A DNA stretch of 64,000 bases from a bacterium. GTDB taxonomy: Bacteria; Patescibacteriota; Dojkabacteria; SC72; WJKH01. The DNA is taken from positions 25,356 to 89,355 of the forward strand of contig JAKPPS010000056.1 of NCBI GenBank assembly GCA_029547225.1, given 5' to 3'. This document shows positions 1 through 64,000 of this stretch, piece after piece. The translations under genes and the position numbers were made by a program. How positions within the stretch are numbered: the stretch's first letter is position 1; every line of letters starts with the position of its first letter. The notes beneath the pieces are model-generated. The model saw only the letters and a program-made list of their open reading frames with translations, did not search any database and was not told the origin of the DNA.

Positions 1-630
1 TACTTTAAATTGATTAAAGACCTTTCGGATGCCTTACATGCGCGAGGAAAAACCCTTTCGGTTACTGTTATGGCTCAATGGCAAGATATCCAACAAGGGA
101 TGAGTCTACAAGACACCCGCAAGGTACAAGATTGGAATTATATCGGTCAATATGCTGATGAAGTTCGTATCATGGCTTATGATTACACTTGGCAAACTGC
201 TGAAAAACCTGGTCCGATTGCGCCAATTTCTTGGATCGAAGAAGTACTTAAGTTCGCAGTAAAACGCATACCTCGAGAAAAAATATGGCTTGGTGTTCAC
301 TTATCTAGTTATGAATGGATTGTTGAAGATAACAATATCGATTGGGATAAGTATAATATTGAAGAAATACCAGCAAGTACAACTCAAAGAGCTGTCTCGT
401 ACACTTACGATTCTATAATAAATCGAATCAGTATATTTGATAGCTTTAAAACAGCATATAATACTCGTTTTGAAGAGCAAATTGCCACATATGATTGTTA
501 CGATGGTCAAAAATGTGTTCTATTCTATCAAGTAAGTCGCGGAGTGACTGCACGAGAAAACTTAGCTCAAGAATACGGAATAAGGGGTATATATTACTGG
601 AGACTAGGGGAAGAAGGCGAGCTTCTATAA
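1..630 (+). CDS. Glycoside hydrolase family 18-like protein, C-terminal part (5' end lies outside the window)
   Basis: The frame is open back to base 1. The translation has GH18 C-terminal-type motifs (MAYDYTW, PGPIAPISW, IYYWRLGEE) like YaaH/chitinase-like hydrolases. The catalytic DxxDxDxE block would lie upstream of the window. Confidence 0.6.
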   Translation, partial: YFKLIKDLSDALHARGKTLSVTVMAQWQDIQQGMSLQDTRKVQDWNYIGQYADEVRIMAYDYTWQTAEKPGPIAPISWIEEVLKFAVKRIPREKIWLGVHLSSYEWIVEDNNIDWDKYNIEEIPASTTQRAVSYTYDSIINRISIFDSFKTAYNTRFEEQIATYDCYDGQKCVLFYQVSRGVTARENLAQEYGIRGIYYWRLGEEGELL

Positions 631-724
631 CCTTTCTCATGGCTCTTGAAATGACTATTCAGCAAAGCGAACAAGGATAATACAAATCGAACCAACACGA
701 TGACGATTATGATGATGATGTCTT

Positions 725-1606
725 CTACTGCCACAAACAAGTATTAGCTACACATTTACATTGTGCGTTTTCGTTCTTCTCGACTACAACACATAAAGTA
801 TTAACTCGTGGAGATGCAGAACATACTTCTCCATTACACCCACCAACATGACAGTCATTCTCAGTATTGCATTCACCTTGTTCCTGAGGCTTTTCAAAAA
901 GATCAAAGTTATTTTCACCCCAATATATGCTTAATTTTGAAGTATCACATTTTTTATCAGTTGAACATTTTGAAACTCCATCTATACATTCACATGTGTT
1001 ACATCCATCTTCAGCATGGAAAATGTCACCATTCATAAAGGTTGTATTACTATACCAGCAGATATCAAGTATTGTACCTTCAACTTCATTTTGCAGAGTA
1101 AACGCAAACTGTGGTGAAGGCTCGGTAACAATAGAAAGATTCGCAATCGTAAAATCAAGAGTAACTAGGCACTCCTTTGGATAATCCTGCATTTCTGGAT
1201 CAATCATAGCATTCAATGTGATGATATTTTTATTGCTGTCATAAGAGTAGAAACCAACTTGAGAAGGAGGTTCATTTGCATCAGTGCATTTTTGGATATG
1301 TTCGATAACAACCTTAAGCTCATTATTCTTATACGAGATAGAAGCAACATTGTATCCGAGAGGATTATTACGATTTTCAGCAGGTATAGTGCCCGATTTA
1401 TATTTATACTTGTAAGTAAGATCTTTCTTTGTAAATTCGCTATCTTGAGGAGACTGTATGAAATCAATATTGAAATTTCCGTTACCATCATTTTGATTTC
1501 TACCCAGAATATAATCAATCCACTGCGGTTTCAAAATGTAAATCGATCCCAAAGCACCGACTAAAAGTAAGAAAATCGTTATCACAACAAGCCATTCCTT
1601 TTTCAT
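725..1606 (-). CDS. Exported or membrane-anchored Cys-rich protein with a C-terminal eight-cysteine-cluster-like domain
   Basis: N-terminal hydrophobic anchor (WLVVITIFLLLVGALGSIYIL). The C-terminus ECNTENDCHVGGCNGEVCSAS..LCVVVEKNENAQCKCVANTCLWQ has 8 Cys in the CxxxxDC..GGCxGxxC..CxC..C..W pattern I recall for the eight-cysteine-cluster domain. Confidence 0.5.
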   Translation of the reverse strand: MKKEWLVVITIFLLLVGALGSIYILKPQWIDYILGRNQNDGNGNFNIDFIQSPQDSEFTKKDLTYKYKYKSGTIPAENRNNPLGYNVASISYKNNELKVVIEHIQKCTDANEPPSQVGFYSYDSNKNIITLNAMIDPEMQDYPKECLVTLDFTIANLSIVTEPSPQFAFTLQNEVEGTILDICWYSNTTFMNGDIFHAEDGCNTCECIDGVSKCSTDKKCDTSKLSIYWGENNFDLFEKPQEQGECNTENDCHVGGCNGEVCSASPRVNTLCVVVEKNENAQCKCVANTCLWQ

Positions 1607-1668
1607 ATTGACTTATTTTATCATTTTGAGCAGAATAATACCAGAACTAAGTTTCGCTAATATATTCT

Positions 1669-2583
1669 ATGACAGATTCTCATGCACACATAAGCATGCA
1701 ACCAATTTCAGACGATATCGAGAATATACTCCATGACTTTACTAGTAAAGGTGGCACGAAAATATTAAATGCTTCTTATGATTTACCATCAATCAACCAA
1801 GTTATCCTTGATAAGATTTCTATGAGCAATATTTTCCCTGACTTGATACTCACTTCAGTAGGGATCCACCCAGAAGAGTTTATTCCGACAACATTAACAA
1901 ATCATAATGATTCGCCATTAAACCAAAAATTTGATTCTTTTGAGAAAATGCGAAAAGCTTTAGATGAATACAATACACTTGTCAACAAAAACATAAAACA
2001 CATTAGTGCAATAGGAGAAACTGGTCTTGATTATCATTACTTTATAAATTCGGATAAAGAGGAAGATAGTAAATTAACGACAGATCAAATTGAAGAATTA
2101 ATCGAAATACAAAAAAACAGTTTTATCGAACATATAGAAATTGCTAAAAAAAAATCCTTACCGATGACAATCCATAGTAGGGAGAATTTTGGCGAAAATA
2201 GGTGCATCAAAGATGTCTTAAATCTCCTTTGCACAATCGGTAATGGAAAAATAGCCGCTTCTATACACAGTTATACAGGAGATATCGATCTGATTGATGA
2301 AATAATCGATCTAGGATATTACATCGGATTTAATGCCATATTAACATATAAAAGCGGTGAGAACATACGACAAATTGCATCTAAAACACCACTTGAACGA
2401 ATATTACTTGAAACAGATTGTCCAAGTTTGCCATTACATATTAAAGGTGCTCAGAAATACGGTACGCCAAGCGATATCGGATACATAGCTTCAGTACTTG
2501 CAGAGATAAAAAACATTTCTACAGAAAAGTTACTTTCGATCGTCGACGAAAACTTCAACAGAATATTTTGTAAAACTGTATAA
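1669..2583 (+). CDS. tatD: TatD-family metal-dependent hydrolase/DNase
   Basis: N-terminal DSHAH, IGETGLDYHY, TIHSRE and a C-terminal LLETDCP motif, in the order typical of TatD. Confidence 0.85.
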   Translation: MTDSHAHISMQPISDDIENILHDFTSKGGTKILNASYDLPSINQVILDKISMSNIFPDLILTSVGIHPEEFIPTTLTNHNDSPLNQKFDSFEKMRKALDEYNTLVNKNIKHISAIGETGLDYHYFINSDKEEDSKLTTDQIEELIEIQKNSFIEHIEIAKKKSLPMTIHSRENFGENRCIKDVLNLLCTIGNGKIAASIHSYTGDIDLIDEIIDLGYYIGFNAILTYKSGENIRQIASKTPLERILLETDCPSLPLHIKGAQKYGTPSDIGYIASVLAEIKNISTEKLLSIVDENFNRIFCKTV

Positions 2584-2592
2584 GTTTTTATG

Positions 2593-2642
2593 GTATGCCA
2601 CCAACCGTTTTACCAAACACGCTATCAACCCATGACTACCCA
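2593..2642 (-). repeat. Bipartite conserved motif, copy A (inverted relative to copy B)
   Basis: The plus strand reads GTATGCCACCAA(2593-2604)-N25-CCATGACTACCCA(2630-2642), which is the reverse complement of the arms at 18825-18874. Confidence 0.8.
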
Positions 2643-2738
2643 TGCACTTACTGTTACAAAATCTTATTCACATATTATAAACAAAGCATGAGAAATAGTA
2701 TTAATATTATTAAAAATCGATTGAAGAAATCTCAGTAC

Positions 2739-3902
2739 TTAATTTGAGAGTAGGGCAGAAATCTTTTTTCCAGAAATGTATTTTATGCTGTTGAATATCA
2801 AATATGCTTGACCGCCGAGAAATAATAGTAGGATAAACCAATCCTCAAAATTGTACAGCTCAAATGCTACATAAGTCTCACTCGGTACAAAGAAACTCGG
2901 TATTATTTGGAATAATTGCCCTATCACAGATATGATTGCAATAACGCTAAAAAATAATACAACCCAACCAAGTAGCGGAATTAACCACACTGTTGCAACA
3001 GCAAAGCATAACAATAATATTATTATGAATAGATCAATCTGCTCAGGATATTCGATCATAAACATTGGTATAGTAGCAATCACTATCAACGCTGTATCAA
3101 AAATGTAATCCCAAATCCGTTTATTCCGTCTATTCTTTAGAAGAATGCCATTATTAGTTTCAATTTTACTCAAATCACCATTTTCATCTTTTTTATTAAC
3201 ATTATTTGAAATATTTCGCATCAAATTCCCATCATTATCCTTTTCTAGTATTCCATTAAAAATATCATGCATACTATTTTTTACAGCATCATAATTATCT
3301 TGATTGCAAAAAAGTATGCCAACTCGTCTCCATGAATTATAAAGTGAAATTACCCTTGAGTTTTTATCAAATATTACTTGATCAATATCTGAAAAATTAA
3401 CATATTGTTTCTCCTGAGAGATAGATGTCAAACCTGTACCAACAGCACCTATCTTACCTGAAATTAACCCAAGAGCTACCAATGAACGATTCCCAAATTT
3501 TGCTTTTGAACTTGTAACCTCCATCATGACTCCATTATTATCTAGTGTAAATCGCATCGGCATTTTATTTCCGTAAAAAAGTACCATCACAATTAAAGAA
3601 ACAATGTAAAGTCCTCCAACTATAAGTGTTGTCATTAACATCATTGGTGGTATAGCCTCGATTTCATCCGTACCAACAAAAGTTAGAGTCATCAGTAAGG
3701 CCATTACAAGTCCGGTTATACCAAAGAGTTTGAGCATTTCTGACATAACTATCTTATTTGTAACCAAAGAGACATCTTTTGTCCAAGTAATCTCTCTGAA
3801 ACTTTCTGTTTTCTTAATAGTATTCTTACTACTTTTAGATTTCTTCCCTGCCATTTGTTTTAAACCAAATAACTTAGCTATCGATGATAAATTATCTATC
3901 AT
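2739..3902 (-). CDS. Multi-pass membrane protein, unknown function
   Basis: Long ORF with at least 6 hydrophobic segments and a basic N-terminal tail (KLFGLKQMAGKKSKSSK). No motif recognised. Confidence 0.55.
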   Translation of the reverse strand: MIDNLSSIAKLFGLKQMAGKKSKSSKNTIKKTESFREITWTKDVSLVTNKIVMSEMLKLFGITGLVMALLMTLTFVGTDEIEAIPPMMLMTTLIVGGLYIVSLIVMVLFYGNKMPMRFTLDNNGVMMEVTSSKAKFGNRSLVALGLISGKIGAVGTGLTSISQEKQYVNFSDIDQVIFDKNSRVISLYNSWRRVGILFCNQDNYDAVKNSMHDIFNGILEKDNDGNLMRNISNNVNKKDENGDLSKIETNNGILLKNRRNKRIWDYIFDTALIVIATIPMFMIEYPEQIDLFIIILLLCFAVATVWLIPLLGWVVLFFSVIAIISVIGQLFQIIPSFFVPSETYVAFELYNFEDWFILLLFLGGQAYLIFNSIKYISGKKISALLSN

Positions 3903-3910
3903 TTATTATA

Positions 3911-4606
3911 TTAAATACTAAAGTCTGCTTTTGCTATTATAACAACAAATTCTCCACGCAGCTCAGACTCTTTTTCCAATGTATCAATTAATTTTGAAAG
4001 CCTGTCTGTTTTGATATATTCATACATTTTTGTTAAATCATTAGAAATAGACGCATACCTATCCCCATAAGCTTTCTGACATGATTTCAGAAGTGATACA
4101 ACTCTTAAGGGAGATTCATAGAAAATTATTGATCCAGTATCATTCACATATTGTGTTAATAGATCTTCTCTTGATTTCTCATTTTTCGGAGGAAAGCCCA
4201 GAAAAACGAACCTGTCTGTAGGTAAACCACTTGCACAAAGTGCCGTGCTACCTGCAAAAGCTCCTGGCAACGGAATCACTTTATATCCCGCTTTGATAAC
4301 ATCTCTTACTAATTTATAGCCAGGATCCGAAAGAGTAGGGGTTCCTGCATCGCTAATAAGTGATAAATTAAGGCTCATTTTCATTTTCTCAAGTACTTTA
4401 TCTATAAGTGTTTCGTGTATTTGATCTCGATAGGAAATCATTTGAGCCTTAATATCATATTTCTTTAATAATTGAGCGCTATGGCGAGTATCTTCAGCAA
4501 GGATAAAATGAGAATTTTTAAGAGTCTCGACAGCTCTAAATGTAATATCACTCATATTCCCTATAGGTGTCGGTACAATAAATAATGGCATTTTGCAACT
4601 AATCAA
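3911..4606 (-). CDS. rsmI: 16S rRNA (cytidine1402-2'-O)-methyltransferase
   Basis: LFIVPTPIGNMSDITFRAVETLKNSHFILAEDTRHSAQLL and a tetrapyrrole-methylase-like fold pattern typical of RsmI. The true start may be the internal Met (MPLFIV). Confidence 0.85.
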   Translation of the reverse strand: MISCKMPLFIVPTPIGNMSDITFRAVETLKNSHFILAEDTRHSAQLLKKYDIKAQMISYRDQIHETLIDKVLEKMKMSLNLSLISDAGTPTLSDPGYKLVRDVIKAGYKVIPLPGAFAGSTALCASGLPTDRFVFLGFPPKNEKSREDLLTQYVNDTGSIIFYESPLRVVSLLKSCQKAYGDRYASISNDLTKMYEYIKTDRLSKLIDTLEKESELRGEFVVIIAKADFSI

Positions 4607-4681
4607 TCAATTTATTTAAAAAGCAATTGTAGCTTTTTCGAAAATAGATAATATTCATAAAATTTCCTATCTCGATTTCAC

Positions 4682-5749
4682 TTATGCTTGTGAATACGAC
4701 TGAACAGAAATCAAATAATCAAGTATATTATCAATATCAATTTTATCATATTTTAGTGCATTGCGGATTTCAAATTGCCATATCCGTACCCGACGCAAAG
4801 CAGTACATGTTGCATAACATCCTAAATCGTTGCCGATGTCCCTGACCAGAGATCGAATATAAGTACCACTACCACAAGTAACTTCCAGACTTATATAAGC
4901 ACCGTTACGCGCGACCTTGTCAATACTATGTATTTGCACTTTTGAAGGCTTCAGATCTACTTGAATATTCTTTCTAGCAAGATCATACGCTCGAACTCCA
5001 TTTACCTTCTTTGCTGAATATTGAGGAGGAGTTTGCATTATTTCGCCGACATATTTTCTTGATACATCTATGATTCTTGTATCAATATCTGGGATCTTCT
5101 TTTCTATGTAATCTTTCAAAATTGAATTAATTTCTTCCTGTATTTCTTTGTTATTGACGCATTTATCATTTTCAAGTCTACTTAGATCTTTGCTACATAA
5201 TATCTCTTTTGCAAGTATTGGGTCTTGCGAATTAATTGGTGGACAAACATAAACTCCGCTTTTACTATTTAATATTTCGATTATCCTCTCAGACTGTAAA
5301 TCGGCATCATAATCAGTTACCTTACCATCAATATCTAGAGTATCTGTCTGTAAGCCAAGCACCATTTCGACTCGATATGTTTTACTATGTTTTAAAGTTT
5401 GCTCAAAAAGTTTTGTGGCTTTTCCAATAAGTATAATTACTAGACCTGACGCAAATGGATCTAGCGTGCCACCATGCCCAATTTTTAGTTTCTTACTATC
5501 ATTACTAAATCGACCTTCTTTTATTGAATTGTAATATTTATGTTTAATTTCTCGGATAATATCATATGTTGTAATCCCTGCAGGTTTATCGATTAACAGT
5601 ATTCCATTTAAATCCAACTCACTGATTTGTTTACGAACCTGATTTCTTGAATCATTAAATTTCTGGATTTGCTCTGCGATATATTTATCATCTGTATTAG
5701 AATCGATAGAGATAGAAAATGATTTTCCGTAATTGTTATTCTGTACCAC
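4682..5749 (-). CDS. truB: tRNA pseudouridine(55) synthase, with N-terminal extension and an internal insertion
   Basis: GILLIDKPAGITTYD and the catalytic-Asp block GHGGTLDPFASGLVIILIGKATKL. The C-terminal part is PUA-like. Confidence 0.85.
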   Translation of the reverse strand: MVQNNNYGKSFSISIDSNTDDKYIAEQIQKFNDSRNQVRKQISELDLNGILLIDKPAGITTYDIIREIKHKYYNSIKEGRFSNDSKKLKIGHGGTLDPFASGLVIILIGKATKLFEQTLKHSKTYRVEMVLGLQTDTLDIDGKVTDYDADLQSERIIEILNSKSGVYVCPPINSQDPILAKEILCSKDLSRLENDKCVNNKEIQEEINSILKDYIEKKIPDIDTRIIDVSRKYVGEIMQTPPQYSAKKVNGVRAYDLARKNIQVDLKPSKVQIHSIDKVARNGAYISLEVTCGSGTYIRSLVRDIGNDLGCYATCTALRRVRIWQFEIRNALKYDKIDIDNILDYLISVQSYSQA

Positions 5750-5892
5750 AATTAATTATATCACACCAAACGAGATATTATTGGTATATAAATATTTTTA
5801 AACTTTAGCCTTTAAGAAATAATGATAAATCTTTCAATTACACTATTCATACTGATTCTGGTATAAAATAAATTATTGAGTTATAATAAAAT

Positions 5893-6432
5893 ATGAATCC
5901 GAGATTTTTTATTGCACCAACAGTCATATTGTTACTTATTTTTCTATCAATGTTTGTAACATACATTATAGAATTATTTGTATCTTCAACAGAAAGCACT
6001 CCCAAAGAAGATATTGACGAGATAGTTAAGCGTATTAAGGCTCAAGCAGGTGAAAGTATAGCTGATCTCGGATCGGGAACAGGCAAATTTCTACTTGCAG
6101 TGACAAAAGCAAACGACATTAGAGGAGTAGGTTTTGAATTTTCTCCAATTCTTGCATTTTTATCAAATTTCTATCGATTACTTTTTAAAATATTCACAAA
6201 AGGAAAATATCATTTTACAATCGAAGTCGCTGACTTTCTTAGTCAAGATTTACAATCATACGATATACTTTACGGGTACTTACCTCAAACTATCGTAGAT
6301 GCTTTTGAGCGGAAAGCAAATCAAGCGCTCAAAGAAGGCACACGTATTTATCTTTACAAAGCACATTTTAACAGAATCCCTGCACGAGCGGAGTATAAGC
6401 TTCCATCAGGTACAACTCTTTATGAGTATTAA
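5893..6432 (+). CDS. Class I SAM-dependent methyltransferase-like protein with an N-terminal TM helix
   Basis: Motif I IADLGSGTGKFLLAV. The substrate is unknown. Confidence 0.5.
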   Translation: MNPRFFIAPTVILLLIFLSMFVTYIIELFVSSTESTPKEDIDEIVKRIKAQAGESIADLGSGTGKFLLAVTKANDIRGVGFEFSPILAFLSNFYRLLFKIFTKGKYHFTIEVADFLSQDLQSYDILYGYLPQTIVDAFERKANQALKEGTRIYLYKAHFNRIPARAEYKLPSGTTLYEY

Positions 6433-6529
6433 TCAGAAGCGTTTTTCCAAGCTAGATCTCCGACTTGAATCAATTATTATTGAAGTTTGATAAGCAAATT
6501 CGAAATTTACAAATTAAGTTTATTATTTA

Positions 6530-7732
6530 TTGAAAATGGATAACAGTAAAATGGAACCTTTGGCATCAGTAGCTCGCCCAGAGACATTTGATGATTTTAT
6601 TGGGCAGAAACATTTGATCGGAGAGAAAGGAACTTTGTTGATTCTAATAAACAAAGGAATTTTACCTTCTATGATTTTCTGGGGTCCTCCAGGAACTGGC
6701 AAAACTACTTTGGCATACATTATCTCAAAGCAATTGGATTACAATTTCTACAAGCTTCAGGCTGTATCAAGTGGAAAAGCAAATCTAAAAAATATTTTAC
6801 GTAAAGCCATTGCAGATCAAAAAGAGGGCAAAAAAAGTATCTTATTTCTTGATGAGATACATCGATGGAATAAAGCTCAACAAGACGCATTACTTCCATT
6901 TGTAGAAAAAGGAGTAATTACATTAATTGGGGCAACAACAGAAAACCCATCATTTAGTATTAATTCTGCATTGTTATCACGTACAAAGGTTATCAAATTT
7001 GAGCAATTAAGCGACGAAGAGATTGCTCAAGGCTTAGAAAGAATAGTAAAAAAATATTGCTCTGAATATAAAATTGATTCTGATGTAATTAAGGCGATAT
7101 CACAACTTGCTAATGGTGATTTTAGATCCGCAATAAATATTTTAGAAATCGCAATTACTTTAGCAGATAAAAACAAAAAAGTAACAAAAGAAATAATCTT
7201 ACAAATTGTTCAAAAACAACTTTATTACGATAAAAATGGAGAAGAGCATTACAATATCATTTCAGCTCTACACAAATCCATGAGGTCTTCTGATAAAAAT
7301 GCTTCAGCATATTGGACAATGCGTATGATAGAAGCAGGTGAAGATCCACTTTACATTGCGAGAAGGATGATGCGTTTTGCTAGCGAAGATATTGGAAATG
7401 CAGACCCTCAAGCACTAGTACTTGTAAATGCTTGTTACAATGCGTGCAAAAATATGGGTTACCCAGAATGTGATGTGATCCTTATTCAGACTGCGATCTA
7501 TCTAGCTTCCTGCCCGAAAGATAATTCAGCATACAAAGTAGTTCAACAAACGCGAGAGGACGTAAAGAAGTTCGGGAACTTACAAGTCCCCATGCATATT
7601 CGCAATGGAGTAACAAAAATGATGCAGGAATTTGGGTATGGTAAAGGTTACATTTATGATCACGACACAGAAGATAAGAAGTCGGGTCAACAATGTATGC
7701 CAGATGAATTAAAAAACCGCAACTATTTTTAA
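6530..7732 (+). CDS. rarA: Replication-associated recombination protein A (AAA+ ATPase)
   Basis: FIGQKHLIG..., Walker A GPPGTGKTTLA, Walker B LFLDEIHRWNK, and a C-terminal MgsA-type domain (HYNIISALHKSMRSSD, GEDPLYIARRMMRFASEDIG). The ATG at 6536 is a likely alternative start. Confidence 0.9.
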   Translation: MKMDNSKMEPLASVARPETFDDFIGQKHLIGEKGTLLILINKGILPSMIFWGPPGTGKTTLAYIISKQLDYNFYKLQAVSSGKANLKNILRKAIADQKEGKKSILFLDEIHRWNKAQQDALLPFVEKGVITLIGATTENPSFSINSALLSRTKVIKFEQLSDEEIAQGLERIVKKYCSEYKIDSDVIKAISQLANGDFRSAINILEIAITLADKNKKVTKEIILQIVQKQLYYDKNGEEHYNIISALHKSMRSSDKNASAYWTMRMIEAGEDPLYIARRMMRFASEDIGNADPQALVLVNACYNACKNMGYPECDVILIQTAIYLASCPKDNSAYKVVQQTREDVKKFGNLQVPMHIRNGVTKMMQEFGYGKGYIYDHDTEDKKSGQQCMPDELKNRNYF

Positions 7733-7900
7733 TTCCATCACAATGAGCAATATTGATTGATATGCAGAAAAAACTGAAAACTACAAATCAATTATTATTA
7801 ACAAATATTAACAACCTAACTCATATAAAAACTCATATAAAAATTACAAATTCCATTAAAAGAAGATGAAAATTGAACTAAGTTATGATAAAATTACATT

Positions 7901-9121
7901 ATGACAAAAATATTAAAAGATGAAAAAATTATTAACCGTATTTTAGAAAAGGCAACAGAACAGATATTGCCATCAAAAGAGCAATTACGTGAGAAACTCA
8001 TGTCTGGACAAAGGCTAAGAATATATCAAGGCTTTGATCCTTCAGCTCCATCTTTACACATTGGGCACACTGTCATGATGCGTAAATTAGAAGATTTTAG
8101 AAAACTTGGACACGAAGTGATTTTTCTAATAGGCGATTATACTGCTATGATAGGCGATCCAGATAAACTTGCTGTAAGACACAAATTATCTCATGAAGAA
8201 GTACTCGAGAATGTAAAACAATATACGAAACAGGCATCAAAGATTATCGACATAGACAATAAAGAGAATCCCGTAAGTGTACGATATAATGGCGAATGGT
8301 TTAGTAAAATGAATTTTGCAGATTACATTGAATTAGCATCAAATTTTACTGTGCAAGAGCTACTAAAAAGAGATATGTTCCAGAGAAGATTAGACGCAGA
8401 AAAGCCAATCTTCCTAAGCGAATTTATATACCCGACAATGCAAGCATATGACAGTGTAATGCTCGATGTTGACATTGAAGGAGGTGGTAACGACCAATTA
8501 TTTAATATGTTGGCCGGACGAGAATTAACTTTGAAACTCAAAGGTAAAGAAAAGTTTATCATCACATGTAAATTACTCACTACCGCAGATGGCCAGAAAA
8601 TGGGCAAATCTGTCGGCGGTGCAATTTCATTTACTGATAAGCCTACTGACATATTTGGTAAGGTAATGGCTTATCCAGATCAGAATTTAGTCAGAGCCTT
8701 TGAATTACTCACAGACATCGAAATGGATGAAGTAGCTGCAATCGAAAAGCAATTGGCAGATGGCGTCAATCCAATGGAAATTAAAAAGCGATTAGCATAC
8801 GAAATCACCAAAATCATGATTGATCAAGAAAGTGCAGATAATGCAAAAAAATACTTTGAAGATGTTTTTCAAAAACGATCCGACAATGAAGACTTAAGCA
8901 TTGTTAATCTAGAAACGGAAAGTATAAATATCATCGAGCTATTGACAGAAAAGCTTCAATTCGCAAAAAGTAAATCTGAAGCAAGAAGATTAATCGAACA
9001 AAAAGCTGTAAGGATAGATGATCAACCAATCGATGATCCCAACTTTTTAGTTTCATTAGGAAATGAAGCTAAGATTGTAAGAGTAGGCAAGAAAGTTTCA
9101 AAGATCACCCGCAACTCTTAA
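7901..9121 (+). CDS. tyrS: Tyrosine--tRNA ligase
   Basis: HIGH-type motif (LHIGHTV), KMGKS motif, and a C-terminal S4-like domain (SKSEARRLIEQKAVRIDD). Confidence 0.9.
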   Translation: MTKILKDEKIINRILEKATEQILPSKEQLREKLMSGQRLRIYQGFDPSAPSLHIGHTVMMRKLEDFRKLGHEVIFLIGDYTAMIGDPDKLAVRHKLSHEEVLENVKQYTKQASKIIDIDNKENPVSVRYNGEWFSKMNFADYIELASNFTVQELLKRDMFQRRLDAEKPIFLSEFIYPTMQAYDSVMLDVDIEGGGNDQLFNMLAGRELTLKLKGKEKFIITCKLLTTADGQKMGKSVGGAISFTDKPTDIFGKVMAYPDQNLVRAFELLTDIEMDEVAAIEKQLADGVNPMEIKKRLAYEITKIMIDQESADNAKKYFEDVFQKRSDNEDLSIVNLETESINIIELLTEKLQFAKSKSEARRLIEQKAVRIDDQPIDDPNFLVSLGNEAKIVRVGKKVSKITRNS

Positions 9122-9230
9122 GGATTCTTTAACTTGGTGAAATTCAGAAGTATAGCAAATGTTAAAGTGAGCAAATAGAGATCAGCACAGTTTTTAGCAT
9201 ATCAATAATAGGAATCAAACAGATCTATCA

Positions 9231-12200
9231 TTAATGGATATTTAGGATGAGTTTTGCTTCTTCATCAGCAACGATTTTAATAGTTTGTTCATTAGTATTT
9301 TTTACTACAACACCATAAACACCCTTTGATACAGCATATCGTAAATACTTTTCATTATCTCCGACTATAGCTACAATTTTTGCTCGGCTTCCTTTCAACT
9401 GTTTAATTATATTATCGAAAAGATTTAATACTGATTCGTCATCCATGACTTCCTTATCCAAAGCAGACATATCAATTATGATACCATCTATGCCAGCTTC
9501 AAATATGCTCTGGGATAATATAATTTCTGAGGATCTTCGTAATACGGCATGTATTTCAAACGAACCACTTCGTCGTAAGCCAGCTGATAAAACCTCTTGC
9601 TTAAATAATTCGACAAATTTTGGATTAACAGGGTTAGCTATCGAAAGAACAACATTACGATCTTTATACACATTCCTAACCTTACGGATAATTGAGAGTG
9701 CCCGTTTAGTAAGTTGTGGTGAGCTCAAATAATGCTTGAGACCTTGTCCCTCACCAGCAATATCCTTGCCACCCTTAAGCGCTTTAAATTTGTTATAACT
9801 GTGCAAACCAAATGTGGCAAAAACTGTTTCTCCACCGACAGAGTCCGCAATCTTATCGATCGTTTGACAGATGTTTTGCGTAAATATCTTTGCTGATTCA
9901 GCATCCATGCTTGCAGGATGCACCCCATACTCGATGAATAGCTTATCCACATCAATATAATTTACACCTGATTTATATATTCTTGTCGCTGTATGAATAT
10001 TACTTGTTATTGTATTATCTTCTTGCTTAGAATCTTGATTCATATGATTGACATTAAAAATCTGACTTTTAGAAACAGTATCGGGTTTTTCAGATGCTTC
10101 ATCTAAATGTTTCTCGTTTAATTCCTCTGATAGAGGAGCTTCAGATTGATATAATGCTTGCTCAGAATACTTTGATAATAGATATACTCCGCCAAGAGAT
10201 CCATCAATCCTTATCTCGTCACCGTTCTCAAGTTGATGTATAAATTTGTTTGCGCCAACAACACAAGGAATACCTTGCTCACGACAAATTATAGCAACAT
10301 CACTTGCCATACCGCCATCTCCTACAATTACTCCGCCACTACTCAAAATAACTGGTTGGTATCCAACAGAATAAATTGGGATAACTAAAATCATGCTTCG
10401 ATTAACTTGCCCGATATCATTTGGAGAAGATGTTGCAACTTTAACTTGACCCGATACAACACCATAACTTGCACCTACAGCCGATCCAATCAAAGTACCA
10501 ACATTTGAAAAGGATTTGCTAATTCGTTCAGAAGCCTTACTAATAATATCTTGAGCATCAGCTACTTCATTTGAAATAGCTGAATCTGAATCAAGAGATG
10601 CAATATTTTGCTCATCAGAACTCTGTTTTAAGTCTGTATTTGTAGTTTCAACATAATCTTTATCAGAAACATTTTGTGTCGACATTTCACTTTTAATGTC
10701 TTCGGCACTTCGCTGATTTTCAGCGAAAATATTAGTATCACCGGCCAAGTCTGATTTAGCTTCAACAGGAGAGATACCCTGCAAAGAAGCACTCTCTTTG
10801 TCCTTTATCTCATTAATCATTTTTTCCAATTGGGCAAAATAATCAACATTGGAATCAAGTTTTTTAGCCATACTACCTTTTATTGCATTAGTATTCTTGC
10901 TGCGAGGAGAAAATATTCCAGCCAGGCCTTTACCTGAAGAAGATTTTTCTAAATCCTTCCCAGAATTTGACTGTTCATTAGCTGTGTCAGCACCGAAAGA
11001 ATCAGTCATAGCTTGTTGATTAACAATTTTTGCTACCTCAGCATCACTTTGACTATCGGTAAGGGCCATTATATCTTTTACTGAAGTAGGCATATCGATA
11101 CTCGATTCATCAGAACCCGTCATAATTGTGTCGACACCTCGGGTTTGATCTGTTATCTCAGTTGAAGATACTAAATTATCTTTAGAAACCTCTTCTTTTA
11201 CGCTATTAAGTTGAGCGATTTGAGACTGCGCACCTGCAATAATATTTTTTTCATGCTCTTGTTTAATTATTTCTGCAGCAAGCGAATTGAAGCCTTCAGT
11301 TTTTACTTCTTCTTTTTCCAATAAGTTTTTATCTATCATCTCAAGAGGTTTGGTTTGTAAAACCCATACATTTCCACTTTCCCAAACCCATTCAACAAGA
11401 TGAGGGGATTTCAATCTATCTTCGATAATCATTGCAACTTTCGCTATATCCTCAATAAATCGATCTTCTAACTTCTGCTGATGATTCCATGATTTTGAGA
11501 TCTGTATTTTCTCTTCCGTACCGAAATGACCATTTTCACGCTTCGGGCTAACTCGTCTAATTTTCATCCAATCTTGAGGAGCAATATGCTTCTCAATTAT
11601 TGCAAGGTCTTTTTTATTTAAAATATATTGATCTGGAGTAAGCTCTCCGTTCGAGATAACATCGCCTAAACCAAATACAGCCTCAACAGTAACCCGATCT
11701 TTAAGGTTGGTAATCGGATCACGAGTGTATGCGACACCAGATACTTCCGACTGAATCATTTTCTGTACCACTACAGACATCTTGAGCTCAGATAATGGTA
11801 ATGAATGTGCCTTTGCATATGCAATAACCTTATCGGTAAAGACTGATTGATAGATAAGTTTGATAGCCTCGAGAAGATTATCAAATCCTTTAACATTTAA
11901 TTCTGTACCGAACACTCCAGAAAAAGATACATCTGGCCGACTTGGGAATACAACTGAACTTCTTACTGAGACCCAAGCATCAGAAAACCCGGATAATCTC
12001 GAGTAAGCTTTTAGTAACTGCTCCTGAATATAATTTTCAAATCGTGCTTTTGAAATCATCTGAGAATATTGCTTTGCATCGATTGACATTGATCCATCCA
12101 ATATTTGCGATATTTTCTTATTGAACGCTTTAAAAAGTAGGGAAGTGTAAACTTCTGGTGAAATAGAAAAAAATGGCGGAATAGGGATATCTATATCATA

Positions 12201-12371
12201 AAGTTCAAATAGACTAAGTCCTTTTCGACCGACATATGATTCATTAACTTCACTCAGAGTAAAATCTTCATAAAAATAAATATCATTCACTATTGTATTG
12301 ATAGGATTTTCTTCAATTTTCTTTACACGTTTTTTGAAAAAAGGCAGATTCATCTTGGCAGCTAAAAACAA
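9231..12371 (-). CDS. PEP synthase / pyruvate phosphate dikinase-like protein with a large internal low-complexity insertion and Asp at the phospho-His position
   Basis: The N-terminal PPDK_N/ATP-grasp blocks are present (GRKGLSLFEL, VSVRSSVVFPSRPDVSFSGVFGTELNV, VVVQKMIQSEVSGVAYTRDP). The mobile-domain block reads GGMASDVAIICREQGIPCVVG, and the C-terminal region is degenerate and TIM-barrel-like. The ATG at 12353 (MNLPFF) is a likely start. Confidence 0.7.
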   Translation of the reverse strand: MFLAAKMNLPFFKKRVKKIEENPINTIVNDIYFYEDFTLSEVNESYVGRKGLSLFELYDIDIPIPPFFSISPEVYTSLLFKAFNKKISQILDGSMSIDAKQYSQMISKARFENYIQEQLLKAYSRLSGFSDAWVSVRSSVVFPSRPDVSFSGVFGTELNVKGFDNLLEAIKLIYQSVFTDKVIAYAKAHSLPLSELKMSVVVQKMIQSEVSGVAYTRDPITNLKDRVTVEAVFGLGDVISNGELTPDQYILNKKDLAIIEKHIAPQDWMKIRRVSPKRENGHFGTEEKIQISKSWNHQQKLEDRFIEDIAKVAMIIEDRLKSPHLVEWVWESGNVWVLQTKPLEMIDKNLLEKEEVKTEGFNSLAAEIIKQEHEKNIIAGAQSQIAQLNSVKEEVSKDNLVSSTEITDQTRGVDTIMTGSDESSIDMPTSVKDIMALTDSQSDAEVAKIVNQQAMTDSFGADTANEQSNSGKDLEKSSSGKGLAGIFSPRSKNTNAIKGSMAKKLDSNVDYFAQLEKMINEIKDKESASLQGISPVEAKSDLAGDTNIFAENQRSAEDIKSEMSTQNVSDKDYVETTNTDLKQSSDEQNIASLDSDSAISNEVADAQDIISKASERISKSFSNVGTLIGSAVGASYGVVSGQVKVATSSPNDIGQVNRSMILVIPIYSVGYQPVILSSGGVIVGDGGMASDVAIICREQGIPCVVGANKFIHQLENGDEIRIDGSLGGVYLLSKYSEQALYQSEAPLSEELNEKHLDEASEKPDTVSKSQIFNVNHMNQDSKQEDNTITSNIHTATRIYKSGVNYIDVDKLFIEYGVHPASMDAESAKIFTQNICQTIDKIADSVGGETVFATFGLHSYNKFKALKGGKDIAGEGQGLKHYLSSPQLTKRALSIIRKVRNVYKDRNVVLSIANPVNPKFVELFKQEVLSAGLRRSGSFEIHAVLRRSSEIILSQSIFEAGIDGIIIDMSALDKEVMDDESVLNLFDNIIKQLKGSRAKIVAIVGDNEKYLRYAVSKGVYGVVVKNTNEQTIKIVADEEAKLILNIH

Positions 12372-12479
12372 AATTACATATCACAATTTTGTAAAACTGA
12401 GTTTACTTTAAATGAATACACTCCAAAGTACTGGAAAACAGCAATTAGAATTTATCATTTATCTAGTAAATCCCTGTAA

Positions 12480-13685
12480 CTATACTATACCTTTAGCTTT
12501 GAGCTTTTGCAAGTCTAGATAAAATCCTATAAATAAATCTCCAAGTACAAGTACAGGAACTGTCAATAATGCTCCGAGTACTCCAGCAATTGAGTATCCA
12601 AGCATAATCCCTATTAAAACAGCAATCGGTTTGATACCAACAGCTCCACTCATCACTCTTGGAACGATAAGATTATTCTCAAATTGTTGGATCACAACAT
12701 AACCTGCTACGACCAACACCGCATTAATAGGACCATTCCCTATTAGAGCAAATAATATTGCTGGGACAGATGCGATTATTGGTCCAAGATTTGGGACTGA
12801 TTCTAGTAAACCTGCCAATACCGCAAGTGGTAATGCAAATGGCACATTAAGAATTGTTAATAGCAACCATACTAGAAATCCTATTACAAAACTCAACGTT
12901 ATCTGACCAAGAAGCCATTTTCCGAGTTTTTCCTCAACGTTATCAACTAATGCTTTTATTAACTTTCTTTGATCGTCCTTTATAAATCTCATAACAAAAT
13001 AGTTGAGCATCGTATCATGATCTGAGATAATGTAAATCGATAAGAAAAGTGTTGCAACGATAGATAACAGACCACCAAAGAATTCGCTTACTTTTCCAAG
13101 AGTAGATAATATCCCATCAAGTCCCTGAGCGAGAGTAGGTATTATATTACTCGTAAGATTACTTACATATTCATTGATTGCGTTCATGATGCTTTCTCTA
13201 TCGATATTTACAAAAGGCAGGTTGATATTTTCTACAGCATCAACTATTTGCTTTAATATCTCAGGGGCATTATTTACTAAATTGATTAACTGATTGATCA
13301 AAGGTACGAATATTACTCCAATAGAAGCCGAGAAAAGTATAATTGCCAAAAGATAAACAACCAAAATTGCCAACCATTTAGGCCATTTGTGAGAAGTCAA
13401 AAATCTTACAATAGGAAGAAAGGCTGAAGATATAATAAAAGCAAAGAAAAGTACAACTGCCACACCTAACAGCTTATCCCAGAGGAAGAATACTACAACA
13501 GCAATTATCAACATAAGAATAAATTTGGTAGATAACTCGATACGAACAACTTTATCTTCTTTCTTGTTGTCTCGATCATGTACTACTATTTTTGCATCTT
13601 CTTTTTTTGAAACGACATCCGTATTATCGCTCTCTTTCACACTTACTTTATTTTTATTCATTTTTATTTGCATTTCTTTTGCCAT
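12480..13685 (-). CDS. AI-2E (PerM/YhhT) family transporter
   Basis: About 8 TM segments and the family-typical GLLESVPNLGPIIASVPAILFAL block. The N-terminal extension is charged. Confidence 0.75.
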   Translation of the reverse strand: MAKEMQIKMNKNKVSVKESDNTDVVSKKEDAKIVVHDRDNKKEDKVVRIELSTKFILMLIIAVVVFFLWDKLLGVAVVLFFAFIISSAFLPIVRFLTSHKWPKWLAILVVYLLAIILFSASIGVIFVPLINQLINLVNNAPEILKQIVDAVENINLPFVNIDRESIMNAINEYVSNLTSNIIPTLAQGLDGILSTLGKVSEFFGGLLSIVATLFLSIYIISDHDTMLNYFVMRFIKDDQRKLIKALVDNVEEKLGKWLLGQITLSFVIGFLVWLLLTILNVPFALPLAVLAGLLESVPNLGPIIASVPAILFALIGNGPINAVLVVAGYVVIQQFENNLIVPRVMSGAVGIKPIAVLIGIMLGYSIAGVLGALLTVPVLVLGDLFIGFYLDLQKLKAKGIV

Positions 13686-13738
13686 ATTTATATTATACCA
13701 TTTTTCTGGCGGCAGACCAAATTATCAACAATCAGGCG

Positions 13739-14527
13739 CTAATCATCTTCATCCACAGTATTATTCTTATTTTTGATAATATCAAACCAGCTTATGGCAT
13801 CAAACATATTCTGGATAGTAAAGATACCAAATCCTGCACCAAAAAGTGCACCAGTAAGAATCCTTTTCGCTATATTATCAACATAGAGTGAGTATAGAGG
13901 TTCCCTAATAAATGTAAAAATACCATACTCAAGCATTGTTTGAAACACACCATCAAAAGCCATAGGTATCATTAAGGCAACATAAATTAATACTGGTATT
14001 TTTTTCTTAAGTATCCCAAATGCATAAAGTGAATACATCATAAGTGCAGTAAATGCTGTAGTTGAATATAAAGCAGTATCCCTAATACAATAAGCAACTT
14101 TATATCCGATCTGTTCGTTTCCCCAATATGGATATCCAAAATAAAATTCCTCTGCACCATCATACGGTGGATCTGGATTTACCTTCGGTATCTGATGCAT
14201 CTCTTTGAGCTCATCTACAGTGTAAAATTGCACAAGGCTTTCTTCGCCAAACAAGTAAATTGATCTTTCAACTCGCTGATGACAAAGCACATGATATATT
14301 TTGTGAATTGCAACACCTATTTTTGGTGCACCTAATTTGAAACTAATTGGGGCAATAATCGGAAGGGTAGAGTAAACAAATAAGACTATAATAACTACCT
14401 TTATTACAATCAGATATGGGCGATCACCTTTCGCGATCATTTCTTTTATACTTTTCATCAGGCTAATATATTTAAACAAAGTATATTGCAAATAATTCAA
14501 TTCTATTCCATTACAAACAGTTTTCAA
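13739..14527 (-). CDS. DUF2085-like membrane protein
   Basis: The CHQRVERS motif is followed by several TM helices, as I recall for DUF2085. Confidence 0.5.
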   Translation of the reverse strand: MKTVCNGIELNYLQYTLFKYISLMKSIKEMIAKGDRPYLIVIKVVIIVLFVYSTLPIIAPISFKLGAPKIGVAIHKIYHVLCHQRVERSIYLFGEESLVQFYTVDELKEMHQIPKVNPDPPYDGAEEFYFGYPYWGNEQIGYKVAYCIRDTALYSTTAFTALMMYSLYAFGILKKKIPVLIYVALMIPMAFDGVFQTMLEYGIFTFIREPLYSLYVDNIAKRILTGALFGAGFGIFTIQNMFDAISWFDIIKNKNNTVDEDD

Positions 14528-14630
14528 CAGTGCGAGATATCCTGTCCTTCAAAGATTTAGCTGTTTTTCAACCTATACATTCGATATTGAGAAAAAAATC
14601 TAATTCTTCACATATAAAAATTTAAACTAT

Positions 14631-14658
14631 TTGCAAAAAAATAGATATCAATTACAAT
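14631..14658 (+). promoter_or_regulatory. Sigma70-like promoter abutting the start codon of the JAB-like ORF
   Basis: TTGCAA (14631-36), a 16-nt spacer, then TACAAT (14653-58). The ATG at 14667 lies 8 nt after the -10 element. Confidence 0.4.
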
Positions 14659-14666
14659 AAAGTATT

Positions 14667-15458
14667 ATGGCAAATTTTAATGATTTATTAAAGGGTATAG
14701 GCAAATTACTTTTTGGAGGTTCTAAGAGTACTTCATGGACTTACGGTGATTTAAATCGCAAACTAGCCGTATGGAAAGAAAATCGTATTTTCCCTTATCT
14801 TTCAAATCTACCAAAATCGATAAGTTTTAACAAAGATTTCTGGGACCATATTGTGCAAATATACAAGAAAACTCAATCAGATGGATTAGAGCGTTCTATT
14901 TCAATATTTTGGGTTGATGGCGAACTAGTAGTAACTTCTATTGTTACTGGTACGGAGAGTAAAGTAACTTCAAAAGGGGTAGTAAGCGTCAAATATGACA
15001 GAGATAGTAATCCAAAATACTTTATTAAACGAATTTATGTTGATGATAAGGAGTATTCTCATGAGCGACTATATTATGAGAATATACCGAAGAAAACAGA
15101 TCTTAAATATCTGTTTAACCTTCACACGCATCCCCCTCGAGAACAAGGAACGAGATGGTATACAGAAGTCCAAACCGAAAAACTTGCTGGTGCAGATCCA
15201 AGTGCATATTCGTTTTTTTCCGCAACAGATATTAAGTCCCAAGTTAAAACTGGAAGTGCAATATCAGGTCTAGTAACAGATAGATTGTGGATTCTAATTA
15301 GAAGTTCAGAGACACCAAATTATGTAGATTATATTGAGGATAAAGATATGAATGTAGAATTCCTTGTTGATAAGCTACATTTTGCAGTATATGAAGGATA
15401 CTTTTGGGAGTCCCTACACCGTCGACGTGGCAGTATGCTTGATGAAGAGAACGAATAA
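14667..15458 (+). CDS. Hypothetical protein with a possible JAB/MPN (JAMM)-like metalloprotease motif
   Basis: HTHP ... SATD (H-x-H-P ... S-x-x-D), with an unusually long 28-aa spacer and an upstream Glu (GLERS). The N-terminal peptide is amphipathic (LLKGIGKLLFGG). Confidence 0.35.
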   Translation: MANFNDLLKGIGKLLFGGSKSTSWTYGDLNRKLAVWKENRIFPYLSNLPKSISFNKDFWDHIVQIYKKTQSDGLERSISIFWVDGELVVTSIVTGTESKVTSKGVVSVKYDRDSNPKYFIKRIYVDDKEYSHERLYYENIPKKTDLKYLFNLHTHPPREQGTRWYTEVQTEKLAGADPSAYSFFSATDIKSQVKTGSAISGLVTDRLWILIRSSETPNYVDYIEDKDMNVEFLVDKLHFAVYEGYFWESLHRRRGSMLDEENE

Positions 15459-15534
15459 AGCAAGTCAATCACGTTTTATTATTTTCAAGATTTGAAATGA
15501 GTTTTTCCATTAGCAATCTTCTTGCGTATATTTC

Positions 15535-15576
15535 AAAAAAAACTCCCCCGATAACCTAAAGGTTACACTAGGGGAG
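15535..15576 (-). terminator. Rho-independent terminator for the surface-protein gene, between convergent genes
   Basis: The outer stem ctcccc(15543-48)/ggggag(15571-76) encloses an inner stem taacc/ggtta. Read on the minus strand it is followed by a T8 run (A-run 15535-15542 on plus). Confidence 0.55.
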
Positions 15577-15644
15577 AATTAATACTTATATCATTCAATG
15601 CTCTTTCTCAAAGAATAAGTAATAAGATTTCAAAGTTAAATATT

Positions 15645-16658
15645 CTAGTTGCTCTGTTTCTGTCTTTTTAGTTTAAGTGCAACTATTGACATATTTACAC
15701 CTAAAAGTGCCAAGCAAAATATTCCGAAATACATTATTGCATTATTAAGGCCAAGAGCGTTTAAAGCATCTTCTAATACACCTGCTGATGAAGGTAATTC
15801 TGTACTACCATTTCCATTACTTGCAATTGTCGAAGCACCATCGCCATTTAAATCGCCAGATTCATATTTAACCATAATCTTTTTGTCAGCTGTAACAAAA
15901 TTACCTGATTGATCCCAGATTTCTACAACAAATTCATTATCACCCTTTTGAAGTACAATATCCTTGATCTCAAAATTTCCATCACTATCTGCTCTACCAG
16001 TAAAGGTCTGATCACCAGATTTCAAAACCACTAAAGAGTTAGGCTCCGCTTTACCTTTTAATGAATACTCACTACTGTTTGATTCATTATCATATTCAAA
16101 TTCAACAATCTTTGAAGGAGGAGTTGTATCATACTTGGAAATCAATTCTGGAGATTTCTCACTTCGTGATCTAATTACAAATCCTCGAATAGTTGCGACC
16201 TGAAACTTATGATCTCCTTCATTTTTCATCTCATAATTGTATTCATACGTACCATCTTCACTTACCTTAATAGGCTTTCTTTGCAATTTATCATTTACAT
16301 ATACAATAACTTCGTTTGCACCATCAACATATCCCTTGATTGCAATATCTTTTGAGTTAGTTGTAGTAGGAATTTCACTTACAATAGGTATTGGCATATT
16401 TTTGTCGAGTCTTGGAGCGAACCTAGTAACTATTGCAATTATTAAGATACCAAGAAGGACGATGATACCGAAGATTAAAATACCTAAACCAAGAACCTTA
16501 ATAAAAGATTCACCGGAATTATTATCATTTTCAAGCCTTGCTTCGGTTTTTTCGAGCATTGTTTCCTTTATCTCAACTGATTCATTTTTTACATCGTTAA
16601 TGACAGGACTTGTGTACTGTTCTGTTTTAACAATCTTCTTTCTTCCTCTACGAGCCAT
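15645..16658 (-). CDS. Cell-surface protein with Ig-like repeats and a C-terminal sortase-type sorting signal
   Basis: It has an N-terminal TM anchor and two bacterial Ig-like repeats (..GKAEPNSLVVLKSGDQTFTGRADSDGNFEIKDIVLQKGDNEFVVEIWDQSGN). The C-terminus reads ELPSSAG, then a spacer, a hydrophobic stretch (AIMYFGIFCLALLGVNMSIVAL) and a basic tail (KLKRQKQ). Confidence 0.55.
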   Translation of the reverse strand: MARRGRKKIVKTEQYTSPVINDVKNESVEIKETMLEKTEARLENDNNSGESFIKVLGLGILIFGIIVLLGILIIAIVTRFAPRLDKNMPIPIVSEIPTTTNSKDIAIKGYVDGANEVIVYVNDKLQRKPIKVSEDGTYEYNYEMKNEGDHKFQVATIRGFVIRSRSEKSPELISKYDTTPPSKIVEFEYDNESNSSEYSLKGKAEPNSLVVLKSGDQTFTGRADSDGNFEIKDIVLQKGDNEFVVEIWDQSGNFVTADKKIMVKYESGDLNGDGASTIASNGNGSTELPSSAGVLEDALNALGLNNAIMYFGIFCLALLGVNMSIVALKLKRQKQSN

Positions 16659-16862
16659 TATTTTTGAAATAATAATTTATTATACACATAAATATAATCA
16701 ATTTACTCTTTATACATAGGTTTTTCATATGTATAAAATACTTGATAAATAATTGTGCCTTACTACCTGTAGTGTATTACAAAAGGCCAATCTTTGCAAC
16801 AGTATTAATAGATATGATAAAATGATAATAATTAATCTTTCCTTTGTAATAATAAGTTCTAA

Positions 16863-17576
16863 TTGCAATCTATGCTGACTTTTATTAAAAAACTTTTTTC
16901 AATAGTATTACTTATTGTGATATTATGCGGAGTAGGATACATCATATATTATCCTAACAGGGATAAAATCAATATTTTCTTTAATGAGATTGATCCTTAC
17001 AATATCTCTCATAATACTTCCCTTGCTTTTTTGATTGATGTGTCGAGGCAGCAGAATAAAGAAGATTACTTCAAAGCAAGTAATACAAATTCTATTGAAG
17101 AAATAACTCCATCAACACTGGCACTTTATCAAAACGGCGGAAATACAATATATGAGCTTGAGAAATATAATACTTTTTTAGAAATTCCGAGTGCAGATAT
17201 TGCCGGAAAGGTGTTTGACGGTGAAAGCTCATGGACGATGGTAAAAGGTTTTTGGCATTTTCCACTTTCAAGCATGCCGGGTATCGCAGGGAATACAGTA
17301 ATAATAGGTCATAGATATGATAAAATGCCTCCAGCAACAGATACTTTCTTTAATCTCGACAAAGTGAAGATAGGCGATAAAGTGTATATTACACAGAATG
17401 ATGAAAAACTTTCTTTTACTGTTACTGAAACAAAAATCGTCGAAAAAACTAACAGAGAGATTTTAACCCAGACAGATGACTACCGTATCACTATCGTAAC
17501 ATGCCATCCGCTTTGGACAGATGATCAAAGACTCGTGGTAATTGCAAAGCTGGACAAAATTTATAGAAACATTTAA
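16863..17576 (+). CDS. Sortase-family transpeptidase
   Basis: N-terminal TM anchor, catalytic His block VIIGHRYD, Cys block ITIVTCHP (TLxTC-like), and a downstream Arg (QRLVVIAKL). The ATG at 16872 is a possible start. Confidence 0.75.
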   Translation: MQSMLTFIKKLFSIVLLIVILCGVGYIIYYPNRDKINIFFNEIDPYNISHNTSLAFLIDVSRQQNKEDYFKASNTNSIEEITPSTLALYQNGGNTIYELEKYNTFLEIPSADIAGKVFDGESSWTMVKGFWHFPLSSMPGIAGNTVIIGHRYDKMPPATDTFFNLDKVKIGDKVYITQNDEKLSFTVTETKIVEKTNREILTQTDDYRITIVTCHPLWTDDQRLVVIAKLDKIYRNI

Positions 17577-17612
17577 AATAAGGGCTGTTAAATAAATTTC
17601 AATAATATAAAC

Positions 17613-18743
17613 ATGGATAACAAAAACAACACTGAGGCGAAGATATACTCACTCAAGGACCTAAAAAACGGTAAATATCAGATTTCAATTAATATTGAGC
17701 GTGAAGCATTTAATAAATCATATAAAGCTAATCTTGAAAAGCAAGCAAAGACAGTTGAGATTAAAGGATTTAGAAAAGGAATGGTTCCCACATCAGTTAT
17801 CGAAGAAACAATGAAAGATGCAATCCTCAAAGATACTTTTGAAAAATTAGCACCTAACCTTGTTATGTACGCATTACAAGATGCAAAAATCTCTCCTCTT
17901 GTACCTGTAAAATACCTTGGTATTCCAAGCTTTGATGGCAACGAAGATTTACATTTTGAAGTCGAAATTATTAGTGTTCCTAAATTCACAATATGCGACC
18001 TAAAGAAGGTCAAAGTTGCAAAGAAGGATTCAAAAGTAACAGATAAAGAATTAGAGGAAACTGTAAACGCTATGTATGATAATCAGATAAAAGCAGATGA
18101 GAAAGCTTCAGAAAATAATTCTGTTGACTCAAAAAAGAAAGACACAACGAAGAGAGAAATAGATGATAAATGGGCAACAACAATTGCTGGTAAATATCAA
18201 ATAAAAGGTGTGACTTCACTTGCAAAACTGAAGGAAGAGATTAAAAAACTTCTTGAAGCAAAGAAGGTTGAATTGATTGAAAGAGAATTTGAAAGAGATA
18301 TTCTTTCCGAAGCAGTAAAACTTTCAAAAATTCAGATTCCTGATGAGGCAGTAGAATATGAACTGGCTGAGCGAGAGCATTCATTTATGCACCAACTTGA
18401 AGATATGAAAATCAGTATGGATCAATATCTCCAAGCATACAATATTACCGAAGAAAAACTGAAAGAAGCGTGGAAGGTTGATTCTAAACAAGCTATTGAA
18501 GAGCATGTGCTACTTACCGAATATGCAAAAAATGCCGAGATAAAGTTTGACGAGAATGAATTTGTACAATTTATTCAAAATTCTGGAGCTCCAAAAGAAT
18601 ATATGCAGAATTACAATTGGCTTCAAAGTATGCAAAGCGTTTATTTCAAAAATAAAGCTTTCGAGAAACTTCTCTCTGAAGTTAAAACTAATTTAGGTGT
18701 CGCTGACAGCACACCAAAGAAAAAAATAGAATTAATTAGCTAA
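17613..18743 (+). CDS. tig: Trigger factor lacking a recognisable PPIase domain
   Basis: N-terminal ribosome-binding domain with GFRKGMVP. The C-terminal arm domain is recognisable, and the position upstream of clpP is conserved. At 376 aa, the FKBP segment is replaced by a charged linker. Confidence 0.8.
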   Translation: MDNKNNTEAKIYSLKDLKNGKYQISINIEREAFNKSYKANLEKQAKTVEIKGFRKGMVPTSVIEETMKDAILKDTFEKLAPNLVMYALQDAKISPLVPVKYLGIPSFDGNEDLHFEVEIISVPKFTICDLKKVKVAKKDSKVTDKELEETVNAMYDNQIKADEKASENNSVDSKKKDTTKREIDDKWATTIAGKYQIKGVTSLAKLKEEIKKLLEAKKVELIEREFERDILSEAVKLSKIQIPDEAVEYELAEREHSFMHQLEDMKISMDQYLQAYNITEEKLKEAWKVDSKQAIEEHVLLTEYAKNAEIKFDENEFVQFIQNSGAPKEYMQNYNWLQSMQSVYFKNKAFEKLLSEVKTNLGVADSTPKKKIELIS

Positions 18744-18824
18744 CCAACTGTATAAGTTCTATCATAGAAATAGCTTCGATTATTGAAGTAGTAACGTACA
18801 CAAGATCATTTATGGCAAAAAGCG

Positions 18825-18874
18825 TGGGTAGTCATGGTGACGGATAATCTTATGCAAGTTGCTTGGTGGCATAC
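18825..18874 (+). repeat. Bipartite conserved motif, copy B (TGGGTAGTCATGG-N25-TTGGTGGCATAC)
   Basis: Exact 13-mer (18825-18837) and 12-mer (18863-18874) separated by 25 nt. The reverse complement of 2593-2642 has identical arms and identical spacing, with an unrelated spacer. Confidence 0.8.
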
Positions 18875-18975
18875 TATGAATTATAATGTATTAGTATTTG
18901 CAAAGAGTGAGATTTATGCGGATGATTTCGTTTGCACAAAAGCTTGCCAATAAATAATATTATAGAAGGAAGGTT

Positions 18976-19551
18976 ATGTTGATTCCAACAGTTATCGAAA
19001 AAAATCGTGAGGGTGATTACGCTTATGATATTTATTCACGCTTACTTAAAGATCGAATTGTTTTTGTATCTGGAGCAATTGATACTGAGATGTCAAATAC
19101 AGTTGTTGCTCAATTACTTTTCCTTGAGAAAGAGGATCCAAAAGCCGATATTCAGATGTTTATTAATTCGCCAGGCGGTGTTGTTTATGCAGGTATGGCA
19201 ATACTTGATACTATGCAATATATAAAACCCGATGTATCAACAATTTCCGTAGGTATGTCCATGTCCTTTGGTACTATACTTTTAGCAGCAGGCACAAAAG
19301 GTAAAAGATTTGCCTTACCAAACAGTATAATCCATCTGCATCAACCTTTAGGTGGGGCAGAGGGGCAGGCTAGTGATATAGAAATTACCGCACGAGAGAT
19401 TTTAAGAATTAAAGCCGATCTGTACAAAAAGCTTTCAAGCTACACAGGGCGCACTGTCGCAGAAATAGAAAAAGATGCTGATCGAGATCGATATTTCACC
19501 GCAGAAGAAGCAAAGAAATATGGGTTAATTGACAAGATACTTAATAAGTAA
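18976..19551 (+). CDS. clpP: ATP-dependent Clp protease proteolytic subunit
   Basis: Full-length ClpP pattern: [29 protein letters not shown], the Ser/His/Asp context ([16 protein letters not shown]), and [17 protein letters not shown]. Confidence 0.92.
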
Positions 19552-19710
19552 CTGTATTTTTAAAGCAGCTCAGATATTCTGGTTATTGATCGTTTCTTTC
19601 AGATTGTTAAGTAGTAAATATTTGGCTTGCTTTTTTTTTAGGAAAGCTCAAACAGAGTATAATTTTGTTTCTCAAGTATTACTATATATTTCTCTTTCTG
19701 CAAAACAGGA

Positions 19711-19739
19711 TTGAAAAAATTAAGTTGATTTGATATACT
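19711..19739 (+). promoter_or_regulatory. Sigma70-like promoter upstream of tRNA-Val
   Basis: TTGAAA (19711-16), a 17-nt spacer, then TATACT (19734-39), about 60 nt upstream of the tRNA. Confidence 0.45.
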
Positions 19740-19801
19740 GTACTGCTCATTAAATATTAGCTATGTCCTCTTTAGATTATCATAGCAGATAATTGTGTTT
19801 T

Positions 19802-19878
19802 GGACGGCTAGCTCAACTGGTTAGAGCACTTCATTGACATTGAAGAGGTTACAGGTTCAAGTCCTGTGTCGTCCACCA
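19802..19878 (+). tRNA. tRNA-Val (anticodon GAC), CCA encoded
   Basis: Manual cloverleaf: acceptor ggacggc/gtcgtcc, D arm gctc-aactggtta-gagc, anticodon arm cttca-ttGACat-tgaag (GAC at 19836-38), T arm acagg-ttcaagt-cctgt, then discriminator A and CCA. Confidence 0.9.
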
Positions 19879-19882
19879 TTTT
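19866..19882 (+). repeat. Direct repeat copy 1 (tRNA-Val 3' end, gtgtcgtccaccatttt)
   Basis: An exact 17-mer is repeated at 20364-20380. Confidence 0.85.
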
Positions 19883-19921
19883 TCCTGTAATAATTAGTCG
19901 TTAAGTTTATCTTTTTACATT

Positions 19922-20320
19922 ATGCAAAATAATGAAAGCATAGAAGAGAGATCAAAAAGAATCTTAAAAGAGCTATTAACAAAATATCCCAATAAATCTG
20001 CTTATGACCTTGACGGAAGGGGCTTACATTTTGTATGTGAGGTAGAGCCCGTAGACGAACATCCCGAATATGACAGAGCTGTAGAAGTAATAATATCAAG
20101 CAAACCTCATAAGCATAATATAATGGTACAAAATTATACCATTCTAAAAGGGATTTTAGAGTTACATGTTGATAATGATGTAATTATTCTTAAAGAGGGA
20201 AATAAATACAAAGTGGAGGCTGGCACAGTTCATTGGGCAAAAAGTGATAAAGAATGTTGGGTTGAAATATTTTCAGAACCGGGTTGGACCAAAGAAGATC
20301 ATATTCAAATTAATCAATAG
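19922..20320 (+). CDS. Small cupin-like protein
   Basis: PHKHNIMVQNYTILKGILELHVDNDVIILKEGNKYKVEAGTVHWA resembles the two-motif cupin_2 pattern (H-x-H ... G ... H). It is flanked by the 17-bp direct repeats. Confidence 0.5.
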   Translation: MQNNESIEERSKRILKELLTKYPNKSAYDLDGRGLHFVCEVEPVDEHPEYDRAVEVIISSKPHKHNIMVQNYTILKGILELHVDNDVIILKEGNKYKVEAGTVHWAKSDKECWVEIFSEPGWTKEDHIQINQ

Positions 20321-20363
20321 TATCAAGCGAGAGTTATTCTTTGTTTTTATTTTACGGTTGAAA

Positions 20364-20380
20364 GTGTCGTCCACCATTTT
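20364..20380 (+). repeat. Direct repeat copy 2 (att-like duplicate of the tRNA-Val 3' end)
   Basis: Exact 17-mer gtgtcgtccaccatttt. Weaker similarity extends upstream (ggttgaaag vs ggttcaagt) and downstream (gtaattag vs gtaataattag). Confidence 0.85.
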
Positions 20381-20560
20381 CTCATAATCGTTACTGATAG
20401 TAATTAGCTATATACCACATTGGAGAGATGTACTGATAACTGTTTGTGGTAGATGTTTTATTTATGAACATTTCGTGACACATAATTATTGAGAATCATT
20501 ATGACTATTACAATTAAAACGATCTGATTTATTATTGATATTATGATTTCTCATGCGATA

Positions 20561-20589
20561 TTGCACAAACAAATCTAGGGTGGTATAAT
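20561..20589 (+). promoter_or_regulatory. Sigma70-like promoter with extended -10, upstream of the 627-aa ORF
   Basis: TTGCAC (20561-66), a 17-nt spacer ending in TGG, then TATAAT (20584-89). The ATG is at 20617. Confidence 0.5.
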
Positions 20590-20616
20590 AATGCTATAAG
20601 TTGTCAGTCCTAGTGT

Positions 20617-22500
20617 ATGAGTACAACAAATAAACCAGAAATATCATATCTAGATTTACAGAACAATTCAAAAGAAAATACATCTTCAGGAAAAGAAATC
20701 CTCGTAAAAGAATCTGATGATTTTTTGAATTTGAGTTTGGAAAGATTAGTGAGAACTGCAAAATCATCAGCAGTTGACATGATGTCCCAAGATGAAGATA
20801 AAGAAAATGAAAGGCCCAATCAGTTGATTTCCATAATTCAAGAATTCGTAGCGAATCAACAAGATATTCTAATCGAACTGTCATCAAAAATACCTATTAC
20901 ACAACTTGAAATGGCCATACAGAGAAGATTGCTTACAGCAGGAAAGATGTTTATTCCAATAGTAGTACCGAAATTCGATAAAAGAAATGGATCAGATTAT
21001 TTTGCTTCAACTCAATTATATATTTTAGAGCAATTAAGAGCGATATTTAAATATTATGGTATAGAAGGTTGCGATGAACTACTTGCTGATCCAAACAAAG
21101 ATGACATTTCAAATAATGAAGATTATTCTGCAAGAATTGAACAACTTCTTAAAACTGCAATTGATTTACTATCCTTTTCAGACAATAATTTCCTACATGG
21201 AAACAGTTCGAAGGTAATAATAATCACTCAAGATGACGGAAGGAAGGATAGTCAGATTTATCCTGTTTGTTTTCAACATAATCCTAATGACGAAGGAAAT
21301 AATAGAGCCTTAGCCGATGACAGTATAATACGAATCAGCATTAAGGATGATATGACAGCTACTCCAGGCATTAATCCTTCAGAATTACAACAATATTATT
21401 CTACAACCTTCGGAAAAGTTTACAAACCATCTTCAATTACTTTTTACCCAACACATATAACTAATTGGCATGAAAGGATCATAAACGACATGCGTCCTTT
21501 AGACAGTACAGCACTTAGAGCAATTCTTTTGGAGGTTGAATTTATTACCCACGGAGATTTCAGAGCTTCCATTGCAATGTTAGAGCATATGCAGGATATT
21601 TTCCCTCAACTATATAGAAGAATTATGCAGCACTTATATGTAGATAATACTGGTTTTTATAGCGCAGTGGATCTTCAAGATCAGAAGCTATTAAAACAAT
21701 TATACGAAAGATACTTCGAAGAGGAAATTGTACATATTAATAGACTCTTGACTTTCTTAAAACGAGATGGATTATCACGTTTCATTTCTGAGGAGCCATC
21801 AGAAGATAAACGACTTCTATCTCGTAAAGATATCTGTATGATATATAGTATTGCTGCACAGTTCAGAGATGAATCTGCGTACCCAAATGTCTTTATAATC
21901 AATCAATTAATTGCAGAAATTATTGCAAAAGCCTTTTATTACAATTATTATTTTCAAACCGATGGACAAGGATTAGACCTTGTGCATATAACTAAAATTA
22001 CACGATCAATACTTGGATGCGCATTGAATACAGAGGATAGATACTCACAGACACATCGAGATACACTTTTACAGAATCTTTCAAACTTTGATTATTCCCA
22101 CTATTCGGATACTTTCAACGATCTGTATCCAGTAATAAAAATATTAGATGTGTATATGATAGAAATTTTTTCAAAAATATCACCTATGAATCAAGAGGTA
22201 GGATATTTTCATGGACCTGATTCCTATGAACAAATCTTCATAAGCCCGTTTGCTCTTGATTGGCTATTGTTTTGTTACAATATTAAAATGGCAGAAAAGG
22301 CTAAACCTCATAACAATAACACTTCCGATACTACAGATGATTCAGCCGGTGAATCGCCATCTGAAACAAGAAAAACTCCAGATAGGCAATCAATTACATC
22401 CGTAAACCAGAAAGCACTTGACCGTTTGATATATACTATTATAACAAGATTCCCACCAAAGTATGAAGGAGTCTCTCGGACATTTGGAGGTCGAATTTGA
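20617..22500 (+). CDS. Large soluble orphan protein (627 aa), unknown function
   Basis: Uninterrupted 1.9-kb ORF in AT-rich DNA with its own promoter-like element. It has no TM segments and no motif I recognise. Both termini are low-complexity. Confidence 0.6.
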   Translation: MSTTNKPEISYLDLQNNSKENTSSGKEILVKESDDFLNLSLERLVRTAKSSAVDMMSQDEDKENERPNQLISIIQEFVANQQDILIELSSKIPITQLEMAIQRRLLTAGKMFIPIVVPKFDKRNGSDYFASTQLYILEQLRAIFKYYGIEGCDELLADPNKDDISNNEDYSARIEQLLKTAIDLLSFSDNNFLHGNSSKVIIITQDDGRKDSQIYPVCFQHNPNDEGNNRALADDSIIRISIKDDMTATPGINPSELQQYYSTTFGKVYKPSSITFYPTHITNWHERIINDMRPLDSTALRAILLEVEFITHGDFRASIAMLEHMQDIFPQLYRRIMQHLYVDNTGFYSAVDLQDQKLLKQLYERYFEEEIVHINRLLTFLKRDGLSRFISEEPSEDKRLLSRKDICMIYSIAAQFRDESAYPNVFIINQLIAEIIAKAFYYNYYFQTDGQGLDLVHITKITRSILGCALNTEDRYSQTHRDTLLQNLSNFDYSHYSDTFNDLYPVIKILDVYMIEIFSKISPMNQEVGYFHGPDSYEQIFISPFALDWLLFCYNIKMAEKAKPHNNNTSDTTDDSAGESPSETRKTPDRQSITSVNQKALDRLIYTIITRFPPKYEGVSRTFGGRI

Positions 22501-22702
22501 TACATCAGGTTTTGTTGAAGCAGCAGGAGATTATGAAATTGAATATTCCGTGAAATTATATTTAAAACACTACAAAGTATAATTTTCAAACCTAATCTTA
22601 ATTTTCAGACAAATCCGAATACAAATCCAATACTTTTTCAACATTTTGCAAAAATTTTAAAAAGCGTATAATAAAATAGATTAACTTTATTATTACGAAA
22701 AG

Positions 22703-23572
22703 ATGAAAAAGGGAATATTTATAGCAATCATATCAGGAGTATTAATAACAGGAGTAATAGGAGGAATATTGCTTTTCAAATATTTAATATTACCCAATTA
22801 CTCACAAGATAAAAAAGAAGACAATAAAACAACTCAAGAAGAAGAACAAAAAGATAGTACAAAATCGGACACTAACAAAAAATCAGACACAAACACCAAT
22901 AGTGAAAACAATAAACAAAACAATGAAAACAGTACAACTCCTAAAATAATAATTACAAGTCCAGAAGCACAAACTAATATCGATGGAAAATTTTTAGTAA
23001 CAGGAGAAGCATTAGCAACCTTGCAAGAAGTGACAATACATGTCCAAGATGATGAGGGGACAATACTTGGACAAGTAATAGCAGGACTTGCTAGCGGAGA
23101 TCCCAATCCTATGCACGGAATATATCAACAGATACAATTAAACAAATCACCTATGACAAAGACGGGTAAAATAGTTGCTTATCCAACAAGCGAAAGTTCA
23201 GATAGTCAGGATCGGGTAGAAGTACCGATAGCATTTGAAGCTGGATTAAGTGCAGAAAGATTAATTGTGTATTCACCTATCAAAGAGATGTATTATCAAG
23301 GTGGCGAAACGACAATATGGGGACAGATGCAAGATTTCTTTGAAGGTACAGGATATGTAAAATTGCTAAACAGTAATGGTGGGACATTGTGGGAAGGTTC
23401 ATTTACATCGTTATCCGAAAATTATAATCAGTTTGCAGATTTCTCATACACATTTGACATGGGACAAATACCTTTGGCAGCTGGAGATGAAGCAAAATGG
23501 GTATTCTATGATGTAAGCATGCAAGATGGATCAACTTCTATACTTGTGGAAATTCCAGTTCAGATTCATTAG
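22703..23572 (+). CDS. Membrane-anchored or exported protein with two Gmad2-like Ig-type domains
   Basis: An N-terminal TM/signal anchor is followed by a Lys/Asn/Thr-rich linker and two repeats of the pattern xIxSPxx..G.a..fFEgt..v.l.d..G (IIITSPEAQTNIDGKFLVTGEA...; LIVYSPIKEM...QDFFEGTGYVKLLNSNGGTLWEG). Confidence 0.45.
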   Translation: MKKGIFIAIISGVLITGVIGGILLFKYLILPNYSQDKKEDNKTTQEEEQKDSTKSDTNKKSDTNTNSENNKQNNENSTTPKIIITSPEAQTNIDGKFLVTGEALATLQEVTIHVQDDEGTILGQVIAGLASGDPNPMHGIYQQIQLNKSPMTKTGKIVAYPTSESSDSQDRVEVPIAFEAGLSAERLIVYSPIKEMYYQGGETTIWGQMQDFFEGTGYVKLLNSNGGTLWEGSFTSLSENYNQFADFSYTFDMGQIPLAAGDEAKWVFYDVSMQDGSTSILVEIPVQIH

Positions 23573-23768
23573 GTATTTTTGGGCTTTTCCTCTGTCAATC
23601 CTACGATTGAGCAGATGAAGCAATCTCGATAATTTACAATAATAATATATGCCCATTGAAAGGTAGAGTCCTAGAAATACCTCAATGACAAGTTTAGTGT
23701 AAGCGTATACGGCCCCTGGAGTAAATCTACTCAAAGTTACCTGCGATAATTAACCTACAACAAAGAGA

Positions 23769-23797
23769 TTGAAACCGTTTTAAAAATATTGTATAAT
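23769..23797 (+). promoter_or_regulatory. Sigma70-like promoter abutting the start codon (possible leaderless mRNA)
   Basis: TTGAAA (23769-74), a 17-nt spacer, then TATAAT (23792-97). The first ATG at 23804 lies 7 nt after the -10 element. Confidence 0.45.
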
Positions 23798-24220
23798 ACT
23801 TTTATGAATTCTACAGATACTGCCATAAAGGAACCACTCAGTCCAGCATATCAAAGTATTACAATACACAATCAAAGTTCTTTACCAAAAGTAGCACTAC
23901 TTTGGGTTAAAGATTTTTTTTACTGGTGGTATTTAAAGATGCCCGTTTTTCACCTTCTTACACTCAGGCGAATAGTAATTGTATTAAATGATCAACTCTC
24001 ATTTTCACTTTTATTGAGGACTTTCTTTACTCCTTGGAAACGAGATAGGAGGGCAACTGGATATTTTGTCGGGATTACAATTAGATTAATCTATCTTCCA
24101 ATAGCTTTTTTTGCAATTGTATTTGCAGTCATATTGTATATCGCATTTATTATTTTCTGGGTTACACTACCAATTATTACTTTTATTTTACTTATCGCTA
24201 CACCGTTTCTACCAATTTAA
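23789..24220 (+). CDS. Small membrane protein upstream of the Clp-like ATPase, unknown function
   Basis: 2-3 hydrophobic helices in the C-terminal half. The TTG at 23789 lies inside the promoter element, so the ATG at 23804 (MNSTDT) is the more plausible start. Confidence 0.55.
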   Translation: MYNTFMNSTDTAIKEPLSPAYQSITIHNQSSLPKVALLWVKDFFYWWYLKMPVFHLLTLRRIVIVLNDQLSFSLLLRTFFTPWKRDRRATGYFVGITIRLIYLPIAFFAIVFAVILYIAFIIFWVTLPIITFILLIATPFLPI

Positions 24221-24273
24221 TACATGATACACTTTGTTAAATTATTAAGCGTTTTGGATAATTACAGATTTAT

Positions 24274-27006
24274 ATGGGAACATTAAGAACAAATAGTAAA
24301 ACCAACCTTCTTGGATATCATGATAAAAGCACCAACAAAGTTGGACTGATGGATCAGGATCAACTTCCAATGCTGATAGATGAAAATTATGCACCGTTTC
24401 TGACAACAAGAGATCATAATTTTGTAATTGCAACACCTGAAATCAAATCAATGATTCAGAATTTTGCTATCACTAAAAATTTTAGGAAGGTTAAAAATAA
24501 TATTGCATCGATATTATTAATCCCTGGTCTTATTATTTCAATAGGTTATATCTTAAAACTGTTTGGATTCTTTGACGATATTTCATTAATAAACAATATA
24601 TTTTCAAATAAATTACTGAATATGTCATTCTGGATAGCTGTACTTGGAATCCTAGTTTTATGGCACGATACTTATCGAAACGAGATACACCCGATACAAT
24701 TACCACAATCGCCCTTAATACCTGAAAAAGAAATTGACCAGATAAAAACGTACGGATTTAAATTCACAAGATATGTAGAACTTGGCACTTGTGGTTTTGT
24801 CTCAGAAGAACTCCAGCAATTTCTCGCTGCAAATACACATGAAGATAATCTCAATTCGCTAAGACTTTTTAATGAACTACTTAAAATTGAAGAGATTGAG
24901 CGAATAATCAAACGATCTAACCTTGATCTAAATCAATCTCAGTATGAAAAATACGATATTAGCAAAGCTACAATACCTGATTATCCTCTGACAGCTGTAA
25001 GATGTTTGCTTACTTATGCGCTCCAAGAAGCAATTTTGACTAAATCACCATCTATCCAGCCTGCTCACATTTTCCTTGCATACTTCAAAGTTTTTCCAAT
25101 CCTCAAAAAATATTTACAATCAAAGAATTCGTCTATAGAGATCATGCGTGAAGTCGAAAGGTATTATCAAGAGGAGAAAAGTCATAATCAAAGCGTAAGT
25201 TTTTTTAATCCTAAAACAAAATATTATCGTACAGGCGGAATAGGGCGAGATTGGATATATGGTTGGACTTATTACCTCGGTAAATTTAGTACAGATTTGA
25301 CTCAAGAAATAATTGGGGTAGATAAAGTATTTGGTATTGGTCATGAAAAAGAGGTCGAGGCAATAGTATCAATTATTGGAAGATTATCAAAAAAAAATAT
25401 ATTATTAATCGGTGAGGCCGGTACAGGTAAATCAAGCCTGATCAAGGGACTGGCACAGAGGATTAACCTCGGGAATGTACCTCCTCAACTTCAAAACAAG
25501 AGGATTATCCAACTTGATCTTACTCAATTGCTTGCTCTCTCAAGTAATGAAAATAACGGCGGAAGTAGTATGGGAGACCAACTTAAAAGAGCACTCGATG
25601 AACTTGCCAAAGCTGGAAACACAATTCTATATATTGATGAGATACAGGAGATAATACCAGCAAAATCAGAGTCAACTGGTCAAAGCATAGCTTCTATAGT
25701 ATTACCATATATTCTGGAAGGAAAATTTCCTGTAATTGGCACGATAAACTATTCTGACTATAAAAAATATTTTTATTCAAATGAATCTTTACGACAAGGT
25801 TTTGAAAATGTTGAAGTAGCAGAACTTTCTCCGAGAGACACTATGTATATTATTGAAAGCCAGATAGATCAACTGGAAGAGAACTATAAACTTTACATTA
25901 CTTTCCCTGCTATTACAGCATCTATTGAATTAGCTCAAAGATATATTTCTAGTCGTAAATTACCTGATAGTGCAGTCAGAGTTATAGAAGCTTCATGTTC
26001 TTGGGCTCAATCTCAAAATATTAAAGTTTTGACCAATGAGCATGTTTCAAAATATATTTCTATACAAACCAATATCCCCGTCGAAAGCATTACAGCCGAA
26101 GAAGCTACTCGCCTTATGAATCTTGAACAAAATATTAAATCAAGAGTAATCGGTCAAGACGAGGCCGTACATGCTATCGTAGAGTCTCTAAAGCGCTCAA
26201 GAACCGATGTAAGAGATCCAAACAAGCCAATCGGTGTATTTTTATTTCTCGGGCCCACAGGTACTGGTAAGACACATTTGGCTAAAGTTATTTCGGAAGA
26301 ATATTTTGGATCTAAAAGCGATATTATCAGGATTGATATGTCAGAATACCAGGACATCAAGAGTATCGACAAATTACTCGGAGTTTCCGGATCAACGGAT
26401 ACATTATCTCAACAAGCTATTTCTCTATTAGATAGAGTAAAATCAAATCCATACACTGTAGTATTATTTGACGAAATAGAAAAGGCGCATCCTCAAATAT
26501 TAGATCTTTTCTTACAACTATTTGATGAAGGTAGATTAACAAGCAATTCTGGTGAAACAGTTAATTTTACAAACACAATTATCATATCAACAAGTAATAT
26601 CGGAAGCAGATTATTACTTGAAGCTCTACAAAAAGATCGTTCATTGTGGGAAGAAGCAAAGGGTAGGGCAATAATTGAACTCCGCCAAGCCATTCGTCCT
26701 GAATTGCTAAATAGATTTGATGGAGTAATTGTATTCGCTCCACATACAATACAAAATCTTATTAAGATTACTGAAATCCTATTAAACGAAATGGCCAAAA
26801 GAATGCTCGAGAAATCTATCACACTTAAGTGGGATAATACCATTCCTATGATTATTGCTGATAAAGCACAGGAACCGGGACTTGGTGCAAGACCTTTAAA
26901 AAGATTTATTCAGGAGAAAATTGAAGGAAAGCTTGCAACGGAAATTATATCCGGCAGCATCAAAAACGGCGATACAGTTGACATACGTGAGAGCTGGTTA
27001 AACTAG
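24274..27006 (+). CDS. Double-ring Clp/Hsp100-family AAA+ ATPase with N-terminal transmembrane segments
   Basis: D1 has Walker A GEAGTGKSS and Walker B ILYIDEIQEI. D2 has GPTGTGKTHLAK, VVLFDEIEKAHP and ARPLKRFIQ. There is no long ClpB-type middle domain, and I see no IGF/LGF-type ClpP-docking tripeptide. Two hydrophobic helices lie near the N-terminus (IASILLIPGLIISIGYILKLFGFF; MSFWIAVLGILVLW). Confidence 0.8.
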   Translation: MGTLRTNSKTNLLGYHDKSTNKVGLMDQDQLPMLIDENYAPFLTTRDHNFVIATPEIKSMIQNFAITKNFRKVKNNIASILLIPGLIISIGYILKLFGFFDDISLINNIFSNKLLNMSFWIAVLGILVLWHDTYRNEIHPIQLPQSPLIPEKEIDQIKTYGFKFTRYVELGTCGFVSEELQQFLAANTHEDNLNSLRLFNELLKIEEIERIIKRSNLDLNQSQYEKYDISKATIPDYPLTAVRCLLTYALQEAILTKSPSIQPAHIFLAYFKVFPILKKYLQSKNSSIEIMREVERYYQEEKSHNQSVSFFNPKTKYYRTGGIGRDWIYGWTYYLGKFSTDLTQEIIGVDKVFGIGHEKEVEAIVSIIGRLSKKNILLIGEAGTGKSSLIKGLAQRINLGNVPPQLQNKRIIQLDLTQLLALSSNENNGGSSMGDQLKRALDELAKAGNTILYIDEIQEIIPAKSESTGQSIASIVLPYILEGKFPVIGTINYSDYKKYFYSNESLRQGFENVEVAELSPRDTMYIIESQIDQLEENYKLYITFPAITASIELAQRYISSRKLPDSAVRVIEASCSWAQSQNIKVLTNEHVSKYISIQTNIPVESITAEEATRLMNLEQNIKSRVIGQDEAVHAIVESLKRSRTDVRDPNKPIGVFLFLGPTGTGKTHLAKVISEEYFGSKSDIIRIDMSEYQDIKSIDKLLGVSGSTDTLSQQAISLLDRVKSNPYTVVLFDEIEKAHPQILDLFLQLFDEGRLTSNSGETVNFTNTIIISTSNIGSRLLLEALQKDRSLWEEAKGRAIIELRQAIRPELLNRFDGVIVFAPHTIQNLIKITEILLNEMAKRMLEKSITLKWDNTIPMIIADKAQEPGLGARPLKRFIQEKIEGKLATEIISGSIKNGDTVDIRESWLN

Positions 27007-27301
27007 ATATTTCAGCATTTTACCAAAGAATAATCATTATCGATTTAAACAAGTGAGTATCCTGTTTTTTGTATCCGAGCGCTACCCGCAAACACATCTC
27101 TGCCCATCGCTATAAAATCGCTTTCAGAAGGCGATCATTGTCACAATTCAAACAATAAAAAAATTACAGAAATTAGTAGTATCGTTATATTTAAGTAGCT
27201 CGAAATAAATAATTTTGACTGAATAGTAAATGAAATTAGGTTTTGGTTTAGTTCGATTATTGCCATCAGGAATTGTAGAAATAAATAATTTAAAATAGCA
27301 G

Positions 27302-27330
27302 TTGATATATTTCGTAAAATTAATTATAAT
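27302..27330 (+). promoter_or_regulatory. Sigma70-like promoter of the rpmF-nusB-rnc-rpsP-KH gene string
   Basis: TTGATA (27302-07), a 17-nt spacer, then TATAAT (27325-30). The rpmF ATG is at 27364. Confidence 0.5.
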
Positions 27331-27363
27331 AACGAGAATCTACTAATTTGAATACGTAAAGAA

Positions 27364-27618
27364 ATGGGTGCACTACCAAAAAGAAAAATTTCTAAAGCTA
27401 GAAAAGGCAGAAGAAGATCTCACAATGCTCTAACTTCACCAGCAATGTCAGTTTGTCCAAAGTGTGGCAAACCAAAGCGACCACATTTTAAATGTGAATA
27501 CTGTGGACATTACGGCAGTTTCAAAAGAGAATCAACTGATACAAAAGCAAATACTAGTGAGAAGAAAGTAAGTACCGCTCAAGCTACAAAAAAAGCTAAA
27601 GCTGTAGAAAAAAAGTAA
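27364..27618 (+). CDS. rpmF: 50S ribosomal protein L32 with a C-terminal Lys/Thr-rich extension
   Basis: MGALPKRKISKARKGRRRSHNAL and the zinc ribbon CPKCG...CEYCG. Confidence 0.85.
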   Translation: MGALPKRKISKARKGRRRSHNALTSPAMSVCPKCGKPKRPHFKCEYCGHYGSFKRESTDTKANTSEKKVSTAQATKKAKAVEKK

Positions 27619-27630
27619 AAATTTACTCAA

Positions 27631-28155
27631 ATGAAAACAAACCGCGATCCGAGACATCATTCAAGAATATTGGCTTTACAGCAGTTATATTCCTATCATT
27701 TTCATATTAAGAGTGCTGAAGCTAAAATCGATTATGAAGTCGACGAACTCGCAAAACTTGATCTAATTAATGATTTTCAGGACACTCTATACACTCAAAT
27801 AGTCGATGGTGTAAAAGAAAATTTAGAAAGTATTGATAGTTTTATTACAAAACGTGCTCCACAGTGGCCAATCGATCAAATTAAGAAGATCGATCTCGAA
27901 ATAATGCGAATAGCAATATATGAAGGTTTTATTTCTCAAATAACTCCACCAAAAGTTGCTATAGATGAAGCAATAGAACTTGCAAAGAAATTTGGAGGTG
28001 AAACAAGCAGTAAATTTGTTAATGGAGTTCTTGGATCACTTTTTGAAACCAATAATCAGAATGATTCTAGCAAAAATAAAGTAGTTAAAACTGATAAGAG
28101 TCCTGCAGTAAATAAAAAAATTAAATCAACTGTTAAGAAATCTTTATTACTATAG
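27631..28155 (+). CDS. nusB: Transcription antitermination factor NusB, with a basic C-terminal tail
   Basis: [13 protein letters not shown] at the N-terminus, and the [25 protein letters not shown] block. Confidence 0.8.
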
Positions 28156-28243
28156 TATTAGCAATAAGCTTTGTTGGAAAAAATACTTACAAGAAAATAC
28201 GATTATCATAAATATACGAATAAAATAAATCTTACCAAAAATC

Positions 28244-28963
28244 ATGAAAACAAATCCAGATGTAAAGGAAATAACTACAAAACTTGGTATAAAAATAAAA
28301 AAAATTGAGCTTTACGAAATTGCATTTACTCATAGATCCTATTTAAATGAAGCAAAAAAAGAAATACGTGCCCACAATGAACGCTTAGAGTTTTTAGGGG
28401 ATGCTGTTCTTGAGCTAATAATCTCAGAATATTTATATACCAAACATCCTGACCATCCAGAAGGAGATCTCACAAGTTTCAGATCAGCGATTGTAAAAGC
28501 ACCATCATTAGCAAAATTTGCTAAAGACTTTGGTTTCGGCGAGTATCTACGAATGTCAAAGGGAGAAGAAATCACTGGTGGAAGAACAAAAGACTACCTT
28601 TTAGCAAATACCTTTGAATCATTTTTAGGAGCGTTATACATCGATTTAGGCTATAAAGAGTGCCAAAAATTCATTTACAAGCACTTAGTTCCCGAACTAG
28701 AGAATATTATTGCCAACCGTCTTGATGTTGATCAAAAATCCAAATTTCAAGAAATGGCACAAAGCCTTTTTAAGTTAACTCCGGAATACAAACTTCTTAA
28801 AGAAGAAGGACCTGATCATGAGAAAATCTTTACTATGGCAGTATTTCTTGGCGAAAAACAATATGGTATTGGGAAAGGTCCAAGTAAACAGAAAGCAGAG
28901 GAAGAAGCCGCTTTGAACTCTCTAAAGATGCTTAGAGAAGATAAAAGTGTGATTACCTCTTGA
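28244..28963 (+). CDS. rnc: Ribonuclease III
   Basis: Signature NERLEFLGDAVLEL, and a dsRBD at the C-terminus (GPDHEKIFTMAVFLGEKQYGIGKGPSKQKAEEEAA). Confidence 0.9.
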   Translation: MKTNPDVKEITTKLGIKIKKIELYEIAFTHRSYLNEAKKEIRAHNERLEFLGDAVLELIISEYLYTKHPDHPEGDLTSFRSAIVKAPSLAKFAKDFGFGEYLRMSKGEEITGGRTKDYLLANTFESFLGALYIDLGYKECQKFIYKHLVPELENIIANRLDVDQKSKFQEMAQSLFKLTPEYKLLKEEGPDHEKIFTMAVFLGEKQYGIGKGPSKQKAEEEAALNSLKMLREDKSVITS

Positions 28964-28997
28964 ATTAATTAAATTGTTCTGATAAAATCAGTAAGCT

Positions 28998-29480
28998 ATG
29001 ATAAAGTTCAAATTAAAAAGAGTAGGTAAAAAAGGGCAAGCATTTTATCGAGTGGTTGTCATCGAATCTACTAAAAAAAGATCAAGTAATTACATAGAAG
29101 ATCTTGGCTGGTACAATCCGCATCTTGAGGCCGGTAAGTCATTTAATATTGATATCGAAAAGGCAAGAGAGTGGATCAAAAACGGTGCACAACCGACAGA
29201 AACAATAGCACAGTTTTTCGTAAAACTTGGTTTGATCGATAAATTACATCGTGGTTCTAGATTAGCTAAAGCTCCTGTTAAAGAAGCTCCAGCTACCGAA
29301 AAACCTGCAGAAAAAGCAACTGAAACAGAAGCACCAGATCAAGTTGATAAATCAAATGAATCAACAAATACTGAAGCTGAAGCTACAGAAGCAGCTGCTG
29401 AAACTCCAAAGGCTGAAGAGCAGACAGAGGATCAAGCAAATACTCAACCTACTGACCAAACATCAGAGGAGCCTAAATAA
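28998..29480 (+). CDS. rpsP: 30S ribosomal protein S16 with an acidic Ala/Glu/Thr-rich C-terminal extension
   Basis: MIKFKLKRVGKKGQAFYRVVV ... LGWYNP ... WIKNGAQPT. Confidence 0.9.
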   Translation: MIKFKLKRVGKKGQAFYRVVVIESTKKRSSNYIEDLGWYNPHLEAGKSFNIDIEKAREWIKNGAQPTETIAQFFVKLGLIDKLHRGSRLAKAPVKEAPATEKPAEKATETEAPDQVDKSNESTNTEAEATEAAAETPKAEEQTEDQANTQPTDQTSEEPK

Positions 29481-29497
29481 TTTATTTATTTCTACAT

Positions 29498-29857
29498 ATG
29501 AAAGAACTAGTTGAATATATAGTCAAGTCAATAGTCAATAATCCTGATGAAGTTGAAGTTTCTCAGAGAGAGAGTGTTGATTTTCCAGGTTTACATATTG
29601 TAACAATCAAGGTTTCTGATAAAGATCTTGGAGCTTTAATTGGTAAAAAAGGTAGAACAATTCACTCAATTAGAGATATTGTAACAATTGCAGCTATCAG
29701 AGCAAATAAGCGAGTTAGAGTAGTTGTACATGAAGAGGGTCGTACAGATGATGAGGGTGGTCATAATCACAATCATCAAGAGCATAATGAAAATACTCAG
29801 CCACAAACAACTGAAGTTATGTCAGATGAGAGTGTTGAGGAGACATTAGATTTGTAA
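29498..29857 (+). CDS. KH-domain RNA-binding protein (YlqC/UPF0109-like) with a His-rich tail
   Basis: It sits in the conserved position after rpsP. It carries the KH GxxG block LIGKKGRTIHSIRDI and the tail GGHNHNHQEHNEN. Confidence 0.75.
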   Translation: MKELVEYIVKSIVNNPDEVEVSQRESVDFPGLHIVTIKVSDKDLGALIGKKGRTIHSIRDIVTIAAIRANKRVRVVVHEEGRTDDEGGHNHNHQEHNENTQPQTTEVMSDESVEETLDL

Positions 29858-29881
29858 TCTCTTTTACTATTTGATTATTAA

Positions 29882-29906
29882 GGGATCCGCAAGGGTCCCT
29901 TTTTTT
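29882..29906 (+). terminator. Rho-independent terminator after the rpsP-KH genes
   Basis: The stem gggatcc(29882-88)/gggtccc(29893-99) carries a GCAA tetraloop and is followed by T7 (29900-06). Confidence 0.7.
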
Positions 29907-30052
29907 ACTGTATTCATTTTCAGGTTATTTACACGAAATCCATGTTTATGAAAATTTTTGAAAATATAGTTAATAGTTATTGAATTTTTACGCCTGAAAC
30001 TACTGACAATTACTGAAAGGTTGGATTGAAAAAAATGGATAATAGCAGATCG

Positions 30053-30730
30053 TTAATCTAGCAGTTTACTTCTATTTCTAAGCATTTCTACAAGATTATT
30101 AAAATTGGTGTACGGGACAAATGTTTGATAAGGGTCGACATTTGAGACACTCTCACTTAAATAATAACCGTTGATTGTAATATCAAAAGACCACCTCTTA
30201 CCCGATATATTTGAAAGATCAATTGAATTTACAGAGACAATGTATGGGGAAGATTTCTGTAGATCCTCAAGGAAAGATAAAACATCCGTATAATTACCCT
30301 CATAGCTTAAAGGACCACTGACTGTTGACATATCTAACGAGCTATCTTCAGAAGTTATATCAGAGTTTGAAGCCCGAATTTCATTAAGCTTAAGCCCTTT
30401 ATCTTTTGCAAGTTCGTCAACAAAATATACAAAATCAGCAACTTCAAGTCGGGTAGGGATAACTTGATCGATTATCTGATAGTCTTCATAAAGCTGGGTA
30501 CCATCCAATTCATCAATTTTTACTTGTAAAGTTTTCATTTGTTCCTGCTTACTTATGACATTTTTGGTATCATCATTGAGTTCGACTGTTTCCGTAATCA
30601 TAGGAATATATACAAAAATCGTTAATACAATAAATATGATAAAAGCAAGAAATGGTATTACAAAATCAGAGAAAATTAATTTCTTCTGCACTTTCTCACC
30701 ACTTTTTATTATTTCCCTTTGCTTTTGCAT
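30053..30730 (-). CDS. pilO: PilO-like type IV pilus alignment-complex protein
   Basis: It has a short cytoplasmic N-terminus, a single TM, a coiled-coil segment and an alpha/beta C-domain. It lies directly downstream of the pilM and pilN-like genes. Confidence 0.55.
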   Translation of the reverse strand: MQKQREIIKSGEKVQKKLIFSDFVIPFLAFIIFIVLTIFVYIPMITETVELNDDTKNVISKQEQMKTLQVKIDELDGTQLYEDYQIIDQVIPTRLEVADFVYFVDELAKDKGLKLNEIRASNSDITSEDSSLDMSTVSGPLSYEGNYTDVLSFLEDLQKSSPYIVSVNSIDLSNISGKRWSFDITINGYYLSESVSNVDPYQTFVPYTNFNNLVEMLRNRSKLLD

Positions 30731-30855
30731 TGTTCTATTATACTAAATAATATTTACTACTCATTTATCTGTTCGATCATTTGCATAAACAGATTTTCAA
30801 CATATCATTTACAAAAAAATAGTCAATCTTAACTCTTTCAATACCAATATTAATC

Positions 30856-32496
30856 TTAATTAGACGTTTCTCCGCTTGTTTTATTTTTAAAATAATCATA
30901 ATTAAGTTGACCTTCAAACTCGAAAGTAGTTTTATTAGCATATGATCCAACCGAATTAAGATTTACAATATTAACACGCGAATCCATACTGAGCAGATGC
31001 CACAATTTTGCAACATCCGTTAGTGAACTTGCCTCACCGCGAACAATAAAATGCAAATCAGGGTCCAACTCAATATTACTAATCTTACCCAATTTTGAGC
31101 TTACCTGATCCCAATACTCAAATACTTCACGATAAGAAACAGTATTTTGCTGGATAGAGTCAAAAAGTTTTATTCGTCGTAGTATGTAAGAGTTCTTTGT
31201 AAGTGTATCCTGATCTTGTAATACTTCTTTTTCAATCCTTGTTAATATTTTTTTCTGACCTTGGTTTTCTAACTTTGCTATAAAATTTGATCCGATGATC
31301 CCAATCGAGAGTAATACCAAAACCAAAATAAATACTGCGCCTGCAATGTTAAAACTGGCTTTTCGTTCATTTCGTGCAATTTCATCCGATGTAGCAGGTG
31401 GCAAAAGATTTATTCCTTCATTAATGTTTAATATTAATGGATTATCTTTTTTGTCAACCGATACTTGGCTTTTCTTCTTAGAAAATAAACCAAGCCCATT
31501 TTTCTTTTTTAAAGATTTATTCTTATTATTCTCGTTTACTTTTGTCTCATCGACTTTTATTTCATCTTGAACTTCGTCTTTCTTTAATTCTAGATTTACT
31601 TCGTCTTCAGGTTGATCTGCAATGTTAACACTGTTTTCTGTATTTGAATTCGAGATTTCTGACTCTTCAGTTAAAGCACTTACGACAACAGGATCTTTAA
31701 CAATTGCCTCAATCTCAGGCTTGATATCAATACTATCTTTTTTCTCGGTTAGCTCAACATTTTGTACTGGGGCTTCGGTTTCTGGAATTTTCTCAGGTAT
31801 GACATTCATAACTTCATCGGCTACAACACCTATCGTTTCAGTATTATCTGTTAACGCAATTTCTGATTTCTCCTCAGTTTTGACAGGATTTTCATTATTT
31901 TCTATTGCAAGTTTTTGGTCATCAGTCACTTTGATTTCTGGGTTATCCACGACAACATCTGATTTTGTTTCTTTCTTTTTAAAAAGCTTACTAAATATTG
32001 ATTGTCGTTTTGGTTTCACTTCCTTCATTTTTGTGTTTGCTTCGGGAGTAGCTTCAATGTTACTGCTTTCTTGAGTATCATTTTTTTCTAAGTCAGAAGC
32101 AATCTGGGTGACCTCAGTATTTGTTTCTGTCTGGCTTTTATCTGTAGTATCATCAGCAACTTCGTCAAAAGTTTCTCCACCTAATCCCTTTTTTTGTTCT
32201 TTATCACTAGTGTCCTCTATACCCATCTCCGATTGAGGTACATCTGCAACGGGTAAAGTTGCCTCACTGCCAGTATCGTCTGTATTTGGGGTACTAGGAG
32301 AGCTCACATTACCCACTGAAACGGATTGAGAGCCTTCCGAAATATTCACTGGTGCTTTTTCATCAGCTTTCGAAGTATCCGGACTTATTGGAGTCTCCGT
32401 TTGGCCATCATTTAGCACCGTTTTTAGCGCCTGATCAAGCTTAGCCTTATCTTTATCATCTATCTTTTTTTTACTAAAAATACTTAGGATTCCCAT
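30856..32496 (-). CDS. pilN: PilN-like protein with an acidic low-complexity N-terminal extension of about 355 aa
   Basis: An INLLP motif (EGINLLPP) lies immediately before the single TM (IAGAVFILVLVLLSIGIIG), followed by a PilN-type periplasmic domain. The ORF stays open from 24 nt downstream of the pilM stop. Confidence 0.6.
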   Translation of the reverse strand: MGILSIFSKKKIDDKDKAKLDQALKTVLNDGQTETPISPDTSKADEKAPVNISEGSQSVSVGNVSSPSTPNTDDTGSEATLPVADVPQSEMGIEDTSDKEQKKGLGGETFDEVADDTTDKSQTETNTEVTQIASDLEKNDTQESSNIEATPEANTKMKEVKPKRQSIFSKLFKKKETKSDVVVDNPEIKVTDDQKLAIENNENPVKTEEKSEIALTDNTETIGVVADEVMNVIPEKIPETEAPVQNVELTEKKDSIDIKPEIEAIVKDPVVVSALTEESEISNSNTENSVNIADQPEDEVNLELKKDEVQDEIKVDETKVNENNKNKSLKKKNGLGLFSKKKSQVSVDKKDNPLILNINEGINLLPPATSDEIARNERKASFNIAGAVFILVLVLLSIGIIGSNFIAKLENQGQKKILTRIEKEVLQDQDTLTKNSYILRRIKLFDSIQQNTVSYREVFEYWDQVSSKLGKISNIELDPDLHFIVRGEASSLTDVAKLWHLLSMDSRVNIVNLNSVGSYANKTTFEFEGQLNYDYFKNKTSGETSN

Positions 32497-32520
32497 TAAA
32501 ATAGTTTTTATCTTATCATT

Positions 32521-33552
32521 TTATTCAGTTTTCAGAGCCAAACCGACAGCTACCGAGAACGAAGGTTTACTCTTAGCTAGAGCACTTTCATATTTGGCAT
32601 CCACTTTGATATTTGTCCAAGGATCTCCTACTTTAGAATTAATATTTAATTGATCTGTCATGTATTTTTCGAGTCCTGGCAACATTGCACCATCACCGTT
32701 AAGCAGACATTCCTGTGGGACGGGTAGGAGAGTACGAGATTTGTAGAATTCCATACCTCTTTGGATCTCAACTAAAATCGAATCCATAACAGGTTTTAGC
32801 GCTTGAGCAACTTTACCTTCCAAAACATCTTCAGCAAGACCATAATTTCTCTTATACTCTTCAGCTTGATTATATTCAAAGCCAAACTTATTAACTATCG
32901 CTTGAGTTAATGCGTCTGAACCGATAGAAATACTCTGAGCAAAAACAAGAAATCCGTTATTCATAATGCTCATATCTGTACTCTGAGCTCCAAAATCAAG
33001 CATAAGTATTTCTTTTATACCAGTCGAACGATACATGGCTCGACCCATTGCAATAGATTCGGTTTCAATAGCTACAGGTTCAAGACCAGCCTTATCAACA
33101 ACACTTGTATAAATATCGATTATTTTTCGTGGTGCTGCGACTATTAAAACTTTATATACAGATCGTTTATCATCATACCCAATTGGTAGATAACTCATCT
33201 GAACCTCTTCAATCGGTAAAGGAATGAGCCTTTTTGCCTCATAAAACACAGCATTTTTAATCTCATCTTCTTTGATTCCACTATATTCCGTAAATCGTGT
33301 AAATACACTAAATTCAGGTAATGCCATAACTACACGTTTCTCTTTGATTTTTGCGGAATCAAAAAGCGCCTTAAGAGAATCTGTAAGTTTTTGTTGATGT
33401 GACGCATCTTCACTATTGATGACTCCCTGAGGAGTAACTTGGCTACCAAAATTTACTAAAGTTGGCTTATTTGAAGAAATATCCTCTAGCTGAACTGCTT
33501 TTACAGAATGACTTCCGAAATCTAAGCCTACATGATCGGGCAATTGTGACAT
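32521..33552 (-). CDS. pilM: Type IV pilus assembly protein PilM (actin-like ATPase fold)
   Basis: GLDFGSHSVKAVQL at the N-terminus, MLDFGAQSTDMSI, and LNGDGAMLPGLEKYM, typical of PilM. Confidence 0.85.
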   Translation of the reverse strand: MSQLPDHVGLDFGSHSVKAVQLEDISSNKPTLVNFGSQVTPQGVINSEDASHQQKLTDSLKALFDSAKIKEKRVVMALPEFSVFTRFTEYSGIKEDEIKNAVFYEAKRLIPLPIEEVQMSYLPIGYDDKRSVYKVLIVAAPRKIIDIYTSVVDKAGLEPVAIETESIAMGRAMYRSTGIKEILMLDFGAQSTDMSIMNNGFLVFAQSISIGSDALTQAIVNKFGFEYNQAEEYKRNYGLAEDVLEGKVAQALKPVMDSILVEIQRGMEFYKSRTLLPVPQECLLNGDGAMLPGLEKYMTDQLNINSKVGDPWTNIKVDAKYESALAKSKPSFSVAVGLALKTE

Positions 33553-33830
33553 TTTTGGACAGTAATAAAAAATTAAAATAGTCTACTATGACAGAAACCC
33601 TTTACTGATAAGGTCGCGTCTATCATTAGTGAATCTATATAAAAGAACAAACTATTTCCCTTTGCTTAGTATAATCCATTTAACAAACTTAATAAAGAAC
33701 CTAGAGTATTTTTCATTTTTTTTACTCAAAGGTTAAATTATTAATAATAACGGCGTCAATAATTCTGGATTTTGAATTATTGATAGAAGACAAAAGAATG
33801 AAAATAGTTTGGCTACGTTTCAATACATGA

Positions 33831-36800
33831 TTAATAAGGTTTATACCCAAGTTCTTTTACATATGCATCAGAATCAACACCAAAGAATTTACTAGAAATA
33901 TAAAGATATCTTGGATCATAAATAACAACAAATGATGGATAGCTATTATTATCAAGCAGCTGTAAGGATCTTTGCCACAACAAGCCATTAGAATCTCCGC
34001 CCAAAGAATAAACCGCACCTTGGATTTTTATTCCGTCTACAGTTACCTGACCAATATCTGTACGTGGGAAGATTATATGTCCTCCAGCAATAAAGACTCC
34101 GTTTAAACTGTCAAAACTAGGTACACCACCTGAACTTTTATATGTTCCTTCTTCGATAGAAATATTTCCTCCAGCTAAGAATATGCAACCATTGATCTTT
34201 GGGGTATCTGTTTTGGTAATGTCAGGGTTAATTGTGATATTACCATTTGTTTTGATCAGCGCTTGACGATTACAATTTATTGCATTCACATCTAAATTTC
34301 CACTCGCGTTTATTACACATGCATTCGATTCGCTTAAACAGATATTTGAGACATCCCCACTAATCGATCCCACACTTAAGTTATATGAGTCAATAGTCCC
34401 ACTTGCGATTTCTTTATTTACTTGAGAGAGTAGTTGTTGATAATTAATAGACGTATTCGAATACGATACAAGTGTATACGGATCATATTTATTACCTCGA
34501 ACAACATTTTGAACAATAGTTGAGCCGTTTATTAAGCCTAATTCAGTAGTTATTTGTGTATTTGAACTGTTTGAACCATATGGATCAGCAAAATAAGTTA
34601 TAGCAGGATCTGGTACTTTAATAGGGCTTTCAACATCTCCAGCAGAGTAGAGTAACCCACCTTTTGTAGCGAACCAACTTTCTCCAATTGCAAGATTATT
34701 ACTATTATCAGTAAAAGAACCCATGTTACAGGCATTGTCAGTAGCTTTGATTTTGACTCCAAGATTTCCTTCGTTAATAACTCCTATGTTTAACTGCTGA
34801 GTACCAGAATTAACAGCTCCCTTTGCCCATATTGGAACAGGGTTAAAATCTTCACTTCCAGTCGAAGCATTAATATACGGAACAGTCACTGAAACATGAG
34901 GTTCAGCTGAAACTTCGGTAACAGTATGCTCATTTGGTTCATATGAGCTTCCAAACAAACCTACCAAACCAATAGATGACTTAACTCCAGAATTTGTATC
35001 AGTTAGGCTCCACTGGTACGATACAGTATTTTTATCTACAATCGTTGGGCCTGTTATAGTCGATGTTGGAGCAGTAAAATCAATTCGATAATCACCCTTA
35101 TCGTTCCATGTTGTTTGTCCAGGACCTGATGCAGTATCCCTTGCAAAACCAAGTAAATTTGTTACACCCTCCGGCATATTTGCGCCAAAACCAACAGTAA
35201 AAACATAAGTACATGTGTTACCTGAACAATCTGTACTAGCTAATTTCCAGCGGTTTTGCGAGCTATCTTGGCTTTCACTCGGATTCCATATTTCTGAGCT
35301 ATTATATTGATCATTATTTGAAGATGCTGACGAGAGTGCTGACATGATCATACCGGTACTTCCTGCACTCATACCAGTATTAGAAGGTAACTCCCAGTCA
35401 TAATTCCACGTATCATTACTAAAATCGTTAAGATATGTTAACCCATATAAAGCCATACTATTATTTCCGACAGCATTAGCTGAAGGAAGAGCTGTCGTAG
35501 TTGAACCCGTTGCAGTAAGGTTACGATTTATTGTAAACATTTGCCCATTAACTTTTATTGAATCTATATAAAGATTTCGATCCCCAGAAGGCACTGTAGA
35601 TACATAATAATCATTAGGAAAACGTATAGTTATTTGATTGGGCCGTAAAGCTGTATTATGAGTATATTGATATACACCTCCACCAGAAGTGATACCAGTA
35701 GAATTAGCAGCCCCAGTATTAACAGATTTTATAGTTTTCACGAGGTTACCATCTATCAGTATCTCCATATTAGCAAGCTGAGAAGCAGTACCCGAATTAA
35801 GGGTTGCTGCATAAATTTTGATTTCCGTTCCCTTGTGAGCTAGAGCATGTACCGATGTTTTAAGATCACTCCCCAAGGATGTAGTGTCATCGATCCACAG
35901 CCCTGCCCACAAAATATCACTAGGCCCATCATTATCCGTAACTGTAACAGTAAAATCTCTCGGATTATTATCATTACTTGCACCGCAATCTGTTCCATTA
36001 TCATAATTGGGTAACGAGCCAGAAAGACCACTATTAGGTGAGACTGTAACAGTTGGCTTACTGTTGATTTTAAAATATCCAATCAACTGATTTGAGCACA
36101 TGCCATCTGTACAGATAAACGAATCAGTACATTGGCGTAGTGGGGCATACTGTGTAGTCACTGTATATGATCGTCCTTCAGTTTTATTTATACTTGACCA
36201 GTTTGGAGAATAATACCTTAACCGAGTCCCCTCAGATGCTTCACTATCCAAACCCGCAACAGCAGTTAAACTTGTGCCTACTCCTGTGACGGCATAAGAA
36301 GCTAATAAACCACGAGAGTTTGTAGGAAATTGAGAGCTATTTGCGACATCAACCATGAAATATAGATTAGTTGCTAATTCTTCTGCATTTATTAGTGTCG
36401 GTTTTGAGGGATCGGTCGACAATTTTATACAAGCTTCTTGATTTGGACTACATATCGAAACATATTCTGGTGTTGGCGCTTTTGTGACTGTAGGATTTAC
36501 ATAACAAGCAGCTCCTGATGTTGTACAGGGACCACAATCGTTCTGTCCACTGCAAGATGACGAAACTGGGCTGCATCCTGCCCAACCACTCTGATATCCC
36601 AAGGGTTGAGTGAAGCTATATCCCGCACTACATGTTGGAGTACATGCTTCACACCCATTAGAATATGTTCCAGAACAACATGGTGTTGTATTGTCACATG
36701 GAGGACATAATACATCTACTTTGTCACCTGGAGCCCAACAGTAGTCACTTCCATTATCCTTACTCGTGCCACATCTATTTGGAACAGGAGATGAAAGAGT

Positions 36801-37436
36801 ACAATCTAATTTCTCACAACCTCCTGTTCCCTCATTTCTTCCAAGAAGACAATAATTACTTTCACCACAATCACCGACACAGGCACAGCTATATTCTGTA
36901 CGTGTCTTTACCCAACTACATCCTTTGTTAGAAGCTCTTTGACATTGATCCTTTTCTTTAATGTTTTTACAAACTGTTCCTGCTTTACAAAATGGAGCTT
37001 TCCAAGTACAGCCATCTGTTTTTTTACATTCTGGTTCCGTTGTTGCTCCAATACATGAATCGCCACAATAACCTTTTTCAATTACATTCCATTTACAAGC
37101 TTCATAATTTTCACAATCATTCTTATTTGTAAAATTTTTACACTTTGGACCAAAAATATTAATATCTTCTGACCTATACCAACAATTACCATCTTCACAC
37201 CCTGCATTAACATCCATAACAAACAAATCAGATATGATATTTCTAGAAGAATTGCTAGCTATATCAGTAGATAAGAACTTTATATCCGAAGAAGTAAAAT
37301 CAATAGAATTTGCGGGTTTATTAAAATAGCTATTTAGAAATAAGGAATAGAAGACTGACAGTAGTACAACAATTGCAGTAAAAAGGGTAAAAAACAGTTT
37401 ATTTCCAATTGTAATTTTTAATTTTCGTTTATTCAT
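33831..37436 (-). CDS. Giant exported orphan protein (1201 aa) with a Cys-rich N-terminal module; candidate pilus-associated adhesin
   Basis: It has an N-terminal signal anchor (LFFTLFTAIVVLLSVFYSLFL) and about 35 Cys in residues 75-345. A possible carbohydrate-binding-like segment contains DRNLYIDSIKVNG, and the C-terminus is Gly/Asn-rich and beta-helix-like. The gene sits inside the T4P operon. Confidence 0.65.
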   Translation of the reverse strand: MNKRKLKITIGNKLFFTLFTAIVVLLSVFYSLFLNSYFNKPANSIDFTSSDIKFLSTDIASNSSRNIISDLFVMDVNAGCEDGNCWYRSEDINIFGPKCKNFTNKNDCENYEACKWNVIEKGYCGDSCIGATTEPECKKTDGCTWKAPFCKAGTVCKNIKEKDQCQRASNKGCSWVKTRTEYSCACVGDCGESNYCLLGRNEGTGGCEKLDCTLSSPVPNRCGTSKDNGSDYCWAPGDKVDVLCPPCDNTTPCCSGTYSNGCEACTPTCSAGYSFTQPLGYQSGWAGCSPVSSSCSGQNDCGPCTTSGAACYVNPTVTKAPTPEYVSICSPNQEACIKLSTDPSKPTLINAEELATNLYFMVDVANSSQFPTNSRGLLASYAVTGVGTSLTAVAGLDSEASEGTRLRYYSPNWSSINKTEGRSYTVTTQYAPLRQCTDSFICTDGMCSNQLIGYFKINSKPTVTVSPNSGLSGSLPNYDNGTDCGASNDNNPRDFTVTVTDNDGPSDILWAGLWIDDTTSLGSDLKTSVHALAHKGTEIKIYAATLNSGTASQLANMEILIDGNLVKTIKSVNTGAANSTGITSGGGVYQYTHNTALRPNQITIRFPNDYYVSTVPSGDRNLYIDSIKVNGQMFTINRNLTATGSTTTALPSANAVGNNSMALYGLTYLNDFSNDTWNYDWELPSNTGMSAGSTGMIMSALSSASSNNDQYNSSEIWNPSESQDSSQNRWKLASTDCSGNTCTYVFTVGFGANMPEGVTNLLGFARDTASGPGQTTWNDKGDYRIDFTAPTSTITGPTIVDKNTVSYQWSLTDTNSGVKSSIGLVGLFGSSYEPNEHTVTEVSAEPHVSVTVPYINASTGSEDFNPVPIWAKGAVNSGTQQLNIGVINEGNLGVKIKATDNACNMGSFTDNSNNLAIGESWFATKGGLLYSAGDVESPIKVPDPAITYFADPYGSNSSNTQITTELGLINGSTIVQNVVRGNKYDPYTLVSYSNTSINYQQLLSQVNKEIASGTIDSYNLSVGSISGDVSNICLSESNACVINASGNLDVNAINCNRQALIKTNGNITINPDITKTDTPKINGCIFLAGGNISIEEGTYKSSGGVPSFDSLNGVFIAGGHIIFPRTDIGQVTVDGIKIQGAVYSLGGDSNGLLWQRSLQLLDNNSYPSFVVIYDPRYLYISSKFFGVDSDAYVKELGYKPY

Positions 37437-37477
37437 AATACTCTATAGATCTTTATAAAACTAAGACTTCTACACAA

Positions 37478-39097
37478 TCAATCAATAATATAAAATAATG
37501 AACTTTGAGTAAGTTTTATTAGATATTGTGACTCATCCTTTTCGTAGTACAAATACTCATCTGGTTCAATAAGCCATAAAGTGTTTGATTCGATACTTCC
37601 ATCATCTGCATAAGAATTGTTATTTCGGTTTAATTCTGTAGTAAAAGCATACCATAATATTTCCGAGATTTCATTTTCTTCAAAAAGAATATTGCAATTC
37701 TTTACTGATTCTTCTTTTACATTAACTTCTTGCGGACTACTTGCATTGATTTCTCTATCGGACAAGTCAACTACTGCATTAAATATGCATTGATTCAAAC
37801 CCAAAGGAAAACCAAATTTATTCATCACTGATAAGGCTCTGCACAAATTGTTATCTTGTTTCGTGAAGCTCTCAGCTTCTTGCTGGTCATCTTGAGAAAT
37901 ATTTTTTGAGTCAGAGTACTCGAGGAGCTTGATAAATAAATCTTCTGAGGCTTTTCGTCCCCAATAAGATTCTCCATCTGACCACACATTACCCAAGTTA
38001 TTTACCGTATCCATCGGATCATTTAATAGATCCTGATTATCACACGTAGGATTACTTTTTTGCTTACAGATTGAAGACATTGAGGTAAAATAGTTTGTAA
38101 GAGTACTGCATTTCTCGCCACACTTCTCTGATTCGGACAAGCTCAAATCTAATAAAGTACATTCATATCTTCGATCATTACTTTTGTTAACAGTATAATT
38201 CTCGGCGCTAAAAACTGATGGGAGACCTTCCAATATTTCCAATGCTTTGCTGACATAATCACTTTTTTCTTCTAATTCTGAATTTGTATTAACATATTTA
38301 ATTAGAAATAATGAGTTTAGAAAGATAGTATACGGATCTTCTGACTCGGCATAATCTTTCAAAACAATATTATTGTTTTCACCATTTAATAAGAATAAAT
38401 CGTTCTTTGGGAGAGTCAAAGTCAGGCTATCATATTTCAAAATATTTTTATCGATTTGATACAAAGAATGAAGAAATCCGACATATCGATCAGCTGGCAT
38501 TTCCCCTTTAGCAATCTCAGATTCTTTAGTTTTATCGATATTATTTAAACTAATTTGGTAGTTTTCTGCTTCAAGGAAATAATCCTTGTTAAAAAACACT
38601 TTTTTTATGTAATCAATAAATTTCGGTTTATTTAAAGTGTTTTCAGATTGTAACAACCGAGGTCCATACACAATAGAATCTGTATTATCAAGAGAAATAT
38701 TTATTTTCTCGATTGGTAATAGGACTACATCTTGAACAATAACTTCTGAATCCAACTTTTCTAATGATTTTGAATAGTATTCAACTTTAATATTTTCTCC
38801 AGAATATGTAGCTGATTTAACATAAATATTCTTCCCATAAGTAAGTCTACATAGCTCTTTTTCTGAACCATCATAAATGGCAGTCAACAAAGGTAGCCTG
38901 AATTCATCGTGTGAAAAAGAAGTGTTTATCAAAGTAGCTTTATCACAATAGTTCCAATTTTTATAGCTAGTAAAAGAAATAATAAGAAAAATCGCAATCA
39001 ATAGAAAGGGTATAAGTAAAAAAAATAGCCAAGAATTCTTCCAATTACTTTGAGATTTATTCGTGTTATCGTTCAGAGACATAAGAGCAGTATTCAA
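37478..39097 (-). CDS. Exported or membrane-anchored orphan protein (539 aa) in the T4P operon
   Basis: N-terminal TM (WLFFLLIPFLLIAIFLIISF). No recognised domain. Its stop lies 41 nt upstream of the start of the 1201-aa gene. Confidence 0.6.
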   Translation of the reverse strand: MNTALMSLNDNTNKSQSNWKNSWLFFLLIPFLLIAIFLIISFTSYKNWNYCDKATLINTSFSHDEFRLPLLTAIYDGSEKELCRLTYGKNIYVKSATYSGENIKVEYYSKSLEKLDSEVIVQDVVLLPIEKINISLDNTDSIVYGPRLLQSENTLNKPKFIDYIKKVFFNKDYFLEAENYQISLNNIDKTKESEIAKGEMPADRYVGFLHSLYQIDKNILKYDSLTLTLPKNDLFLLNGENNNIVLKDYAESEDPYTIFLNSLFLIKYVNTNSELEEKSDYVSKALEILEGLPSVFSAENYTVNKSNDRRYECTLLDLSLSESEKCGEKCSTLTNYFTSMSSICKQKSNPTCDNQDLLNDPMDTVNNLGNVWSDGESYWGRKASEDLFIKLLEYSDSKNISQDDQQEAESFTKQDNNLCRALSVMNKFGFPLGLNQCIFNAVVDLSDREINASSPQEVNVKEESVKNCNILFEENEISEILWYAFTTELNRNNNSYADDGSIESNTLWLIEPDEYLYYEKDESQYLIKLTQSSLFYIID

Positions 39098-39158
39098 ATA
39101 TAAAAAACAGTATTACTGGACAAAACAAATTACTATCTTAAAAATCTTGTTATCAGAT

Positions 39159-39548
39159 TTACTTGCTTCCTAGATATTTCTCAATATTACTAATCAATTC
39201 CTCGGAAGAGATTTCTGTTTTGACAAAATACTCTGAAGCACCTAAAGTCAAGCATTCTTTAACAACTTTATCACTTACCATATTGGTTAAAATCACTACA
39301 GGTACACCATCATATTGATCCGGATGAGATTTGATTTGTCTCAATACTTCAATACCATCAATACCTGGCATCATAAGATCTAGCAATACTACTGCGACTG
39401 AGGATTTATTCTCTTCGATAAGCTTTAAACCTTTATATCCATCCGTAGCACCATATACCGTTGCTCCAGTTGACTCAATAACTTCAGTATAAGAGTCAAG
39501 CAAATCTTTCTCATCTTCAATAATAATCACAACTTTATTTGGATCCAT
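39159..39548 (-). CDS. Single-domain response regulator receiver (CheY/PilH-like)
   Basis: The receiver residues are in order: acidic pocket (IIIEDEKD), phospho-acceptor context VVLLDLMMPGIDG, Thr (VVILTNM) and Lys (YFVKT). There is no output domain. Confidence 0.85.
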   Translation of the reverse strand: MDPNKVVIIIEDEKDLLDSYTEVIESTGATVYGATDGYKGLKLIEENKSSVAVVLLDLMMPGIDGIEVLRQIKSHPDQYDGVPVVILTNMVSDKVVKECLTLGASEYFVKTEISSEELISNIEKYLGSK

Positions 39549-39678
39549 ATATTACAATATTTAATTTATCCTTTTCTACATAGTAAATATAATTATCTTA
39601 CAAGTCAATACTCTTTCCAAAAACATTAAACTCAAAAATCCTAGCAAGACATTAAATAAAACATGTATCAACACGGGT

Positions 39679-40638
39679 CTATTCAGTATAAGTCAAATCT
39701 CCATATCCATTATAAAGTACAAAATCAAAAAGTGATGGAGCAGAAGGCACCAGATCTTTGTAATAATAATTGGCTCTATAAGTACCACCACAATTCGTTG
39801 AAGCAACAACGATAACTTTAGGATCGAAGAAAATACAAGTAGACTCTATCTTAACATTCATATCACTCCCCAGAGCTTTTATCCGAACAGAGATGGTGTT
39901 TCCTGTACCCAAACTGTTTGTAACAACTGGCAGATTATATCCAGTGCTTTGATTGTACGAAATCCAGGATCCGCTCCAGTTTGTATCTCCATTAATTTTT
40001 AGGCCAACAATATTATCTGGTCCATTCTCAACGACAGAAATAACCTCCCCATTTACATCTCTACCACCTTCAAACCTTGAAATTATTGCCCCAGAAGATG
40101 TTTGTAGAGTAGGGGTCAATTTAATATTAGCTGTACATCCAGGCGTACTTACTGTACTCTTCACATTTAAATTGAGAGTCTCATCTTTCGAAATATTAAA
40201 TCCATCCTGATCAGAAGTCTGTTTAAAACAAAGTTCAGCAGTGGTATTTGTTTCGCCGGGACAATTTAAAGATTCTTTTACGATAACAGGATCAATACCA
40301 TCAAACTGAGTTAGATTGCCACCTGCAAAACAACATTCTTTACCTGAACCGAATTCGGGACATTTATCAACAATATCGTCAATTTCTATTGACTTTGAGA
40401 TCTCTACTAAAGAATCCGATACTTCAATTGCACCAGAAGAAAGGGTTTCCTCAGCAACTCGAGCATTTTGTTTCAAAGTCCTCGATACTAGTGCCAAAGC
40501 AATAAGTGCACAAATAAGTACAATAATTAGTACAAGAGCTAGTGCTTGAGATTCATACCTAGTATCATTTATTGATTTTCCTGGAAGCTTTCTGGCACAA
40601 GAATTACCTTTTAGTGTATAAAGAATGTCTTTAATCAT
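39679..40638 (-). CDS. PilX-like minor pilin candidate
   Basis: The N-terminal hydrophobic helix ESQALALVLIIVLICALIALALV resembles a PilX_N segment. The gene sits last in the minor-pilin string. No canonical G/F-x-x-x-E site is present. Confidence 0.4.
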   Translation of the reverse strand: MIKDILYTLKGNSCARKLPGKSINDTRYESQALALVLIIVLICALIALALVSRTLKQNARVAEETLSSGAIEVSDSLVEISKSIEIDDIVDKCPEFGSGKECCFAGGNLTQFDGIDPVIVKESLNCPGETNTTAELCFKQTSDQDGFNISKDETLNLNVKSTVSTPGCTANIKLTPTLQTSSGAIISRFEGGRDVNGEVISVVENGPDNIVGLKINGDTNWSGSWISYNQSTGYNLPVVTNSLGTGNTISVRIKALGSDMNVKIESTCIFFDPKVIVVASTNCGGTYRANYYYKDLVPSAPSLFDFVLYNGYGDLTYTE

Positions 40639-40810
40639 ATTTTAATATAACATATATATTATTTTATTTCGACAAATTGACACAAAAGTTTATATTCTAG
40701 AAATGCCACAAACAATATATTTCTCTTGTTCCTAAGTTCTGTACTTTTTCTACAATAGCTTATGGTATTTATAGAATTCAGTTTTTTATATCAATTTTCC
40801 TAGAAAACTT

Positions 40811-41533
40811 TTAGTTACTACTCATCTTATTTGTAGTAATATACAGGTCTTGGTTAATCGCTCTTGGTAACTCAGAATTTCCATATTTCTTGGTGGGTTG
40901 ACCAGAAAGTTTAATCCGATAAAAGACATTTTGAGAGCCTCCGGAAAAGTACGTAGCGTCAAATTGTGTAAAGTTTACCTGCGATGTGTTCAACTTCATT
41001 ATATTCTTTTTATATTCTGAAGTTGTAGAATCAAAGCAGCTAGCATGATTGCTCAGATTTTTGTAAGATGTTTTAAACAAATATCCTTTACCCTCAGAAT
41101 CGACAAAATAGCCTATACATATCCATCTATCAGAATTAAATGGTAATAGGTGAATTTCATTTCCAATATTGCTTTCACCTTCATCCAGAGGAGCAGAGAA
41201 CTCACCAGAAGATGATGGATTCCTTGTAATAACATCATTAGTAGAATCATAGTAGTAATATTCTCTGGAGTTAAACAAGAAAACACTACTTGGATTACTC
41301 TGCTTAATTGTTCGCTTTATCAGCTCCATCGTAAAATCGGTTTGATTCAAAGATTCCATGCGTGCACTTGATACAAAAGAGACCTGAAGTAACGAATTAA
41401 GACTGAGGCCAATTATTAACATTACAACAGAGACAACTGCCACAGAAATAATCATCTCGACAAGAGAATATGCTTCATATTCTGAATTCCTGCCAATTAG
41501 TTGTACTTTATTTGAATTTCGTAATTTTCTCAT
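40811..41533 (-). CDS. PilW-like minor pilin with a prepilin-type N-terminus
   Basis: EYEA/YSLVEMIISVAVVSVVMLIIGL has Glu at +5 if cleaved after Ala. Confidence 0.55.
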   Translation of the reverse strand: MRKLRNSNKVQLIGRNSEYEAYSLVEMIISVAVVSVVMLIIGLSLNSLLQVSFVSSARMESLNQTDFTMELIKRTIKQSNPSSVFLFNSREYYYYDSTNDVITRNPSSSGEFSAPLDEGESNIGNEIHLLPFNSDRWICIGYFVDSEGKGYLFKTSYKNLSNHASCFDSTTSEYKKNIMKLNTSQVNFTQFDATYFSGGSQNVFYRIKLSGQPTKKYGNSELPRAINQDLYITTNKMSSN

Positions 41534-41559
41534 TATCGATTTATTTTAATCAAACACAC

Positions 41560-42141
41560 TTAATTAAGTTTTAAAACAACATTTTTCTCCTGATCGGAAA
41601 TTAAACATGATTTTGTAAAAGCTACTTTGCGACAATCAATCCTCCCAGAATATATTACACCTGTTACAATACCAGAATCCCCATCATATGAATTGATACA
41701 AAAACTTGCAAAATCACCTTCTTCTAAATCATCTACAATTGCTTTCGTACGACACTTATTATCTCGATTTTTCAACGAAGCATAATCACAAATCGGAGAG
41801 CTAAATGAAGGGCTCGAAATATCTCCCTGAATTCGATAACACATTTTCCAATCATCCCCCTCATTAAATGGAAAGTACGATGGCTCATCAAGTTCTTTTG
41901 AGTTTTCTAAATCAGCAAGCCTTGTTACTTTTGCTGATACGCCTTCCATTTCCCTCACAAGCCTCTCAGTTACTTCAATACGATCCATATTCATATAAGT
42001 ATCTTGAGCTAGAGACAGAAAAACAACTCCAGCAACGGATGCAAGAAAAAGAGCTAAAAGTGCTTCAACGAGACCTTGAGCTTTATAGCTAGTGAGTTCA
42101 TTATTATCATTTTTTATTCTTTTTGTATTACTTTTATTCAT
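41560..42141 (-). CDS. PilV-like minor pilin candidate
   Basis: YKA/QGLVEALLALFLASVAGVVFLSL has Glu at +5 if cleaved after Ala. Confidence 0.45.
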   Translation of the reverse strand: MNKSNTKRIKNDNNELTSYKAQGLVEALLALFLASVAGVVFLSLAQDTYMNMDRIEVTERLVREMEGVSAKVTRLADLENSKELDEPSYFPFNEGDDWKMCYRIQGDISSPSFSSPICDYASLKNRDNKCRTKAIVDDLEEGDFASFCINSYDGDSGIVTGVIYSGRIDCRKVAFTKSCLISDQEKNVVLKLN

Positions 42142-42196
42142 TTTATACTTTTTAGTACTGATATTTAAGTAATATCCTAAGCGAAATAAAATATTT

Positions 42197-43111
42197 TTAC
42201 TCTAAACTTTTAACAGGATCAAGAATAATTGGATCAGATTTTATTGGGTCTGTAGTGCCTGAATCGTCCTTGGGAATCTCTTCATTGACAGGAGGAACAA
42301 TATTTCCATCATCGATTGGTTTTGCTACATCTGCATCACCTGGATAATTATCAACAACTGATACTTGCCCAGATACACGATTCACCACAATATCTTTTGT
42401 AAAATTTCCTGCTGACAAACTGATTACTGCAGGAACTTGTTTATCATCAATCTGTACAGCGCCTGAGATATAAGCATAGTTCAGCAAATTTCCTGAGGCA
42501 TCATACATAAAAGCTCTACCTGTAACCGATTCGAATAGAATATATTTTGGATTTTTTGAAGAGGTAGCCTCGGTTTTTGACTTTACAATACTATTTAACG
42601 AAGTCACTCCTCTTCCTGAAACTGGGACTAAAGTGTTTGCAGTTAGCGCATTACAACTTGTTTTAGTTATAGTACTACCTGACATATCAATTGGTAAATT
42701 ACCATTTCCTATTAATATTGGTTTCTTTTCGTCGAAATATGGAAGTTCTCCGCGCAATTTAGCTTGAGAAGGATCATAATCAGGATACTCAGAACACCAC
42801 TTGAAAATCGTATAATTCCCATTTTCGATTTGAGAAAGATCAACACCGATACCATACATCCAATATTCTCCAGCTTCCCTTCGTAAAGTCATGGAAGATC
42901 GCTGTGCCCAAGAGATATCCTGAGCCAATAATCTGACATCTTCATTTAGAGCAATAGAATTTCGAATACCTGTAAATGCCGAACCAGTCACTGCAAATAG
43001 GATAATAGTGATTGCTATTACAACCAACATTTCAACCATGGAAAATCCTTGAAAATATTCTCTTTCGATTCTTGTTTTATTTTTTTTTAGATTGTGGGGC
43101 AATTGAAGCAT
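42197..43111 (-). CDS. GspH/FimT-like pseudopilin with a canonical prepilin signal
   Basis: REYFQG/FSMVEMLVVIAITIILFAV is followed by a GspH-like region (LLAQDISWAQRSSMTLRR). Confidence 0.65.
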   Translation of the reverse strand: MLQLPHNLKKNKTRIEREYFQGFSMVEMLVVIAITIILFAVTGSAFTGIRNSIALNEDVRLLAQDISWAQRSSMTLRREAGEYWMYGIGVDLSQIENGNYTIFKWCSEYPDYDPSQAKLRGELPYFDEKKPILIGNGNLPIDMSGSTITKTSCNALTANTLVPVSGRGVTSLNSIVKSKTEATSSKNPKYILFESVTGRAFMYDASGNLLNYAYISGAVQIDDKQVPAVISLSAGNFTKDIVVNRVSGQVSVVDNYPGDADVAKPIDDGNIVPPVNEEIPKDDSGTTDPIKSDPIILDPVKSLE

Positions 43112-43263
43112 TTTCTCTAACCCATTAATAATTATCCGCGAACGCTACTTATAGATATTAGCATAAGATTGTTCTCTTCTCAAATAGGATCTATTTCAAA
43201 AAGCATAATAAGCTGTCTAAATAGTTGAATTAATATGTGAAAGGAAGATAAACCTGAGATATG

Positions 43264-44073
43264 CTACATAAACAAAAATCCGATGTCCCAATAATCATAT
43301 CCACAATTAGTTAATATCAATGAGATAACATAACCTATTGAAATAAAGGGAATCAGTGGAATATAACTTTTCAAAGTGATTTTTTTGAAAAGCAACATAA
43401 TAATTATGTATATTAAACTAACTAGTAGAGTTACAAACAAGACAAGTAATATCATAAATTTGTTCAAGAAAATTCCCAAACCTAATAATATAAGTACATC
43501 ACCAAATCCAAACGATTTCTTGAAGATATTTAATAACATCATTATCACAACTACAATCATAGTTGCCGAAAGCGAAAAGAACTTTGCAGTAAAAAAATCC
43601 GTGCCATAATAGAATTGATTTGCGACAAATATCTCTATGGTTACAAGGAGCGATAATATTAAAAATAAGTGAACAACTTTTCTTGGTATCGACCGGCTAT
43701 TAATATCAAAGAAGGACATGAAAAACAAAAATGCAAGAATAACATAAAATTCCGCTTGTACATCACAATATGCGAATGCTCCAAAACTTGCACCCAGAAA
43801 TAATTCAGAGATAGGGTAGATGAATGGGATTTTTGCTTTACAATGAATACATTTTCCACCAATGAATAAATAGCCAAAGAAAGGTATAAGTGCATACCAC
43901 GGAATATTCTTTTTACATCTATCGCAGTTGGAGGATTCAAAAAGAAGGGCTCTTAATTCAGAACCCTTCTCAATCCTAAAAACCAATGTATGGAGGAAAC
44001 TTGCAATACACATACCAATTAGGCCTAAGAATATTGCAAGAATCGTATTATTCATATCATCAATTATTGCCAA
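43264..44073 (-). CDS. pilD: Prepilin peptidase (A24 family)
   Basis: Zn-finger-like CDRCKKNIPWYALIPFFGYLFIGGKCIHCKAKI, multiple TMs, and the FGFGDV Asp-box context. It overlaps the pilin gene by 10 nt. Confidence 0.85.
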   Translation of the reverse strand: MAIIDDMNNTILAIFLGLIGMCIASFLHTLVFRIEKGSELRALLFESSNCDRCKKNIPWYALIPFFGYLFIGGKCIHCKAKIPFIYPISELFLGASFGAFAYCDVQAEFYVILAFLFFMSFFDINSRSIPRKVVHLFLILSLLVTIEIFVANQFYYGTDFFTAKFFSLSATMIVVVIMMLLNIFKKSFGFGDVLILLGLGIFLNKFMILLVLFVTLLVSLIYIIIMLLFKKITLKSYIPLIPFISIGYVISLILTNCGYDYWDIGFLFM

Positions 44074-44615
44074 GCCTTATCTTCACCTGACCATGTTCCA
44101 GGAATACACCTATCTGCTGGTAGACAGCCAAGAATTTTACCATATGCTGATGTAAGATTTGCATCATATTTTATTAATCTATCAGTTGCAGGAGTGCCAG
44201 TTGGCAATGAATTAAATCCATTTCCTTCACAATATAAATCCTCTTTTGAACTTTTATCTGACCCACCAAGATAAACACAAGCTAGGAAAGAGTTTCTATC
44301 TTCGGAAACCATATAATAATATATTGCATCATTACCACCATCAAAACCACCTAAGTAGTCAACTAATGTAGTCTCAACTAGAGTTTCAAAACTACCTGTT
44401 GCTTCAGGATAAGATAGTGTCTGATTATAATAAGCTGTTAAAGCTGTAGAAATTGTACTTGCACCCTTTTTATGTGCTGTATCTGCAGCATTCTGGATGA
44501 TAGCTCTACCACCAAAAAAACCTACTGCACTAAGTAGTACGATTATCGCCATGACGACAAGCATCTCGACGAGAGTAAAACCTTTATATGTTTTTCTCAT
44601 ATTAAATAATAACAA
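44064..44615 (-). CDS. pilA: Type IV pilin (candidate major pilin)
   Basis: MRKTYKG/FTLVEMLVVMAIIVLLSAV is a canonical class III signal, and Cys residues in the C-terminal region could form a D-region disulfide. The likely true start is the ATG at 44600. Confidence 0.75.
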   Translation of the reverse strand: MLLFNMRKTYKGFTLVEMLVVMAIIVLLSAVGFFGGRAIIQNAADTAHKKGASTISTALTAYYNQTLSYPEATGSFETLVETTLVDYLGGFDGGNDAIYYYMVSEDRNSFLACVYLGGSDKSSKEDLYCEGNGFNSLPTGTPATDRLIKYDANLTSAYGKILGCLPADRCIPGTWSGEDKAWQ

Positions 44616-44759
44616 ATTATTTAGGGCAATATTTGAGAGAAACGAACACTCATCATATTACTCATTCCAGAATATCACTTGACAAGTTATAAGTCAAATT
44701 GATTAATATTTTTTACTCGAAGTATATATCCAATTTTGCTGCAATTAATTATCCACTAA

Positions 44760-45977
44760 TTATCCACCAAAAGCGCTCGAGAGACTAAACATCGGCATGT
44801 AAACAGCAAGTGCAATAAATCCTACAATAACACCCATTATTATAAGCATTACAGGTTCAAGTAGGGTAGAGAGGGTATCAGACATAACATCAACCTCTTC
44901 TTCATAATATTCTGATAATTTGCCCAAAACCTCATCAAGTTTACCAGTCTCTTCACCAACTGCTACCATCTGACTCACAATCAAAGGAAATGCCGTAACA
45001 CGAGAGAGTGGGAGAGCAAGCGGAATACCTTTTTCGATATCTTTTTTAGCATCTTGTACGCCAAACCTAAAAACGAGATTTGTTAGAGAATAAGAAGTTA
45101 ATTCAAGAGCAGACAATATTGGTAATCCACTTTTCATCAATAAAGATAGTATTCTCGAGAATTGCGCTATTTGAATATTTGAAATAAGCTTACCAAAGAC
45201 AGGAATCTTTAAAGCAATTTTGCTAAACATCAATTTCCCAGCTGGAGTATCAGTATAAACCTTAATAACAATACCTATCACAGCGGCAAAGATAAGAAAT
45301 ACCCACCAATAAGTGACAAAAGTATTACTCATAGCAATAACTGCTTTTGTAACCCATGGAAGTTCTGCACCTGCATCATCGAACATCTGTTTTATTGAAG
45401 GGACTAAGACAACCATCAACAACACAACAACTGTAATAACAACTACCAAGATAATAATTGGATATGTGGTAGCAGACTTAATCCTTTGTTGTACTTTACT
45501 GTTTTTCTCAAGTTCTATAGCTAATCTTTCAAGTATCGTATCAAGATTACCACTTTGCTCTCCAGCATCAATTAGGTTTATCGTAATTGTATCAAAGACA
45601 TCAGGATATTTTGCTAATGACGCAGATAAACTCAGACCTCCCTCGACATCAGATAATACTAAACCGAGTACCTTTTTAAACCTAGGATTTTGCGCTTGCT
45701 CACGCAAGATCTGTAAAGCTCGTGGCAATGCCAAACCTGCTGATATCATTGTTGAAAGCTGTCGCATAAAAACAACTTTATCCTTCATCGGAACTCCACC
45801 GATATTTATTTCCTTTAGTTTATCCAGATTAAAACCAATATCTTCTGCAACTTCGACTATAGTCAGATCCTTCTTTTGTAAAGTGTCAACAACTTGATTG
45901 CTATCTTTTGCCTCCATACTTCCTTTTACGATAGCACCTTCCTTTGTTCGTGCAGAATATTTAAATTTTCTTGCCAT
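44760..45977 (-). CDS. pilC: Type IV pilus platform protein PilC (GspF family)
   Basis: Duplicated T2SSF domains, three TM segments, and blocks such as FMRQLSTMISAGLALPRAL and FSRILSLLMKSGLPILSAL. Confidence 0.9.
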   Translation of the reverse strand: MARKFKYSARTKEGAIVKGSMEAKDSNQVVDTLQKKDLTIVEVAEDIGFNLDKLKEINIGGVPMKDKVVFMRQLSTMISAGLALPRALQILREQAQNPRFKKVLGLVLSDVEGGLSLSASLAKYPDVFDTITINLIDAGEQSGNLDTILERLAIELEKNSKVQQRIKSATTYPIIILVVVITVVVLLMVVLVPSIKQMFDDAGAELPWVTKAVIAMSNTFVTYWWVFLIFAAVIGIVIKVYTDTPAGKLMFSKIALKIPVFGKLISNIQIAQFSRILSLLMKSGLPILSALELTSYSLTNLVFRFGVQDAKKDIEKGIPLALPLSRVTAFPLIVSQMVAVGEETGKLDEVLGKLSEYYEEEVDVMSDTLSTLLEPVMLIIMGVIVGFIALAVYMPMFSLSSAFGG

Positions 45978-46144
45978 TTTTCATTTTTTTATTATTTTAT
46001 TTTTTCACTAAAATTTCTTGCTATTTTTTCACGCATAAAATTCTTTACAAATTCAACACGCGATAACAAATTTAATATGCGACAACTTACTTTTTGTTAT
46101 CAATTCTCGATTTCTACTATTACACCATTAATACTAACACATAT

Positions 46145-49100
46145 CTACCCCTTAAGTAATCTAGAAATCTCTTCAGGATGGACTGCATAAGCCATAGCTT
46201 TTTCCATAGTAATAAGATTTTCTCTAACCAGTGATACTAAAGCTGATTCTAACGAAATCATGCCAATATCTGAGCTTGTACCTATCACATTGTCCAACTG
46301 ATGGGTTTTACCTTCACGAATCAGGTTTCGTACAGCTGGATTTGCAATCATAATTTCACAGACGGCTTTACGACCACCCTTGTCCAATGGAATCAATCTC
46401 TGACCTATTATTGCTTCTACCACATTTGCAAGCTGAGCTCGAATTTGCGATTGTTGATTTTCTGGGAATACATCGATAATCCTATCAACCGTTTGAGAAG
46501 CACTATTAGTATGCAATGTTGCAAATACCAAATGGCCTGTTTCTGCCAAAGTTATCGCTGAAGAAATTGTCTCATAATCACGCATTTCTCCGACAAGTAT
46601 AACATTAGGATCTTCACGCAAAGCACTCTTTAGAGCTATCTGCCAAGAGTGAGTGTCATCTTGCACTTCTCTCTGAGATATCAAAGCTTTAGAAGGAGGG
46701 AAAACATATTCTATTGGATCTTCAATTGTAAGGATGTGACATTGTCTAGTTAGATTTACTTCTTGGATTATTGAAGCAAGTGTAGTACTTTTACCATGTC
46801 CAGTAGGTCCAGTTACTAAAACTAATCCCTGAGATAATTTTGTTAATTGATGGAATATTGGAGGTAAGCCTAATTCGTCTATCGTACGAATCTTCGAAGG
46901 TATCAATCTGAATGCTGCCGCCATTGTCTGTTGCTGAAAATATGCGTTGATCCTAAATCTCCCCATATCTTTGTATGCATATGCAAGATCAATTTCTCGA
47001 TTAACCTCGAGTCTGTCTCGTTTATCTTCGCTCAATACAGGCAAAACTAACTCAGCAATGTTTTCCTCAGTAATGATTTCATCTGATACAGGTACCAATG
47101 AGCCATCAAGCCTTATCATTGCAGGATAACCAACATTTACGTGGAGATCTGAGGCATTTCTCTCGATAACCATCGCAAGCAACTGTTCTATACTATATAT
47201 ATAATGTTTACTAGATTTAATTGGCTTATTTTCTTGAGTAATATTTGTATTAACCATTCCGTTTGAACCAGCTCCTAAGCCATTATCCGTATTTTGCTGT
47301 ACAGGCGATGAATTCTCAACAACCTGAGTAGATTGAATCGGTTGATTAGTGCTATCCGCTTGAGCACTAACTGCCTGATTATTAATTTCAGCTACAGTAC
47401 TATCTACTTTATTTGCTGATACATCACCAACACTATTAATGTCACTTGCCACGACTGTATTCGTATTTTCCACAGGAGTACCAGCAGTCAGATTTTCAAA
47501 TGGCAAATTAGTTACTTGAACATTTGGATCTACAGTTGGACTCGCTTCCACCGTCGGACTTATTGAAGGTGGTGCCACAGCAGTATCCCCTGAGACACTA
47601 GCTGTAACAGTATTTACTGGATCCGATTGACTAACAGCACTTGCTCCTTGGACTGCATTATCCTGACTGGTAGCACTTACTACTTTCGTCGGATCAACAA
47701 AATCTGCAACTGGAGTCACAGTTGGAGCGATAACAGGTGTACTAACCGCTCCAGTGCTCGTTAGTGAAGTACTCATATTATTATCCATAATTTTTTCTCC
47801 TAATTTATCTAATTTATTATTTTGAATGCTTTGTGCAAATTCATTATATTCTTCAACAGGTTTTGTAACAGGCTGCTGACTCTCTGTTGAAGCAATCGTT
47901 TCTTTTTTTTCAATCACTGGCATACCTGGGATTGAGGACAAGGGCAAATCTGATGTTGTCGCATTATCTGATTGTTCTTCAATGCTTGTTTTAGTATCTG
48001 AGTGATCTTCCTTTTCGGCCTGTGTATTAATATCTATCTTACCATCAGAAGTATTATCCTCTTCAACAATATCTAATTCAGGTAATTGTATTTTTGTATC
48101 ATTCTTCTTTTCTGCAACTTCAGCCTTATCAGCATTATTTTTATCATCGCTTTGGGGTAATTCTTCCGCCTTCTCTTCGTCAGCTGTACCTTCAACTGTA
48201 AAGAATTGATCTCTAAGTTTTGCAAGTCTCTGTGCGAATTTCGACTGCTTCTTTTTCTTCTCTTTCTTATCGTTATCATCACTTAATTGAGTGCTATTTC
48301 CATCATCAGAAACAGTAATGTTTTGACTAACTTGCGAACTTATATTACTATTCCCAATACTAACACTATCCGCGTTTATTACATTGCTCGATTGAGTAGA
48401 AGCATTTACTGTAACCGTACTGGATGCAGGATCAGATAATTGCGATTGAGCTGAGATATCTGTTTTATCTTGAATACCTGTTTGGGTATCCTGTGCAATA
48501 CCGATATTGCGTGAAAGGGAGGGGGAAACGGTCTGTGAAACATTACTCTCGCTCGTCGATACTGGCTGTGAGGGCTGTGAAACATTGCTCTCACCTGTCG
48601 ATACCTGCTGTACGGACCGTGAAACATCTGGTAGATTCTCTGTCGAGATTACACTAGTCTGTGAAACAATATTATCTTGTCCTACCAAACCAACGTTTTC
48701 TTTCTTAATGTCCTTTTGTACGTTATCAGAGATCGCCGTTGTAAAATCTGGAGTTTGAGAAGGCGACTCAATTTCGTTTTCACCAGATTCAGACATTGTC
48801 GGCATACTAGCGTTTAATTTCGTTTGCTCGATCTTTTTACTTGCTAAGTCCATTATTTCAGATATTGTCTTATCATTATTAACAGCATTTTTTTGAGTTA
48901 TCGGCTTATTTTCATCTGACAAATCAGACTGTATTGTTGGTGAAATAGGCTGAGTCGGTGTGATTCCAATGGTAGGATTTATACTTGTTTGCGTATTCGA
49001 AACAGGAGATGCTTGCATAGATTGATCCACAACAGGAGATTGAGAGGATGAAGGAGTTGTCGTAGATACTTGAGCTACAGAAGGCGTTTGTGCAATTGGA

Positions 49101-49231
49101 ACTGACTGGTTATTCGTTACTGGCGGTACAGTTGAATTTACTTGAGTTGCAGTTGAAGATGAGTCAGTAGATACAGGATTAGTACCTGCAGGAGTTGCAC
49201 TAGGATATGTAAAATCTAAACTATTTCCCAT
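46145..49231 (-). CDS. pilT: PilT-type retraction ATPase fused to an N-terminal low-complexity extension of about 675 aa
   Basis: The C-terminal 350 aa carry Walker A GPTGHGKSTT, Walker B ILVGEMRD, His box GHLVFATLHT and the PilT-specific AVRNLIREGK. The N-terminal part is Ser/Thr/Val/Gln/Pro/Asn-rich, and the ORF stays open from 20 nt downstream of the pilB stop. Confidence 0.85.
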   Translation of the reverse strand: MGNSLDFTYPSATPAGTNPVSTDSSSTATQVNSTVPPVTNNQSVPIAQTPSVAQVSTTTPSSSQSPVVDQSMQASPVSNTQTSINPTIGITPTQPISPTIQSDLSDENKPITQKNAVNNDKTISEIMDLASKKIEQTKLNASMPTMSESGENEIESPSQTPDFTTAISDNVQKDIKKENVGLVGQDNIVSQTSVISTENLPDVSRSVQQVSTGESNVSQPSQPVSTSESNVSQTVSPSLSRNIGIAQDTQTGIQDKTDISAQSQLSDPASSTVTVNASTQSSNVINADSVSIGNSNISSQVSQNITVSDDGNSTQLSDDNDKKEKKKKQSKFAQRLAKLRDQFFTVEGTADEEKAEELPQSDDKNNADKAEVAEKKNDTKIQLPELDIVEEDNTSDGKIDINTQAEKEDHSDTKTSIEEQSDNATTSDLPLSSIPGMPVIEKKETIASTESQQPVTKPVEEYNEFAQSIQNNKLDKLGEKIMDNNMSTSLTSTGAVSTPVIAPTVTPVADFVDPTKVVSATSQDNAVQGASAVSQSDPVNTVTASVSGDTAVAPPSISPTVEASPTVDPNVQVTNLPFENLTAGTPVENTNTVVASDINSVGDVSANKVDSTVAEINNQAVSAQADSTNQPIQSTQVVENSSPVQQNTDNGLGAGSNGMVNTNITQENKPIKSSKHYIYSIEQLLAMVIERNASDLHVNVGYPAMIRLDGSLVPVSDEIITEENIAELVLPVLSEDKRDRLEVNREIDLAYAYKDMGRFRINAYFQQQTMAAAFRLIPSKIRTIDELGLPPIFHQLTKLSQGLVLVTGPTGHGKSTTLASIIQEVNLTRQCHILTIEDPIEYVFPPSKALISQREVQDDTHSWQIALKSALREDPNVILVGEMRDYETISSAITLAETGHLVFATLHTNSASQTVDRIIDVFPENQQSQIRAQLANVVEAIIGQRLIPLDKGGRKAVCEIMIANPAVRNLIREGKTHQLDNVIGTSSDIGMISLESALVSLVRENLITMEKAMAYAVHPEEISRLLKG
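48533..48700 (-). repeat. Four tandem 42-bp (14-codon) imperfect repeats inside the pilT extension
   Basis: ctgtgaaaca... recurs at 48533, 48575, 48617 and 48659. It encodes units like QQVSTGESNVSQPS / QPVSTSESNVSQTV on the minus strand. Confidence 0.75.
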
Positions 49232-49251
49232 TTAGGCAGCAATAAATTAAA

Positions 49252-51111
49252 TTAATCTTTCGATACTCTCATAACCTCTTCTATAGTAGTTACTCCCTCG
49301 AGAGCTTTCAAGTACCCATCTTGTTTCATTAGTATCATGCCATTTTTTACACCTTCATTTTCAATATCCGAAGCCGTACTATTATCCATCATCATCCTAC
49401 CCATTGATTCCGTTATCGACATGACTTCAAAAATACCAATACGACCGGAATATCCAGTTCCATTACATCTATCACAGCCCTTACCCTTATAGAGATACAA
49501 TATTTGTTTACCGTCTGGAGTTACTTCTGGGCATTTAACATCTGTAGAACCACTTGGACCATCAGTATTTACTGGAGCTCCTGCCATAACAGCACTACCT
49601 ACAGTGTTTCCAATTTTCGATTTTTCGGCCTTACAGAAATCCGTAGCGTATTTATAAATATCAAAATTCTGCAGATTAGAAAGCACCTTCTTTATATCCA
49701 TTATCTCCGCCTCAGTTGCAGGTATAGCTTCACGACAGTATGGACAAATACGTCTGGGCAATCTTTGTGCAACAACAAGACGCAATGTCGAAGCCAATAG
49801 ATACGGTTCAATACCCATATCTATAAGTCTCGGTACTGCCGTCGCCGCACTATTTGTGTGAAGAGTTGATAAAACTAGGTGTCCAGTCAAAGAAGCTTCT
49901 ACTGCAAGTTGAGCCGTCTCACGATCTCGAATCTCACCAACCATAACGATATTTGGATCTTGCCTCAATATTGAACGAAGTCCGGTAGCAAAAGTCAGAC
50001 CGACATCTGGATTTATCTGAACCTGATTCACACCTGGAACCCGTATTTCAACAGGATTTTCAAGGGTAATAATATTTACCTTTGGATCATTTAATTTTCC
50101 CAAAGTACCTGCTAAAGTACGAGTCTTACCACTACCAGTAGGGCCCGTAATTAATATGATGCCATTTGTAGCTCTTATCGAATCCATATATATTTTATAA
50201 CCATTACCTCGTAAACCAGATGTTTCAAGAGCTGGAACTTCATTTCCAGATTCGAGTATACGCATAACTATTTTTTCTCCATACACGGTCGGTAGAGTGG
50301 AAACACGAATATCAACCTTTCGATCTCCGGATTTTAAAGTAATCCTACCATCTTGAGGTATTCGCTTTTCATCAATTTTAAGATCAGCCATGATTTTGAT
50401 TCTAGATATAACCGAGCTTGTTAAATGTTTTGGTAATGCCAATTTCTCCGTCAGAATACCATGTATCCTAAGTCGTACTCGCAATTTACCCTCCATCGGT
50501 TCGATATGAATATCTGAAGCATTTGATTTGATTGCAAATTGAAAAATCGAATTTACAATCCTCGCAATAGGAGCATTCTGCAACGATACATCATCAAGTG
50601 AGCTTGCACTTGTACTATCTAATTCCGTTACTGGCCCTTCAATATCCTCAAGAGCTTCGCTAACCTCTGTAGAAATTACTTCACCAGATTTCCTCTCCAA
50701 AATTGCATTTACTGCTTTTTGAGTTGAAATATGAACCACCAGGCGCGAACCAAGAGGCAACATATGCTCGATTGCCTGAATAGCCTGGATATCAAATGGA
50801 TCTACCATCGCAATTTTAATTTCATTACCTTCCTGTGAAAAAGGTACAGCATTGTAGGTCTTCAAACTATCGACTTTAATTAAGCCGAATACTGTATCTG
50901 GAATATTAATATTTAATAAATCAGCATAAGGGATATTAAATAGCTCTGATTTTACCTGAGCAAGTACGATGTCATCAACAATACCCTGTGACAACAAGAG
51001 TTGTTCTTCGCCTTGACTTGACTTAATAAGATCTACGCGAAGTTTATCCGCGGTGATTTTATCAATTTTGCCTTGTTTTTCAAGAAAATCTATTATTTTT
51101 GTGTTTCCCAT
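49252..51111 (-). CDS. pilB: Type IV pilus assembly ATPase PilB (GspE family)
   Basis: N-terminal T2SSE_N-like domain, Walker A GPTGSGKT, MVGEIRD, GHLVLSTLHT, and a tetracysteine CPYC...CDRCNGTG interrupted by an insertion. Confidence 0.9.
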   Translation of the reverse strand: MGNTKIIDFLEKQGKIDKITADKLRVDLIKSSQGEEQLLLSQGIVDDIVLAQVKSELFNIPYADLLNINIPDTVFGLIKVDSLKTYNAVPFSQEGNEIKIAMVDPFDIQAIQAIEHMLPLGSRLVVHISTQKAVNAILERKSGEVISTEVSEALEDIEGPVTELDSTSASSLDDVSLQNAPIARIVNSIFQFAIKSNASDIHIEPMEGKLRVRLRIHGILTEKLALPKHLTSSVISRIKIMADLKIDEKRIPQDGRITLKSGDRKVDIRVSTLPTVYGEKIVMRILESGNEVPALETSGLRGNGYKIYMDSIRATNGIILITGPTGSGKTRTLAGTLGKLNDPKVNIITLENPVEIRVPGVNQVQINPDVGLTFATGLRSILRQDPNIVMVGEIRDRETAQLAVEASLTGHLVLSTLHTNSAATAVPRLIDMGIEPYLLASTLRLVVAQRLPRRICPYCREAIPATEAEIMDIKKVLSNLQNFDIYKYATDFCKAEKSKIGNTVGSAVMAGAPVNTDGPSGSTDVKCPEVTPDGKQILYLYKGKGCDRCNGTGYSGRIGIFEVMSITESMGRMMMDNSTASDIENEGVKNGMILMKQDGYLKALEGVTTIEEVMRVSKD

Positions 51112-51559
51112 GGGCAGTGGATGTAAAATGAAAACTACTACAGTTCTTTTAAGATATTATCACAAACTTTATTCAAAAGGAAACACTTTCCCCGACTTAT
51201 AGTGTAATTTTCGTGATAATATATTGTTTAGTAAGAAGAAGATGATTCTTTGACTACCATTTCTGTTTTTACCGAATTCTTTAATGGAATTATTACCGAA
51301 TTTAGGGCACTTTTTTCATGATTTTATTTCTGAATTTAATATATGTGTAGTATATCCTATTATGACAATCTAAAAAGGGGTTTTGAGCGACGCATTTCTG
51401 CCTTAAAACCTAATTCTTTTCATAATAGAATTGAAGAATCACTTAACAATCCAGCTTAAGTACATTGTGAGAAAAATTCGAAAAATGATGATACAATGAT
51501 TCCTGACACAAAAAAATCTTTTAGCAATCAAGTATAAAATATAAATATGATTCCTTAAT

Positions 51560-52618
51560 ATGACAATACTAATAATCGATTCAGTTAAAGAAAACCGAGA
51601 GCGATATCTTTTTAAATTGCTTAAGAGATATACACAAAGAAAATTTACCTCGCTCCAGGAAGCTATGATTTGTCCCGACATACACATACTAAGCAGCGCA
51701 AATGGCAACTCAATAAGCATTGAACAAGTCAATAAACTTAACAGTGAGATGATATATAAGCCTTTCGAATTAGCAGTACAAGTTGGAGTTATTATAGATA
51801 GTCAACTCCTTACGATTGAAGCTCAGAATGCTTTATTAAAATCACTCGAAGATCATAGCGACAAAACAATATATATCTTACTAGTCAATAATGAATTTAA
51901 TCTGCTGGAGACAATCGTATCGAGATGCAAAAAGTATTATGCTAACAGAAGAAAAAAAGGTAATAGGGATAATACACGTTTGCCCAAAGATTTAGAGAAT
52001 ATAAGTAGTCAAGAAGAGCCTTCAAAATCAATTAGAAACGACGAGATTAAAAGTATCAATAACCAGTACAATAGCTCAGAGTTCGTCGAGGATGAAGAGG
52101 AAACAGAGCAGAGAGCACAAATAAAAGCACTTAGCTTTGCACTTCTTTCGCAGAATCTACTTAAAAGTTTTCAAAGTATTATTCAAATAATAGATATTGA
52201 AAAAGAAGAAAAGGAGAAATTATTCATAAACGCAATACTATACAATTTGATGTCCAATTATAAAGCGATTTATGAAAGTATCGACAACTCTGACGAAATA
52301 AACGTGATAATTGAAAACATTGATAAAAAAATCGCTCGACTTGTTTTTCCAGCAGACACGCAAGATGAACAAGGCAGTTTGGCAAAACCATTTCAAGGCA
52401 AGCCAGAAGAAGAGAAAACAATTTTACATTTACTATGCAATGAAGTTACTAAACAAAAAATCTCTACACAAAATAGTGCTATTATGAACAGAATACGAGC
52501 AAGCATTGAAGCAATTGAGTTTGCTCGTAACCAAATTGAGGCGAGTACAAACAAGAAATTGGTACTTGAAAATATGATCTTAAAATTGCGCCGTTTAGCC
52601 GACTCAGATTTGAAATAA
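51560..52618 (+). CDS. holB: DNA polymerase III delta-prime-like clamp-loader subunit with a long C-terminal extension
   Basis: AQNALLKSLEDHSDKTIYILLVNN..LLETIVSRCKKY matches the NALLKtLEEP ... TIxSRC signature. There is no P-loop. Confidence 0.6.
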   Translation: MTILIIDSVKENRERYLFKLLKRYTQRKFTSLQEAMICPDIHILSSANGNSISIEQVNKLNSEMIYKPFELAVQVGVIIDSQLLTIEAQNALLKSLEDHSDKTIYILLVNNEFNLLETIVSRCKKYYANRRKKGNRDNTRLPKDLENISSQEEPSKSIRNDEIKSINNQYNSSEFVEDEEETEQRAQIKALSFALLSQNLLKSFQSIIQIIDIEKEEKEKLFINAILYNLMSNYKAIYESIDNSDEINVIIENIDKKIARLVFPADTQDEQGSLAKPFQGKPEEEKTILHLLCNEVTKQKISTQNSAIMNRIRASIEAIEFARNQIEASTNKKLVLENMILKLRRLADSDLK

Positions 52619-52666
52619 TCAATAAAACAAAGTAAAATATTATTAGCTAAATTAATACAATTTACT

Positions 52667-53773
52667 ATGAATTATCAAGAGCTAAAAGAGAAACTCAATT
52701 TAGAAAATATAAAGTATGCGGAGAACTACGAACTTGCACCCATGACAACATTAAAAATAGGTGGGCCCGCTAGATTATATATTGAATTAAACGACATACC
52801 TTCTGCTCAAAAAACCATAAAACTTGTAAGTGAAAGTGGTCTTCCGGTCTTCTTTTTGGGCGGTGGAAGTAATCTATTAATCGCTGATGAAGGTTTTGAC
52901 GGTATCGTAATTAAAAATAAAATTGAAGGTATTTCGATTTTAAATGATAGTGGAAATTCTAACGATTTAAAAGTTGATAATGTAGAGCAACAAGAAAAAG
53001 AGGAACAAAAAAAGCTTGAAGCAAGACTAATGCAAGTTGAGACGGATAAGTATTTATCATTTGATGCGCTCAACTATGATGAATCCGACAAAGAGCATAT
53101 CTATGTGAAAGTCTATAGTGGGACACTATTATCATATACAATCGATCAACTTATAAAAAATGGAATTACGGGTCTACAGTGGTTTGCAGGGATCCCCGGT
53201 ACTATTGGTGGAGCAGTATTTAATAATATCCATGGCGGTACTTATTATTTAAGTCAGTATCTCGCAGAAATAGAGATTATTGACAATAATGGAGATATTA
53301 AAGTATTGAAAGTCAATGATTTAGACTTAGATTATGATTATTCAAAACTTCAAGAAAGTAAGAGTTTCATTTTGAGTGCAAAACTCAAACTCTATAAGGG
53401 TGATAAGGAGAAAGCAAAAGATACGGCAATAAAATGGGCACAATCAAAAGTAAGAGTACAACCATATAATTCTGCCGGAAGTAGTTTTAAAAATATTACC
53501 AAAGAAGAGGCATTAAAAAACAATTTCTTAAGTAATGGATGGGGATACATCATTGAAAAAGAACTCGATCTTAAAGGATTTAAATATAATGGAGCTCAAA
53601 TCTCAACAAAACACGCTGCATTTGTTGAAAACTTAGGCTCAGCAAAAGCAGAAGATGTTCTTTATCTTTTTGATTTGATTTACGACAAGGCAAAAGAGAA
53701 ATATAACCTGACACCGAAATCGGAAATTTTCTTTCTTGGATTTCCTCTTGAGCGAATAAAGAAATTTCTTTAG
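52667..53773 (+). CDS. murB: UDP-N-acetylenolpyruvoylglucosamine reductase with an internal charged insertion
   Basis: MTTLKIGGPARLY, FFLGGGSNLLIADEGFDG, GIPGTIGGAVFNNIHGG, and the C-terminal GSSFKN block. Confidence 0.85.
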   Translation: MNYQELKEKLNLENIKYAENYELAPMTTLKIGGPARLYIELNDIPSAQKTIKLVSESGLPVFFLGGGSNLLIADEGFDGIVIKNKIEGISILNDSGNSNDLKVDNVEQQEKEEQKKLEARLMQVETDKYLSFDALNYDESDKEHIYVKVYSGTLLSYTIDQLIKNGITGLQWFAGIPGTIGGAVFNNIHGGTYYLSQYLAEIEIIDNNGDIKVLKVNDLDLDYDYSKLQESKSFILSAKLKLYKGDKEKAKDTAIKWAQSKVRVQPYNSAGSSFKNITKEEALKNNFLSNGWGYIIEKELDLKGFKYNGAQISTKHAAFVENLGSAKAEDVLYLFDLIYDKAKEKYNLTPKSEIFFLGFPLERIKKFL

Positions 53774-53892
53774 GTCTATTTGTGAAATTGATCACATAAC
53801 AATTACCTAAAGTTTCTATTACTTGGTTACATACAATTAGATATAATTTTCTAACAAAAAGCGTAATAAGACTTTGTAAACATTGATTTGAT

Positions 53893-53921
53893 TTGAATAA
53901 ATCTTAAAAACAAAGTACAAT
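53893..53921 (+). promoter_or_regulatory. Candidate sigma70-like promoter upstream of gyrB
   Basis: TTGAAT (53893-98), a 17-nt spacer, then TACAAT (53916-21). This would give a leader of about 160 nt. Confidence 0.35.
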
Positions 53922-54073
53922 ATCACTTGCTAGAAATATGATACCAGAGAAACACTGTATAATAGCTAATTTCTCTAAAGTTTCACATCAGGTTTCGCAA
54001 GCATATTAATATTTAATTGGACGTAGTATCAAGCACTCGTAACAATTATTACAAATAAAAATATATAAGATAA

Positions 54074-56185
<2,112 letters not shown>

Positions 56186-57280
56186 ATGCTTTGCCAATAC
56201 CCGCAAGAGGCGGTAAACAAATATTACCAAGATATACAATCTCCGATGTATATCGGGATTGATGGCACATATCTTACAGAGCAAACACAAAATTTACTCA
56301 ATGAGGTAAGACCTGCAGGAGTAATTTTAGTATCGAGCAATATAAGTGACTTTGCGCAAACTAAATCACTCATAAAATCTATTAAAGATTATGGAAAAAA
56401 CTTAGGCATAGATATCAAAATCGCAACTGATGAAGAAGGGAGTTTAGTGGCAAGATTAAAAAGTCTACCAGAATATCCTACATATACCTCCCCGGGTATA
56501 TATGCACAATCATATTACCCCGTATGTGCTGATCAAATTGCCAACGAGATAATGCCTGACTGTCAATATGAAATGACTAAAGTTGAAACAATCAATCCGT
56601 ATAATCACAAGATATTGACAACTTATATACCTACAGGGGTATATCAAGAAGAGCTTGCCCATGCAGAGTTTATGCGTGAATTAGGTATAGATATAAACTT
56701 CGCTCCTGTGGCTGACATAGCATATGATCAAGATTCAATAATGATCAGTAGAGCTTTAGGATACGATGTTACACAAAGTAGTGTCAATGTAGGACAATAT
56801 GTTTCAGCCGAGAGAAGTGCAAGTATTATGACAACATTAAAACATTTTCCGGGACATGGGAGGACTAACTATGACACCCATTTCCAAATAGCACCAATAC
56901 ATCTTGATTATATAACTTGGCTTGAAACCGACGCTAAACCTTTTAACAAAGGGATAGAGAAGGGTAGTGAATATATAATGACAGGACATCTGATATACCC
57001 AGAGATAGATAACAATAGTGCTTCCGTTTCAGCAAAATGGATAAAAGAGATCCTAAGGAAAGATTTAGATTACAAAGGTTGGATAATTACTGATGATATA
57101 AAAATGCAAGGTATAACGAAATCAGATGGTTTTGTACAAGCAAGTACTGCTAATTGGGATAACAGATATTATCCTGATATGATAAAGCAATCTCTCAATG
57201 CCGGGAATAATTATGTTATTTTGATATTAAGCGAAAGTGATATGTTAGATGTCTGGCAAGTTACTCAATCCTTAATGTAA
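56186..57280 (+). CDS. Glycoside hydrolase family 3 (NagZ-like beta-N-acetylhexosaminidase)
   Basis: KHFPGHG motif, GWIITDDIKM Asp-nucleophile context, and an NFAPVADI block. The ATG directly abuts the gyrB stop (TAAATG). Confidence 0.7.
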   Translation: MLCQYPQEAVNKYYQDIQSPMYIGIDGTYLTEQTQNLLNEVRPAGVILVSSNISDFAQTKSLIKSIKDYGKNLGIDIKIATDEEGSLVARLKSLPEYPTYTSPGIYAQSYYPVCADQIANEIMPDCQYEMTKVETINPYNHKILTTYIPTGVYQEELAHAEFMRELGIDINFAPVADIAYDQDSIMISRALGYDVTQSSVNVGQYVSAERSASIMTTLKHFPGHGRTNYDTHFQIAPIHLDYITWLETDAKPFNKGIEKGSEYIMTGHLIYPEIDNNSASVSAKWIKEILRKDLDYKGWIITDDIKMQGITKSDGFVQASTANWDNRYYPDMIKQSLNAGNNYVILILSESDMLDVWQVTQSLM

Positions 57281-57321
57281 CAATATTTATTTTATCTAAT
57301 TTTCTTGATATACTAAACAAT

Positions 57322-60300
57322 ATGGAAATAAATCACAAAACAATAAGAATCTCGGCCCAAAAAGATGACCAGATTGTAAACAATACATTAGATATTGAAA
57401 ACACAGAGGATATTGAAAAAAACCAAACTGCCAACGATGCAGAAACTGGACTAAGAAAAGAGATTCTCAATCGTGCAATGGATAGTACAGACTCAGAGGA
57501 AAAAGCTGATAGTGTTAGCGACGATAACAGCAATGGAGATGACGGAAATATAAAAGACGGAAGCATAAATAATGACGATGGAGATGACAATGGCACAATA
57601 AACAGTGCCAACATAGAAACTCAGATTGATCCTGTAGAAAAAGGTGATGTAACCAATGAAGATTTGACAGACGACCTAGTACAGCTTTCATTCACACCAG
57701 GTGAGATTATAAATCGTTCAATAGCGGAGGAAATGCGCAAAAATTATCTCGACTATTCTATGTCCGTTATAGTTTCTAGAGCTTTACCAGATGTAAAAGA
57801 TGGTCTCAAACCATCTCAGCGTAGGATTTTAGTTGCCATGAACGATCTTAATCTTACTCCAAGCGCCCACTTCAGGAAATCAGCAAAAATCGCTGGAGAT
57901 ACAACAGGTAACTACCACCCACATGGTGACCAAGTTATATATCCAACTATGGTTAAATTGGCTCAAGATTTCTCTGTACGATACACATTGGTTAATGGAC
58001 AAGGAAACTTTGGTTCGATCGATGGAGATATGCCAGCAGCAATGCGTTACACTGAAGCTAAAATGACGAAGATAACCCTCGAAATGCTTCGAGATCTTGA
58101 TAAAGGTACAGTAACTTTCTCTCCAAACTATGATGCAACTCGAGTTGAACCAAATTATTTGCCAACTCTCTTTCCAAATCTGATTTGTAATGGAAGCGAT
58201 GGTATCGCTGTAGGTATGGCAACAAAAATACCTGCTCATAACCTTGGTGAAGTTGTAGACGCACTTCGCGCAATGATCGAGCAAGGAAACAAATGGAAGG
58301 GTAAAGCTATCTACAATTCATTGAGATTAGCACGAGAAGGAAATGAAATAATACCAAAGGTTTTAAACTCTACACCCGCTGATTTCTATGAAAATTATGT
58401 CCCAGAAAATGAATTGGACAGAGAAGCAAAAGTTGAACAAATCAAATCACAGTTACATGATGAGAATGGCGAAGAGGCTGTAAAACTATACCCTGAATTT
58501 GAGACAGACCTTACAAACCAAGATATTATGAAATATATTCCAGGGCCAGATTTTCCAACAGGCGGTATTATTTACGATAAGGCTGAGATATTAAATGCTT
58601 ACACAACAGGACGAGGCAGGATACTTACTCGAGCTCGAGCTTCGATAGAAGAAGGAAAGGGCGGAAGATTCCATATTATTGTTACAGAAATTCCTTACCA
58701 GGTAAATAAATCTGTGCTTATCACAAACATTGCAGATCTTGTAAAAGATAAACGCATAGAGGGTATCGCAGATATCAGAGATGAATCAAACCGAGAAGGC
58801 ATGCGTATAGTTATTATCCTCAAAAAGGATGTACAACCGAAAGTAATTTTGAACAAGTTGTACAAGTATTCTGCTTTGCAAAATGCATTTAATGCAAACA
58901 TGATTTCTCTCGTTGACGGAGAGCCAGAATTATTGAGCATGACAAGGATGCTTGAATTATTCTTAGGCCACAGATTAGCTGTAGTGATAAGAAGATATGA
59001 GTTTGAATTGGCACAAAATCGCTATGAAGGGCATATTTTGGCAGGACTACTTAAAGCACTTGATCTACTTGACGAGATTATTGCTATGATAAGAGCTTCG
59101 AAAACGCAAGAAGATGCAAAAACAAACCTTATCTCGAAATTTGAATTTACTGAAGTACAAGCCCAAGCAATTTTAGAAATGCAGTTGCGTAAACTTGCTG
59201 CACTAGAACGACAGAAACTTGAAGATCGTAACAAAGAAATTTTAGCAGCAATTGAAAGTCATAATAAAATATTAAGCGACCAGGCAGAAATATTAAAGGT
59301 AGTTGATCAAGAATTGGCATTGCTCAAAGAGAAACATGGCGATCCGAGAAGGACAAAAGTTGTAGCTGGCAAAGTTGATGATATTTCTGAAGAGGATACT
59401 GTAGCTTCTGAAGAAACATTTATCAACATCAGTCGATCAGGATACATCAAACGATTATCACCAGACACCTATCGAGTACAAAAAAGAGGTGGCAAGGGGG
59501 TTATTGGAGCTACTACAAAAGAAGACGATTACATCCAACATGCTCTTTCATGCAATACTCATGATGAACTATTCTTGTTTACAAACAAAGGTAAGGTCTT
59601 TAACATCAAGGCTTACCAGATACCAGAATCTAGTCGTACTGCAAAAGGTATCCCGATAGTCAATCTTGTCCAGATAGAGCAGGGTGAGATAGTAACTGGA
59701 GTACTTAATAAAGATAGCAAGAGCCTAGATAAAGACTCAAAGAAGCCGAAATATCTATTTATGGCTACGGAAAAAGGTGTTGTCAAGAAAACAGAGCTTA
59801 CTGAGTTTGGAAACATCAGAGCTAGCGGCCTTATTGCAATAAAACTTGATCCAGGTGATGAGTCAAAATGGGTTGCAACAACAAGTGGAGAAGACGATAT
59901 TATCTTGATAACCAAAAAAGGAAAATGCATAAGATTTAGTGAAGCAGATGTAAGACCAATGGGCAGAAATACTCGAGGCGTTACAGGTATCAAATTCAAA
60001 TCTTCAGATGATTGCGTGATTTCTATGAGCAAAATCGAGGCAAAAGAAGTAGAAGATCGCAAAGTTTTGACAATATCTGAAAATGCTTTCGGTAAAACAA
60101 CTTCATTAAGTAATTATGAAAAGCAACGAAGAGGTGGTACAGGATTATTTACATTTAGAGTGACGCCAAAGACAGGAAATCTAGTAGTCACACGCGTAAT
60201 CGATCCTAGTGACCCAGAAATAGTCGTTATGTCAACTCGAGGACAAGTTATCAGAGCAGAGTTAAAAGCAATACCTGACTATGTAAATCGACAAACTTCT

Positions 60301-60399
60301 GGTGTACGTATTATGAATATGCATGAAGGTGACACCGTTGCTGCAATTGCAATATTACCTCCAACTCAGGAAGATGAATCACCTATCAGTGAAGGATAA
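57322..60399 (+). CDS. gyrA: DNA gyrase subunit A with an acidic N-terminal extension of about 125 aa and an internal insertion
   Basis: YLDYSMSVIVSRALPDVKDGLKPSQRRIL, catalytic Tyr context AAMRYTEAKM, and C-terminal beta-pinwheel repeats. Confidence 0.95.
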   Translation: MEINHKTIRISAQKDDQIVNNTLDIENTEDIEKNQTANDAETGLRKEILNRAMDSTDSEEKADSVSDDNSNGDDGNIKDGSINNDDGDDNGTINSANIETQIDPVEKGDVTNEDLTDDLVQLSFTPGEIINRSIAEEMRKNYLDYSMSVIVSRALPDVKDGLKPSQRRILVAMNDLNLTPSAHFRKSAKIAGDTTGNYHPHGDQVIYPTMVKLAQDFSVRYTLVNGQGNFGSIDGDMPAAMRYTEAKMTKITLEMLRDLDKGTVTFSPNYDATRVEPNYLPTLFPNLICNGSDGIAVGMATKIPAHNLGEVVDALRAMIEQGNKWKGKAIYNSLRLAREGNEIIPKVLNSTPADFYENYVPENELDREAKVEQIKSQLHDENGEEAVKLYPEFETDLTNQDIMKYIPGPDFPTGGIIYDKAEILNAYTTGRGRILTRARASIEEGKGGRFHIIVTEIPYQVNKSVLITNIADLVKDKRIEGIADIRDESNREGMRIVIILKKDVQPKVILNKLYKYSALQNAFNANMISLVDGEPELLSMTRMLELFLGHRLAVVIRRYEFELAQNRYEGHILAGLLKALDLLDEIIAMIRASKTQEDAKTNLISKFEFTEVQAQAILEMQLRKLAALERQKLEDRNKEILAAIESHNKILSDQAEILKVVDQELALLKEKHGDPRRTKVVAGKVDDISEEDTVASEETFINISRSGYIKRLSPDTYRVQKRGGKGVIGATTKEDDYIQHALSCNTHDELFLFTNKGKVFNIKAYQIPESSRTAKGIPIVNLVQIEQGEIVTGVLNKDSKSLDKDSKKPKYLFMATEKGVVKKTELTEFGNIRASGLIAIKLDPGDESKWVATTSGEDDIILITKKGKCIRFSEADVRPMGRNTRGVTGIKFKSSDDCVISMSKIEAKEVEDRKVLTISENAFGKTTSLSNYEKQRRGGTGLFTFRVTPKTGNLVVTRVIDPSDPEIVVMSTRGQVIRAELKAIPDYVNRQTSGVRIMNMHEGDTVAAIAILPPTQEDESPISEG

Positions 60400-60601
60400 A
60401 TTGCATAAAATGGTAATGGTAAACTAGCAAAGGTATTTCGAAAGATAGGAGAAGTCCAGGCTATTAAAAAATGTGCAGAATATTGGTGCTATGTAAAGCG
60501 ATTTTATTGCAATGGTACAAGATAATGCCACAGTGACGGCATGGTTACATAAAAATTGGTACATATATAGGTACATAGATGAATTTATTGTAAAATAGGT
60601 T

Positions 60602-61632
60602 ATGGACAACAGTACTTCAAGACATTCTGCCGGATTAATTCGTAACATCATCGTATCAATGATACTTATTTCTGCTATTTTGGCATGTATAACGATAATT
60701 ATTAACAATACAATTCCTGATTCTGTAGAGGGTGAGGACAAACTTAGTTATTCCGTAGATAGCTTTAAAAGTAACGCGACATATATTTTTGCGTATGATA
60801 AATATGTTGAACTAGAAGAGCAGAAATCCTTGTCAAACAAGGAGGATGTAAAAGAGTCAAATGATGAACCAATCGAAGATATTAATCCTGATAGTGATAG
60901 TACTGACATCATTGACGAAGAGAAAGCAACTTCAGATCCATTCACTAAAACGATTAGCAGTCTTCCTTCTGATCCAGTAGCGCAAGAAAAGGCGGCTCAA
61001 TACCAGCCGACATCAAATTGGTGGAGTTATCCAGCCAATATTTATCAGACAACTCGAAATGGCGATGATCTACTGGTATTAGTTAATAAGCAATATAGGT
61101 TAGATTCAGGATATTATCCAAGCGATCTAGTAGATCTGGGACAAACTGGTATACCTGATAGCGGAGGCAAACAGGGTAGGGCAATTATGATCACTCAACT
61201 TACTCAGATGTATAACGATGCTCAAGCTGCCGGGATAAATCTTTCAATACTTTCAGGCTTCAGATCTTATGATACACAGGTTGTGACTTACAATTATTGG
61301 GTCAGCTACAATGGCGAGATATTGATTATACTGATACTATTTCAGCTCGCCCTGGTCACAGTCAGCATCAACTTGGGACTGCGATTGATTTTGGTGTTTA
61401 TGAAGATGGATACTTGCAGATGTGGCAAGATTTTAATGACTCTAGAGCTGCTAATTGGCTAGCTCAAAACGCATGGAAATATGGTTTCGCTCTGTCTTTC
61501 CCATACGGCGCTGAATCTACTACTGGTTTTGCATATGAGGGCTGGCATTTCAGATTTATTGGTGTCGATAACGCTGCTAATTGGTACGCTTCTGGTCTTT
61601 TGTTTGAAGTCTGGTTAAGAGGGGTGAATTAA
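60602..61632 (+). pseudogene. VanY/LdcB-type M15 D,D- or L,D-carboxypeptidase interrupted by a 1-nt frameshift near 61316-61320
   Basis: The first frame carries a TM anchor and SGFRSYDTQ...YNYWVSYNGE. The frame offset by +2 (-1) continues DIDYTDTISARPGHSQHQLGTAIDF...EGWHFRF. The two halves join at the expected spacing if one base is restored in gcgagat. Confidence 0.75.
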
Positions 61633-61671
61633 GATGATATAATTATTTATAGAAAACATCAGAGTATATAA

Positions 61672-62634
61672 TTGATACCAAACATAAATATGTACAATTT
61701 AATAGATTCTCAACAGCAACAAAATGCTTTACCCATACCAACAGAGCCGATCGAGGAGGGGACAAAAAGAAAAATTTCTAACATATTATCATCAAGAGAA
61801 AGTCATAGACAAATTCTTGAAGTAGTGATTATCAATGATACTGATGAGCAGGCAGCCTCTCAGCAAGAACAATATTTAGCTCAAGTAAGAAGAATTCTAT
61901 CTTCAAAAGGAGTTGGAAATAATGAAATCGAGTCTTTCGTATCTCAACTTCGGGAGATAATCAGTGCAGTATTTGTAGAACAAGATGCAGAGAAAATCCG
62001 AGGATTGTTAGATCAAAAAATCGAATTAATTAAATACATACCACTGGAGATACTCTTGCTGTTTGCTGCAACCTGTATAAATACAGATATTAAAGGTTTT
62101 TTACTTTCAAATTCAGATGAAAACAACAATAATCAAGACAATACAGCCGAAGTTAGAGATTACATGAGCAGGATGACAAAGATAATCGATCTTTTTTCTG
62201 ACGAAACTGGCCGACCAAGAAATATTAATATTGAGTTGATAAATTTATTGCTCGCCTCCATAGCTACTAATATGGAGGCACAATTTTTATTTATTTTCAA
62301 TTGTTTAAATCCAGGATTAGCAACATATAGCCTTCAATCCCAAGATAATTTTAATATGAATACTTCATCATCTGATGCTAATCCTATTCGCTTAACAAGA
62401 ATTACTATGCTTGGCAAGATGAAAGCCATGCTTGAGCAATGCGTAGGTACAATAGATATAAATCGAGTAAAAAAATTTTTGATTTCGCCATTGGCAGAAG
62501 AATTAGGATTATACGTATATGAAGGTTATAACACTGGGATAATCGAATTATTAAAAGTCTTCCAAGCTTTGTTATATTATTTCAAAAGAGATCGAATAGC
62601 GCTTTCAGAGGTGGAGCATTCAAGATTAGAATAA
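61672..62634 (+). CDS. Orphan soluble protein (320 aa)
   Basis: Long ORF with no recognised motif. The track start is a non-ATG codon, and the ATG at 61690 (MYNLID) is possible. Confidence 0.5.
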   Translation: MIPNINMYNLIDSQQQQNALPIPTEPIEEGTKRKISNILSSRESHRQILEVVIINDTDEQAASQQEQYLAQVRRILSSKGVGNNEIESFVSQLREIISAVFVEQDAEKIRGLLDQKIELIKYIPLEILLLFAATCINTDIKGFLLSNSDENNNNQDNTAEVRDYMSRMTKIIDLFSDETGRPRNINIELINLLLASIATNMEAQFLFIFNCLNPGLATYSLQSQDNFNMNTSSSDANPIRLTRITMLGKMKAMLEQCVGTIDINRVKKFLISPLAEELGLYVYEGYNTGIIELLKVFQALLYYFKRDRIALSEVEHSRLE

Positions 62635-62925
62635 AATTTGTTCTCTAAACCGATACTATAAATACTACTATATTCTATCTTACAGATTTTTACTAATCTT
62701 TCCGATTTTGTAATTCGGTAAAATACTCGATTAATAAAATGATCATACTATTAATTAATTAAATTTTTACTTTCTAACTTATTTATGAAGTTTTATCAAT
62801 TTGCATTTGCTATCCCATAAGATAAGGGTTAGGCATAAGAGTGGGGAATATTAATACGATAGGAATATTGACTATTTTATGATATAATAATAGAATAGAA
62901 AAAATAAAATTTTAAAAGCAAAAAA

Positions 62926-63399
62926 ATGCAAAATAACACTCCCCAAGATATTACAAAAAACCCAGTATCTAACGACAAAGAAGTACAGGATCTACTTGAC
63001 AAACTTTTTATGACTCTTAAAAGTGCAGGGATGTCCGATGAAGACTTGCTTGATCTCGGTCAACAAATAGTAGAAATATCATCAAATCGTATGATGGCGT
63101 ACTTGATGACAAGACTTACCGAAGATGAATTTAACAAATGGGATGCAGAATCAAAAAACGTATCCGAGTTAGAAATGATGGACATGCTTGACAAGATTAT
63201 CTTCGGAAAAACGGGAGAGCATATTGAAGAGATTCATAATCGTATAACTATTGCAATGATAAAATCTTCTATTAAATTTGTTGTTGATGAACCAGCATTG
63301 ATTAAGAAAATTTCGGAGAAAAACTTGACGGACGAACAGATAGACGAATTGATTAAACAAGTCGCTAACGGCGATACTTCAGGATTGGATAATTTATAA
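62926..63399 (+). CDS. Orphan acidic protein (157 aa)
   Basis: ORF with a promoter-like upstream region (TTGACT...TAGAAT). No recognised motif. Confidence 0.45.
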   Translation: MQNNTPQDITKNPVSNDKEVQDLLDKLFMTLKSAGMSDEDLLDLGQQIVEISSNRMMAYLMTRLTEDEFNKWDAESKNVSELEMMDMLDKIIFGKTGEHIEEIHNRITIAMIKSSIKFVVDEPALIKKISEKNLTDEQIDELIKQVANGDTSGLDNL

Positions 63400-63411
63400 A
63401 CTTTTATTGTG

Positions 63412-64000
63412 ATGAGTTACTTAGAAGGATACAATCCAAAACAAGAACCAAATCCGCGACAACAAGACAGAGAACTTCTCGCTAAAGACCATCCAGGCGA
63501 ATTTATTATTGGTCAGAACATAGTAGAAGATGATATTATTTTTGCAGATGAAAAACAAACAAAAATTTTAATAGATAATAAGTATCAATTTCCTGGGATC
63601 TATGTTACAGTTACACAGCATATTTACCAACAAGAAGTACAAGGTAGGGAGATAATAATTAACAGTCGTTTTCCTAACAATGTCCATGGAGCTCCCCGTA
63701 TAGCACTCTTGGTTAATTCAGCAAAAAATGATGAAAGAGAAAAAGTAGTAAATAGAACAGCAGGTCCCATTACAGTTTTATATTTAGCTGATGGGGATTC
63801 AACAATTCAAACCATTGCAGAAAAAATCGAACAGTTATCCCAAGCCGATAAAAGTATTAGTTCAATATCAGGTGTATCACGAAGCGATTCTGGCAGGTAC
63901 TATTATGTTATCCAAGATGGTAAAAGAGTGGCATTTGAATACATACCTAACGATCAAAAATCTAGGAGAGCAGTTATACGATTACTTTTTATATCTGACG
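63412..64000 (+). CDS. Orphan protein, 3' end outside the window
   Basis: It is not in the supplied track. My own translation from the ATG at 63412 (MSYLEGYNPKQEPNPRQQDRELLAKDHPGEF...) stays open for 196 codons to the window edge, 12 nt after the previous stop. Confidence 0.45.
   Translation, partial: MSYLEGYNPKQEPNPRQQDRELLAKDHPGEFIIGQNIVEDDIIFADEKQTKILIDNKYQFPGIYVTVTQHIYQQEVQGREIIINSRFPNNVHGAPRIALLVNSAKNDEREKVVNRTAGPITVLYLADGDSTIQTIAEKIEQLSQADKSISSISGVSRSDSGRYYYVIQDGKRVAFEYIPNDQKSRRAVIRLLFISD

Follow-up and report, generated by a model that had tools for sequence, protein, structure and literature searches.

Gene layout and interdomain linkers

Within the window, the 64,000-nucleotide stretch of DNA that was analysed, a long open reading frame on the minus strand encodes a protein with the ATP-grasp, swivel and TIM barrel layout of phosphoenolpyruvate (PEP) synthase (PpsA), in agreement with a preceding sequence-only reading of the locus. 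The features of the gene and its upstream neighbours are as follows.

9231..12371 (-): PpsA-like gene, whole; 1046 aa from TTG 12369-12371, stop codon 9231-9233
11337..12251 (-): ATP-grasp nucleotide-binding domain, PPDK_N, aa 41-345
10512..11336 (-): linker plus lineage-specific insertion, aa 346-620
10176..10499 (-): swivel domain (PEP-utilizers mobile domain), aa 625-732
10254..10316 (-): phospho-carrier loop motif GGMASDVAIICREQGIPCVVG, aa 686-706
10299..10301 (-): Asp691 codon GAT, at the catalytic phospho-His position by alignment to solved structures and homologues
9987..10175 (-): second disordered linker, from swivel to TIM barrel, aa 733-795
9234..9986 (-): C-terminal TIM barrel, homologous to the PpsA PEP-binding domain but without PEP/pyruvate ligands, aa 796-1046
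9945..9953 (-): D807-V-D809, in place of canonical R-x-E (GLLRAE), whose Arg binds at the PEP/pyruvate site
12480..13685 (-): AI-2E family permease gene, same strand, next gene upstream after a gap of 108 nt to the TTG
13739..14527 (-): gene for a DUF2085 membrane protein, farther upstream than the permease gene and sharing its conserved gene order

Translation more likely begins at the ATG of 12351-12353, which gives a protein of 1040 aa and fits database protein P0001 (1040 aa, 99% identical). A Pfam scan of the query recognized the first two domains, with PPDK_N matching aa 45-351 (2e-61) and the PEP-utilizers mobile domain matching aa 659-727 (1e-13); the PF00391 score of 51.1 bits against a cut-off of 23.1 indicates that the swivel domain is homologous to that of the PEP-utilising superfamily. 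The same scan gave no match to PF02896 on the query protein, and the third domain was recognized by profile and fold, the barrel aligning to PDB 8a8e with a domain E value of 2.6e-20 in a family profile search. The family profile also matched PPDK, the pyruvate kinase C-domain and enzyme I. AlphaFold2 models of the query and of a compact orthologue, P0100, contained confident domains and no confident interdomain arrangement (pTM 0.42 and 0.45).

The ATP-grasp and swivel domains are separated by about 275-277 aa in the query, compared with about 74 aa in typical family members and about 10 aa in canonical PpsA, and the query insertion consists of the family-wide helical linker of about 74 aa plus about 200 lineage-specific residues. 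An insertion of about 275 aa rich in Ser, Asp, Glu and Gln had been read from the sequence, and its position and size hold, as does its wealth of Ser and acidic residues, to which Lys can be added; Gln is only marginally enriched (S 14.5, D 9.5, E 9.1, K 9.1, A 9.1 and Q 5.8% over aa 346-620). The insertion is mostly disordered and fast-evolving, with a few conserved islands, and AlphaFold2 pLDDT was about 30 across aa 393-604. It is not a repeat expansion, because Tandem Repeats Finder found no tandem repeats anywhere in the gene. The second linker, between swivel and barrel, is about 56 aa in the family; the family tolerates interdomain tethers anywhere from 56 to 277 aa long, and the long disordered insertion of the query lineage may represent tolerated growth of an already long tether.

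A conserved family with the phospho-histidine and PEP ligands replaced

A genome scan and further homologue searches, from which the taxonomy was taken, indicated that at least 556 species-level genomes encode the family, most of them carrying the label Dojkabacteria, a class of tiny bacteria without cultivated members. Family proteins are 850-1050 aa long and near-universal in genomes of about 1 Mb, and are thus likely important to these organisms; retention of an 850-aa protein in such genomes suggests more than a passive scaffold. A short subfamily of about 740 aa is also found in Dojkabacteria. Selection was estimated in 10 independent pairs, in which dN/dS ranged from 0.02 to 0.08 (ATP-grasp domain), from 0 to 0.08 (swivel) and from 0.02 to 0.07 (barrel). 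Scores against the NCBIfam PpsA equivalogs fell far below the cut-offs (NF005057, 258.8 bits versus 598; TIGR01418, 253.2 versus 739.75). No description of an Asp-type PpsA was found in open-access full text.

In phmmer alignments to the PDB, Asp691 occupies the column that holds the catalytic His in P. furiosus PpsA 8a8e (GGRTSHAAIVSRELGIPCVVG), in S. marinus PpsA 9dae and in Listeria RPH 5fbs. The alignments bear out the earlier assignment of an Asp to the phospho-His column, and its codon, GAT at 10299-10301, is exactly where the sequence-only reading had put it. The substitution is not specific to a strain, as Asp was present in 121 of 121 nearest sequences (the query and its 120 closest homologues) and in 75 of 80 species-level loci (94%), the others having Glu (2), Asn (2) or Ala (1), such that 77 of 80 carry Asp or Glu; the same column is His in 120 of 120 canonical CPR PpsA sequences. 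Both Asp codons are in use (GAT 62 times, GAC 10 times). An alternative catalytic His was sought and none was found: the sole His within the swivel domain, His712, is not conserved across the Asp family, and therefore no other His can fill the catalytic position. The swivel loop reads GG-x-[T/A]-S-D in the family and GG-x-T-[SC]-H in canonical proteins, with Ser690 invariant (80/80) and Thr689 in 75/80, position 689 being Ala in the query and its close relatives. Among the exceptions at position 691, Ala is shared by inheritance between L072 and P0130, divergent sister species at a Kimura distance of 0.65, and Asn is present in L010; all three have intact open reading frames and keep every ATP-site ligand. 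Two single cases combine changes, namely D691N with T156V and Q339E in the ATP site (L007) and D691A with D809A and H818L (L072).

Replacement extends to the barrel. In canonical CPR PpsA (n=120), H691, R807, E809, R853, D856, R876, E945, N969 and D970 are all present at 99-100%, whereas the same columns (691 to 970) in the Asp family read D, D, D/E, S, S, variable, D, P and R. Beyond D691, the query has D807, D809, T853, L856, Q876, R945, S969 and A970, with V1000 in a Cys column that is only approximately aligned, and it lacks the R-x-E, RTLD, WRG, MIExP and TND motifs and the catalytic Cys of the PpsA barrel. The polar residues on the catalytic face of the family barrel are just 69-83% conserved, and the query lineage deviates from them. 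The suspicion that the C-terminal PEP-binding motifs were degenerate is thus upheld, both by the ligands and by the missing PF02896 match.

The ATP-grasp site, in contrast to the PEP ligands, has kept its ATP/Mg ligands: K50 (85/85), R137 (85/85), T156 (84/85), E327 (82/82) and Q339 (81/82) are essentially fixed in the family, and the query retains all five, with canonical R341 changed to Lys. The loop above the ATP phosphates is altered, canonical 'SSATAED' being replaced, and a family-invariant G49R lies beside the phosphate-binding K50. His297 of the ATP-grasp domain is likewise particular to the family (114/114, versus 0% His in 120 canonical PpsA). The residues suggest that the N-domain has kept Mg-ATP binding, and probably turnover as well.

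The names given to family members by JGI/IMG, 'pyruvate, water dikinase' or 'phosphoenolpyruvate synthase/pyruvate phosphate dikinase', and the three-domain PpsA fold would fit an ordinary PEP synthase or PPDK in which the Asp arose by sequencing error, strain mutation or pseudogene decay. That explanation is refuted by the comparative data and keeps next to no probability, as the Asp recurs throughout the nearest sequences and the species-level loci with both codons, ω is about 0.05 in every domain, nearly all PEP/pyruvate ligands have been replaced and the NCBIfam scores are less than half of the equivalog cut-offs. We conclude with high confidence that the gene is the Dojkabacteria-wide orthologue of a three-domain, PEP-synthase-derived protein that has kept the ATP/Mg ligands and the folds, and that it is not a pyruvate, water dikinase because the phospho-His is Asp and almost every PEP/pyruvate ligand is replaced. 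Since the Asp is conserved, the PEP ligands are replaced, the ATP/Mg ligands are kept and dN/dS is low, we regard it as a functional, repurposed descendant of PpsA. The initial description, 'pseudoenzyme or repurposed protein', is supported by the PpsA scores below cut-off together with strong purifying selection in all domains. Judged by its residues, the protein is a pseudoenzyme, having lost essential residues under purifying selection, but the term covers PEP-synthase activity only, because the ATP site is not dead by its residues.

Candidate roles of the swivel aspartate

One way in which the protein could act is as a nucleotide-dependent switch or ATPase that depends on ATP and in which the swivel Asp serves as a fixed carboxylate; we prefer this reading and give it a probability of about 0.4. 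Mg-ATP would be bound, and probably turned over, by the N-domain, and the swivel loop would show a fixed carboxylate at the helix N-terminus, the usual place of the phospho-His. The Asp would provide a built-in negative charge, as a phospho-His mimic or as a Mg/phosphate ligand, and would carry no transferable phosphate, while the barrel would be kept for structure, oligomerisation or partner binding. Crh, the Bacillus HPr paralogue within the PEP-dependent phosphotransfer system that lacks the phospho-His (Gln15), is kept for a non-phosphocarrier, regulatory role, and His-to-Asp variants of HPr are used experimentally as phospho-His mimics; as an analogy, these would be a conceptual precedent only. 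Their fold and size are unrelated to those of the Dojkabacteria protein. An acyl-phosphate on the Asp had been raised as a possibility, and the Ala and Asn lineages, with their ATP site unchanged, argue against such a phosphate being obligatory. Weighing against a fixed carboxylate, the 94% conservation of Asp, with Glu in two further species, would exceed the need of a purely structural helix N-cap, and the invariance of S690, the near-invariance of T689 and G49R would fit a phosphate-handling loop. The combined changes in L007 and L072 hint that Asp691 may cooperate with the two remaining domains, which would be carrier-like behaviour.

Alternatively, Asp691 could be a swivelling phospho-carrier that attacks ATP and moves an acyl-(pyro)phosphate to the barrel; in this remodelled domain, D807, D809 and H818 with Mg2+ would pass the phosphate to a non-pyruvate acceptor or to water. 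Acyl-phosphate formation on carboxylates is the chemistry of ordinary ATP-grasp ligases. Such a carrier is consistent with the essentially invariant ATP/Mg ligands, with Asp or Glu in 77 of 80 loci despite synonymous codon variation, with the retention of T689 and S690, with the positive charge that G49R puts beside K50, with the upkeep of three domains and both tethers at ω of about 0.05, and with the co-occurring changes in L007 (ATP site) and L072 (D809A and H818L). We nonetheless consider it possible but unlikely, as the Ala (L072, P0130) and Asn (L010) lineages are intact with the ATP site kept, the catalytic face of the barrel is without any phosphate-binding Arg and has few invariant polar residues, and the query lacks the D945, P969 and R970 of its own family. 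We know of no precedent for Asp at the phospho-His site of the PEP-utilising superfamily, and none was found in open-access full text; homology to aspartyl-phosphate folds (receiver, HAD, P-type ATPase) was likewise not found, all Pfam and PDB matches being PpsA-type. Slightly more doubtful is the bolder proposal that this would be the first PEP-utilising-type enzyme with a swivelling aspartyl phosphate, having a retuned ATP site (G49R, R341K and a new phosphate loop), an acidic barrel site for delivery (D807, D809 and H818 with Mg2+) and a non-pyruvate acceptor that might be tied to the neighbouring AI-2E permease. A shift of the phospho-carrier to Ser690, Thr689 or the ATP-grasp His297, with Asp691 merely assisting, is very improbable. 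Phospho-Ser and phospho-Thr esters are poor phosphoryl donors, position 689 is Ala in the query and its close relatives, and the pyruvate acceptor site is gone anyway; speaking for a shift are the conservation of S690 and T689 and the restriction of H297 to the family. Also in its favor, a preprint on P. furiosus PpsA argued for phosphorylation at Thr-440, within the T-S-H triad (10.1101/2022.08.11.503304).

Gene order suggests a further candidate, in which the protein would be a partner of the AI-2E permease, forming an ATP-dependent module to control the transporter or to phosphorylate its cargo. Same-strand adjacency of the two genes was kept in 73 of 77 informative species-level loci even though the orthologues at those loci are just about 40-55% identical, and a promoter and terminator scan, whose counts around the gene were near those of shuffled controls and thus uninformative, showed no terminator-like site in the 108-nt gap. 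The permease gene was lost in the other four loci, however, and a sortase, a Big_6-type protein and MutS are also syntenic with the Asp-type gene, such that the order may reflect collinear genomes. Moreover, the short subfamily keeps MutS downstream with no AI-2E gene upstream, and because of this the functional link was downgraded; we consider it improbable. No physical or functional link to AI-2E family proteins is known to us. Neither the protein nor its two upstream neighbours matched a defence model in PADLOC-DB.

Relation to known dikinases and to central metabolism

Archaeal-type PEP synthase (8a8e and 9dae; EC 2.7.9.2) was the best family-profile match, with all three domains aligned at E values of 5.5e-105 and 4.3e-90, respectively. 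The domain order and the ATP/Mg ligands are common to both, and the modelled C-domain superposes on these structures with TM 0.73 (8a8e) and 0.69 (9dae) at an rmsd of about 3.5 Å. The Asp family differs in having Asp for His and D-x-D for R-x-E, in the loss of the RTLD, WRG, TND and Cys motifs, in the replaced 'SSATAED' loop, and in linkers of 74 to 277 plus about 56 aa where the archaeal type has about 10 aa. The 24-mer assembly of the archaeal type was considered and rejected, the Fe-binding, 24-mer-tethering Met of P. furiosus being Ile/Leu in the Asp family.

RPH (5fbs, 5hv1), PigC/RedH and HpeI (9goj) have ATP-grasp and swivel domains homologous to those of the Asp family and show that the scaffold can be retargeted to non-pyruvate acceptors. 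To our knowledge, all characterised ATP-grasp/swivel dikinases use a swivel His. RPH has a rifampin-binding domain instead of a TIM barrel and a C-terminal swivel with the His, whereas the swivel of the Asp family is central, is followed by the barrel and has no such His; the score of 160.1 bits against a cut-off of 999 for the RPH equivalog NF041857 places the protein outside RPH.

Metabolic reconstructions of CPR bacteria have invoked PEP synthase as a stand-in for the often-missing pyruvate kinase (PMC7304191), an inference that would be wrong for the Asp-type gene in Dojkabacteria. A lower glycolysis fed by nucleosides and RuBisCO has been described for Dojkabacteria (PMC9868632), and its PEP-to-pyruvate step would need another enzyme. 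Among the 41 annotated of the 48 open reading frames of at least 150 aa in the window, no glycolytic gene was found. The family amounts to a natural experiment in at least 556 species, in which the phospho-His became a carboxylate and the acceptor site was dismantled with the ATP/Mg ligands fixed. On the residues, it would represent either phosphotransfer chemistry that is new to the superfamily or a clear case of a 'pseudo-dikinase' that binds ATP.

The nearest His-bearing relative by profile score, P0140 (544 bits), belongs to the canonical CPR PpsA clade around P0140 and P0271, which includes WWE3, Microgenomates, Gottesmanbacteria and one MAG labelled Dojkabacteria (P0271), the only such MAG with a canonical PpsA among the homologues found. 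Members share the architecture and ATP ligands of the Asp family but have the His and every PEP/pyruvate ligand at 99-100% and strong PF02896 matches, and their NCBI name is phosphoenolpyruvate synthase. The gene for P0140 adjoins enolase fragments and a glucose-6-phosphate isomerase gene, unlike the Asp-type gene, which is surrounded by envelope and housekeeping genes.

Aspartate at the phospho-histidine position

The PpsA-like gene (the query, whose numbering is used throughout) and the codons discussed here lie as follows.

9231-12371, minus strand: open reading frame of the query, 1046 aa if started at TTG
12351-12353, minus strand: ATG start, which fits the 1040 aa of P0001, a close relative 99% identical to the query
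11481-11483, minus strand: codon of His297, in the motif S-W-[SN]-H-x-Q-K-L inside the ATP-grasp domain
10299-10301, minus strand: GAT codon of Asp691, in the swivel-loop motif GGMASDVAIICREQGIPCVVG, which begins at residue 686

Pfam placed PPDK_N at residues 45 to 351 of the query (2e-61) and the PEP-utilizers mobile domain at residues 659 to 727 (1e-13). When structures in the PDB were searched with phmmer, the query block matched GGRTSHAAIVSRELGIPCVVG of Pyrococcus furiosus PpsA (8a8e) column for column, with Asp691 on the catalytic histidine, and Asp691 likewise fell on the catalytic histidine of S. marinus PpsA (9dae) and Listeria rifampin phosphotransferase (5fbs). Thus, the codon, motif and position proposed by the sequence-only reading were correct. 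Another histidine does not take the catalytic position, as H712, the sole histidine of the swivel domain, is not conserved.

A homologue search among 5.8 billion proteins gave 405 matches, the best 120 of which were 841 to 1063 aa long and came from sources labeled Dojkabacteria or candidate division WS6. MAFFT alignment indicated aspartate at the column in 121/121 sequences, within the pattern GG-[LIVM]-[TA]-S-D. When a single genome from each GTDB species was scanned, at least 556 stretches encoded relatives; the best 80 were nearly all labeled Dojkabacteria, WS6 or generic Patescibacteria, and residue 691 was Asp in 75, Glu in 2, Asn in 2 and Ala in 1, the Asp being encoded by GAT 62 times and by GAC 10 times. 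Orthologues that retain the histidine, which would have pointed to a strain-specific change, were therefore not what was found. In a neighbor-joining tree built on profile-aligned columns, the Asp-type sequences formed a single block of about 120 leaves, and the exceptions were nested within it as a few inherited variant lineages: Glu in the sister species L077 and L079, Ala in the sisters L072 and P0130, which are separated by a Kimura distance of 0.65, and Asn both in L010 and in L007, the latter identical to P0125. Dojkabacteria also have a second Asp-type subfamily, whose members are shorter, at about 740 aa. To our knowledge, every characterized relative (PpsA, PPDK, enzyme I, RPH and PigC/RedH) uses the histidine, and no description of an Asp-type PpsA was found in the open-access literature.

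Selection was estimated as dN/dS by the Nei-Gojobori method for ten independent orthologue pairs, which gave 0.02 to 0.08 for the ATP-grasp domain, 0 to 0.08 for the swivel, 0.02 to 0.07 for the C-terminal barrel and 0.07 to 0.37 for the second linker. The query and its relative P0002 were 72 to 79% identical, with 94% identity in the ATP-grasp domain, 85% in both the swivel and the barrel, 47% in the insertion between ATP-grasp and swivel and 36% in the second linker. Low dN/dS in all domains, together with these regional identities, rules out a decaying gene or a sequencing artifact. We conclude from the alignments and substitution rates that the H-to-D exchange extends across the clade and is preserved by selection and that each of the three domains retains a function of some kind.

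Ligand sites and the interdomain insertion

As a control, 120 canonical PpsA sequences of other CPR lineages were used, which cluster around P0140, the nearest His-bearing relative by family-profile score (544 bits). H691, R807, E809, R853, D856 and D970 were each present in 120/120 controls and R876, E945 and N969 each in 119/120. These ligands, 99 to 100% fixed in the controls, were nearly all replaced in the Asp-type family, in agreement with the earlier remark that the C-terminal PEP-binding motifs look degenerate, and the query lineage differed even from the Asp-type consensus at 945, 969 and 970. The catalytic-Cys column, for which the alignment is only approximate, was I or V in the Asp-type family.

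Table. Residues at the phospho-His and PEP/pyruvate positions

Position	Canonical CPR PpsA	Asp-type family	Window
691	H	D	D
807	R	D	D
809	E	D/E	D
853	R	S/T	T
856	D	S	L
876	R	variable	Q
945	E	D/E	R
969	N	P	S
970	D	R	A

The ATP and Mg ligands were essentially invariant within the family: K50 and R137 in 85/85, T156 in 84/85, E327 in 82/82 and Q339 in 81/82. Canonical R341 was replaced by Lys, and the phosphate end of the site was altered in a family-specific manner, with GGKG changed to GRKG and the canonical loop SSATAEDLP..SFAGQ changed to SSVVFP....VSFSGxF. His297 was new and invariant, being present in 114/114 Asp-type sequences and in 0% of the 120 canonical CPR PpsA. From the fixation of two Mg ligands (E327 and Q339) and two phosphate ligands (K50 and R137), we infer that the N-domain still binds Mg-ATP and probably turns it over. 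On the evidence of these columns, exchange of the histidine is accompanied by loss of the PEP/pyruvate site while the ATP/Mg ligands are kept. We conclude that the Asp-type protein cannot convert pyruvate and ATP to PEP via the known mechanism.

AlphaFold2, run on the query with 114 homologues as input, predicted confident domains (pLDDT of about 90) at residues 31 to 345, 625 to 732 and 796 to 1042, and residues 393 to 604 and 734 to 790 had very low confidence. The top Foldseek matches were N. meningitidis PpsA, RPH and PPDK, and the modeled barrel superposed on PEP-binding domains with TM scores of 0.73 (8a8e) and 0.69 (9dae). Interdomain geometry was not confidently predicted (pTM, 0.42 and 0.45). 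Canonical PpsA has about 10 residues between ATP-grasp and swivel, whereas typical Asp-type members have about 74, modeled as a helical hairpin in the compact, 847-aa orthologue P0100; the spacer is 99 to 186 residues in other lineages and 277 to 287 in the query's group. Thus, the insertion of about 275 aa reported by the sequence-only reading does split the two domains, but about 74 aa of it is family-typical and only about 200 aa is lineage specific. It is rich in Ser, Asp and Glu as described, with Lys and Ala rather than Gln among the other enriched residues, and is acidic (51 Asp plus Glu versus 29 Lys plus Arg). No tandem repeats were found within it, and a few islands were conserved with P0002.

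The Asp-type protein is, by homology, a member of the PEP-utilizing superfamily, with archaeal-type PpsA the closest known system. It lacks the phospho-His and the PEP/pyruvate ligands, and the query scored 259 and 253 bits against NCBIfam PpsA equivalog cutoffs of 598 and 740; it should therefore not be filed as a PEP synthase. The NCBI pipeline already withholds the PpsA name in favor of "PEP/pyruvate-binding domain-containing protein," and JGI/IMG uses pyruvate, water dikinase. The family is class-wide, strongly selected and open to direct testing, and it bears on CPR metabolic reconstructions (PMC7304191).

Genomic neighborhood and possible function

The PpsA-like gene is immediately preceded, on the same strand and across a gap of 108 nt in the window, by a gene for an AI-2E family permease, and this adjacency held in 73/77 loci with enough flank. 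Ahead of the permease are DUF2085 or YibE_F, a Big_6/Glucodextran_B-like protein and a divergent sortase, an order seen at 12480-17576 of the window and at loci L001, L003, L005 to L084 and L086. The order spans Dojkabacteria, in which orthologues are about 40 to 55% identical. MutS follows the PpsA-like gene in L001, L003, L086 and L088, and a convergent TyrRS takes its place in the window. The conserved order may reflect genome collinearity, because downstream MutS is all that the short (~740 aa) subfamily retains of it, and L001, L003 and L086 have MutS in that place too.

We tentatively favor, with a probability of about 0.4, a reading in which Asp691 is a fixed carboxylate. Mg-ATP would be bound by the N-domain and probably turned over, the Asp691 carboxylate would sit fixed at a helix N terminus as a phospho-His mimic or a Mg/phosphate ligand, the barrel would have a structural role or bind partners, and the whole protein would be a nucleotide-dependent switch or ATPase. 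This reading is preferred because every ATP-site ligand is kept in L010, with its Asn, and in the Ala lineage, because conservation on the barrel's catalytic face is just moderate and because very long tethers are tolerated.

That Asp691 is instead a true acyl-phosphate carrier is less likely, and it is the reading with which several other observations are consistent: residue 691 is acidic (Asp or Glu) in 96% of loci, and neither S690 nor G49R varies within the family. Moreover, L007 combines D691N with T156V and Q339E, and L072 combines D691A with D809A and H818L, each a single case. That Ser690, Thr689 or His297 has taken over as the carrier is less probable still; a preprint on P. furiosus PpsA argues for the Thr of T-S-H (10.1101/2022.08.11.503304). 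A permease-linked role also takes one of the smaller shares.

A canonical PpsA, P0271, was found in one Dojkabacteria-labeled MAG, and thus the Asp type may be a paralogue rather than the sole homologue in the class. The His-type P0140 adjoins enolase fragments and a glucose-6-phosphate isomerase gene. At its locus (L085, 9658-10590), the enolase gene was called as pieces of 59, 67, 32 and 46 aa, the first two with weak Enolase_N matches, a pattern suggestive of frameshifts or misassembly. The pieces are followed by genes for a cupin-type glucose-6-phosphate isomerase and an AI-2E permease.

Other superfamily members and window genes

PpsA-like clusters of about 750 to 930 aa (P0142, P0143, P0146, P0148, P0151, P0153, P0157, P0177, P0198, P0239, P0247 and others) have Y, F, S, E, K, R, P, Q or I in place of the phospho-His, with ATP-site residues in many and part of the PEP-site residues in some. 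Loss of the carrier histidine seems to have been repeated within the superfamily. Giant proteins, including P0165 (2309 aa), P0166 (2648 aa), P0176, P0182, P0183 and P0227, contain three to six PEP-utilizer swivel domains in tandem, all with the histidine (GG-x-T-C-H-AAI), fused to at least one ATP-grasp domain; this multi-swivel layout is not one known to us. In P0164, P0206, P0214, P0240 and P0255, about 280 to 420 aa interrupt the swivel at the catalytic loop (GGxTC ... [S]HAAIVSRELG), with the junction GGSTC-FSGDTKILT in P0255. The interrupting segment looks like an intein beside the catalytic histidine; inteins are known in archaeal PEP synthase.

Elsewhere in the window, 32521-51111 (minus strand) encodes the type IV pilus components PilM, a T2SSF platform protein and a PilB-type T2SSE ATPase (619 aa), a second T2SSE ATPase of 1028 aa whose N-terminal extension of about 670 aa has no Pfam match, several ORFs likewise lacking Pfam matches and a 1201-aa protein with a CBM60 module. 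A 1025-aa GyrA homologue at 57322-60399 (plus strand) matched DNA_topoisoIV from residue 153 only, and the match was split in two, which points to an extended N terminus, an insertion within the domain region or both.

Follow-up and report, generated by a model that had tools for sequence, protein, structure and literature searches.

The REP, BIME and REPIN sequences of Proteobacteria, known from the work of Gilson, of Nunvar, and of Bertels & Rainey, are tight, imperfect palindromes with a stem of 12-15 bp, a short loop and a conserved 5' GTAG that are present in hundreds of copies; in REPINs the inverted doublet is the replicating unit, and the gene for the cognate RAYT, a Y1 transposase, is flanked by repeats. 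The BOX, RUP and Correia/NEMIS elements of Gram-positives and Neisseria are MITE-like, with terminal inverted repeats, target-site duplications and near-identical copies. Multi-copy sibling small RNA (sRNA) families are a further class, as are protein-handle RNAs such as CRISPR repeat hairpins and Y RNA stems with their bulged helix. Invertible segments, of the hix/gix type or served by tyrosine recombinases, are marked by an inverted pair of sites, an adjacent recombinase and the occurrence of both orientations in populations. The Patescibacteria (CPR) have small uncultured genomes and, to our knowledge, almost nothing is known of their noncoding RNAs or repeats; nor do we know of any described bacterial counterpart to a system of RNAs with a handle plus a variable region in a CPR genome of ~1 Mb. 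TIGR arrays and Tas proteins have been reported in CPR bacteria (Patescibacteria) and phages, the TIGR units standing in tandem arrays beside a Nop-domain gene and being processed to 36-nt RNAs (PMC12045711).

Here, we report that two copies of a bipartite motif in a 64,000-nucleotide stretch of DNA (hereafter the window) are members of a previously undescribed, lineage-specific family of intergenic hairpins of ~85-90 nt. The element is a new, lineage-specific case of a familiar class, that of interspersed intergenic hairpins or sRNA families. Like REP, BIME and REPIN sequences, it is short, multi-copy and strictly intergenic, with conserved inverted arms flanking a less conserved spacer; it likewise occurs both singly and in inverted doublets composed of two subtypes, is lineage-specific and independent of gene orientation, and has a long history of vertical inheritance. 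Unlike them, the Dojkabacteria element has a 9-bp bulged stem, a 25-28-nt loop and a conserved 30-nt leader, GTAG is not family-wide, copies number in the tens rather than the hundreds, and no RAYT was found among the ORFs scanned; wobble pairs that are exclusively G.U and the in-situ divergence of orthologs also fit an RNA under selection. With BOX, RUP and Correia/NEMIS it has in common an interspersed unit of ~100 nt whose end modules are conserved and whose middle varies, and which can fold as RNA and may affect neighbouring transcripts, whereas its leader and tail are not inverted repeats and its copies are old and divergent. It resembles sibling sRNAs and handle RNAs in combining an invariant bulged helix with variable adjacent sequence, and in having several paralogs per genome placed independently of their neighbours. 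It differs from them in that no partner protein, promoter, terminator, target complementarity or Rfam match was found, and in that the units stand scattered one by one instead of forming arrays. The edge and loop repeats of TIGR arrays are similarly conserved and interleaved with short variable segments (PMC12045711), but the Dojkabacteria elements are solitary units of ~85 nt beside housekeeping genes; no Tas-like protein was recognised in the flanking translations, and no Nop-domain match was obtained in the window ORFs scanned.

Motif copies in the window

The motif TGGGTAGTCATGG-N25-TTGGTGGCATAC occurs at 18825-18874 on the plus strand (copy A) and at 2593-2642 on the minus strand (copy B), exactly where the first-pass annotation had placed two inverted copies with 25-nt spacers. 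Direct comparison reproduced its observation that the spacers agree at 8 of 25 positions. The arms had been judged non-random, and two matches were indeed counted in the window vs 0.00 expected from 100 dinucleotide-preserving shuffles, which, together with the existence of the family, rules out a chance match or a duplication remnant. Likeness between the copies runs beyond the motif for ~30 nt upstream (YGTR...AAGAT...GC.TGGG) and for a few nucleotides downstream (CATACYATRAA). The parts of each element are listed in Table 1.

Copy A occupies the tig-clpP spacer, its arm 1 starting 82 nt past the tig stop (18743). No T-run or terminator was found after its arm 2, and within its loop GGUGAC and GUUGCU, as read from the sequences, are able to lengthen the stem. 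Copy B separates a minus-strand membrane-protein ORF (2739-3902) from a TatD gene (1669-2583) that converges with it, so that both 3' ends face the element; arm 1 starts 97 nt past the stop of the former, and arm 2 ends 9 nt from the stop of the latter. We also identified a third, diverged member in the gyrA-VanY spacer, with a score of 15.4 bits (E=0.094) under covariance model R1 and an nhmmer match to the U-type HMM described below (E=2.2e-4 for 60491-60554). Because one of its inner pairs is broken (C x A), this member is a weak or decaying copy. All three window copies stand 52-72 nt past a co-directional gene (tig, the membrane-protein gene and gyrA, respectively). The GyrA ORF itself (57322-60399, plus strand) encodes 1025 aa, with the DNA_topoisoIV domain matched in two stretches; it is longer than usual and may contain an insertion.

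Table 1. Elements of the family in the window, part by part (window positions).
Feature	Position	Strand	Basis
Copy A leader (CGTACACAAGATCATTTATGGCAAAAAGCG)	18795..18824	+	Leader alignment across the whole family
Copy A arm 1 (TGGGTAGTCATGG), 5' strand of helix P1	18825..18837	+	Paired in the minimum free energy (MFE) structure
Copy A loop, 25 nt, 5' half TGACGGATAATCTT	18838..18862	+	5' half common to the U-type family
Copy A arm 2 (TTGGTGGCATAC+T), 3' strand of P1, bulged A18870	18863..18875	+	MFE structure, pair counts
Copy A A/T-rich tail (ATGAATTATAAT)	18876..18887	+	A-rich tail in most copies
Copy B leader (TGTGAATAAGATTTTGTAACAGTAAGTGCA)	2643..2672	-	Aligns to the U-type leader ATGTGAAT...
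Copy B arm 1	2630..2642	-	Covariance model R1, E=1.2e-10 for 2589-2642
Copy B loop, 25 nt, containing a small hairpin of its own (CGUGUUU-GGU-AAAACG)	2605..2629	-	Folding
Copy B arm 2 (TTGGTGGCATAC+C)	2592..2604	-	Sequence, folding
Third, diverged member (U-type-like)	60472-60556	+	Intergenic, gyrA-VanY spacer
Third member, leader (TGTGCAGAA...)		+	
Third member, arm 1 (TTATTGCAATGG)	60504-60515	+	
Third member, loop, 26 nt		+	
Third member, arm 2 (TGGTTACATAA), then an A-run	60542-60552	+	

A dispersed intergenic family

A scan of metagenomic contigs (JGI/ENA) with slightly trimmed arms as the query returned 39 loci (given L numbers here, as are other loci compared). We judged 29 to be real members and 10 to be chance matches, the latter lying in coding-looking, G+C-rich or unrelated sequence or consisting of one unrelated sequence repeated. 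The 29 real loci correspond to about 22 distinct sites, all of them intergenic, so that the search in relatives yielded the further copies that the first-pass annotation expected of a functional element. The family unit of ~85-90 nt comprises a leader of 30-34 nt, arm 1, a loop of 25-28 nt, arm 2 and, in most copies, an A-rich tail with the consensus CATACCATAAA. Leaders start with YGTG and contain RAGGTAAT or AAGAT (summary pattern YGTG..GGTAAT); in the alignment across members, YGTR stands at about -33 and RAGRT at about -25. Most copies belong to a type that we term D-main, which has the loop motif ATTGGAACGCAAT in common, and the window copies, L011, L031 and L126 make up a subtype with different loops, the loop of copy A containing TGACGGATAATCTT. 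The earlier description of a conserved stem around a variable loop holds insofar as the loop is free to vary, and needs amending in that most members have a loop motif in common. The leader motif GGGTAAT(C) resembles GGGTAGT(C) of arm 1, a repetition within the unit that is seen, for example, at L033:683-790 (minus strand). A truncated or degenerate D copy at L037:6155-6209 (minus strand) has an intact leader and arm 1 and a decayed arm 2 (GCATGGTGTCAAGAC).

One contig of 121 kb and another of 76 kb each carried three copies, and the density is about one member per 15-30 kb. The two window copies had been taken for a special inverted pair; they are instead members of a dispersed family that occurs in either orientation. 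An ORF scan of the ~22 sites found 9 with a co-directional and 11 with a convergent downstream gene; at least three are flanked by divergent genes, and about 9 of the 22 have no co-directional upstream gene; copies at L019, L042 and L031/L043 are antisense to both neighbours. The orientation of the element is arbitrary relative to neighbouring genes, and its distance to the downstream start varies from 50 to 191 nt. The first-pass annotation placed both window copies 80-95 nt past a same-strand stop, a placement that does not extend to the family across the ~22 sites. Flanking translations identify the neighbours as ordinary housekeeping genes (among them dnaN, efp, rplL, rpsG, murA/D, dnaG, hrcA, tig and clpP), with no gene family recurring besides those at orthologous loci. 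A tmRNA gene at L030:1308-1736 (minus strand) lies ~1.1 kb from a doublet of the kind described below.

Hairpin structure

The pairing of the arms proposed in the first-pass annotation, GGUA/UACY and GUCAU/GUGGC with a bulged A, is the closing helix of the MFE structure in all eight hairpins folded. This helix, P1, consists of 4 bp, the bulged A and 5 bp, with G.U pairs, and encloses a 25-28-nt apical region. Hairpin stability was modest, with z-scores from -0.5 to -2.9, mostly -0.5 to -1.2, and one at +0.13. In the combined alignment of the D type and its sister U type, 89.3% of cells at the nine pairs are paired, a share that falls to 31-56% if the 3' partner is shifted by 1-3 columns. At pair 10-47, 15 sequences have C-G, 11 have A-U and none is unpaired, and at pairs 5-53 and 7-51 both sides change between sequences. 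All 53 of the 53 wobble cells are G.U on the strand of the element and none is A.C, and 89% of cells are paired on this strand vs 67% on the other, in agreement with the earlier remark that the G-U pairs favour it. The element is hence a hairpin with compensatory, strand-specific pairing.

The compensatory changes reflect a small number of independent events, in essence the divergence of the D family from the U family. Within the D family no column covariation was found, because its arms are invariant. This invariance is partly a matter of ascertainment, the search having used exact arms; a search of about 300 kb of flanking DNA with an HMM, however, recovered only one extra copy, truncated and degenerate, and the invariance is therefore not just ascertainment. 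No conserved structure was found besides P1. We rejected a pseudoknot between leader and loop, since cognate duplex energies were no better than non-cognate ones (median rank 0.55), and an outer helix between the leader and the 3' tail, whose cognate pairing was likewise no better than non-cognate (Wilcoxon p=0.66). Invariance of a helix in sequence is unusual for a structural RNA and equally expected for a DNA hairpin recognised by a protein.

A sister family and doublets

Many D-main copies are preceded by a module of ~90 nt (TATATAACCATGCGCTGATTTTCAAGATTATCCGTCACCATTACAATCC...GATTACCCGATTCACA), which we term U. Its reverse complement reads leader TGTGAATCGGGTAAT..., arm 1' GGATTGTAATGG, loop TGACGGATAATCTT... 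and arm 2' TGGTTAYATAA followed by an A-run. U and D units have the same layout and are homologous over their full length, leader included. An HMM built from U units alone matches copy A at 18794-18867 (E=2.8e-6), covering leader, arm 1, loop and arm 2, and the first 14 nt of the copy A loop equal the U-type loop. Solitary U units were found at L014:5939-6030 and L042:7338-7429, both on the minus strand; by coordinate arithmetic, the former lies about 3 kb to the left of the window start on the contig of copy B. The U-type sister family thus exists on its own, also in the genome of the window. As a separate observation, the leader of U-type units contains CGGGTAATCTT and their loop CGGATAATCTT, which form a direct repeat ~37 nt apart.

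Where U and D units occur together they stand head-to-head, 18-38 nt apart. Six such doublets at unrelated loci, L033:590-795 (minus strand), L007, L015, L017, L028 and L040, have the same AT-rich 19-nt spacer (T..GTGT.T.TTAT.A..T), with -10-like boxes on both strands. Sharing of this spacer among unrelated loci suggests that units have probably also been copied as blocks; the spacer might serve as a compact promoter for divergent transcription, or it might reflect block-wise spread. The two halves of a doublet are about 55-60% alike, as read from alignments, and a long U:D hairpin across the doublet is weakly favoured (z from -2.6 to +0.8, with a mean of about -0.9 for nine).

Orthologous loci, clade and age

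The window Tig is named trigger factor of Candidatus Dojkabacteria by NCBI. An identical ClpP was found in metagenomic contigs from anaerobic digesters and in one NCBI MAG, and the best ClpP relatives among GTDB species representatives, several of them Patescibacteria, are 63-65% identical. The G+C content is 32-38%. The exact arms are absent from the GTDB representative genomes, the family was not found in other Patescibacteria, and the covariance model gave no match in L127-L129 or in 12 further loci, most of which come from other Patescibacteria. A phage origin was rejected, neither arm set having a copy in IMG/VR. Since orthologous copies exist in several species and those further loci gave no match, the family is old enough to be held in common by several species and is confined to a narrow clade of Candidatus Dojkabacteria.

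L031 and L043 represent one locus, found in two species; the proteins encoded on either side of it are 69-97% identical. Between the two, the arms and the beginning of the tail are unchanged, whereas the leader, the loop and the remaining spacer differ for the most part and align poorly. In the ortholog of copy A in L126, where Tig is 67% identical, the arms are unchanged, the leader is similar and part of the loop has been rewritten; one loop change, GGUGAC to GGUGGC (A-U to G.U), keeps the pairing with GUUGCU. Variants of the copy A locus within the species cluster downstream of the element and not inside it, and strains differ less between the tig stop and the end of the element than in the remaining spacer. 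The arms are under purifying selection at orthologous loci. In L129 (Tig 39% identical), tig and clpP are 18 nt apart. In the tig-clpP spacer of L127 (Tig 51% identical; L127:11071-11299), a leader-like stretch is kept and the place of the arms is taken by two unrelated perfect hairpins, GGATCCT-CAGTGC-AGGATCT and TTCCTG-AAGT-CAGGAA.

Comparison with known element classes

At gathering threshold, Rfam models matched only tRNAs and one tmRNA in the window and about 240 kb of family loci, the latter accounting for the tmRNA and a dozen or so tRNAs, and at E<=1 on eight loci nothing was matched at the elements. A known RNA family (T-box, riboswitches, ribozymes or known sRNAs) was accordingly rejected, there being no Rfam covariance-model match at any copy. 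A tRNA-like gene was likewise rejected, ARAGORN finding only the tRNA-Val at 19802. Intrinsic terminators have a G+C-rich stem, a short loop and a T-run; no terminator-like site was found around either copy, and the tail is A-rich on the folding strand. Sigma-70 promoter-like matches at the arms were not consistently positioned. No consistently placed promoter was found at the leaders either, where, amid AT-rich sequence, -10-like boxes occur at 0-7 nt from the YGTG start. A small protein gene was discarded after manual translation, every frame being stopped in some copies; loop lengths of 25, 26 and 27 nt shift the reading frame between the arms, which are invariant at the nucleotide level.

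MITEs carry terminal inverted repeats at their ends and a target-site duplication, whereas the ends of this element are the YGTG leader and the A-rich tail, its inverted arms are internal, and orthologous copies have diverged in place. Integron attC sites have R''(RYYYAAC)/R'(GTTRRRY) core sites and form cassette arrays beside intI; the arms lack such cores, and the copies are solitary between housekeeping genes. Both classes were rejected. Complementarity of the variable parts to other positions in the window was limited to chance AT-rich 11-14-mers, the best of them at 26750, inside a 910-aa ORF (24274-27006) that is clpB from its size and the annotation of its neighbours. GC skew in the window tracks the strand of the genes and gives no information on any replication-linked orientation. 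A literature search for the arm sequences returned unrelated primers only, and one on Patescibacteria noncoding RNA returned only the TIGR-Tas paper (PMC12045711), whose arrays differ.

Discussion

Quite possibly, the elements are small structured RNAs in which the helix is a handle for recognition by a protein, and we tentatively favour this reading. Each element would act as RNA on the strand given here, as an sRNA or RNA module expressed independently of its neighbours, and the invariant, bulged, wobble-rich helix would be the docking site of a lineage-specific RNA-binding protein or nuclease, with leader and loop differing between loci and subfamilies. The strand-specific hairpin, the compensation between subfamilies, the conservation of the helix against the divergence of loop and leader, and the indifference to gene orientation point to single-stranded reading on that strand, most simply as an independently transcribed RNA. 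The helix is invariant, its bulged A is fixed and its G.U pairs have not drifted to G-C, which suggests that it is read by a specific protein. From these features we infer transcription, a promoter belonging to the element, a protein reader of the helix and a role for the RNA. Against an sRNA count the modest stability and the lack of a placed promoter and of a terminator, and dozens of loci for a single sRNA family would be unusual in a reduced genome. A version with dozens of independent sRNAs, each with the same handle and a locus-specific, guide- or scaffold-like leader and loop, seems decidedly improbable.

The main rival, which we regard as doubtful, is a REP/BIME/REPIN-like DNA repeat, selfish or domesticated, whose single-stranded hairpin would be read by a transposase-like enzyme such as a RAYT, and which would have spread as singlets and inverted doublets and then been inherited vertically. 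Such a repeat would explain why the element is multi-copy, strictly intergenic, lineage-restricted and present in either orientation, with conserved inverted arms around a less conserved spacer, and it accommodates the frequent head-to-head U/D doublets (including the six at unrelated loci with the same 19-nt spacer), the existence of a truncated copy, the GTAG within arm 1 of the D type (GGGTAGTC) and the strand-specific G.T pattern, which would also suit a hairpin of single-stranded DNA. That GTAG, however, is missing from the homologous U arm (GGATTGTA; U-type GGATTGTAATGG), a stem of 9 bp plus a bulge with a 25-28-nt loop is not a REP-type palindrome, and the conserved leader of 30 nt is without counterpart in REPs. 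The doublet halves are only about 55-60% alike, their long hairpin is weak, and copies at orthologous sites have diverged in situ, which indicates age rather than recent mobility. Pfam detected no transposase in 20 window ORFs, none was recognised in the flanking translations, and the density of the element is low. Reading by a protein in double-stranded form, as a site of ~85 bp with short boxes that serves nucleoid organisation, as a roadblock or as an insulator, is quite unlikely. It agrees with boxes that are invariant in sequence and not merely complementary, with conserved motifs spaced along the unit (GTG-N5-GGTAAT, arm 1, GATAWT, arm 2), and with a placement that is orientation-independent, intergenic only and kept at orthologous positions, but it leaves unexplained both the compensatory C-G to A-U differences between arms and the occurrence of G.T on one strand and never A.C. 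Half-sites are moreover kept asymmetric, which a symmetric dimer site does not need, and a loop length that varies between 25 and 28 bp would alter the rotational phasing of the boxes.

The settings of the window copies invite two further explanations. A cis-acting mRNA element, either a stabiliser or processing site in the 3' UTR or a 5' leader, for instance of heat-shock genes, is suggested by the three window copies shortly past co-directional genes, by copies that, from flanking translations, precede clpP, hsp20 or ctc or adjoin hrcA, and by the lower variability between the tig stop and the element across strains. It is nevertheless unlikely: many sites are without a co-directional upstream gene, 11 of 20 face a convergent gene, several copies (L019, L042 and L031/L043) are antisense to both neighbours, distances to the downstream start are widely scattered, and there is no terminator-like tail. 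The first-pass annotation also raised the idea that the copies mediate inversion. To recombination sites that would invert the 16.2-kb segment between copies A and B, for which the inverted orientation of the two copies is the sole support, we give next to no credence. Copies A and B are members of a family dispersed in both orientations throughout, their identity covers only 13 + 12 nt, and no recombinase was found in the 20 window ORFs scanned, which include the majority of those lying between A and B. All six assemblies among the matches listed with identical ClpP have the junction tig|element|clpP, and an inverted arrangement was not seen in any assembly among those matches; the same junction recurs in the species with 67% Tig identity (L126), and the order PPDK...sortase-tig-clpP is kept in three related species (L126, L127 and L129).

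Whichever agent reads it, the family fills many intergenic spacers of a reduced genome, and the constancy of 25 arm nucleotides across species amid freely diverging spacer implies a dedicated reader, protein or RNA. If the elements are RNAs, they would constitute a new RNA family with a defined protein-binding helix usable in pull-downs; if they are REP-like, symbioses of repeat and transposase would extend to CPR. Such elements were undescribed in this CPR lineage, and the conserved helix is a direct experimental handle. In practical terms, the idea of an invertible 16-kb segment is removed, and the covariance model and two arm signatures are available for annotating genomes of the clade. As a minor observation, the tRNA-Val at 19802-19878 (plus strand) has an encoded CCA end, and UGGUGG of arm 2 is complementary to the tRNA 3'-terminal CCACCA (duplex -11.9 kcal/mol), a complementarity that is generic for tRNAs starting with GG.

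Follow-up and report, generated by a model that had tools for sequence, protein, structure and literature searches.

Two open reading frames on the + strand of the window (the whole stretch of 64,000 nucleotides that was analysed), at 23789..24220 and 24274..27006, were confirmed and, in our best reading of their sequences, encode a membrane-embedded complex of a hexameric Clp/Hsp100-type ATPase and a small membrane protein. Both genes are conserved as a single operon-like unit in Dojkabacteria and in further lineages of the Patescibacteria, very small bacteria that are uncultured and in which a large share of the proteome, membrane proteins above all, has no assigned function. As to function, we give an even chance to the reading that the pair remodels membranes as a complex driven by D2, independently of ClpP and without canonical substrate threading. 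The textbook picture of an Hsp100/Clp ATPase is that of a soluble machine for threading, with the pore-loop tyrosines as its defining feature; in this lineage the pore tyrosines and the arginine fingers of the first ring (D1) are gone and the engine of the second ring (D2) is whole, so that the pair, a core housekeeping-linked set in Dojkabacteria that is widespread in other Patescibacteria, offers a natural experiment on the capabilities of an Hsp100 ring that does not thread. Neither literature searches nor family libraries yielded an earlier description of such a membrane-Clp pair. We propose that the ATPase represents a new family, provisionally delineated by a transmembrane (TM) hairpin, a GGIGxxWxYGYT linker, the lack of pore-loop Tyr and D1 RR fingers, and a partner gene located directly upstream or fused to it.

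The first-pass annotation had placed a membrane-protein gene 53 nt upstream of the ATPase gene, and that spacing was recovered. In relatives, the arrangement is syntenic: the small gene lies directly upstream at 73 of 73 species loci in the GTDB species set of Dojkabacteria, with gaps of −10 to +11 nt, and the same pair is present in one distant Patescibacteria genome. For the wider Patescibacteria family, metagenomes were scanned with a three-sequence alignment of the small protein as the query, which yielded 34 adjacent pairs, 5 fused pairs and 16 loci with the ATPase downstream, i.e. 55 of the 56 testable loci. In three lineages (the L128 type, the L140 type and L081), partner and ATPase have been fused in frame independently. 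The genes around the pair are otherwise variable among relatives. That the two genes are genuinely paired, rather than neighbours by chance, is well supported by these comparisons of gene order and sequence.

The small membrane protein (138 aa, 23804..24220, +; AlphaFold pLDDT 85.6) has 306 homologs, every one annotated as 'hypothetical'. A variable N-terminus is followed by the conserved region WWY..MP..R..D.LS..LL..FF.PW[HK]RD and then by about 48 uncharged hydrophobic residues, a length sufficient for a two-helix hairpin. Searches of Pfam, NCBIfam and PADLOC assigned the protein to no family and gave noise-level matches only (e.g. DUF2062, E = 0.07), and Foldseek comparison of the AlphaFold model with the PDB returned no significant fold match. 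The partner founds a new protein family with the sharp signature FFxPW[HK]RD.

The ATPase (910 aa, 24274..27006, +), classified from Pfam, NCBIfam and alignments as a two-ring Clp/Hsp100-type protein, is itself anchored in the membrane. A small, beta-rich cytosolic N-terminal domain (aa 1-62, 24274..24459, +; invariant G14, H16, K18, E37, F42 and T45), which is confined to the Dojkabacteria branch and missing in the wider family, precedes a two-helix TM hairpin (aa 64-138, 24463..24687, +) in which TM1 (~76-99) and TM2 (~113-131) are separated by a short, poorly conserved outside loop (0.44). The Kyte-Doolittle peaks fall at approximately aa 76-99 and 113-131, AlphaFold places helices at 64-96 and 113-138, and both helices are kept in 64 species, with P84-G85 invariant within TM1. 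The K+R counts before, between and after the helices are 4.2, 0.8 and 2.9, respectively, which, by the positive-inside rule, fits a hairpin with both termini inside. Two hydrophobic N-terminal helices had been noted before, as lying downstream of every plausible start codon; the helices hold, whereas the statement on starts was slightly too strong: in-frame ATGs at codons 1, 26, 33 and 60 come before TM1, but another, at codon 117, coincides with the start of TM2. Translation from a site beyond the helices is nevertheless disfavoured, given that the invariant residues G14, H16 and K18 place the start near codon 1. With the conserved hairpin, the charge distribution and the conserved N-terminus upstream of it, membrane anchoring of the ATPase is a well-supported prediction.

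Downstream of the hairpin, the superfamily-level architecture of class I Clp/Hsp100 proteins is found, with tandem AAA+ modules of which the second combines AAA_2 and ClpB_D2-small. A helical Clp_N-like domain (aa 150-307, 24721..25194, +) was assigned tentatively from Foldseek and the ClpA model: the best Foldseek matches of its AlphaFold model are Hsp100 N-domains (4iod, probability 1.0, TM-score 0.57, all matches with E of at least 0.067), and the ClpA model aligns in one stretch, with the same domain order, from aa 241, i.e. from the second Clp_N repeat (in the relative P0282, from position 4). PF02861 (Clp_N) is precomputed on some homologs, and Clp_N is not among the listed Pfam matches of the window ATPase. 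Next comes a family-signature linker, GGIG[KR][DE]W.YGYT..L..FS.DLT (aa 316-345, 25219..25308, +; mean identity 0.76), common to Dojkabacteria and the wider Patescibacteria family. D1 (aa 350-590, 25321..26043, +) is a classic AAA module with AAA_lid_9 and has intact Walker A (GEAGTGKSS) and Walker B (YIDEIQE) motifs. D2 (aa 600-820, 26071..26733, +), an AAA_2 module, retains Walker A (GPTGTGKTH), Walker B (LFDEIEKA), sensor-1 (N775) and the Arg finger (R814), and the C-terminal ClpB_D2-small domain (aa 827-904, 26752..26985, +) includes the sensor-2 GAR (R873). Pfam matches comprise AAA_2 (8.6e-47), ClpB_D2-small (1e-19), AAA_lid_9 and the D1 AAA domain; the nearest solved relatives are ClpB (E = 1e-111), ClpC and ClpA, with which the full set of D2 catalytic motifs (Walker A and B, both sensors and the Arg finger) and the putative Clp_N-like domain are shared.

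Given this likeness, the protein might be taken for an ordinary ClpP-activating ClpC or ClpA ortholog that is merely tethered to the membrane, as current database annotations would have it ('ATP-dependent Clp protease ATP-binding subunit ClpA/ClpC'). The neighbourhood is compatible with such a role: tig and clpP precede the pair on its own strand by 1-5 kb, both in the window and in several relatives, clpP is not followed by clpX, and, from its translation, ClpP in the window appears to retain the Ser-His-Asp residues. However, clpP occurs within 4 kb at only 8 of the 58 species loci and is unlinked in the wider family, and the ATPase differs from ClpA, ClpB and ClpC not only in the TM hairpin and the obligate small partner but also in the motifs that define them. 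It scores far under the NCBIfam equivalog cut-offs, at 35-45% of these values: 466.7 bits against 1232.1 for ClpB (TIGR03346), 432.5 against 993.15 for ClpA (TIGR02639) and 384.8 against 884.95 for ClpV/TssH (TIGR03345); for the ClpG/ClpK models NF033607 and NF033606, the scores are 378.9 and 389.2 bits, below the cut-off of 1900. The middle domain of ClpB and ClpC is absent, as had been proposed from the sequence: in the alignment, ClpB ~390-511 is unmatched and the query is contiguous at 575/576. So is the ClpP-docking loop (IGL/VGF) of ClpA and ClpC, again in agreement with the initial reading; the query shows a gap at ClpC KRNKYVGFNVQDETQ, the VGF-bearing insertion of ClpC being gone, and no [ILV]G[FL] insertion after the D2 sensor-1 strand was found in the family alignment, nor anything of the kind after TSNIGS in the window ATPase. 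Together with the missing pore-loop tyrosines, these differences make the tethered ClpC/ClpA ortholog highly improbable, and the database labels are probably misleading.

Divergence extends to the elements of substrate grip. The first-pass annotation had pointed to replacement of the D2 GAPPGYVG segment, and alignment with both ClpB and ClpC bears this out, with GVSGSTDTLSQQ in its place and the change holding across the family; it had also singled out the D1 Walker A, which proved to be an ordinary P-loop (family consensus GEPGVGKSS) that deviates trivially, so that this difference was dropped. Two further losses had been overlooked, as had the Clp_N-like domain behind the hairpin. The D1 pore-loop tyrosine (KYRGEFE) is gone, with LSSNENNGGSSMGD, devoid of aromatics, standing for GAKYRGEFEE at aa 422-435 (25537..25578, +), and the trans-acting D1 'RR' arginine fingers are missing family-wide, with SLRQGF at this site in the window ATPase. 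In D2, the degenerate loop (aa 703-715, 26380..26418, +) has GVSGSTDTLSQQA for GAPPGYVGYEEGG. Thus, neither of the pore-loop tyrosines that are the hallmark of the superfamily (D1 KYRG, D2 GYVG) is present. The D1 loop is the least conserved 12-aa window in the ATPase core (0.35) and the D2 loop the second least (0.41); the aromatic fraction is 0 in D1 and at most 0.3 in D2. In most members of the wider family the GYVG segment of D2 is shortened or missing, and a few retain 'AGY' at this loop. At a distance of 3 kb from one family member lies the gene for a soluble Hsp100 of the canonical kind, which has the KYRG, RR and GYVG motifs; hence, it is the membrane form specifically that has lost them. 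Having lost both tyrosine loops, the ATPase probably works unlike the known Clp machines.

These observations bear directly on the proposal that the pair is a membrane-protein extraction or quality-control unfoldase that, like FtsH or Msp1 and free of ClpP, threads its substrates through the central pore. The N-terminal TM hairpin, the FtsH-like geometry in which the entry side (N-domain/D1) faces the membrane, the intact ATPase motifs and the Clp_N-like substrate or adaptor domain are all suggestive of such a machine, and the D2-loop Tyr retained in some members of the wider family indicates that threading may persist in certain lineages. Canonical threading extractases, however, require pore-loop aromatic residues, and the lack of a conserved one in either ring weakens this proposal; moreover, no part of the motor is under less constraint than the pore loops, which are shortened in many relatives, the D1 arginine fingers are gone, and catalytically dead orthologs persist at the same genomic position. 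We therefore consider a canonical extractase rather unlikely. Conceivably, the substrate could still be gripped by non-aromatic pore loops.

In the D2-driven membrane remodelling that we favour, the N-domain/D1 face would, as in FtsH, abut the membrane from its cytoplasmic side. The motor would be D2, with D1 serving chiefly in nucleotide binding and ring cohesion. The ATP-driven movements of the rings would act on the partner, and also on membrane-associated clients retained either by it or by the Clp_N domain. The cytosolic WWY...PW[HK]RD region of the partner is the likely element of coupling to the ATPase. At the membrane, the outcome would be remodelling on a local scale or pulling over a short range, as opposed to the processive, hand-over-hand threading of ClpA, ClpB and ClpC, and, judging solely by the missing docking loop, the complex would operate independently of ClpP.

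Conservation of the catalytic residues was informative with respect to the importance of hydrolysis. Walker A and B of both rings and the D2 sensor-1, Arg finger and sensor-2 are retained in 64 of the 64 Dojkabacteria species; the D1 Walker B, intact in this branch, is degenerate in many members of the wider family. In five lineages, the D2 catalytic residues have been lost and the N-terminal membrane region and synteny have been kept, and, given these rare orthologs, the role may in part be a structural one. Such a role, in which a nucleotide-stabilized ring scaffolds or organizes the partner or another membrane assembly and hydrolysis is secondary or regulatory, as in a Torsin-like switch or an emerging pseudo-enzyme, would also account for the degenerate pore loops and for a D1 without arginine fingers. 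Nevertheless, the complete set of D2 catalytic motifs in all 64 species-level Dojkabacteria sequences is indicative of purifying selection on hydrolysis, and in the decayed lineages the partner motif decays too: PW[HK]RD is kept in 60 of the 63 pairs with a canonical ATPase compared to 0 of the 5 in which the catalytic residues are lost (Fisher test, not corrected for phylogeny). This joint decay looks like a combined loss of function rather than a role independent of hydrolysis, and a mainly structural ring appears improbable to us.

The ATPase might also be the motor of a membrane conduit, with the ~24 TM helices of a 6:6 complex forming a channel aligned with the ATPase pore that moves cargo across or into the membrane, by analogy with HSP101-EXP2 in PTEX or with Bcs1. 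Both subunits contribute TM hairpins, at times in a fused protein; an unusual cargo might be accommodated by pore loops that are polar and non-aromatic; Patescibacteria rely on the uptake of building blocks; and, structurally, the N-domain is matched best by that of PTEX HSP101 (4iod/4irf), HSP101 chains (6e10, 6e11) being found among the sequence matches to the ATPase as well. However, the latter structural similarity (E = 0.067) is generic to Clp_N, signs of a pore are lacking, the loop outside the membrane is short and shows little conservation, and the polarity of Hsp100 proteins, with entry at D1, would pull cargo off the membrane rather than push it through. We consider the conduit distinctly improbable. 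Another notion, likewise doubtful although slightly less so, is that of a bacterial membrane AAA+ machine of a type so far unrecognized, an Hsp100-derived motor freed from polypeptide threading, in which D2 hydrolysis would drive a ring of ~24 TM helices built with an obligate partner and devoted to a membrane task specific to Patescibacteria; the tasks imagined for such a motor could include handling of lipids or other non-protein cargo, gating of a conduit or remodelling of the envelope at contacts with host cells.

Among known systems, the Plasmodium HSP101 of PTEX resembles the ATPase as a ClpP-free Hsp100 that acts at a membrane together with membrane proteins. HSP101 is soluble, retains pore-loop tyrosines and the M-domain, and docks on the EXP2 pore; the window ATPase, in contrast, is itself inserted in the membrane. 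FtsH, a housekeeping membrane AAA+ machine as the window ATPase would be, shares the two N-terminal TM helices and a ring directly under the membrane with its entry face to the bilayer. FtsH has aromatic pore loops and a single AAA ring that is fused with an M41 metalloprotease, whereas the window ATPase has two rings and a ClpB_D2-small end and lacks both a protease domain (Peptidase_M41 is not among its listed Pfam matches) and aromatic pore loops. Msp1/ATAD1 and Bcs1 are N-terminally anchored, protease-free AAA rings acting on membrane proteins, but they have a single ring, belong to the classic clade and are of eukaryotic or mitochondrial origin, with aromatic pore loops in Msp1, and only the AAA fold is held in common. 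Torsins are single-ring, lumenal, eukaryotic proteins whose Arg finger is supplied by the partner (LAP1/LULL1). They are related to ClpB D2, and Pfam Torsin (PF06309) matches the ATPase partially, around the D2 Walker A (31.5 bits, positions 14-89 of the 127 in the profile only). Like the ATPase, Torsins have no aromatic pore loops, are membrane-associated and rely on a transmembrane partner (review: PMC5425593). The window ATPase departs from Torsins in having two rings, an Arg finger intrinsic to D2 and, as its partner, a small, helical membrane protein.

A Dodola-like defence system was also considered and rejected, since the DolB match is partial, covering D2 only, and the locus is a core housekeeping one in all species; PADLOC found neither a DolA partner nor any other match for the small protein. 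The neighbours of the pair are housekeeping genes, in place of a type VI secretion context. A functional link to the pilMNO or tig-clpP neighbours was set aside because the linkage is not conserved outside Dojkabacteria.

The length of 143 aa originally given for the small protein corresponds to a start at TTG 23789. This start is disfavoured, as homologs have 131-138 aa and the TTG falls inside a promoter-like site, TTGAAA-17-TATAAT (23769..23797, +); ATG 23804, giving 138 aa, is the more likely one. Rfam and tRNA scans found nothing at the locus of the two genes, the sole match in the window being a tRNA-Val at 19802. The promoter-like site matches at 11 of 12 positions, a weak indication given that the total of such sites across the region equals the chance expectation. 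The −10 box ends 6 nt short of ATG 23804 and, thus, the mRNA of the operon may be leaderless.

The locus encodes a membrane-anchored two-ring ATPase of the Hsp100 type, the gene for which, as shown by sequence comparison, is adjacent or fused to the gene for a small membrane protein in nearly all loci tested. In the low-GC window (33%), tig is followed by clpP, tRNA-Val, a cupin gene, two unknowns and the pair; rpmF, nusB, rnc, rpsP and the gene of a KH protein come next, beyond which pilO/N/M lie on the opposite strand. As in the first-pass annotation, an ORF at 23789..24220 precedes the ORF of the 910-aa ATPase (24274..27006) by 53 nt. However, the homologs of the small protein are 131-138 aa long, so that its start is placed at ATG 23804 and not at TTG 23789, from which the longer ORF had originally been read. 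A promoter-like match, TTGAAA-17-TATAAT (11/12), is located at 23769-23797, with TTG 23789 inside its −10 box; this box ends 6 nt before ATG 23804, and the transcript of the pair may, on this arrangement, be leaderless.

Several features of the surroundings are recorded here as well. The tig-clpP genes (17613-19551 in the window, with clpP at 18976-19551; L001, L003, L163 and L164 among relatives) are not directly followed by clpX; the first AAA+ gene to follow them on that strand, 1-5 kb downstream, encodes the membrane-anchored ATPase. The interval from clpP to the pair contains a 627-aa ORF without a Pfam family (20617-22500) and a gene for a 289-aa protein (22703-23572), in which a TM helix at the N-terminus is followed by a low-complexity linker rich in Asn, Ser and Lys and by a Gmad2 Ig-like domain; neither position is kept in relatives. 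From the stop codon of the ATPase to rpmF (27007-27363), the spacer measures 357 nt in the window vs. ~60 nt in 68/70 related species. It contains promoter-like sites at 27260-27289 and 27302-27330, and scans for RNA families and tRNAs gave no hit in it. In the pilN position, between pilM and pilO, a 546-aa ORF (30856-32496, minus strand) carries an acidic, low-complexity N-terminal extension of ~380 aa before the TM helix, a length that is unusual among PilN-like proteins.

Its fold and the order of its domains place the ATPase in the Clp/Hsp100 superfamily. Its close homologs (~900-910 aa, 50-64% identity, 99-100% query coverage), which, where the source is named, come from Candidatus Dojkabacteria (WS6), a lineage of the Patescibacteria/CPR, are annotated in databases as 'ClpA', 'ClpC' or 'AAA family ATPase'. 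Pfam identifies a D1 AAA module, AAA_lid_9 (aa 520-585), AAA_2 (aa 651-816) and ClpB_D2-small (aa 827-904), and the NCBIfam models for ClpB, ClpA, ClpV, ClpK and ClpG all match, with scores that reach only 20-45% of the curated cut-offs; by the defining tests of each, the protein is not a ClpA, ClpB, ClpC, ClpV or ClpG/K. The ClpA model aligns in a single stretch (aa 241-904), which indicates that there is no middle domain. Alignment to solved structures agrees with the first reading on this point and on the ClpP-docking loop: nothing in the ATPase corresponds to the ClpB M-domain (~residues 390-511 of 1qvr), and the ClpC segment with the VGF docking tripeptide corresponds to a gap. In D2, the replacement of the conserved GYVG segment is likewise apparent from the structure-based alignment, in which GVSGSTDTLSQQA stands where solved relatives have GAPPGYVGYEEGG, and in D1, the same approach revealed LSSNENNGGSSMGD in place of 'GAKYRGEFEE', a substitution that had gone unremarked. 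The D1 Walker A, previously considered unusual, is an ordinary P-loop (GEAGTGKSS; family consensus GEPGVGKSS). Because the docking loop is missing, a complex with ClpP appears unlikely, and a role as a tethered ClpP activator, to which the same gap pertains, is barely credible.

The ATPase has hydropathy peaks at aa 76-99 and aa 113-131, and its N-terminal 340 residues are conserved throughout the family; G14, H16, K18, E37, F42, T45, P84-G85, F119 and P144 are invariant. This conservation implies that translation starts near codon 1 and that the two hydrophobic helices, as first proposed, lie downstream of the start and belong to the protein. On average, 4.2 basic residues precede TM1, 0.8 lie in the loop between the helices and 2.9 follow TM2, a pattern that fits an N-in, C-in hairpin, the same orientation that the ATPase domains require. 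An AlphaFold model of the N-terminal region (11-sequence alignment, pLDDT 78.6) consists of a small beta domain (aa 11-51), one helix each at aa 64-96 and aa 113-138, and then a helical domain (150-307), for which the best PDB matches are Hsp100 N-domains (Plasmodium HSP101, ClpC and ClpB), with TM-scores of 0.5-0.57 and weak E-values. The linker motif GGIG[KR][DE]W.YGYT..L..FS.DLT is a signature common to the whole ATPase family.

The small protein consists of three parts, namely, a variable N-terminus, the highly conserved segment WWY..MP...R...D.LS..LL..FF.PW[HK]RD, and ~48 residues without any charge. Its AlphaFold model is helical and confident (pLDDT 85.6); no family was found in Pfam, NCBIfam or PADLOC, and no fold match in PDB.

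The Dojkabacteria were scanned with a profile of the ATPase N-terminal region, using one genome per GTDB species, and 77 loci were returned. Upstream DNA of sufficient length was available for 73 of them, and all 73 encode a small-protein homolog directly upstream on the same strand, with a gap of −10 to +11 nt between the two genes, and the downstream rpmF-nusB-rnc-rpsP-KH genes are present in 68/70 loci. An exhaustive search of 1.84 billion representative proteins with an N-terminal-region profile yielded only 51 clusters. Outside the Dojkabacteria group, these include Clp-like ATPases of 800-860 aa with two N-terminal TM helices, two of which are labelled 'Patescibacteria group bacterium' by NCBI; the taxonomic breadth beyond Dojkabacteria is that of a few named records. 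Of these ATPases, P0282 has a small-protein homolog encoded 48 nt upstream (E = 2.5 × 10−15), and P0290 has the small-protein module fused onto the ATPase N-terminus. A metagenome scan seeded on the small protein gave 80 loci, 56 with enough downstream sequence; the ATPase is adjacent in 34, fused in frame in 5 and just downstream in 16 (55/56 in total), an inserted PD-(D/E)XK gene preceding it in some of the latter. The fusions represent three architectures from independent samples. Thus, the co-occurrence of the two genes, initially suggested as a check, holds in both sets of loci. Other neighbors vary by lineage (mraZ/mraW, rplL, ferredoxin, a CsoR-like repressor, a ZIP transporter), which leaves the pair as the only conserved unit.

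An ORF of ~126-132 aa separates the small gene from the ATPase gene in the metagenome loci L136 (4432-4809), L137, L148, L149 and L157; that of L136 matches the PD-(D/E)XK_3 nuclease family, and this ORF appears to be a selfish element that entered the operon. In L081, the fused form represented by P0290 (7420-10391) is directly followed by a type IV secretion-like cluster with genes similar to PrgI, TraC and TraG/VirB4, the proximity of which may be a coincidence. ENA lists many of the species-level genomes behind L004-L080 as 'uncultured Candidatus Saccharibacteria bacterium' despite a Dojkabacteria-type ATPase and identical synteny, and one wider-family cluster member is labelled 'Candidatus Pacearchaeota archaeon'; these labels are probably taxonomic mislabels or the result of mis-binning.

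All 64 full-length Dojkabacteria species sequences have intact Walker A and B motifs in both rings, and their D2 module also retains sensor-1, the Arg finger and sensor-2. In D1, the arginine fingers ('ALERRFQ') are substituted throughout the family, and Walker B is degenerate in many non-Dojkabacteria members. D2 would be the hydrolytic engine, with D1 serving mainly in nucleotide binding and ring stabilization; a mostly structural ring, on which the state of both modules bears, is quite unlikely. Canonical Hsp100 pore loops rank among the most conserved elements. In this family, the D1 pore loop is free of aromatic residues in every sequence, and the D2 pore loop varies among Dojkabacteria and is shortened in most wider-family members, with 'AGY' retained in a few; the two pore-loop segments are the least conserved 12-residue windows within aa 350-904 (0.35-0.41 vs. 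a mean of 0.75-0.77). Processive polypeptide threading seems unlikely because both loops are lost and drift freely, and set against the same loops, a true extractase is doubtful, if conceivable. A conduit motor is improbable.

With ClpP association and threading both unlikely, we favor an ATP-driven remodelling complex formed by the pair, a reading to which we give an even chance. Its targets would be the small partner and membrane-associated clients, which either the Clp_N-like domain or the small partner would hold; the PW[HK]RD region of the small partner would be the coupling element. The N-terminal anchor would hold the N-domain/D1 face against the cytoplasmic surface of the membrane in an FtsH-like manner. 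The likeness to FtsH is one of topology; HSP101 of PTEX is similar in working at a membrane without ClpP, and Torsins in the absence of aromatic pore loops and the dependence on a membrane partner (PMC5425593). No description of the membrane-anchored ATPase with its partner was found in the family libraries and literature searched.

In five rare cluster representatives (P0246, P0247, P0253, P0263 and P0268; loci L163 8001-10565, L164 8001-10820, L166 1660-4116, L167 495-3239 and L168 6001-8658), Walker B, sensor-1, the Arg finger and sensor-2 of D2 are gone, as is part of the D1 catalytic motifs. All five retain the N-terminal region, and synteny is retained where flanks are visible (L163, L164 and L166), which identifies them as decayed orthologs. 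PW[HK]RD is gone from the upstream small protein in 5/5 of these pairs and kept in 60/63 pairs with a canonical ATPase (Fisher p = 5 × 10−6, phylogeny ignored). The joint loss ties this motif, at the level of sequence, to the catalytic function of the ATPase.

On the L168 contig, 3 kb from the family member, a canonical soluble 805-aa Hsp100 is encoded (603-3020, minus strand), with KYRG, ALERRFQ and GYVG intact and a short M-domain; an obvious VGF loop seems to be absent. Judging from this contig, the membrane-anchored and canonical forms are co-existing paralogs in at least one genome, so that the membrane form is a specialized paralog and its lack of these motifs is not a matter of general sequence drift in the genomes concerned.

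Follow-up and report, generated by a model that had tools for sequence, protein, structure and literature searches.

A disordered, polyanionic N-terminal tail with three constrained islands precedes the PilM-binding motif of a Dojkabacteria PilN

Type IV pili are one of the few surface machines conserved in Patescibacteria; Saccharibacteria depend on them for attaching to the host and for movement (PMC12206443). In PilN as described, the tail is short and its extreme N-terminus plugs into PilM; the cytoplasmic part has been given as ‘about 30 amino acids’ (PMC7613929) and is also called short elsewhere (PMC4471445). The Patescibacterial family differs. A 64,000-nucleotide stretch of Dojkabacteria DNA (the window; G+C ~33%) contains a pilN-like gene in which 361 residues stand ahead of the PilM-binding INLLP motif, and it raises the question of whether this lead belongs to the protein, whether it alters the PilM interface, and what it may do at the base of the pilus. 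The genes concerned are arranged as follows.

32521..33552, minus strand: pilM (343 aa), encoding PilN’s actin-like partner; Pfam PilM_2 at E=1e-52, PDB PilM entry 2YCH at E=1e-35 and 5EOX/5EOU at E=2e-26
32497..32520, minus strand: pilM-pilN spacer, 24 nt, A/T-rich, without a Shine-Dalgarno motif
30856..32496, minus strand: pilN-like open reading frame, 546 aa plus stop, between pilM and the pilO-like gene
30053..30730, minus strand: pilO-like gene, 225 aa; Pfam PilO at E=2e-5, 25.2 bits (cutoff 22)

The order pilM-pilN-pilO is common to loci L001, L003, L005, L006 and L008, with the pilO position filled likewise in the relatives, and upstream of the three genes the window carries pilB, pilT, pilC, one pilin and pilD. 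PilM homologues across Patescibacteria are 343-344 aa long and at least 60% identical. The C-terminal portion of the pilN product, starting at its motif, comprises the following features.

31396..31509, minus strand: island 3 with the adjoining PilM-binding motif, aa 330-367, KKKNGLGLFSKKKSQVSVDKKDNPLILNINEGINLLPP, near-invariant in relatives (dN/dS 0.11)
31282..31350, minus strand: single transmembrane (TM) helix, aa 383-405, with the hydrophobic run NIAGAVFILVLVLLSIGIIGSNF
30859..31281, minus strand: extracytoplasmic long helix (to ~aa 450) and ferredoxin-like alpha/beta domain (aa 455-542), as modelled by AF2 and matched by Foldseek

INLLP occupies aa 362-366 (31413..31399, minus strand) within GINLLPP (aa 361-367), and 17 residues separate it from the TM helix, which is the canonical distance. 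The original prediction had placed EGINLLPP directly before the TM helix, where it indeed lies, at 31398-31418, coordinates that are off by 1-2 nt (31419..31396). In the 69-sequence family alignment no columns are more conserved than N363 and L364. AF2 models the TM-region helix from aa 384 onward, with block means of pLDDT that climb from 84 (aa 381-390) to 96-97 (aa 391-410) and range from 83 to 98 over aa 381-540. Foldseek matched the C-terminal part best to the type II secretion proteins PulL (5hl8, TM-score 0.79), XcpY (6ghu, 0.76) and EpsL (2w7v, 0.70), and also to PilO (2rjz) and Thermus PilN (4bhq), with weak E-values of 8e-3 to 8e-2. Pfam scans of the window protein, both at full length and with the C-terminal part, returned no significant family (PF05137, PilN, was not reached), and a search of the family profile against PDB sequences returned no PilN, the one match being a spurious BAG-1 at E=0.25. 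Because the gene order is conserved, AF2 and Foldseek agree on a GspL/PilO/PilN-like fold, and PF05137 gives weak matches in 22/65 family members (best E=6e-5), the PilN-like identity first assigned is strongly supported, i.e. the product is a bitopic PilN whose canonical module is intact. It resembles the PilN proteins of P. aeruginosa and T. thermophilus (2YCH, 5EOU, 4BHQ) in its position between pilM and pilO, in the ~17 residues between INLLP and a single TM helix, and in its long helix and ferredoxin-like extracytoplasmic domain, but differs in that their cytoplasmic part is short. GspL/PulL/EpsL, which unite the equivalents of PilM and PilN in one chain, likewise place a large cytoplasmic region N-terminal to a single TM helix; there, however, this region is a folded actin-like domain, whereas the window encodes a separate PilM and a disordered PilN tail.

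The long acidic lead on the window PilN is confirmed as an observation. The frame opens exactly 24 nt from the pilM stop, as was claimed (TAA at 32523..32521, ATG at 32496), and the described Glu/Asp/Thr/Lys-rich composition agrees, over 361 residues as compared with the ~355 first counted. Random codons at ~33% G+C would include ~7% stops, and we estimate that 361 open codons would arise by chance with a probability of ~1e-12. Competing reading frames in the other five frames of the pilN region reach at most 150 aa; two antisense frames (31295..31570 and 31622..32074, plus strand) were attributed to the low complexity of the opposite, coding strand, as dN/dS backs the minus-strand frame. The identical protein (P0001) is found on 5 contigs from several sources, and relatives of the same build share 85-92% identity, with more diverged ones of 650-666 aa; the sequences thus argue that the long frame is no assembly artefact.

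It could still be an artefact of annotation, with the true start at an internal codon (TTG365 or Met230) or with the tail arising by read-through from, or fusion with, pilM. TTG365 does have GAAGGA ahead of it, and pilM and pilN share a frame in the window. A start at TTG365 would, however, cost the motif its I-N-L, and both this codon and GAAGGA are absent from L001; Shine-Dalgarno motifs precede 2/49 genes of the window genome, which does not use them. Met230 is replaced by Ile in P0002, P0003 and P0005, and from Met230 to the second Leu of INLLP the frame contains zero ATG, GTG or TTG codons. The window and L003 both have a pilM-pilN spacer of 24 nt; that of L001 measures 16 nt and breaks the frame, so a PilM-PilN read-through fusion is rejected, and the shared frame in the window reads as a coincidence. 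The conserved N-terminal island of the relatives starts exactly at the ATG, and in P0002 to P0008 the reading frame survives many indels with the N-terminus MGI[LF]SIF.KKK retained. dN/dS is 0.3-0.44 in the linkers of the tail, 0.03-0.11 in its islands and 0.04 in the folded domain. As no start codon lies in frame between Met230 and INLLP, the frame and N-terminus are kept, dN/dS is below 1 and the protein recurs on 5 contigs, sequence comparison strongly supports translation of the whole 546-aa frame from the ATG at 32496. The artefact explanation is already largely refuted and retains almost no probability; an internal start near INLLP was looked for and fails, leaving the acidic stretch part of the PilN product, as originally proposed.

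A translated tail could also be a removable pro-region, cut by a protease near the conserved G-x-G before INLLP to yield a canonical mature PilN. The extended motif hydrophobic-x-x-G-x-G-I-N-L-I-P is common to the PilN family, and the locus encodes a prepilin peptidase, an enzyme that cleaves after Gly on the cytoplasmic face. The region before INLLP nevertheless does not match a prepilin site, as position +5 is not Glu and 20 residues separate the site from the TM helix, and conserved islands remote from the putative cut site speak for a role of the tail itself. We know of no precedent for a protease-removed PilN pro-region and regard this route as very improbable.

A lead ahead of INLLP is not peculiar to the window gene. 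Among 69 family members, 6-480 residues (median 60) precede the motif, more than 10 in 66/69 and 10 or fewer in 3/69, whereas the part from INLLP to the end spans just 177-227 aa. Leads of 20-480 residues are therefore the rule in the Patescibacterial PilN family, an internal INLLP is its norm, and the window protein stands at the long end. Dojkabacteria hold both canonical (189 aa) and 666-aa forms. A tighter family profile run against the genome contigs found a single locus, L005. Literature searches on PilN N-terminal extensions, INLLP, and CPR/Patescibacteria PilN or disorder returned no description of an extended PilN; the window PilN belongs to the long end of a length variation that had gone undescribed, in a machine that is itself not new.

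The original expectation that INLLP sits at the extreme N-terminus captures what is typical of described systems, which is no proven requirement, and the window PilN, with 361 residues ahead of the motif, departs from it. The further claim of an altered geometry where PilM meets the extended PilN is unsupported. In the solved P. aeruginosa chimera PDB 5EOU, PilM(1-354) is joined by a linker to PilN(1-12), in which INLLP begins at residue 4, and the N-terminus of the peptide was therefore covalently extended in the solved construct; the canonical INLLP-TM gap and the family-wide internal motif point the same way. A variable disordered region beside a short conserved peptide is also seen in cell division. 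The FtsZ C-terminal linker is disordered, variable and adjacent to a conserved FtsA-binding peptide, and it tethers that peptide to a folded domain. In PilN, by contrast, the disordered region is distal to INLLP, and it is therefore a free tail that cannot set the PilM-membrane distance. Such short peptides bind the FtsA/PilM-type actin fold, with the FtsN tail lying in the IA-IC cleft (PMC7613929).

The tail (aa 1-361: K46, E44, D34, S32, V32, T30, N28) is 35% charged with a net charge of -31, and AF2 predicts disorder over aa 31-358. A cytoplasmic, intrinsically disordered, polyanionic tail of 361 residues ahead of INLLP is thus strongly supported, as is its division into two fast-evolving acidic linkers (~135 and 153 aa) and three short islands under strong purifying selection, of which the third adjoins the motif listed above.

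32413..32496, minus strand: island 1, aa 1-28, MGILSIFSKKKIDDKDKAKLDQALKTVL, a hydrophobic-polybasic motif at the N-terminus and then an amphipathic helix, kept in all full-length relatives
32011..32412, minus strand: linker 1, aa 29-162, acidic, disordered and fast-evolving, pLDDT mostly <50, without secondary structure
31969..32010, minus strand: island 2, aa 163-176, KRQSIFSKLFKKKE, amphipathic and basic, with S.FSKLFKKK invariant in 8/8 sequences
31510..31968, minus strand: linker 2, aa 177-329, acidic and disordered, pLDDT mostly <50, dN/dS 0.30, net charge -23

Apart from the islands no patch of the tail is positively charged, and 4/5 of its Phe residues lie in them; they keep invariant residues across lineages whose linker identity is just ~22-25%. 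Island 1 has a dN/dS of 0.03 (against L003) and a helix predicted over aa 14-28, with block means of pLDDT at 83 (aa 11-20) and 71 (aa 21-30), and its residues 2-11 have a hydrophobic moment (muH) of 0.36, a hydrophobicity (H) of 0.40 and a charge of +3. Island 2 (dN/dS 0.07) has a muH of 0.61, the highest among the tail’s positively charged windows; neither it nor the GLGLF segment of island 3 is helical in AF2, where confidence in both is low. Linker 1 has a dN/dS of 0.44 and a net charge of about -19, and lengthens from ~135 aa in the window to 233 aa in P0006 to P0008, while its charge stays at ~-20. Insertions in the tail are repeat-like (ETETPKTETR, poly-N); a search of the tail DNA for tandem repeats found two weak short arrays only and no repeat architecture.

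The reading that we consider somewhat favored overall is that of a translated bitopic PilN whose disordered polyanionic tail carries MinD/MinE-like membrane-targeting islands. INLLP would keep docking in the PilM cleft as an internal peptide from which the tail leaves the cleft. The islands GILSIFSKKK, SIFSKLFKKK and GLGLFSKKK, each with a hydrophobic face ahead of a stretch of basic residues, would act as weak membrane-targeting sequences that pin the tail at three points to the anionic inner leaflet. With two acidic loops from each PilN, a charged brush would then surround the pilus base on its cytoplasmic side, the meeting place of PilM, PilC and the PilB/PilT ATPases. Selection on the linkers would act on charge and disorder, neither on sequence nor on length, and the tail may have originated when the PilN N-terminus, free to lengthen in Patescibacteria, expanded in a lineage-specific manner.

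In support of membrane targeting, the three islands combine a hydrophobic face with positive charge (muH 0.24-0.61, H 0.14-0.40, charge +3 to +4). The modest helical moments of islands 1 and 3 (0.24-0.36) count against it, as do the low confidence and missing helix of island 2 and GLGLF. Peptides from MinD, MinE and FtsA served for comparison; muH, H and charge are 0.41, 0.27 and +4 for the MinD peptide, and 0.31, 0.47 and +2 for that of MinE. Island values of muH 0.36-0.61, H 0.26-0.40 and charge +3 to +4 lie within the range computed for the MinD, MinE and FtsA sequences, a physicochemical resemblance from which membrane binding can be proposed. Like the MinD, MinE, FtsA and SepF sequences, the islands have Lys/Arg after or around a short stretch of hydrophobic or amphipathic character, and island 1 may be likened to the MinE N-terminus, MALLDFFLSRKK...AKERL. 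They differ in that the three putative copies share a single disordered chain, in a protein with a TM helix of its own, and no homology to those sequences is detectable, the Pfam scan being empty. The island motif appeared in 15/20000 shuffles of the tail, as compared with three copies in the real one. Look-alike motifs are sporadic in distant family members (MGLFGNSKKK, MALFTKNKK, KKGLFMGLRGFMF and KKKKGFLSSLI), and this recurrence favors low-specificity lipid contact over one conserved protein site, PilM being at least 60% identical throughout. Most extended family members are without island-like motifs, which therefore cannot account for extensions generally.

A possible but less probable alternative is that the islands are protein-binding short linear motifs, serving either as extra low-affinity PilM sites through which a multivalent PilN bridges neighboring PilM molecules, or in docking PilB, PilT or PilC at the base, with the linkers as fly-casting tethers. 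Their constraint equals that of the folded domain, and the confidently predicted amphipathic helix of island 1 is an element typical of partner binding. Linker 2 holds a second INLLP-like pentapeptide, MNVIP (aa 230-234, 31809..31795); it is missing in P0006 to P0008, however, and its chance expectation is estimated at 2-9%. Contact between PilM and the ATPase, and an effect of PilN binding on PilM’s partners, are reported (PMC6325625, and McCallum 2016 as cited there), and the related FtsA takes basic cytoplasmic FtsN peptides in the same IA-IC cleft (PMC7613929). Against this, the islands are confined to one sub-lineage, with loose look-alikes elsewhere, although PilM is well conserved across Patescibacteria.

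The tail could instead be largely non-adaptive, i.e. a tolerated, slippage-driven inflation of a free N-terminus within a lineage-wide growth of low-complexity sequence, its role in the pilus being not to interfere. The lead length of the family is continuous while the functional module is constant, canonical and 666-aa forms coexist in Dojkabacteria, linker 1 goes from 135 to 233 aa between close lineages, and insertions are repeat-like. S16, NusB and L32 of the window lineage also have longer low-complexity tails than in L006 and L008, and much of the PilN tail length may therefore be neutral. This account is nonetheless unlikely, as the three islands keep invariant residues under strong constraint while the linkers diverge, the charge of linker 1 persists as its sequence is lost, and the linkers, too, have dN/dS values below 1.

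The window’s PilT-like ATPase bears a 677-aa tail, which bears out the parallel extension on PilT noted originally; one analogous island in that tail speaks for the membrane-targeting reading. Cyanobacterial PilT2 is extended at its N-terminus by a proline-rich stretch (PMC4390875), a low-complexity extension on a pilus component that parallels this 677-aa tail; it concerns another protein of another composition, and a PilN counterpart is not described. Speculatively, and with low probability, the PilN tails (~12 per machine if the ring is as in other T4aP) and the PilT-like tail could form a membrane-pinned polyanionic layer or condensate-like scaffold that gates or recruits the extension and retraction motors via the islands and a possible second PilM-binding site at MNVIP, which would be an IDR-based layer of type IV pilus regulation peculiar to ultra-small Patescibacteria.

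For the family, these results mean that an internal INLLP is functional, or at the least conserved, in Patescibacterial PilN, whose N-terminus is a hotspot of disordered expansion. As the family proteins are annotated ‘hypothetical’ and the window PilN has no Pfam match when scanned whole, inventories of CPR pili may under-count PilN. In one lineage the expansion holds strongly constrained hydrophobic-basic motifs. If these islands bind the membrane or motor proteins, they would reveal an unrecognized cytoplasmic layer at the base of the pilus; if they bind neither, the tail would be a clean case of neutral tail inflation in reduced genomes.

On the minus strand of the window, Pfam matches mark out a type IV pilus locus with this order of genes:

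49252..51111 (-), pilB
46145..49231 (-), pilT-like ATPase
44760..45977 (-), pilC
44064..44615 (-), pilin
43264..44073 (-), pilD
37478..43111 (-), further ORFs, a response regulator among them
39159..39548 (-), response regulator inside this stretch
33831..37436 (-), CBM60 protein, 1201 aa
32521..33552 (-), pilM
30856..32496 (-), PilN-like ORF, 546 aa
30053..30730 (-), pilO-like gene

The response regulator is a stand-alone receiver protein of 129 aa, flanked by ORFs at 39679..43111 and by a 539-aa ORF without a family match. Dojkabacteria and Nomurabacteria encode a protein of 1100-1210 aa immediately upstream of pilM (the CBM60 protein in the window; 1036..4668, 384..3743 and 609..3917 in the relatives' loci L003, L005 and L008, respectively). 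CBM60 is matched by the copies of the window, L003 and L005; that of the window has a TM segment at its N-terminus as well as a Cys-rich region. The protein may be a pilus-associated surface protein or adhesin.

The order pilM-pilN-pilO is retained in Dojkabacteria and in one Nomurabacteria genome, where PilN is 197, 288 and 320 aa long. A Pfam scan of window PilN gave no match, PF05137 (PilN) is matched weakly by 22 of 65 family members, and searching PDB sequences with the family profile found no PilN. AlphaFold2, supplied with the 69-sequence family alignment, is confident from the TM helix on (block-mean pLDDT 83-98, aa 381-540) and predicts a helix spanning aa 384-450, TM segment included, and after it a beta-beta-alpha-beta-beta domain. 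Foldseek matches this C-terminal domain, with weak E-values but good TM-scores over the target domain, to the periplasmic domains of PulL (5hl8, TMt 0.79), XcpY (6ghu, 0.76) and EpsL (2w7v, 0.70), and also to PilO (2rjz) and Thermus PilN (4bhq); the type II secretion counterpart of PilM plus PilN is GspL (PMC4471445). Together with gene order and the INLLP-TM arrangement, this identifies the window protein as PilN in all tested respects except the position of its motif.

INLLP occupies aa 362-366 (window 31413..31399), within a few bases of where the original prediction had placed the motif and ORF. The 361 residues ahead of it are rich in K/E/D/S/V/T/N, 35% charged and carry a net charge of -31. 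In T. thermophilus, two PilM subdomains flank a narrow channel to which the first eight PilN residues bind (PMC6325625). In the P. aeruginosa chimera 5EOU, PilN(1-12), MARINLLPWREE, sits at residues 361-372, behind PilM and a linker, and a free PilN N-terminus is therefore unnecessary in a solved construct. With this peptide N-terminally extended and the INLLP-to-TM-helix distance canonical in window PilN, we found no evidence for the altered PilM-PilN interface that had been proposed.

Several observations bear on whether the tail is translated. The pilN ATG lies exactly 24 nt past the pilM stop, and 361 consecutive codons without a stop have an estimated chance expectation of ~1e-12 at ~33% G+C. 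After Met230, no ATG, GTG or TTG occurs in this frame before the second Leu of INLLP, so any motif-containing product has at least 132 residues ahead of the motif. An internal start near INLLP, named by the original prediction as the case against it, thus lacks a suitable codon: TTG365 would remove I-N-L, and both it and the preceding GAAGGA are unconserved in the relative L001. From the pilM stop to the pilN start (stop and spacer, window 32497..32523 (-)), the window and L003 have an in-frame spacer of 24 nt; L001 (3166..3187) has one of 16 nt that is out of frame, which excludes a PilM-PilN read-through fusion and makes the in-frame arrangement coincidental. An identical protein occurs on five contigs from several sources, named Candidatus Dojkabacteria; relatives at 85-92% identity are 546-556 aa long and those of a further diverged group 650-666 aa, a single open frame being retained in close and distant relatives despite many insertions and deletions. 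All full-length relatives share the N-terminus MGI[LF]SIF.KKK. Across the 49 gene starts of the window, a Shine-Dalgarno-like motif precedes only 2, and Shine-Dalgarno sequences are unused by this genome; 11 of the 49 have TAnAAT no more than 20 nt from the start codon, which together with that scarcity suggests leaderless or very short-leader mRNAs. We conclude from the sequence that the upstream ATG would be the true pilN start, and a mis-annotated start is essentially refuted. On the opposite strand, the tail is overlapped by two S/F/L/V-rich ORFs (31295..31570 and 31622..32074 (+); 91 and 150 aa). These antisense ORFs seem to result from the low complexity of the coding strand, and nothing in the analysis supports either as a gene.

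Three islands of the tail are kept in all relatives. The segments of PilN, with dN/dS from a codon-level comparison of window pilN with that of L003, are:

aa 1-28, island 1, MGILSIFSKKKIDDKDKAKLDQALKTVL, dN/dS 0.03
linker 1, dN/dS 0.44
aa 163-176, island 2, KRQSIFSKLFKKKE, dN/dS 0.07
linker 2, dN/dS 0.30
aa 330-367, island 3, KKKNGLGLFSKKKSQVSVDKKDNPLILNINEGINLLPP, dN/dS 0.11 (with INLLP)
TM helix plus C-terminal domain, dN/dS 0.04

Among the 20-residue blocks of the tail, only the islands have a positive charge (+3, +6 and +5); they hold four of the tail's five phenylalanines, and [ILFVM]F[SGDE]K[KL][KF] occurs three times in the tail, whereas just 15 of 20000 tail shuffles contain it at least once. 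Linker 1 spans 135 aa in the window as compared to 233 aa in the related proteins P0006-8, with a net charge of about -20 in both, and linker 2 spans 153-173 aa. AlphaFold2 gives aa 31-358 a pLDDT <50 nearly throughout, without secondary structure, the sole confident tail element being a helix at aa 14-28. Sequence comparison and structure prediction show a translated, disordered and polyanionic tail with three constrained hydrophobic-basic islands. The parallel drawn earlier with PilT is real, as the PilT-like ATPase tail has the same build: in this 1028-aa protein the T2SSE domain is confined to aa 678-955, and aa 1-677 are low-complexity and S/T/V/N/Q-rich and carry a net charge of -46; a single basic amphipathic island, KKEKKKKQSKFAQRLAKLRDQFF, lies among them at aa 322-344 (window 48200..48268).

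With aa 325-546 as query, an exhaustive phmmer search returned 79 clusters at 50% identity, 69 of which were aligned. The residues ahead of the INLLP column range continuously from 6 to 480 (median 60), with 10 or fewer in only three members, and INLLP to the C-terminus spans 177-227 aa (median 182); window PilN therefore belongs to the long tail of a family-wide distribution. Dojkabacteria have both a canonical 189-aa PilN and a 666-aa one. Leads are low-complexity, the longer ones acidic and some with a polybasic run immediately ahead of the motif. Elsewhere in the window (27364..29857 (+)), S16, NusB and L32 are 160, 174 and 84 aa long, and likewise longer in L001, as compared to 100-105, 146-148 and 65-75 aa in other Patescibacteria (L006, L008); acidic low-complexity tails are visible at the ends of S16 and a KH protein. 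This looks like disordered-tail inflation across the whole lineage, and the longer S16, NusB and L32 favor a rival reading of the PilN tail as largely neutral inflation. Another rival would make it a cleaved pro-region.

The islands are best read as weak membrane-targeting sequences, which would place two acidic loops per PilN below the membrane, at the base of the pilus. In hydrophobic moment, hydrophobicity and charge, as computed here, the islands overlap the targeting peptides of MinD, MinE and FtsA. Alternatively, the islands may be docking motifs for PilM or the ATPases, a reading for which the aa 14-28 helix and another INLLP-like pentapeptide speak. The latter, MNVIP (aa 230-234, linker 2, window 31795..31809 (-)), starts at an ATG that is the only one in frame between aa 157 and INLLP; [IM]NVIP is retained in P0002-5 and missing from P0006-8, its chance expectation is ~2-9%, and MNVIP may be either a further site for PilM or coincidental. 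Lipid contact fits better than a specific protein site, because island look-alikes are sporadic among distant members (MGLFGNSKKK, MALFTKNKK, KKGLFMGLRGFMF, KKKKGFLSSLI) while PilM is nearly invariant (343-344 aa, at least 60% identical across Patescibacteria). Sequence and structure comparisons of window PilN gave no sign of a differing core mechanism. Reviews describe the cytoplasmic part of PilN as short (PMC7613929, PMC4471445), and full-text literature searches found no description of an N-terminally extended PilN. As far as could be found unreported, the N-terminal extension is a real feature of Patescibacterial PilN.
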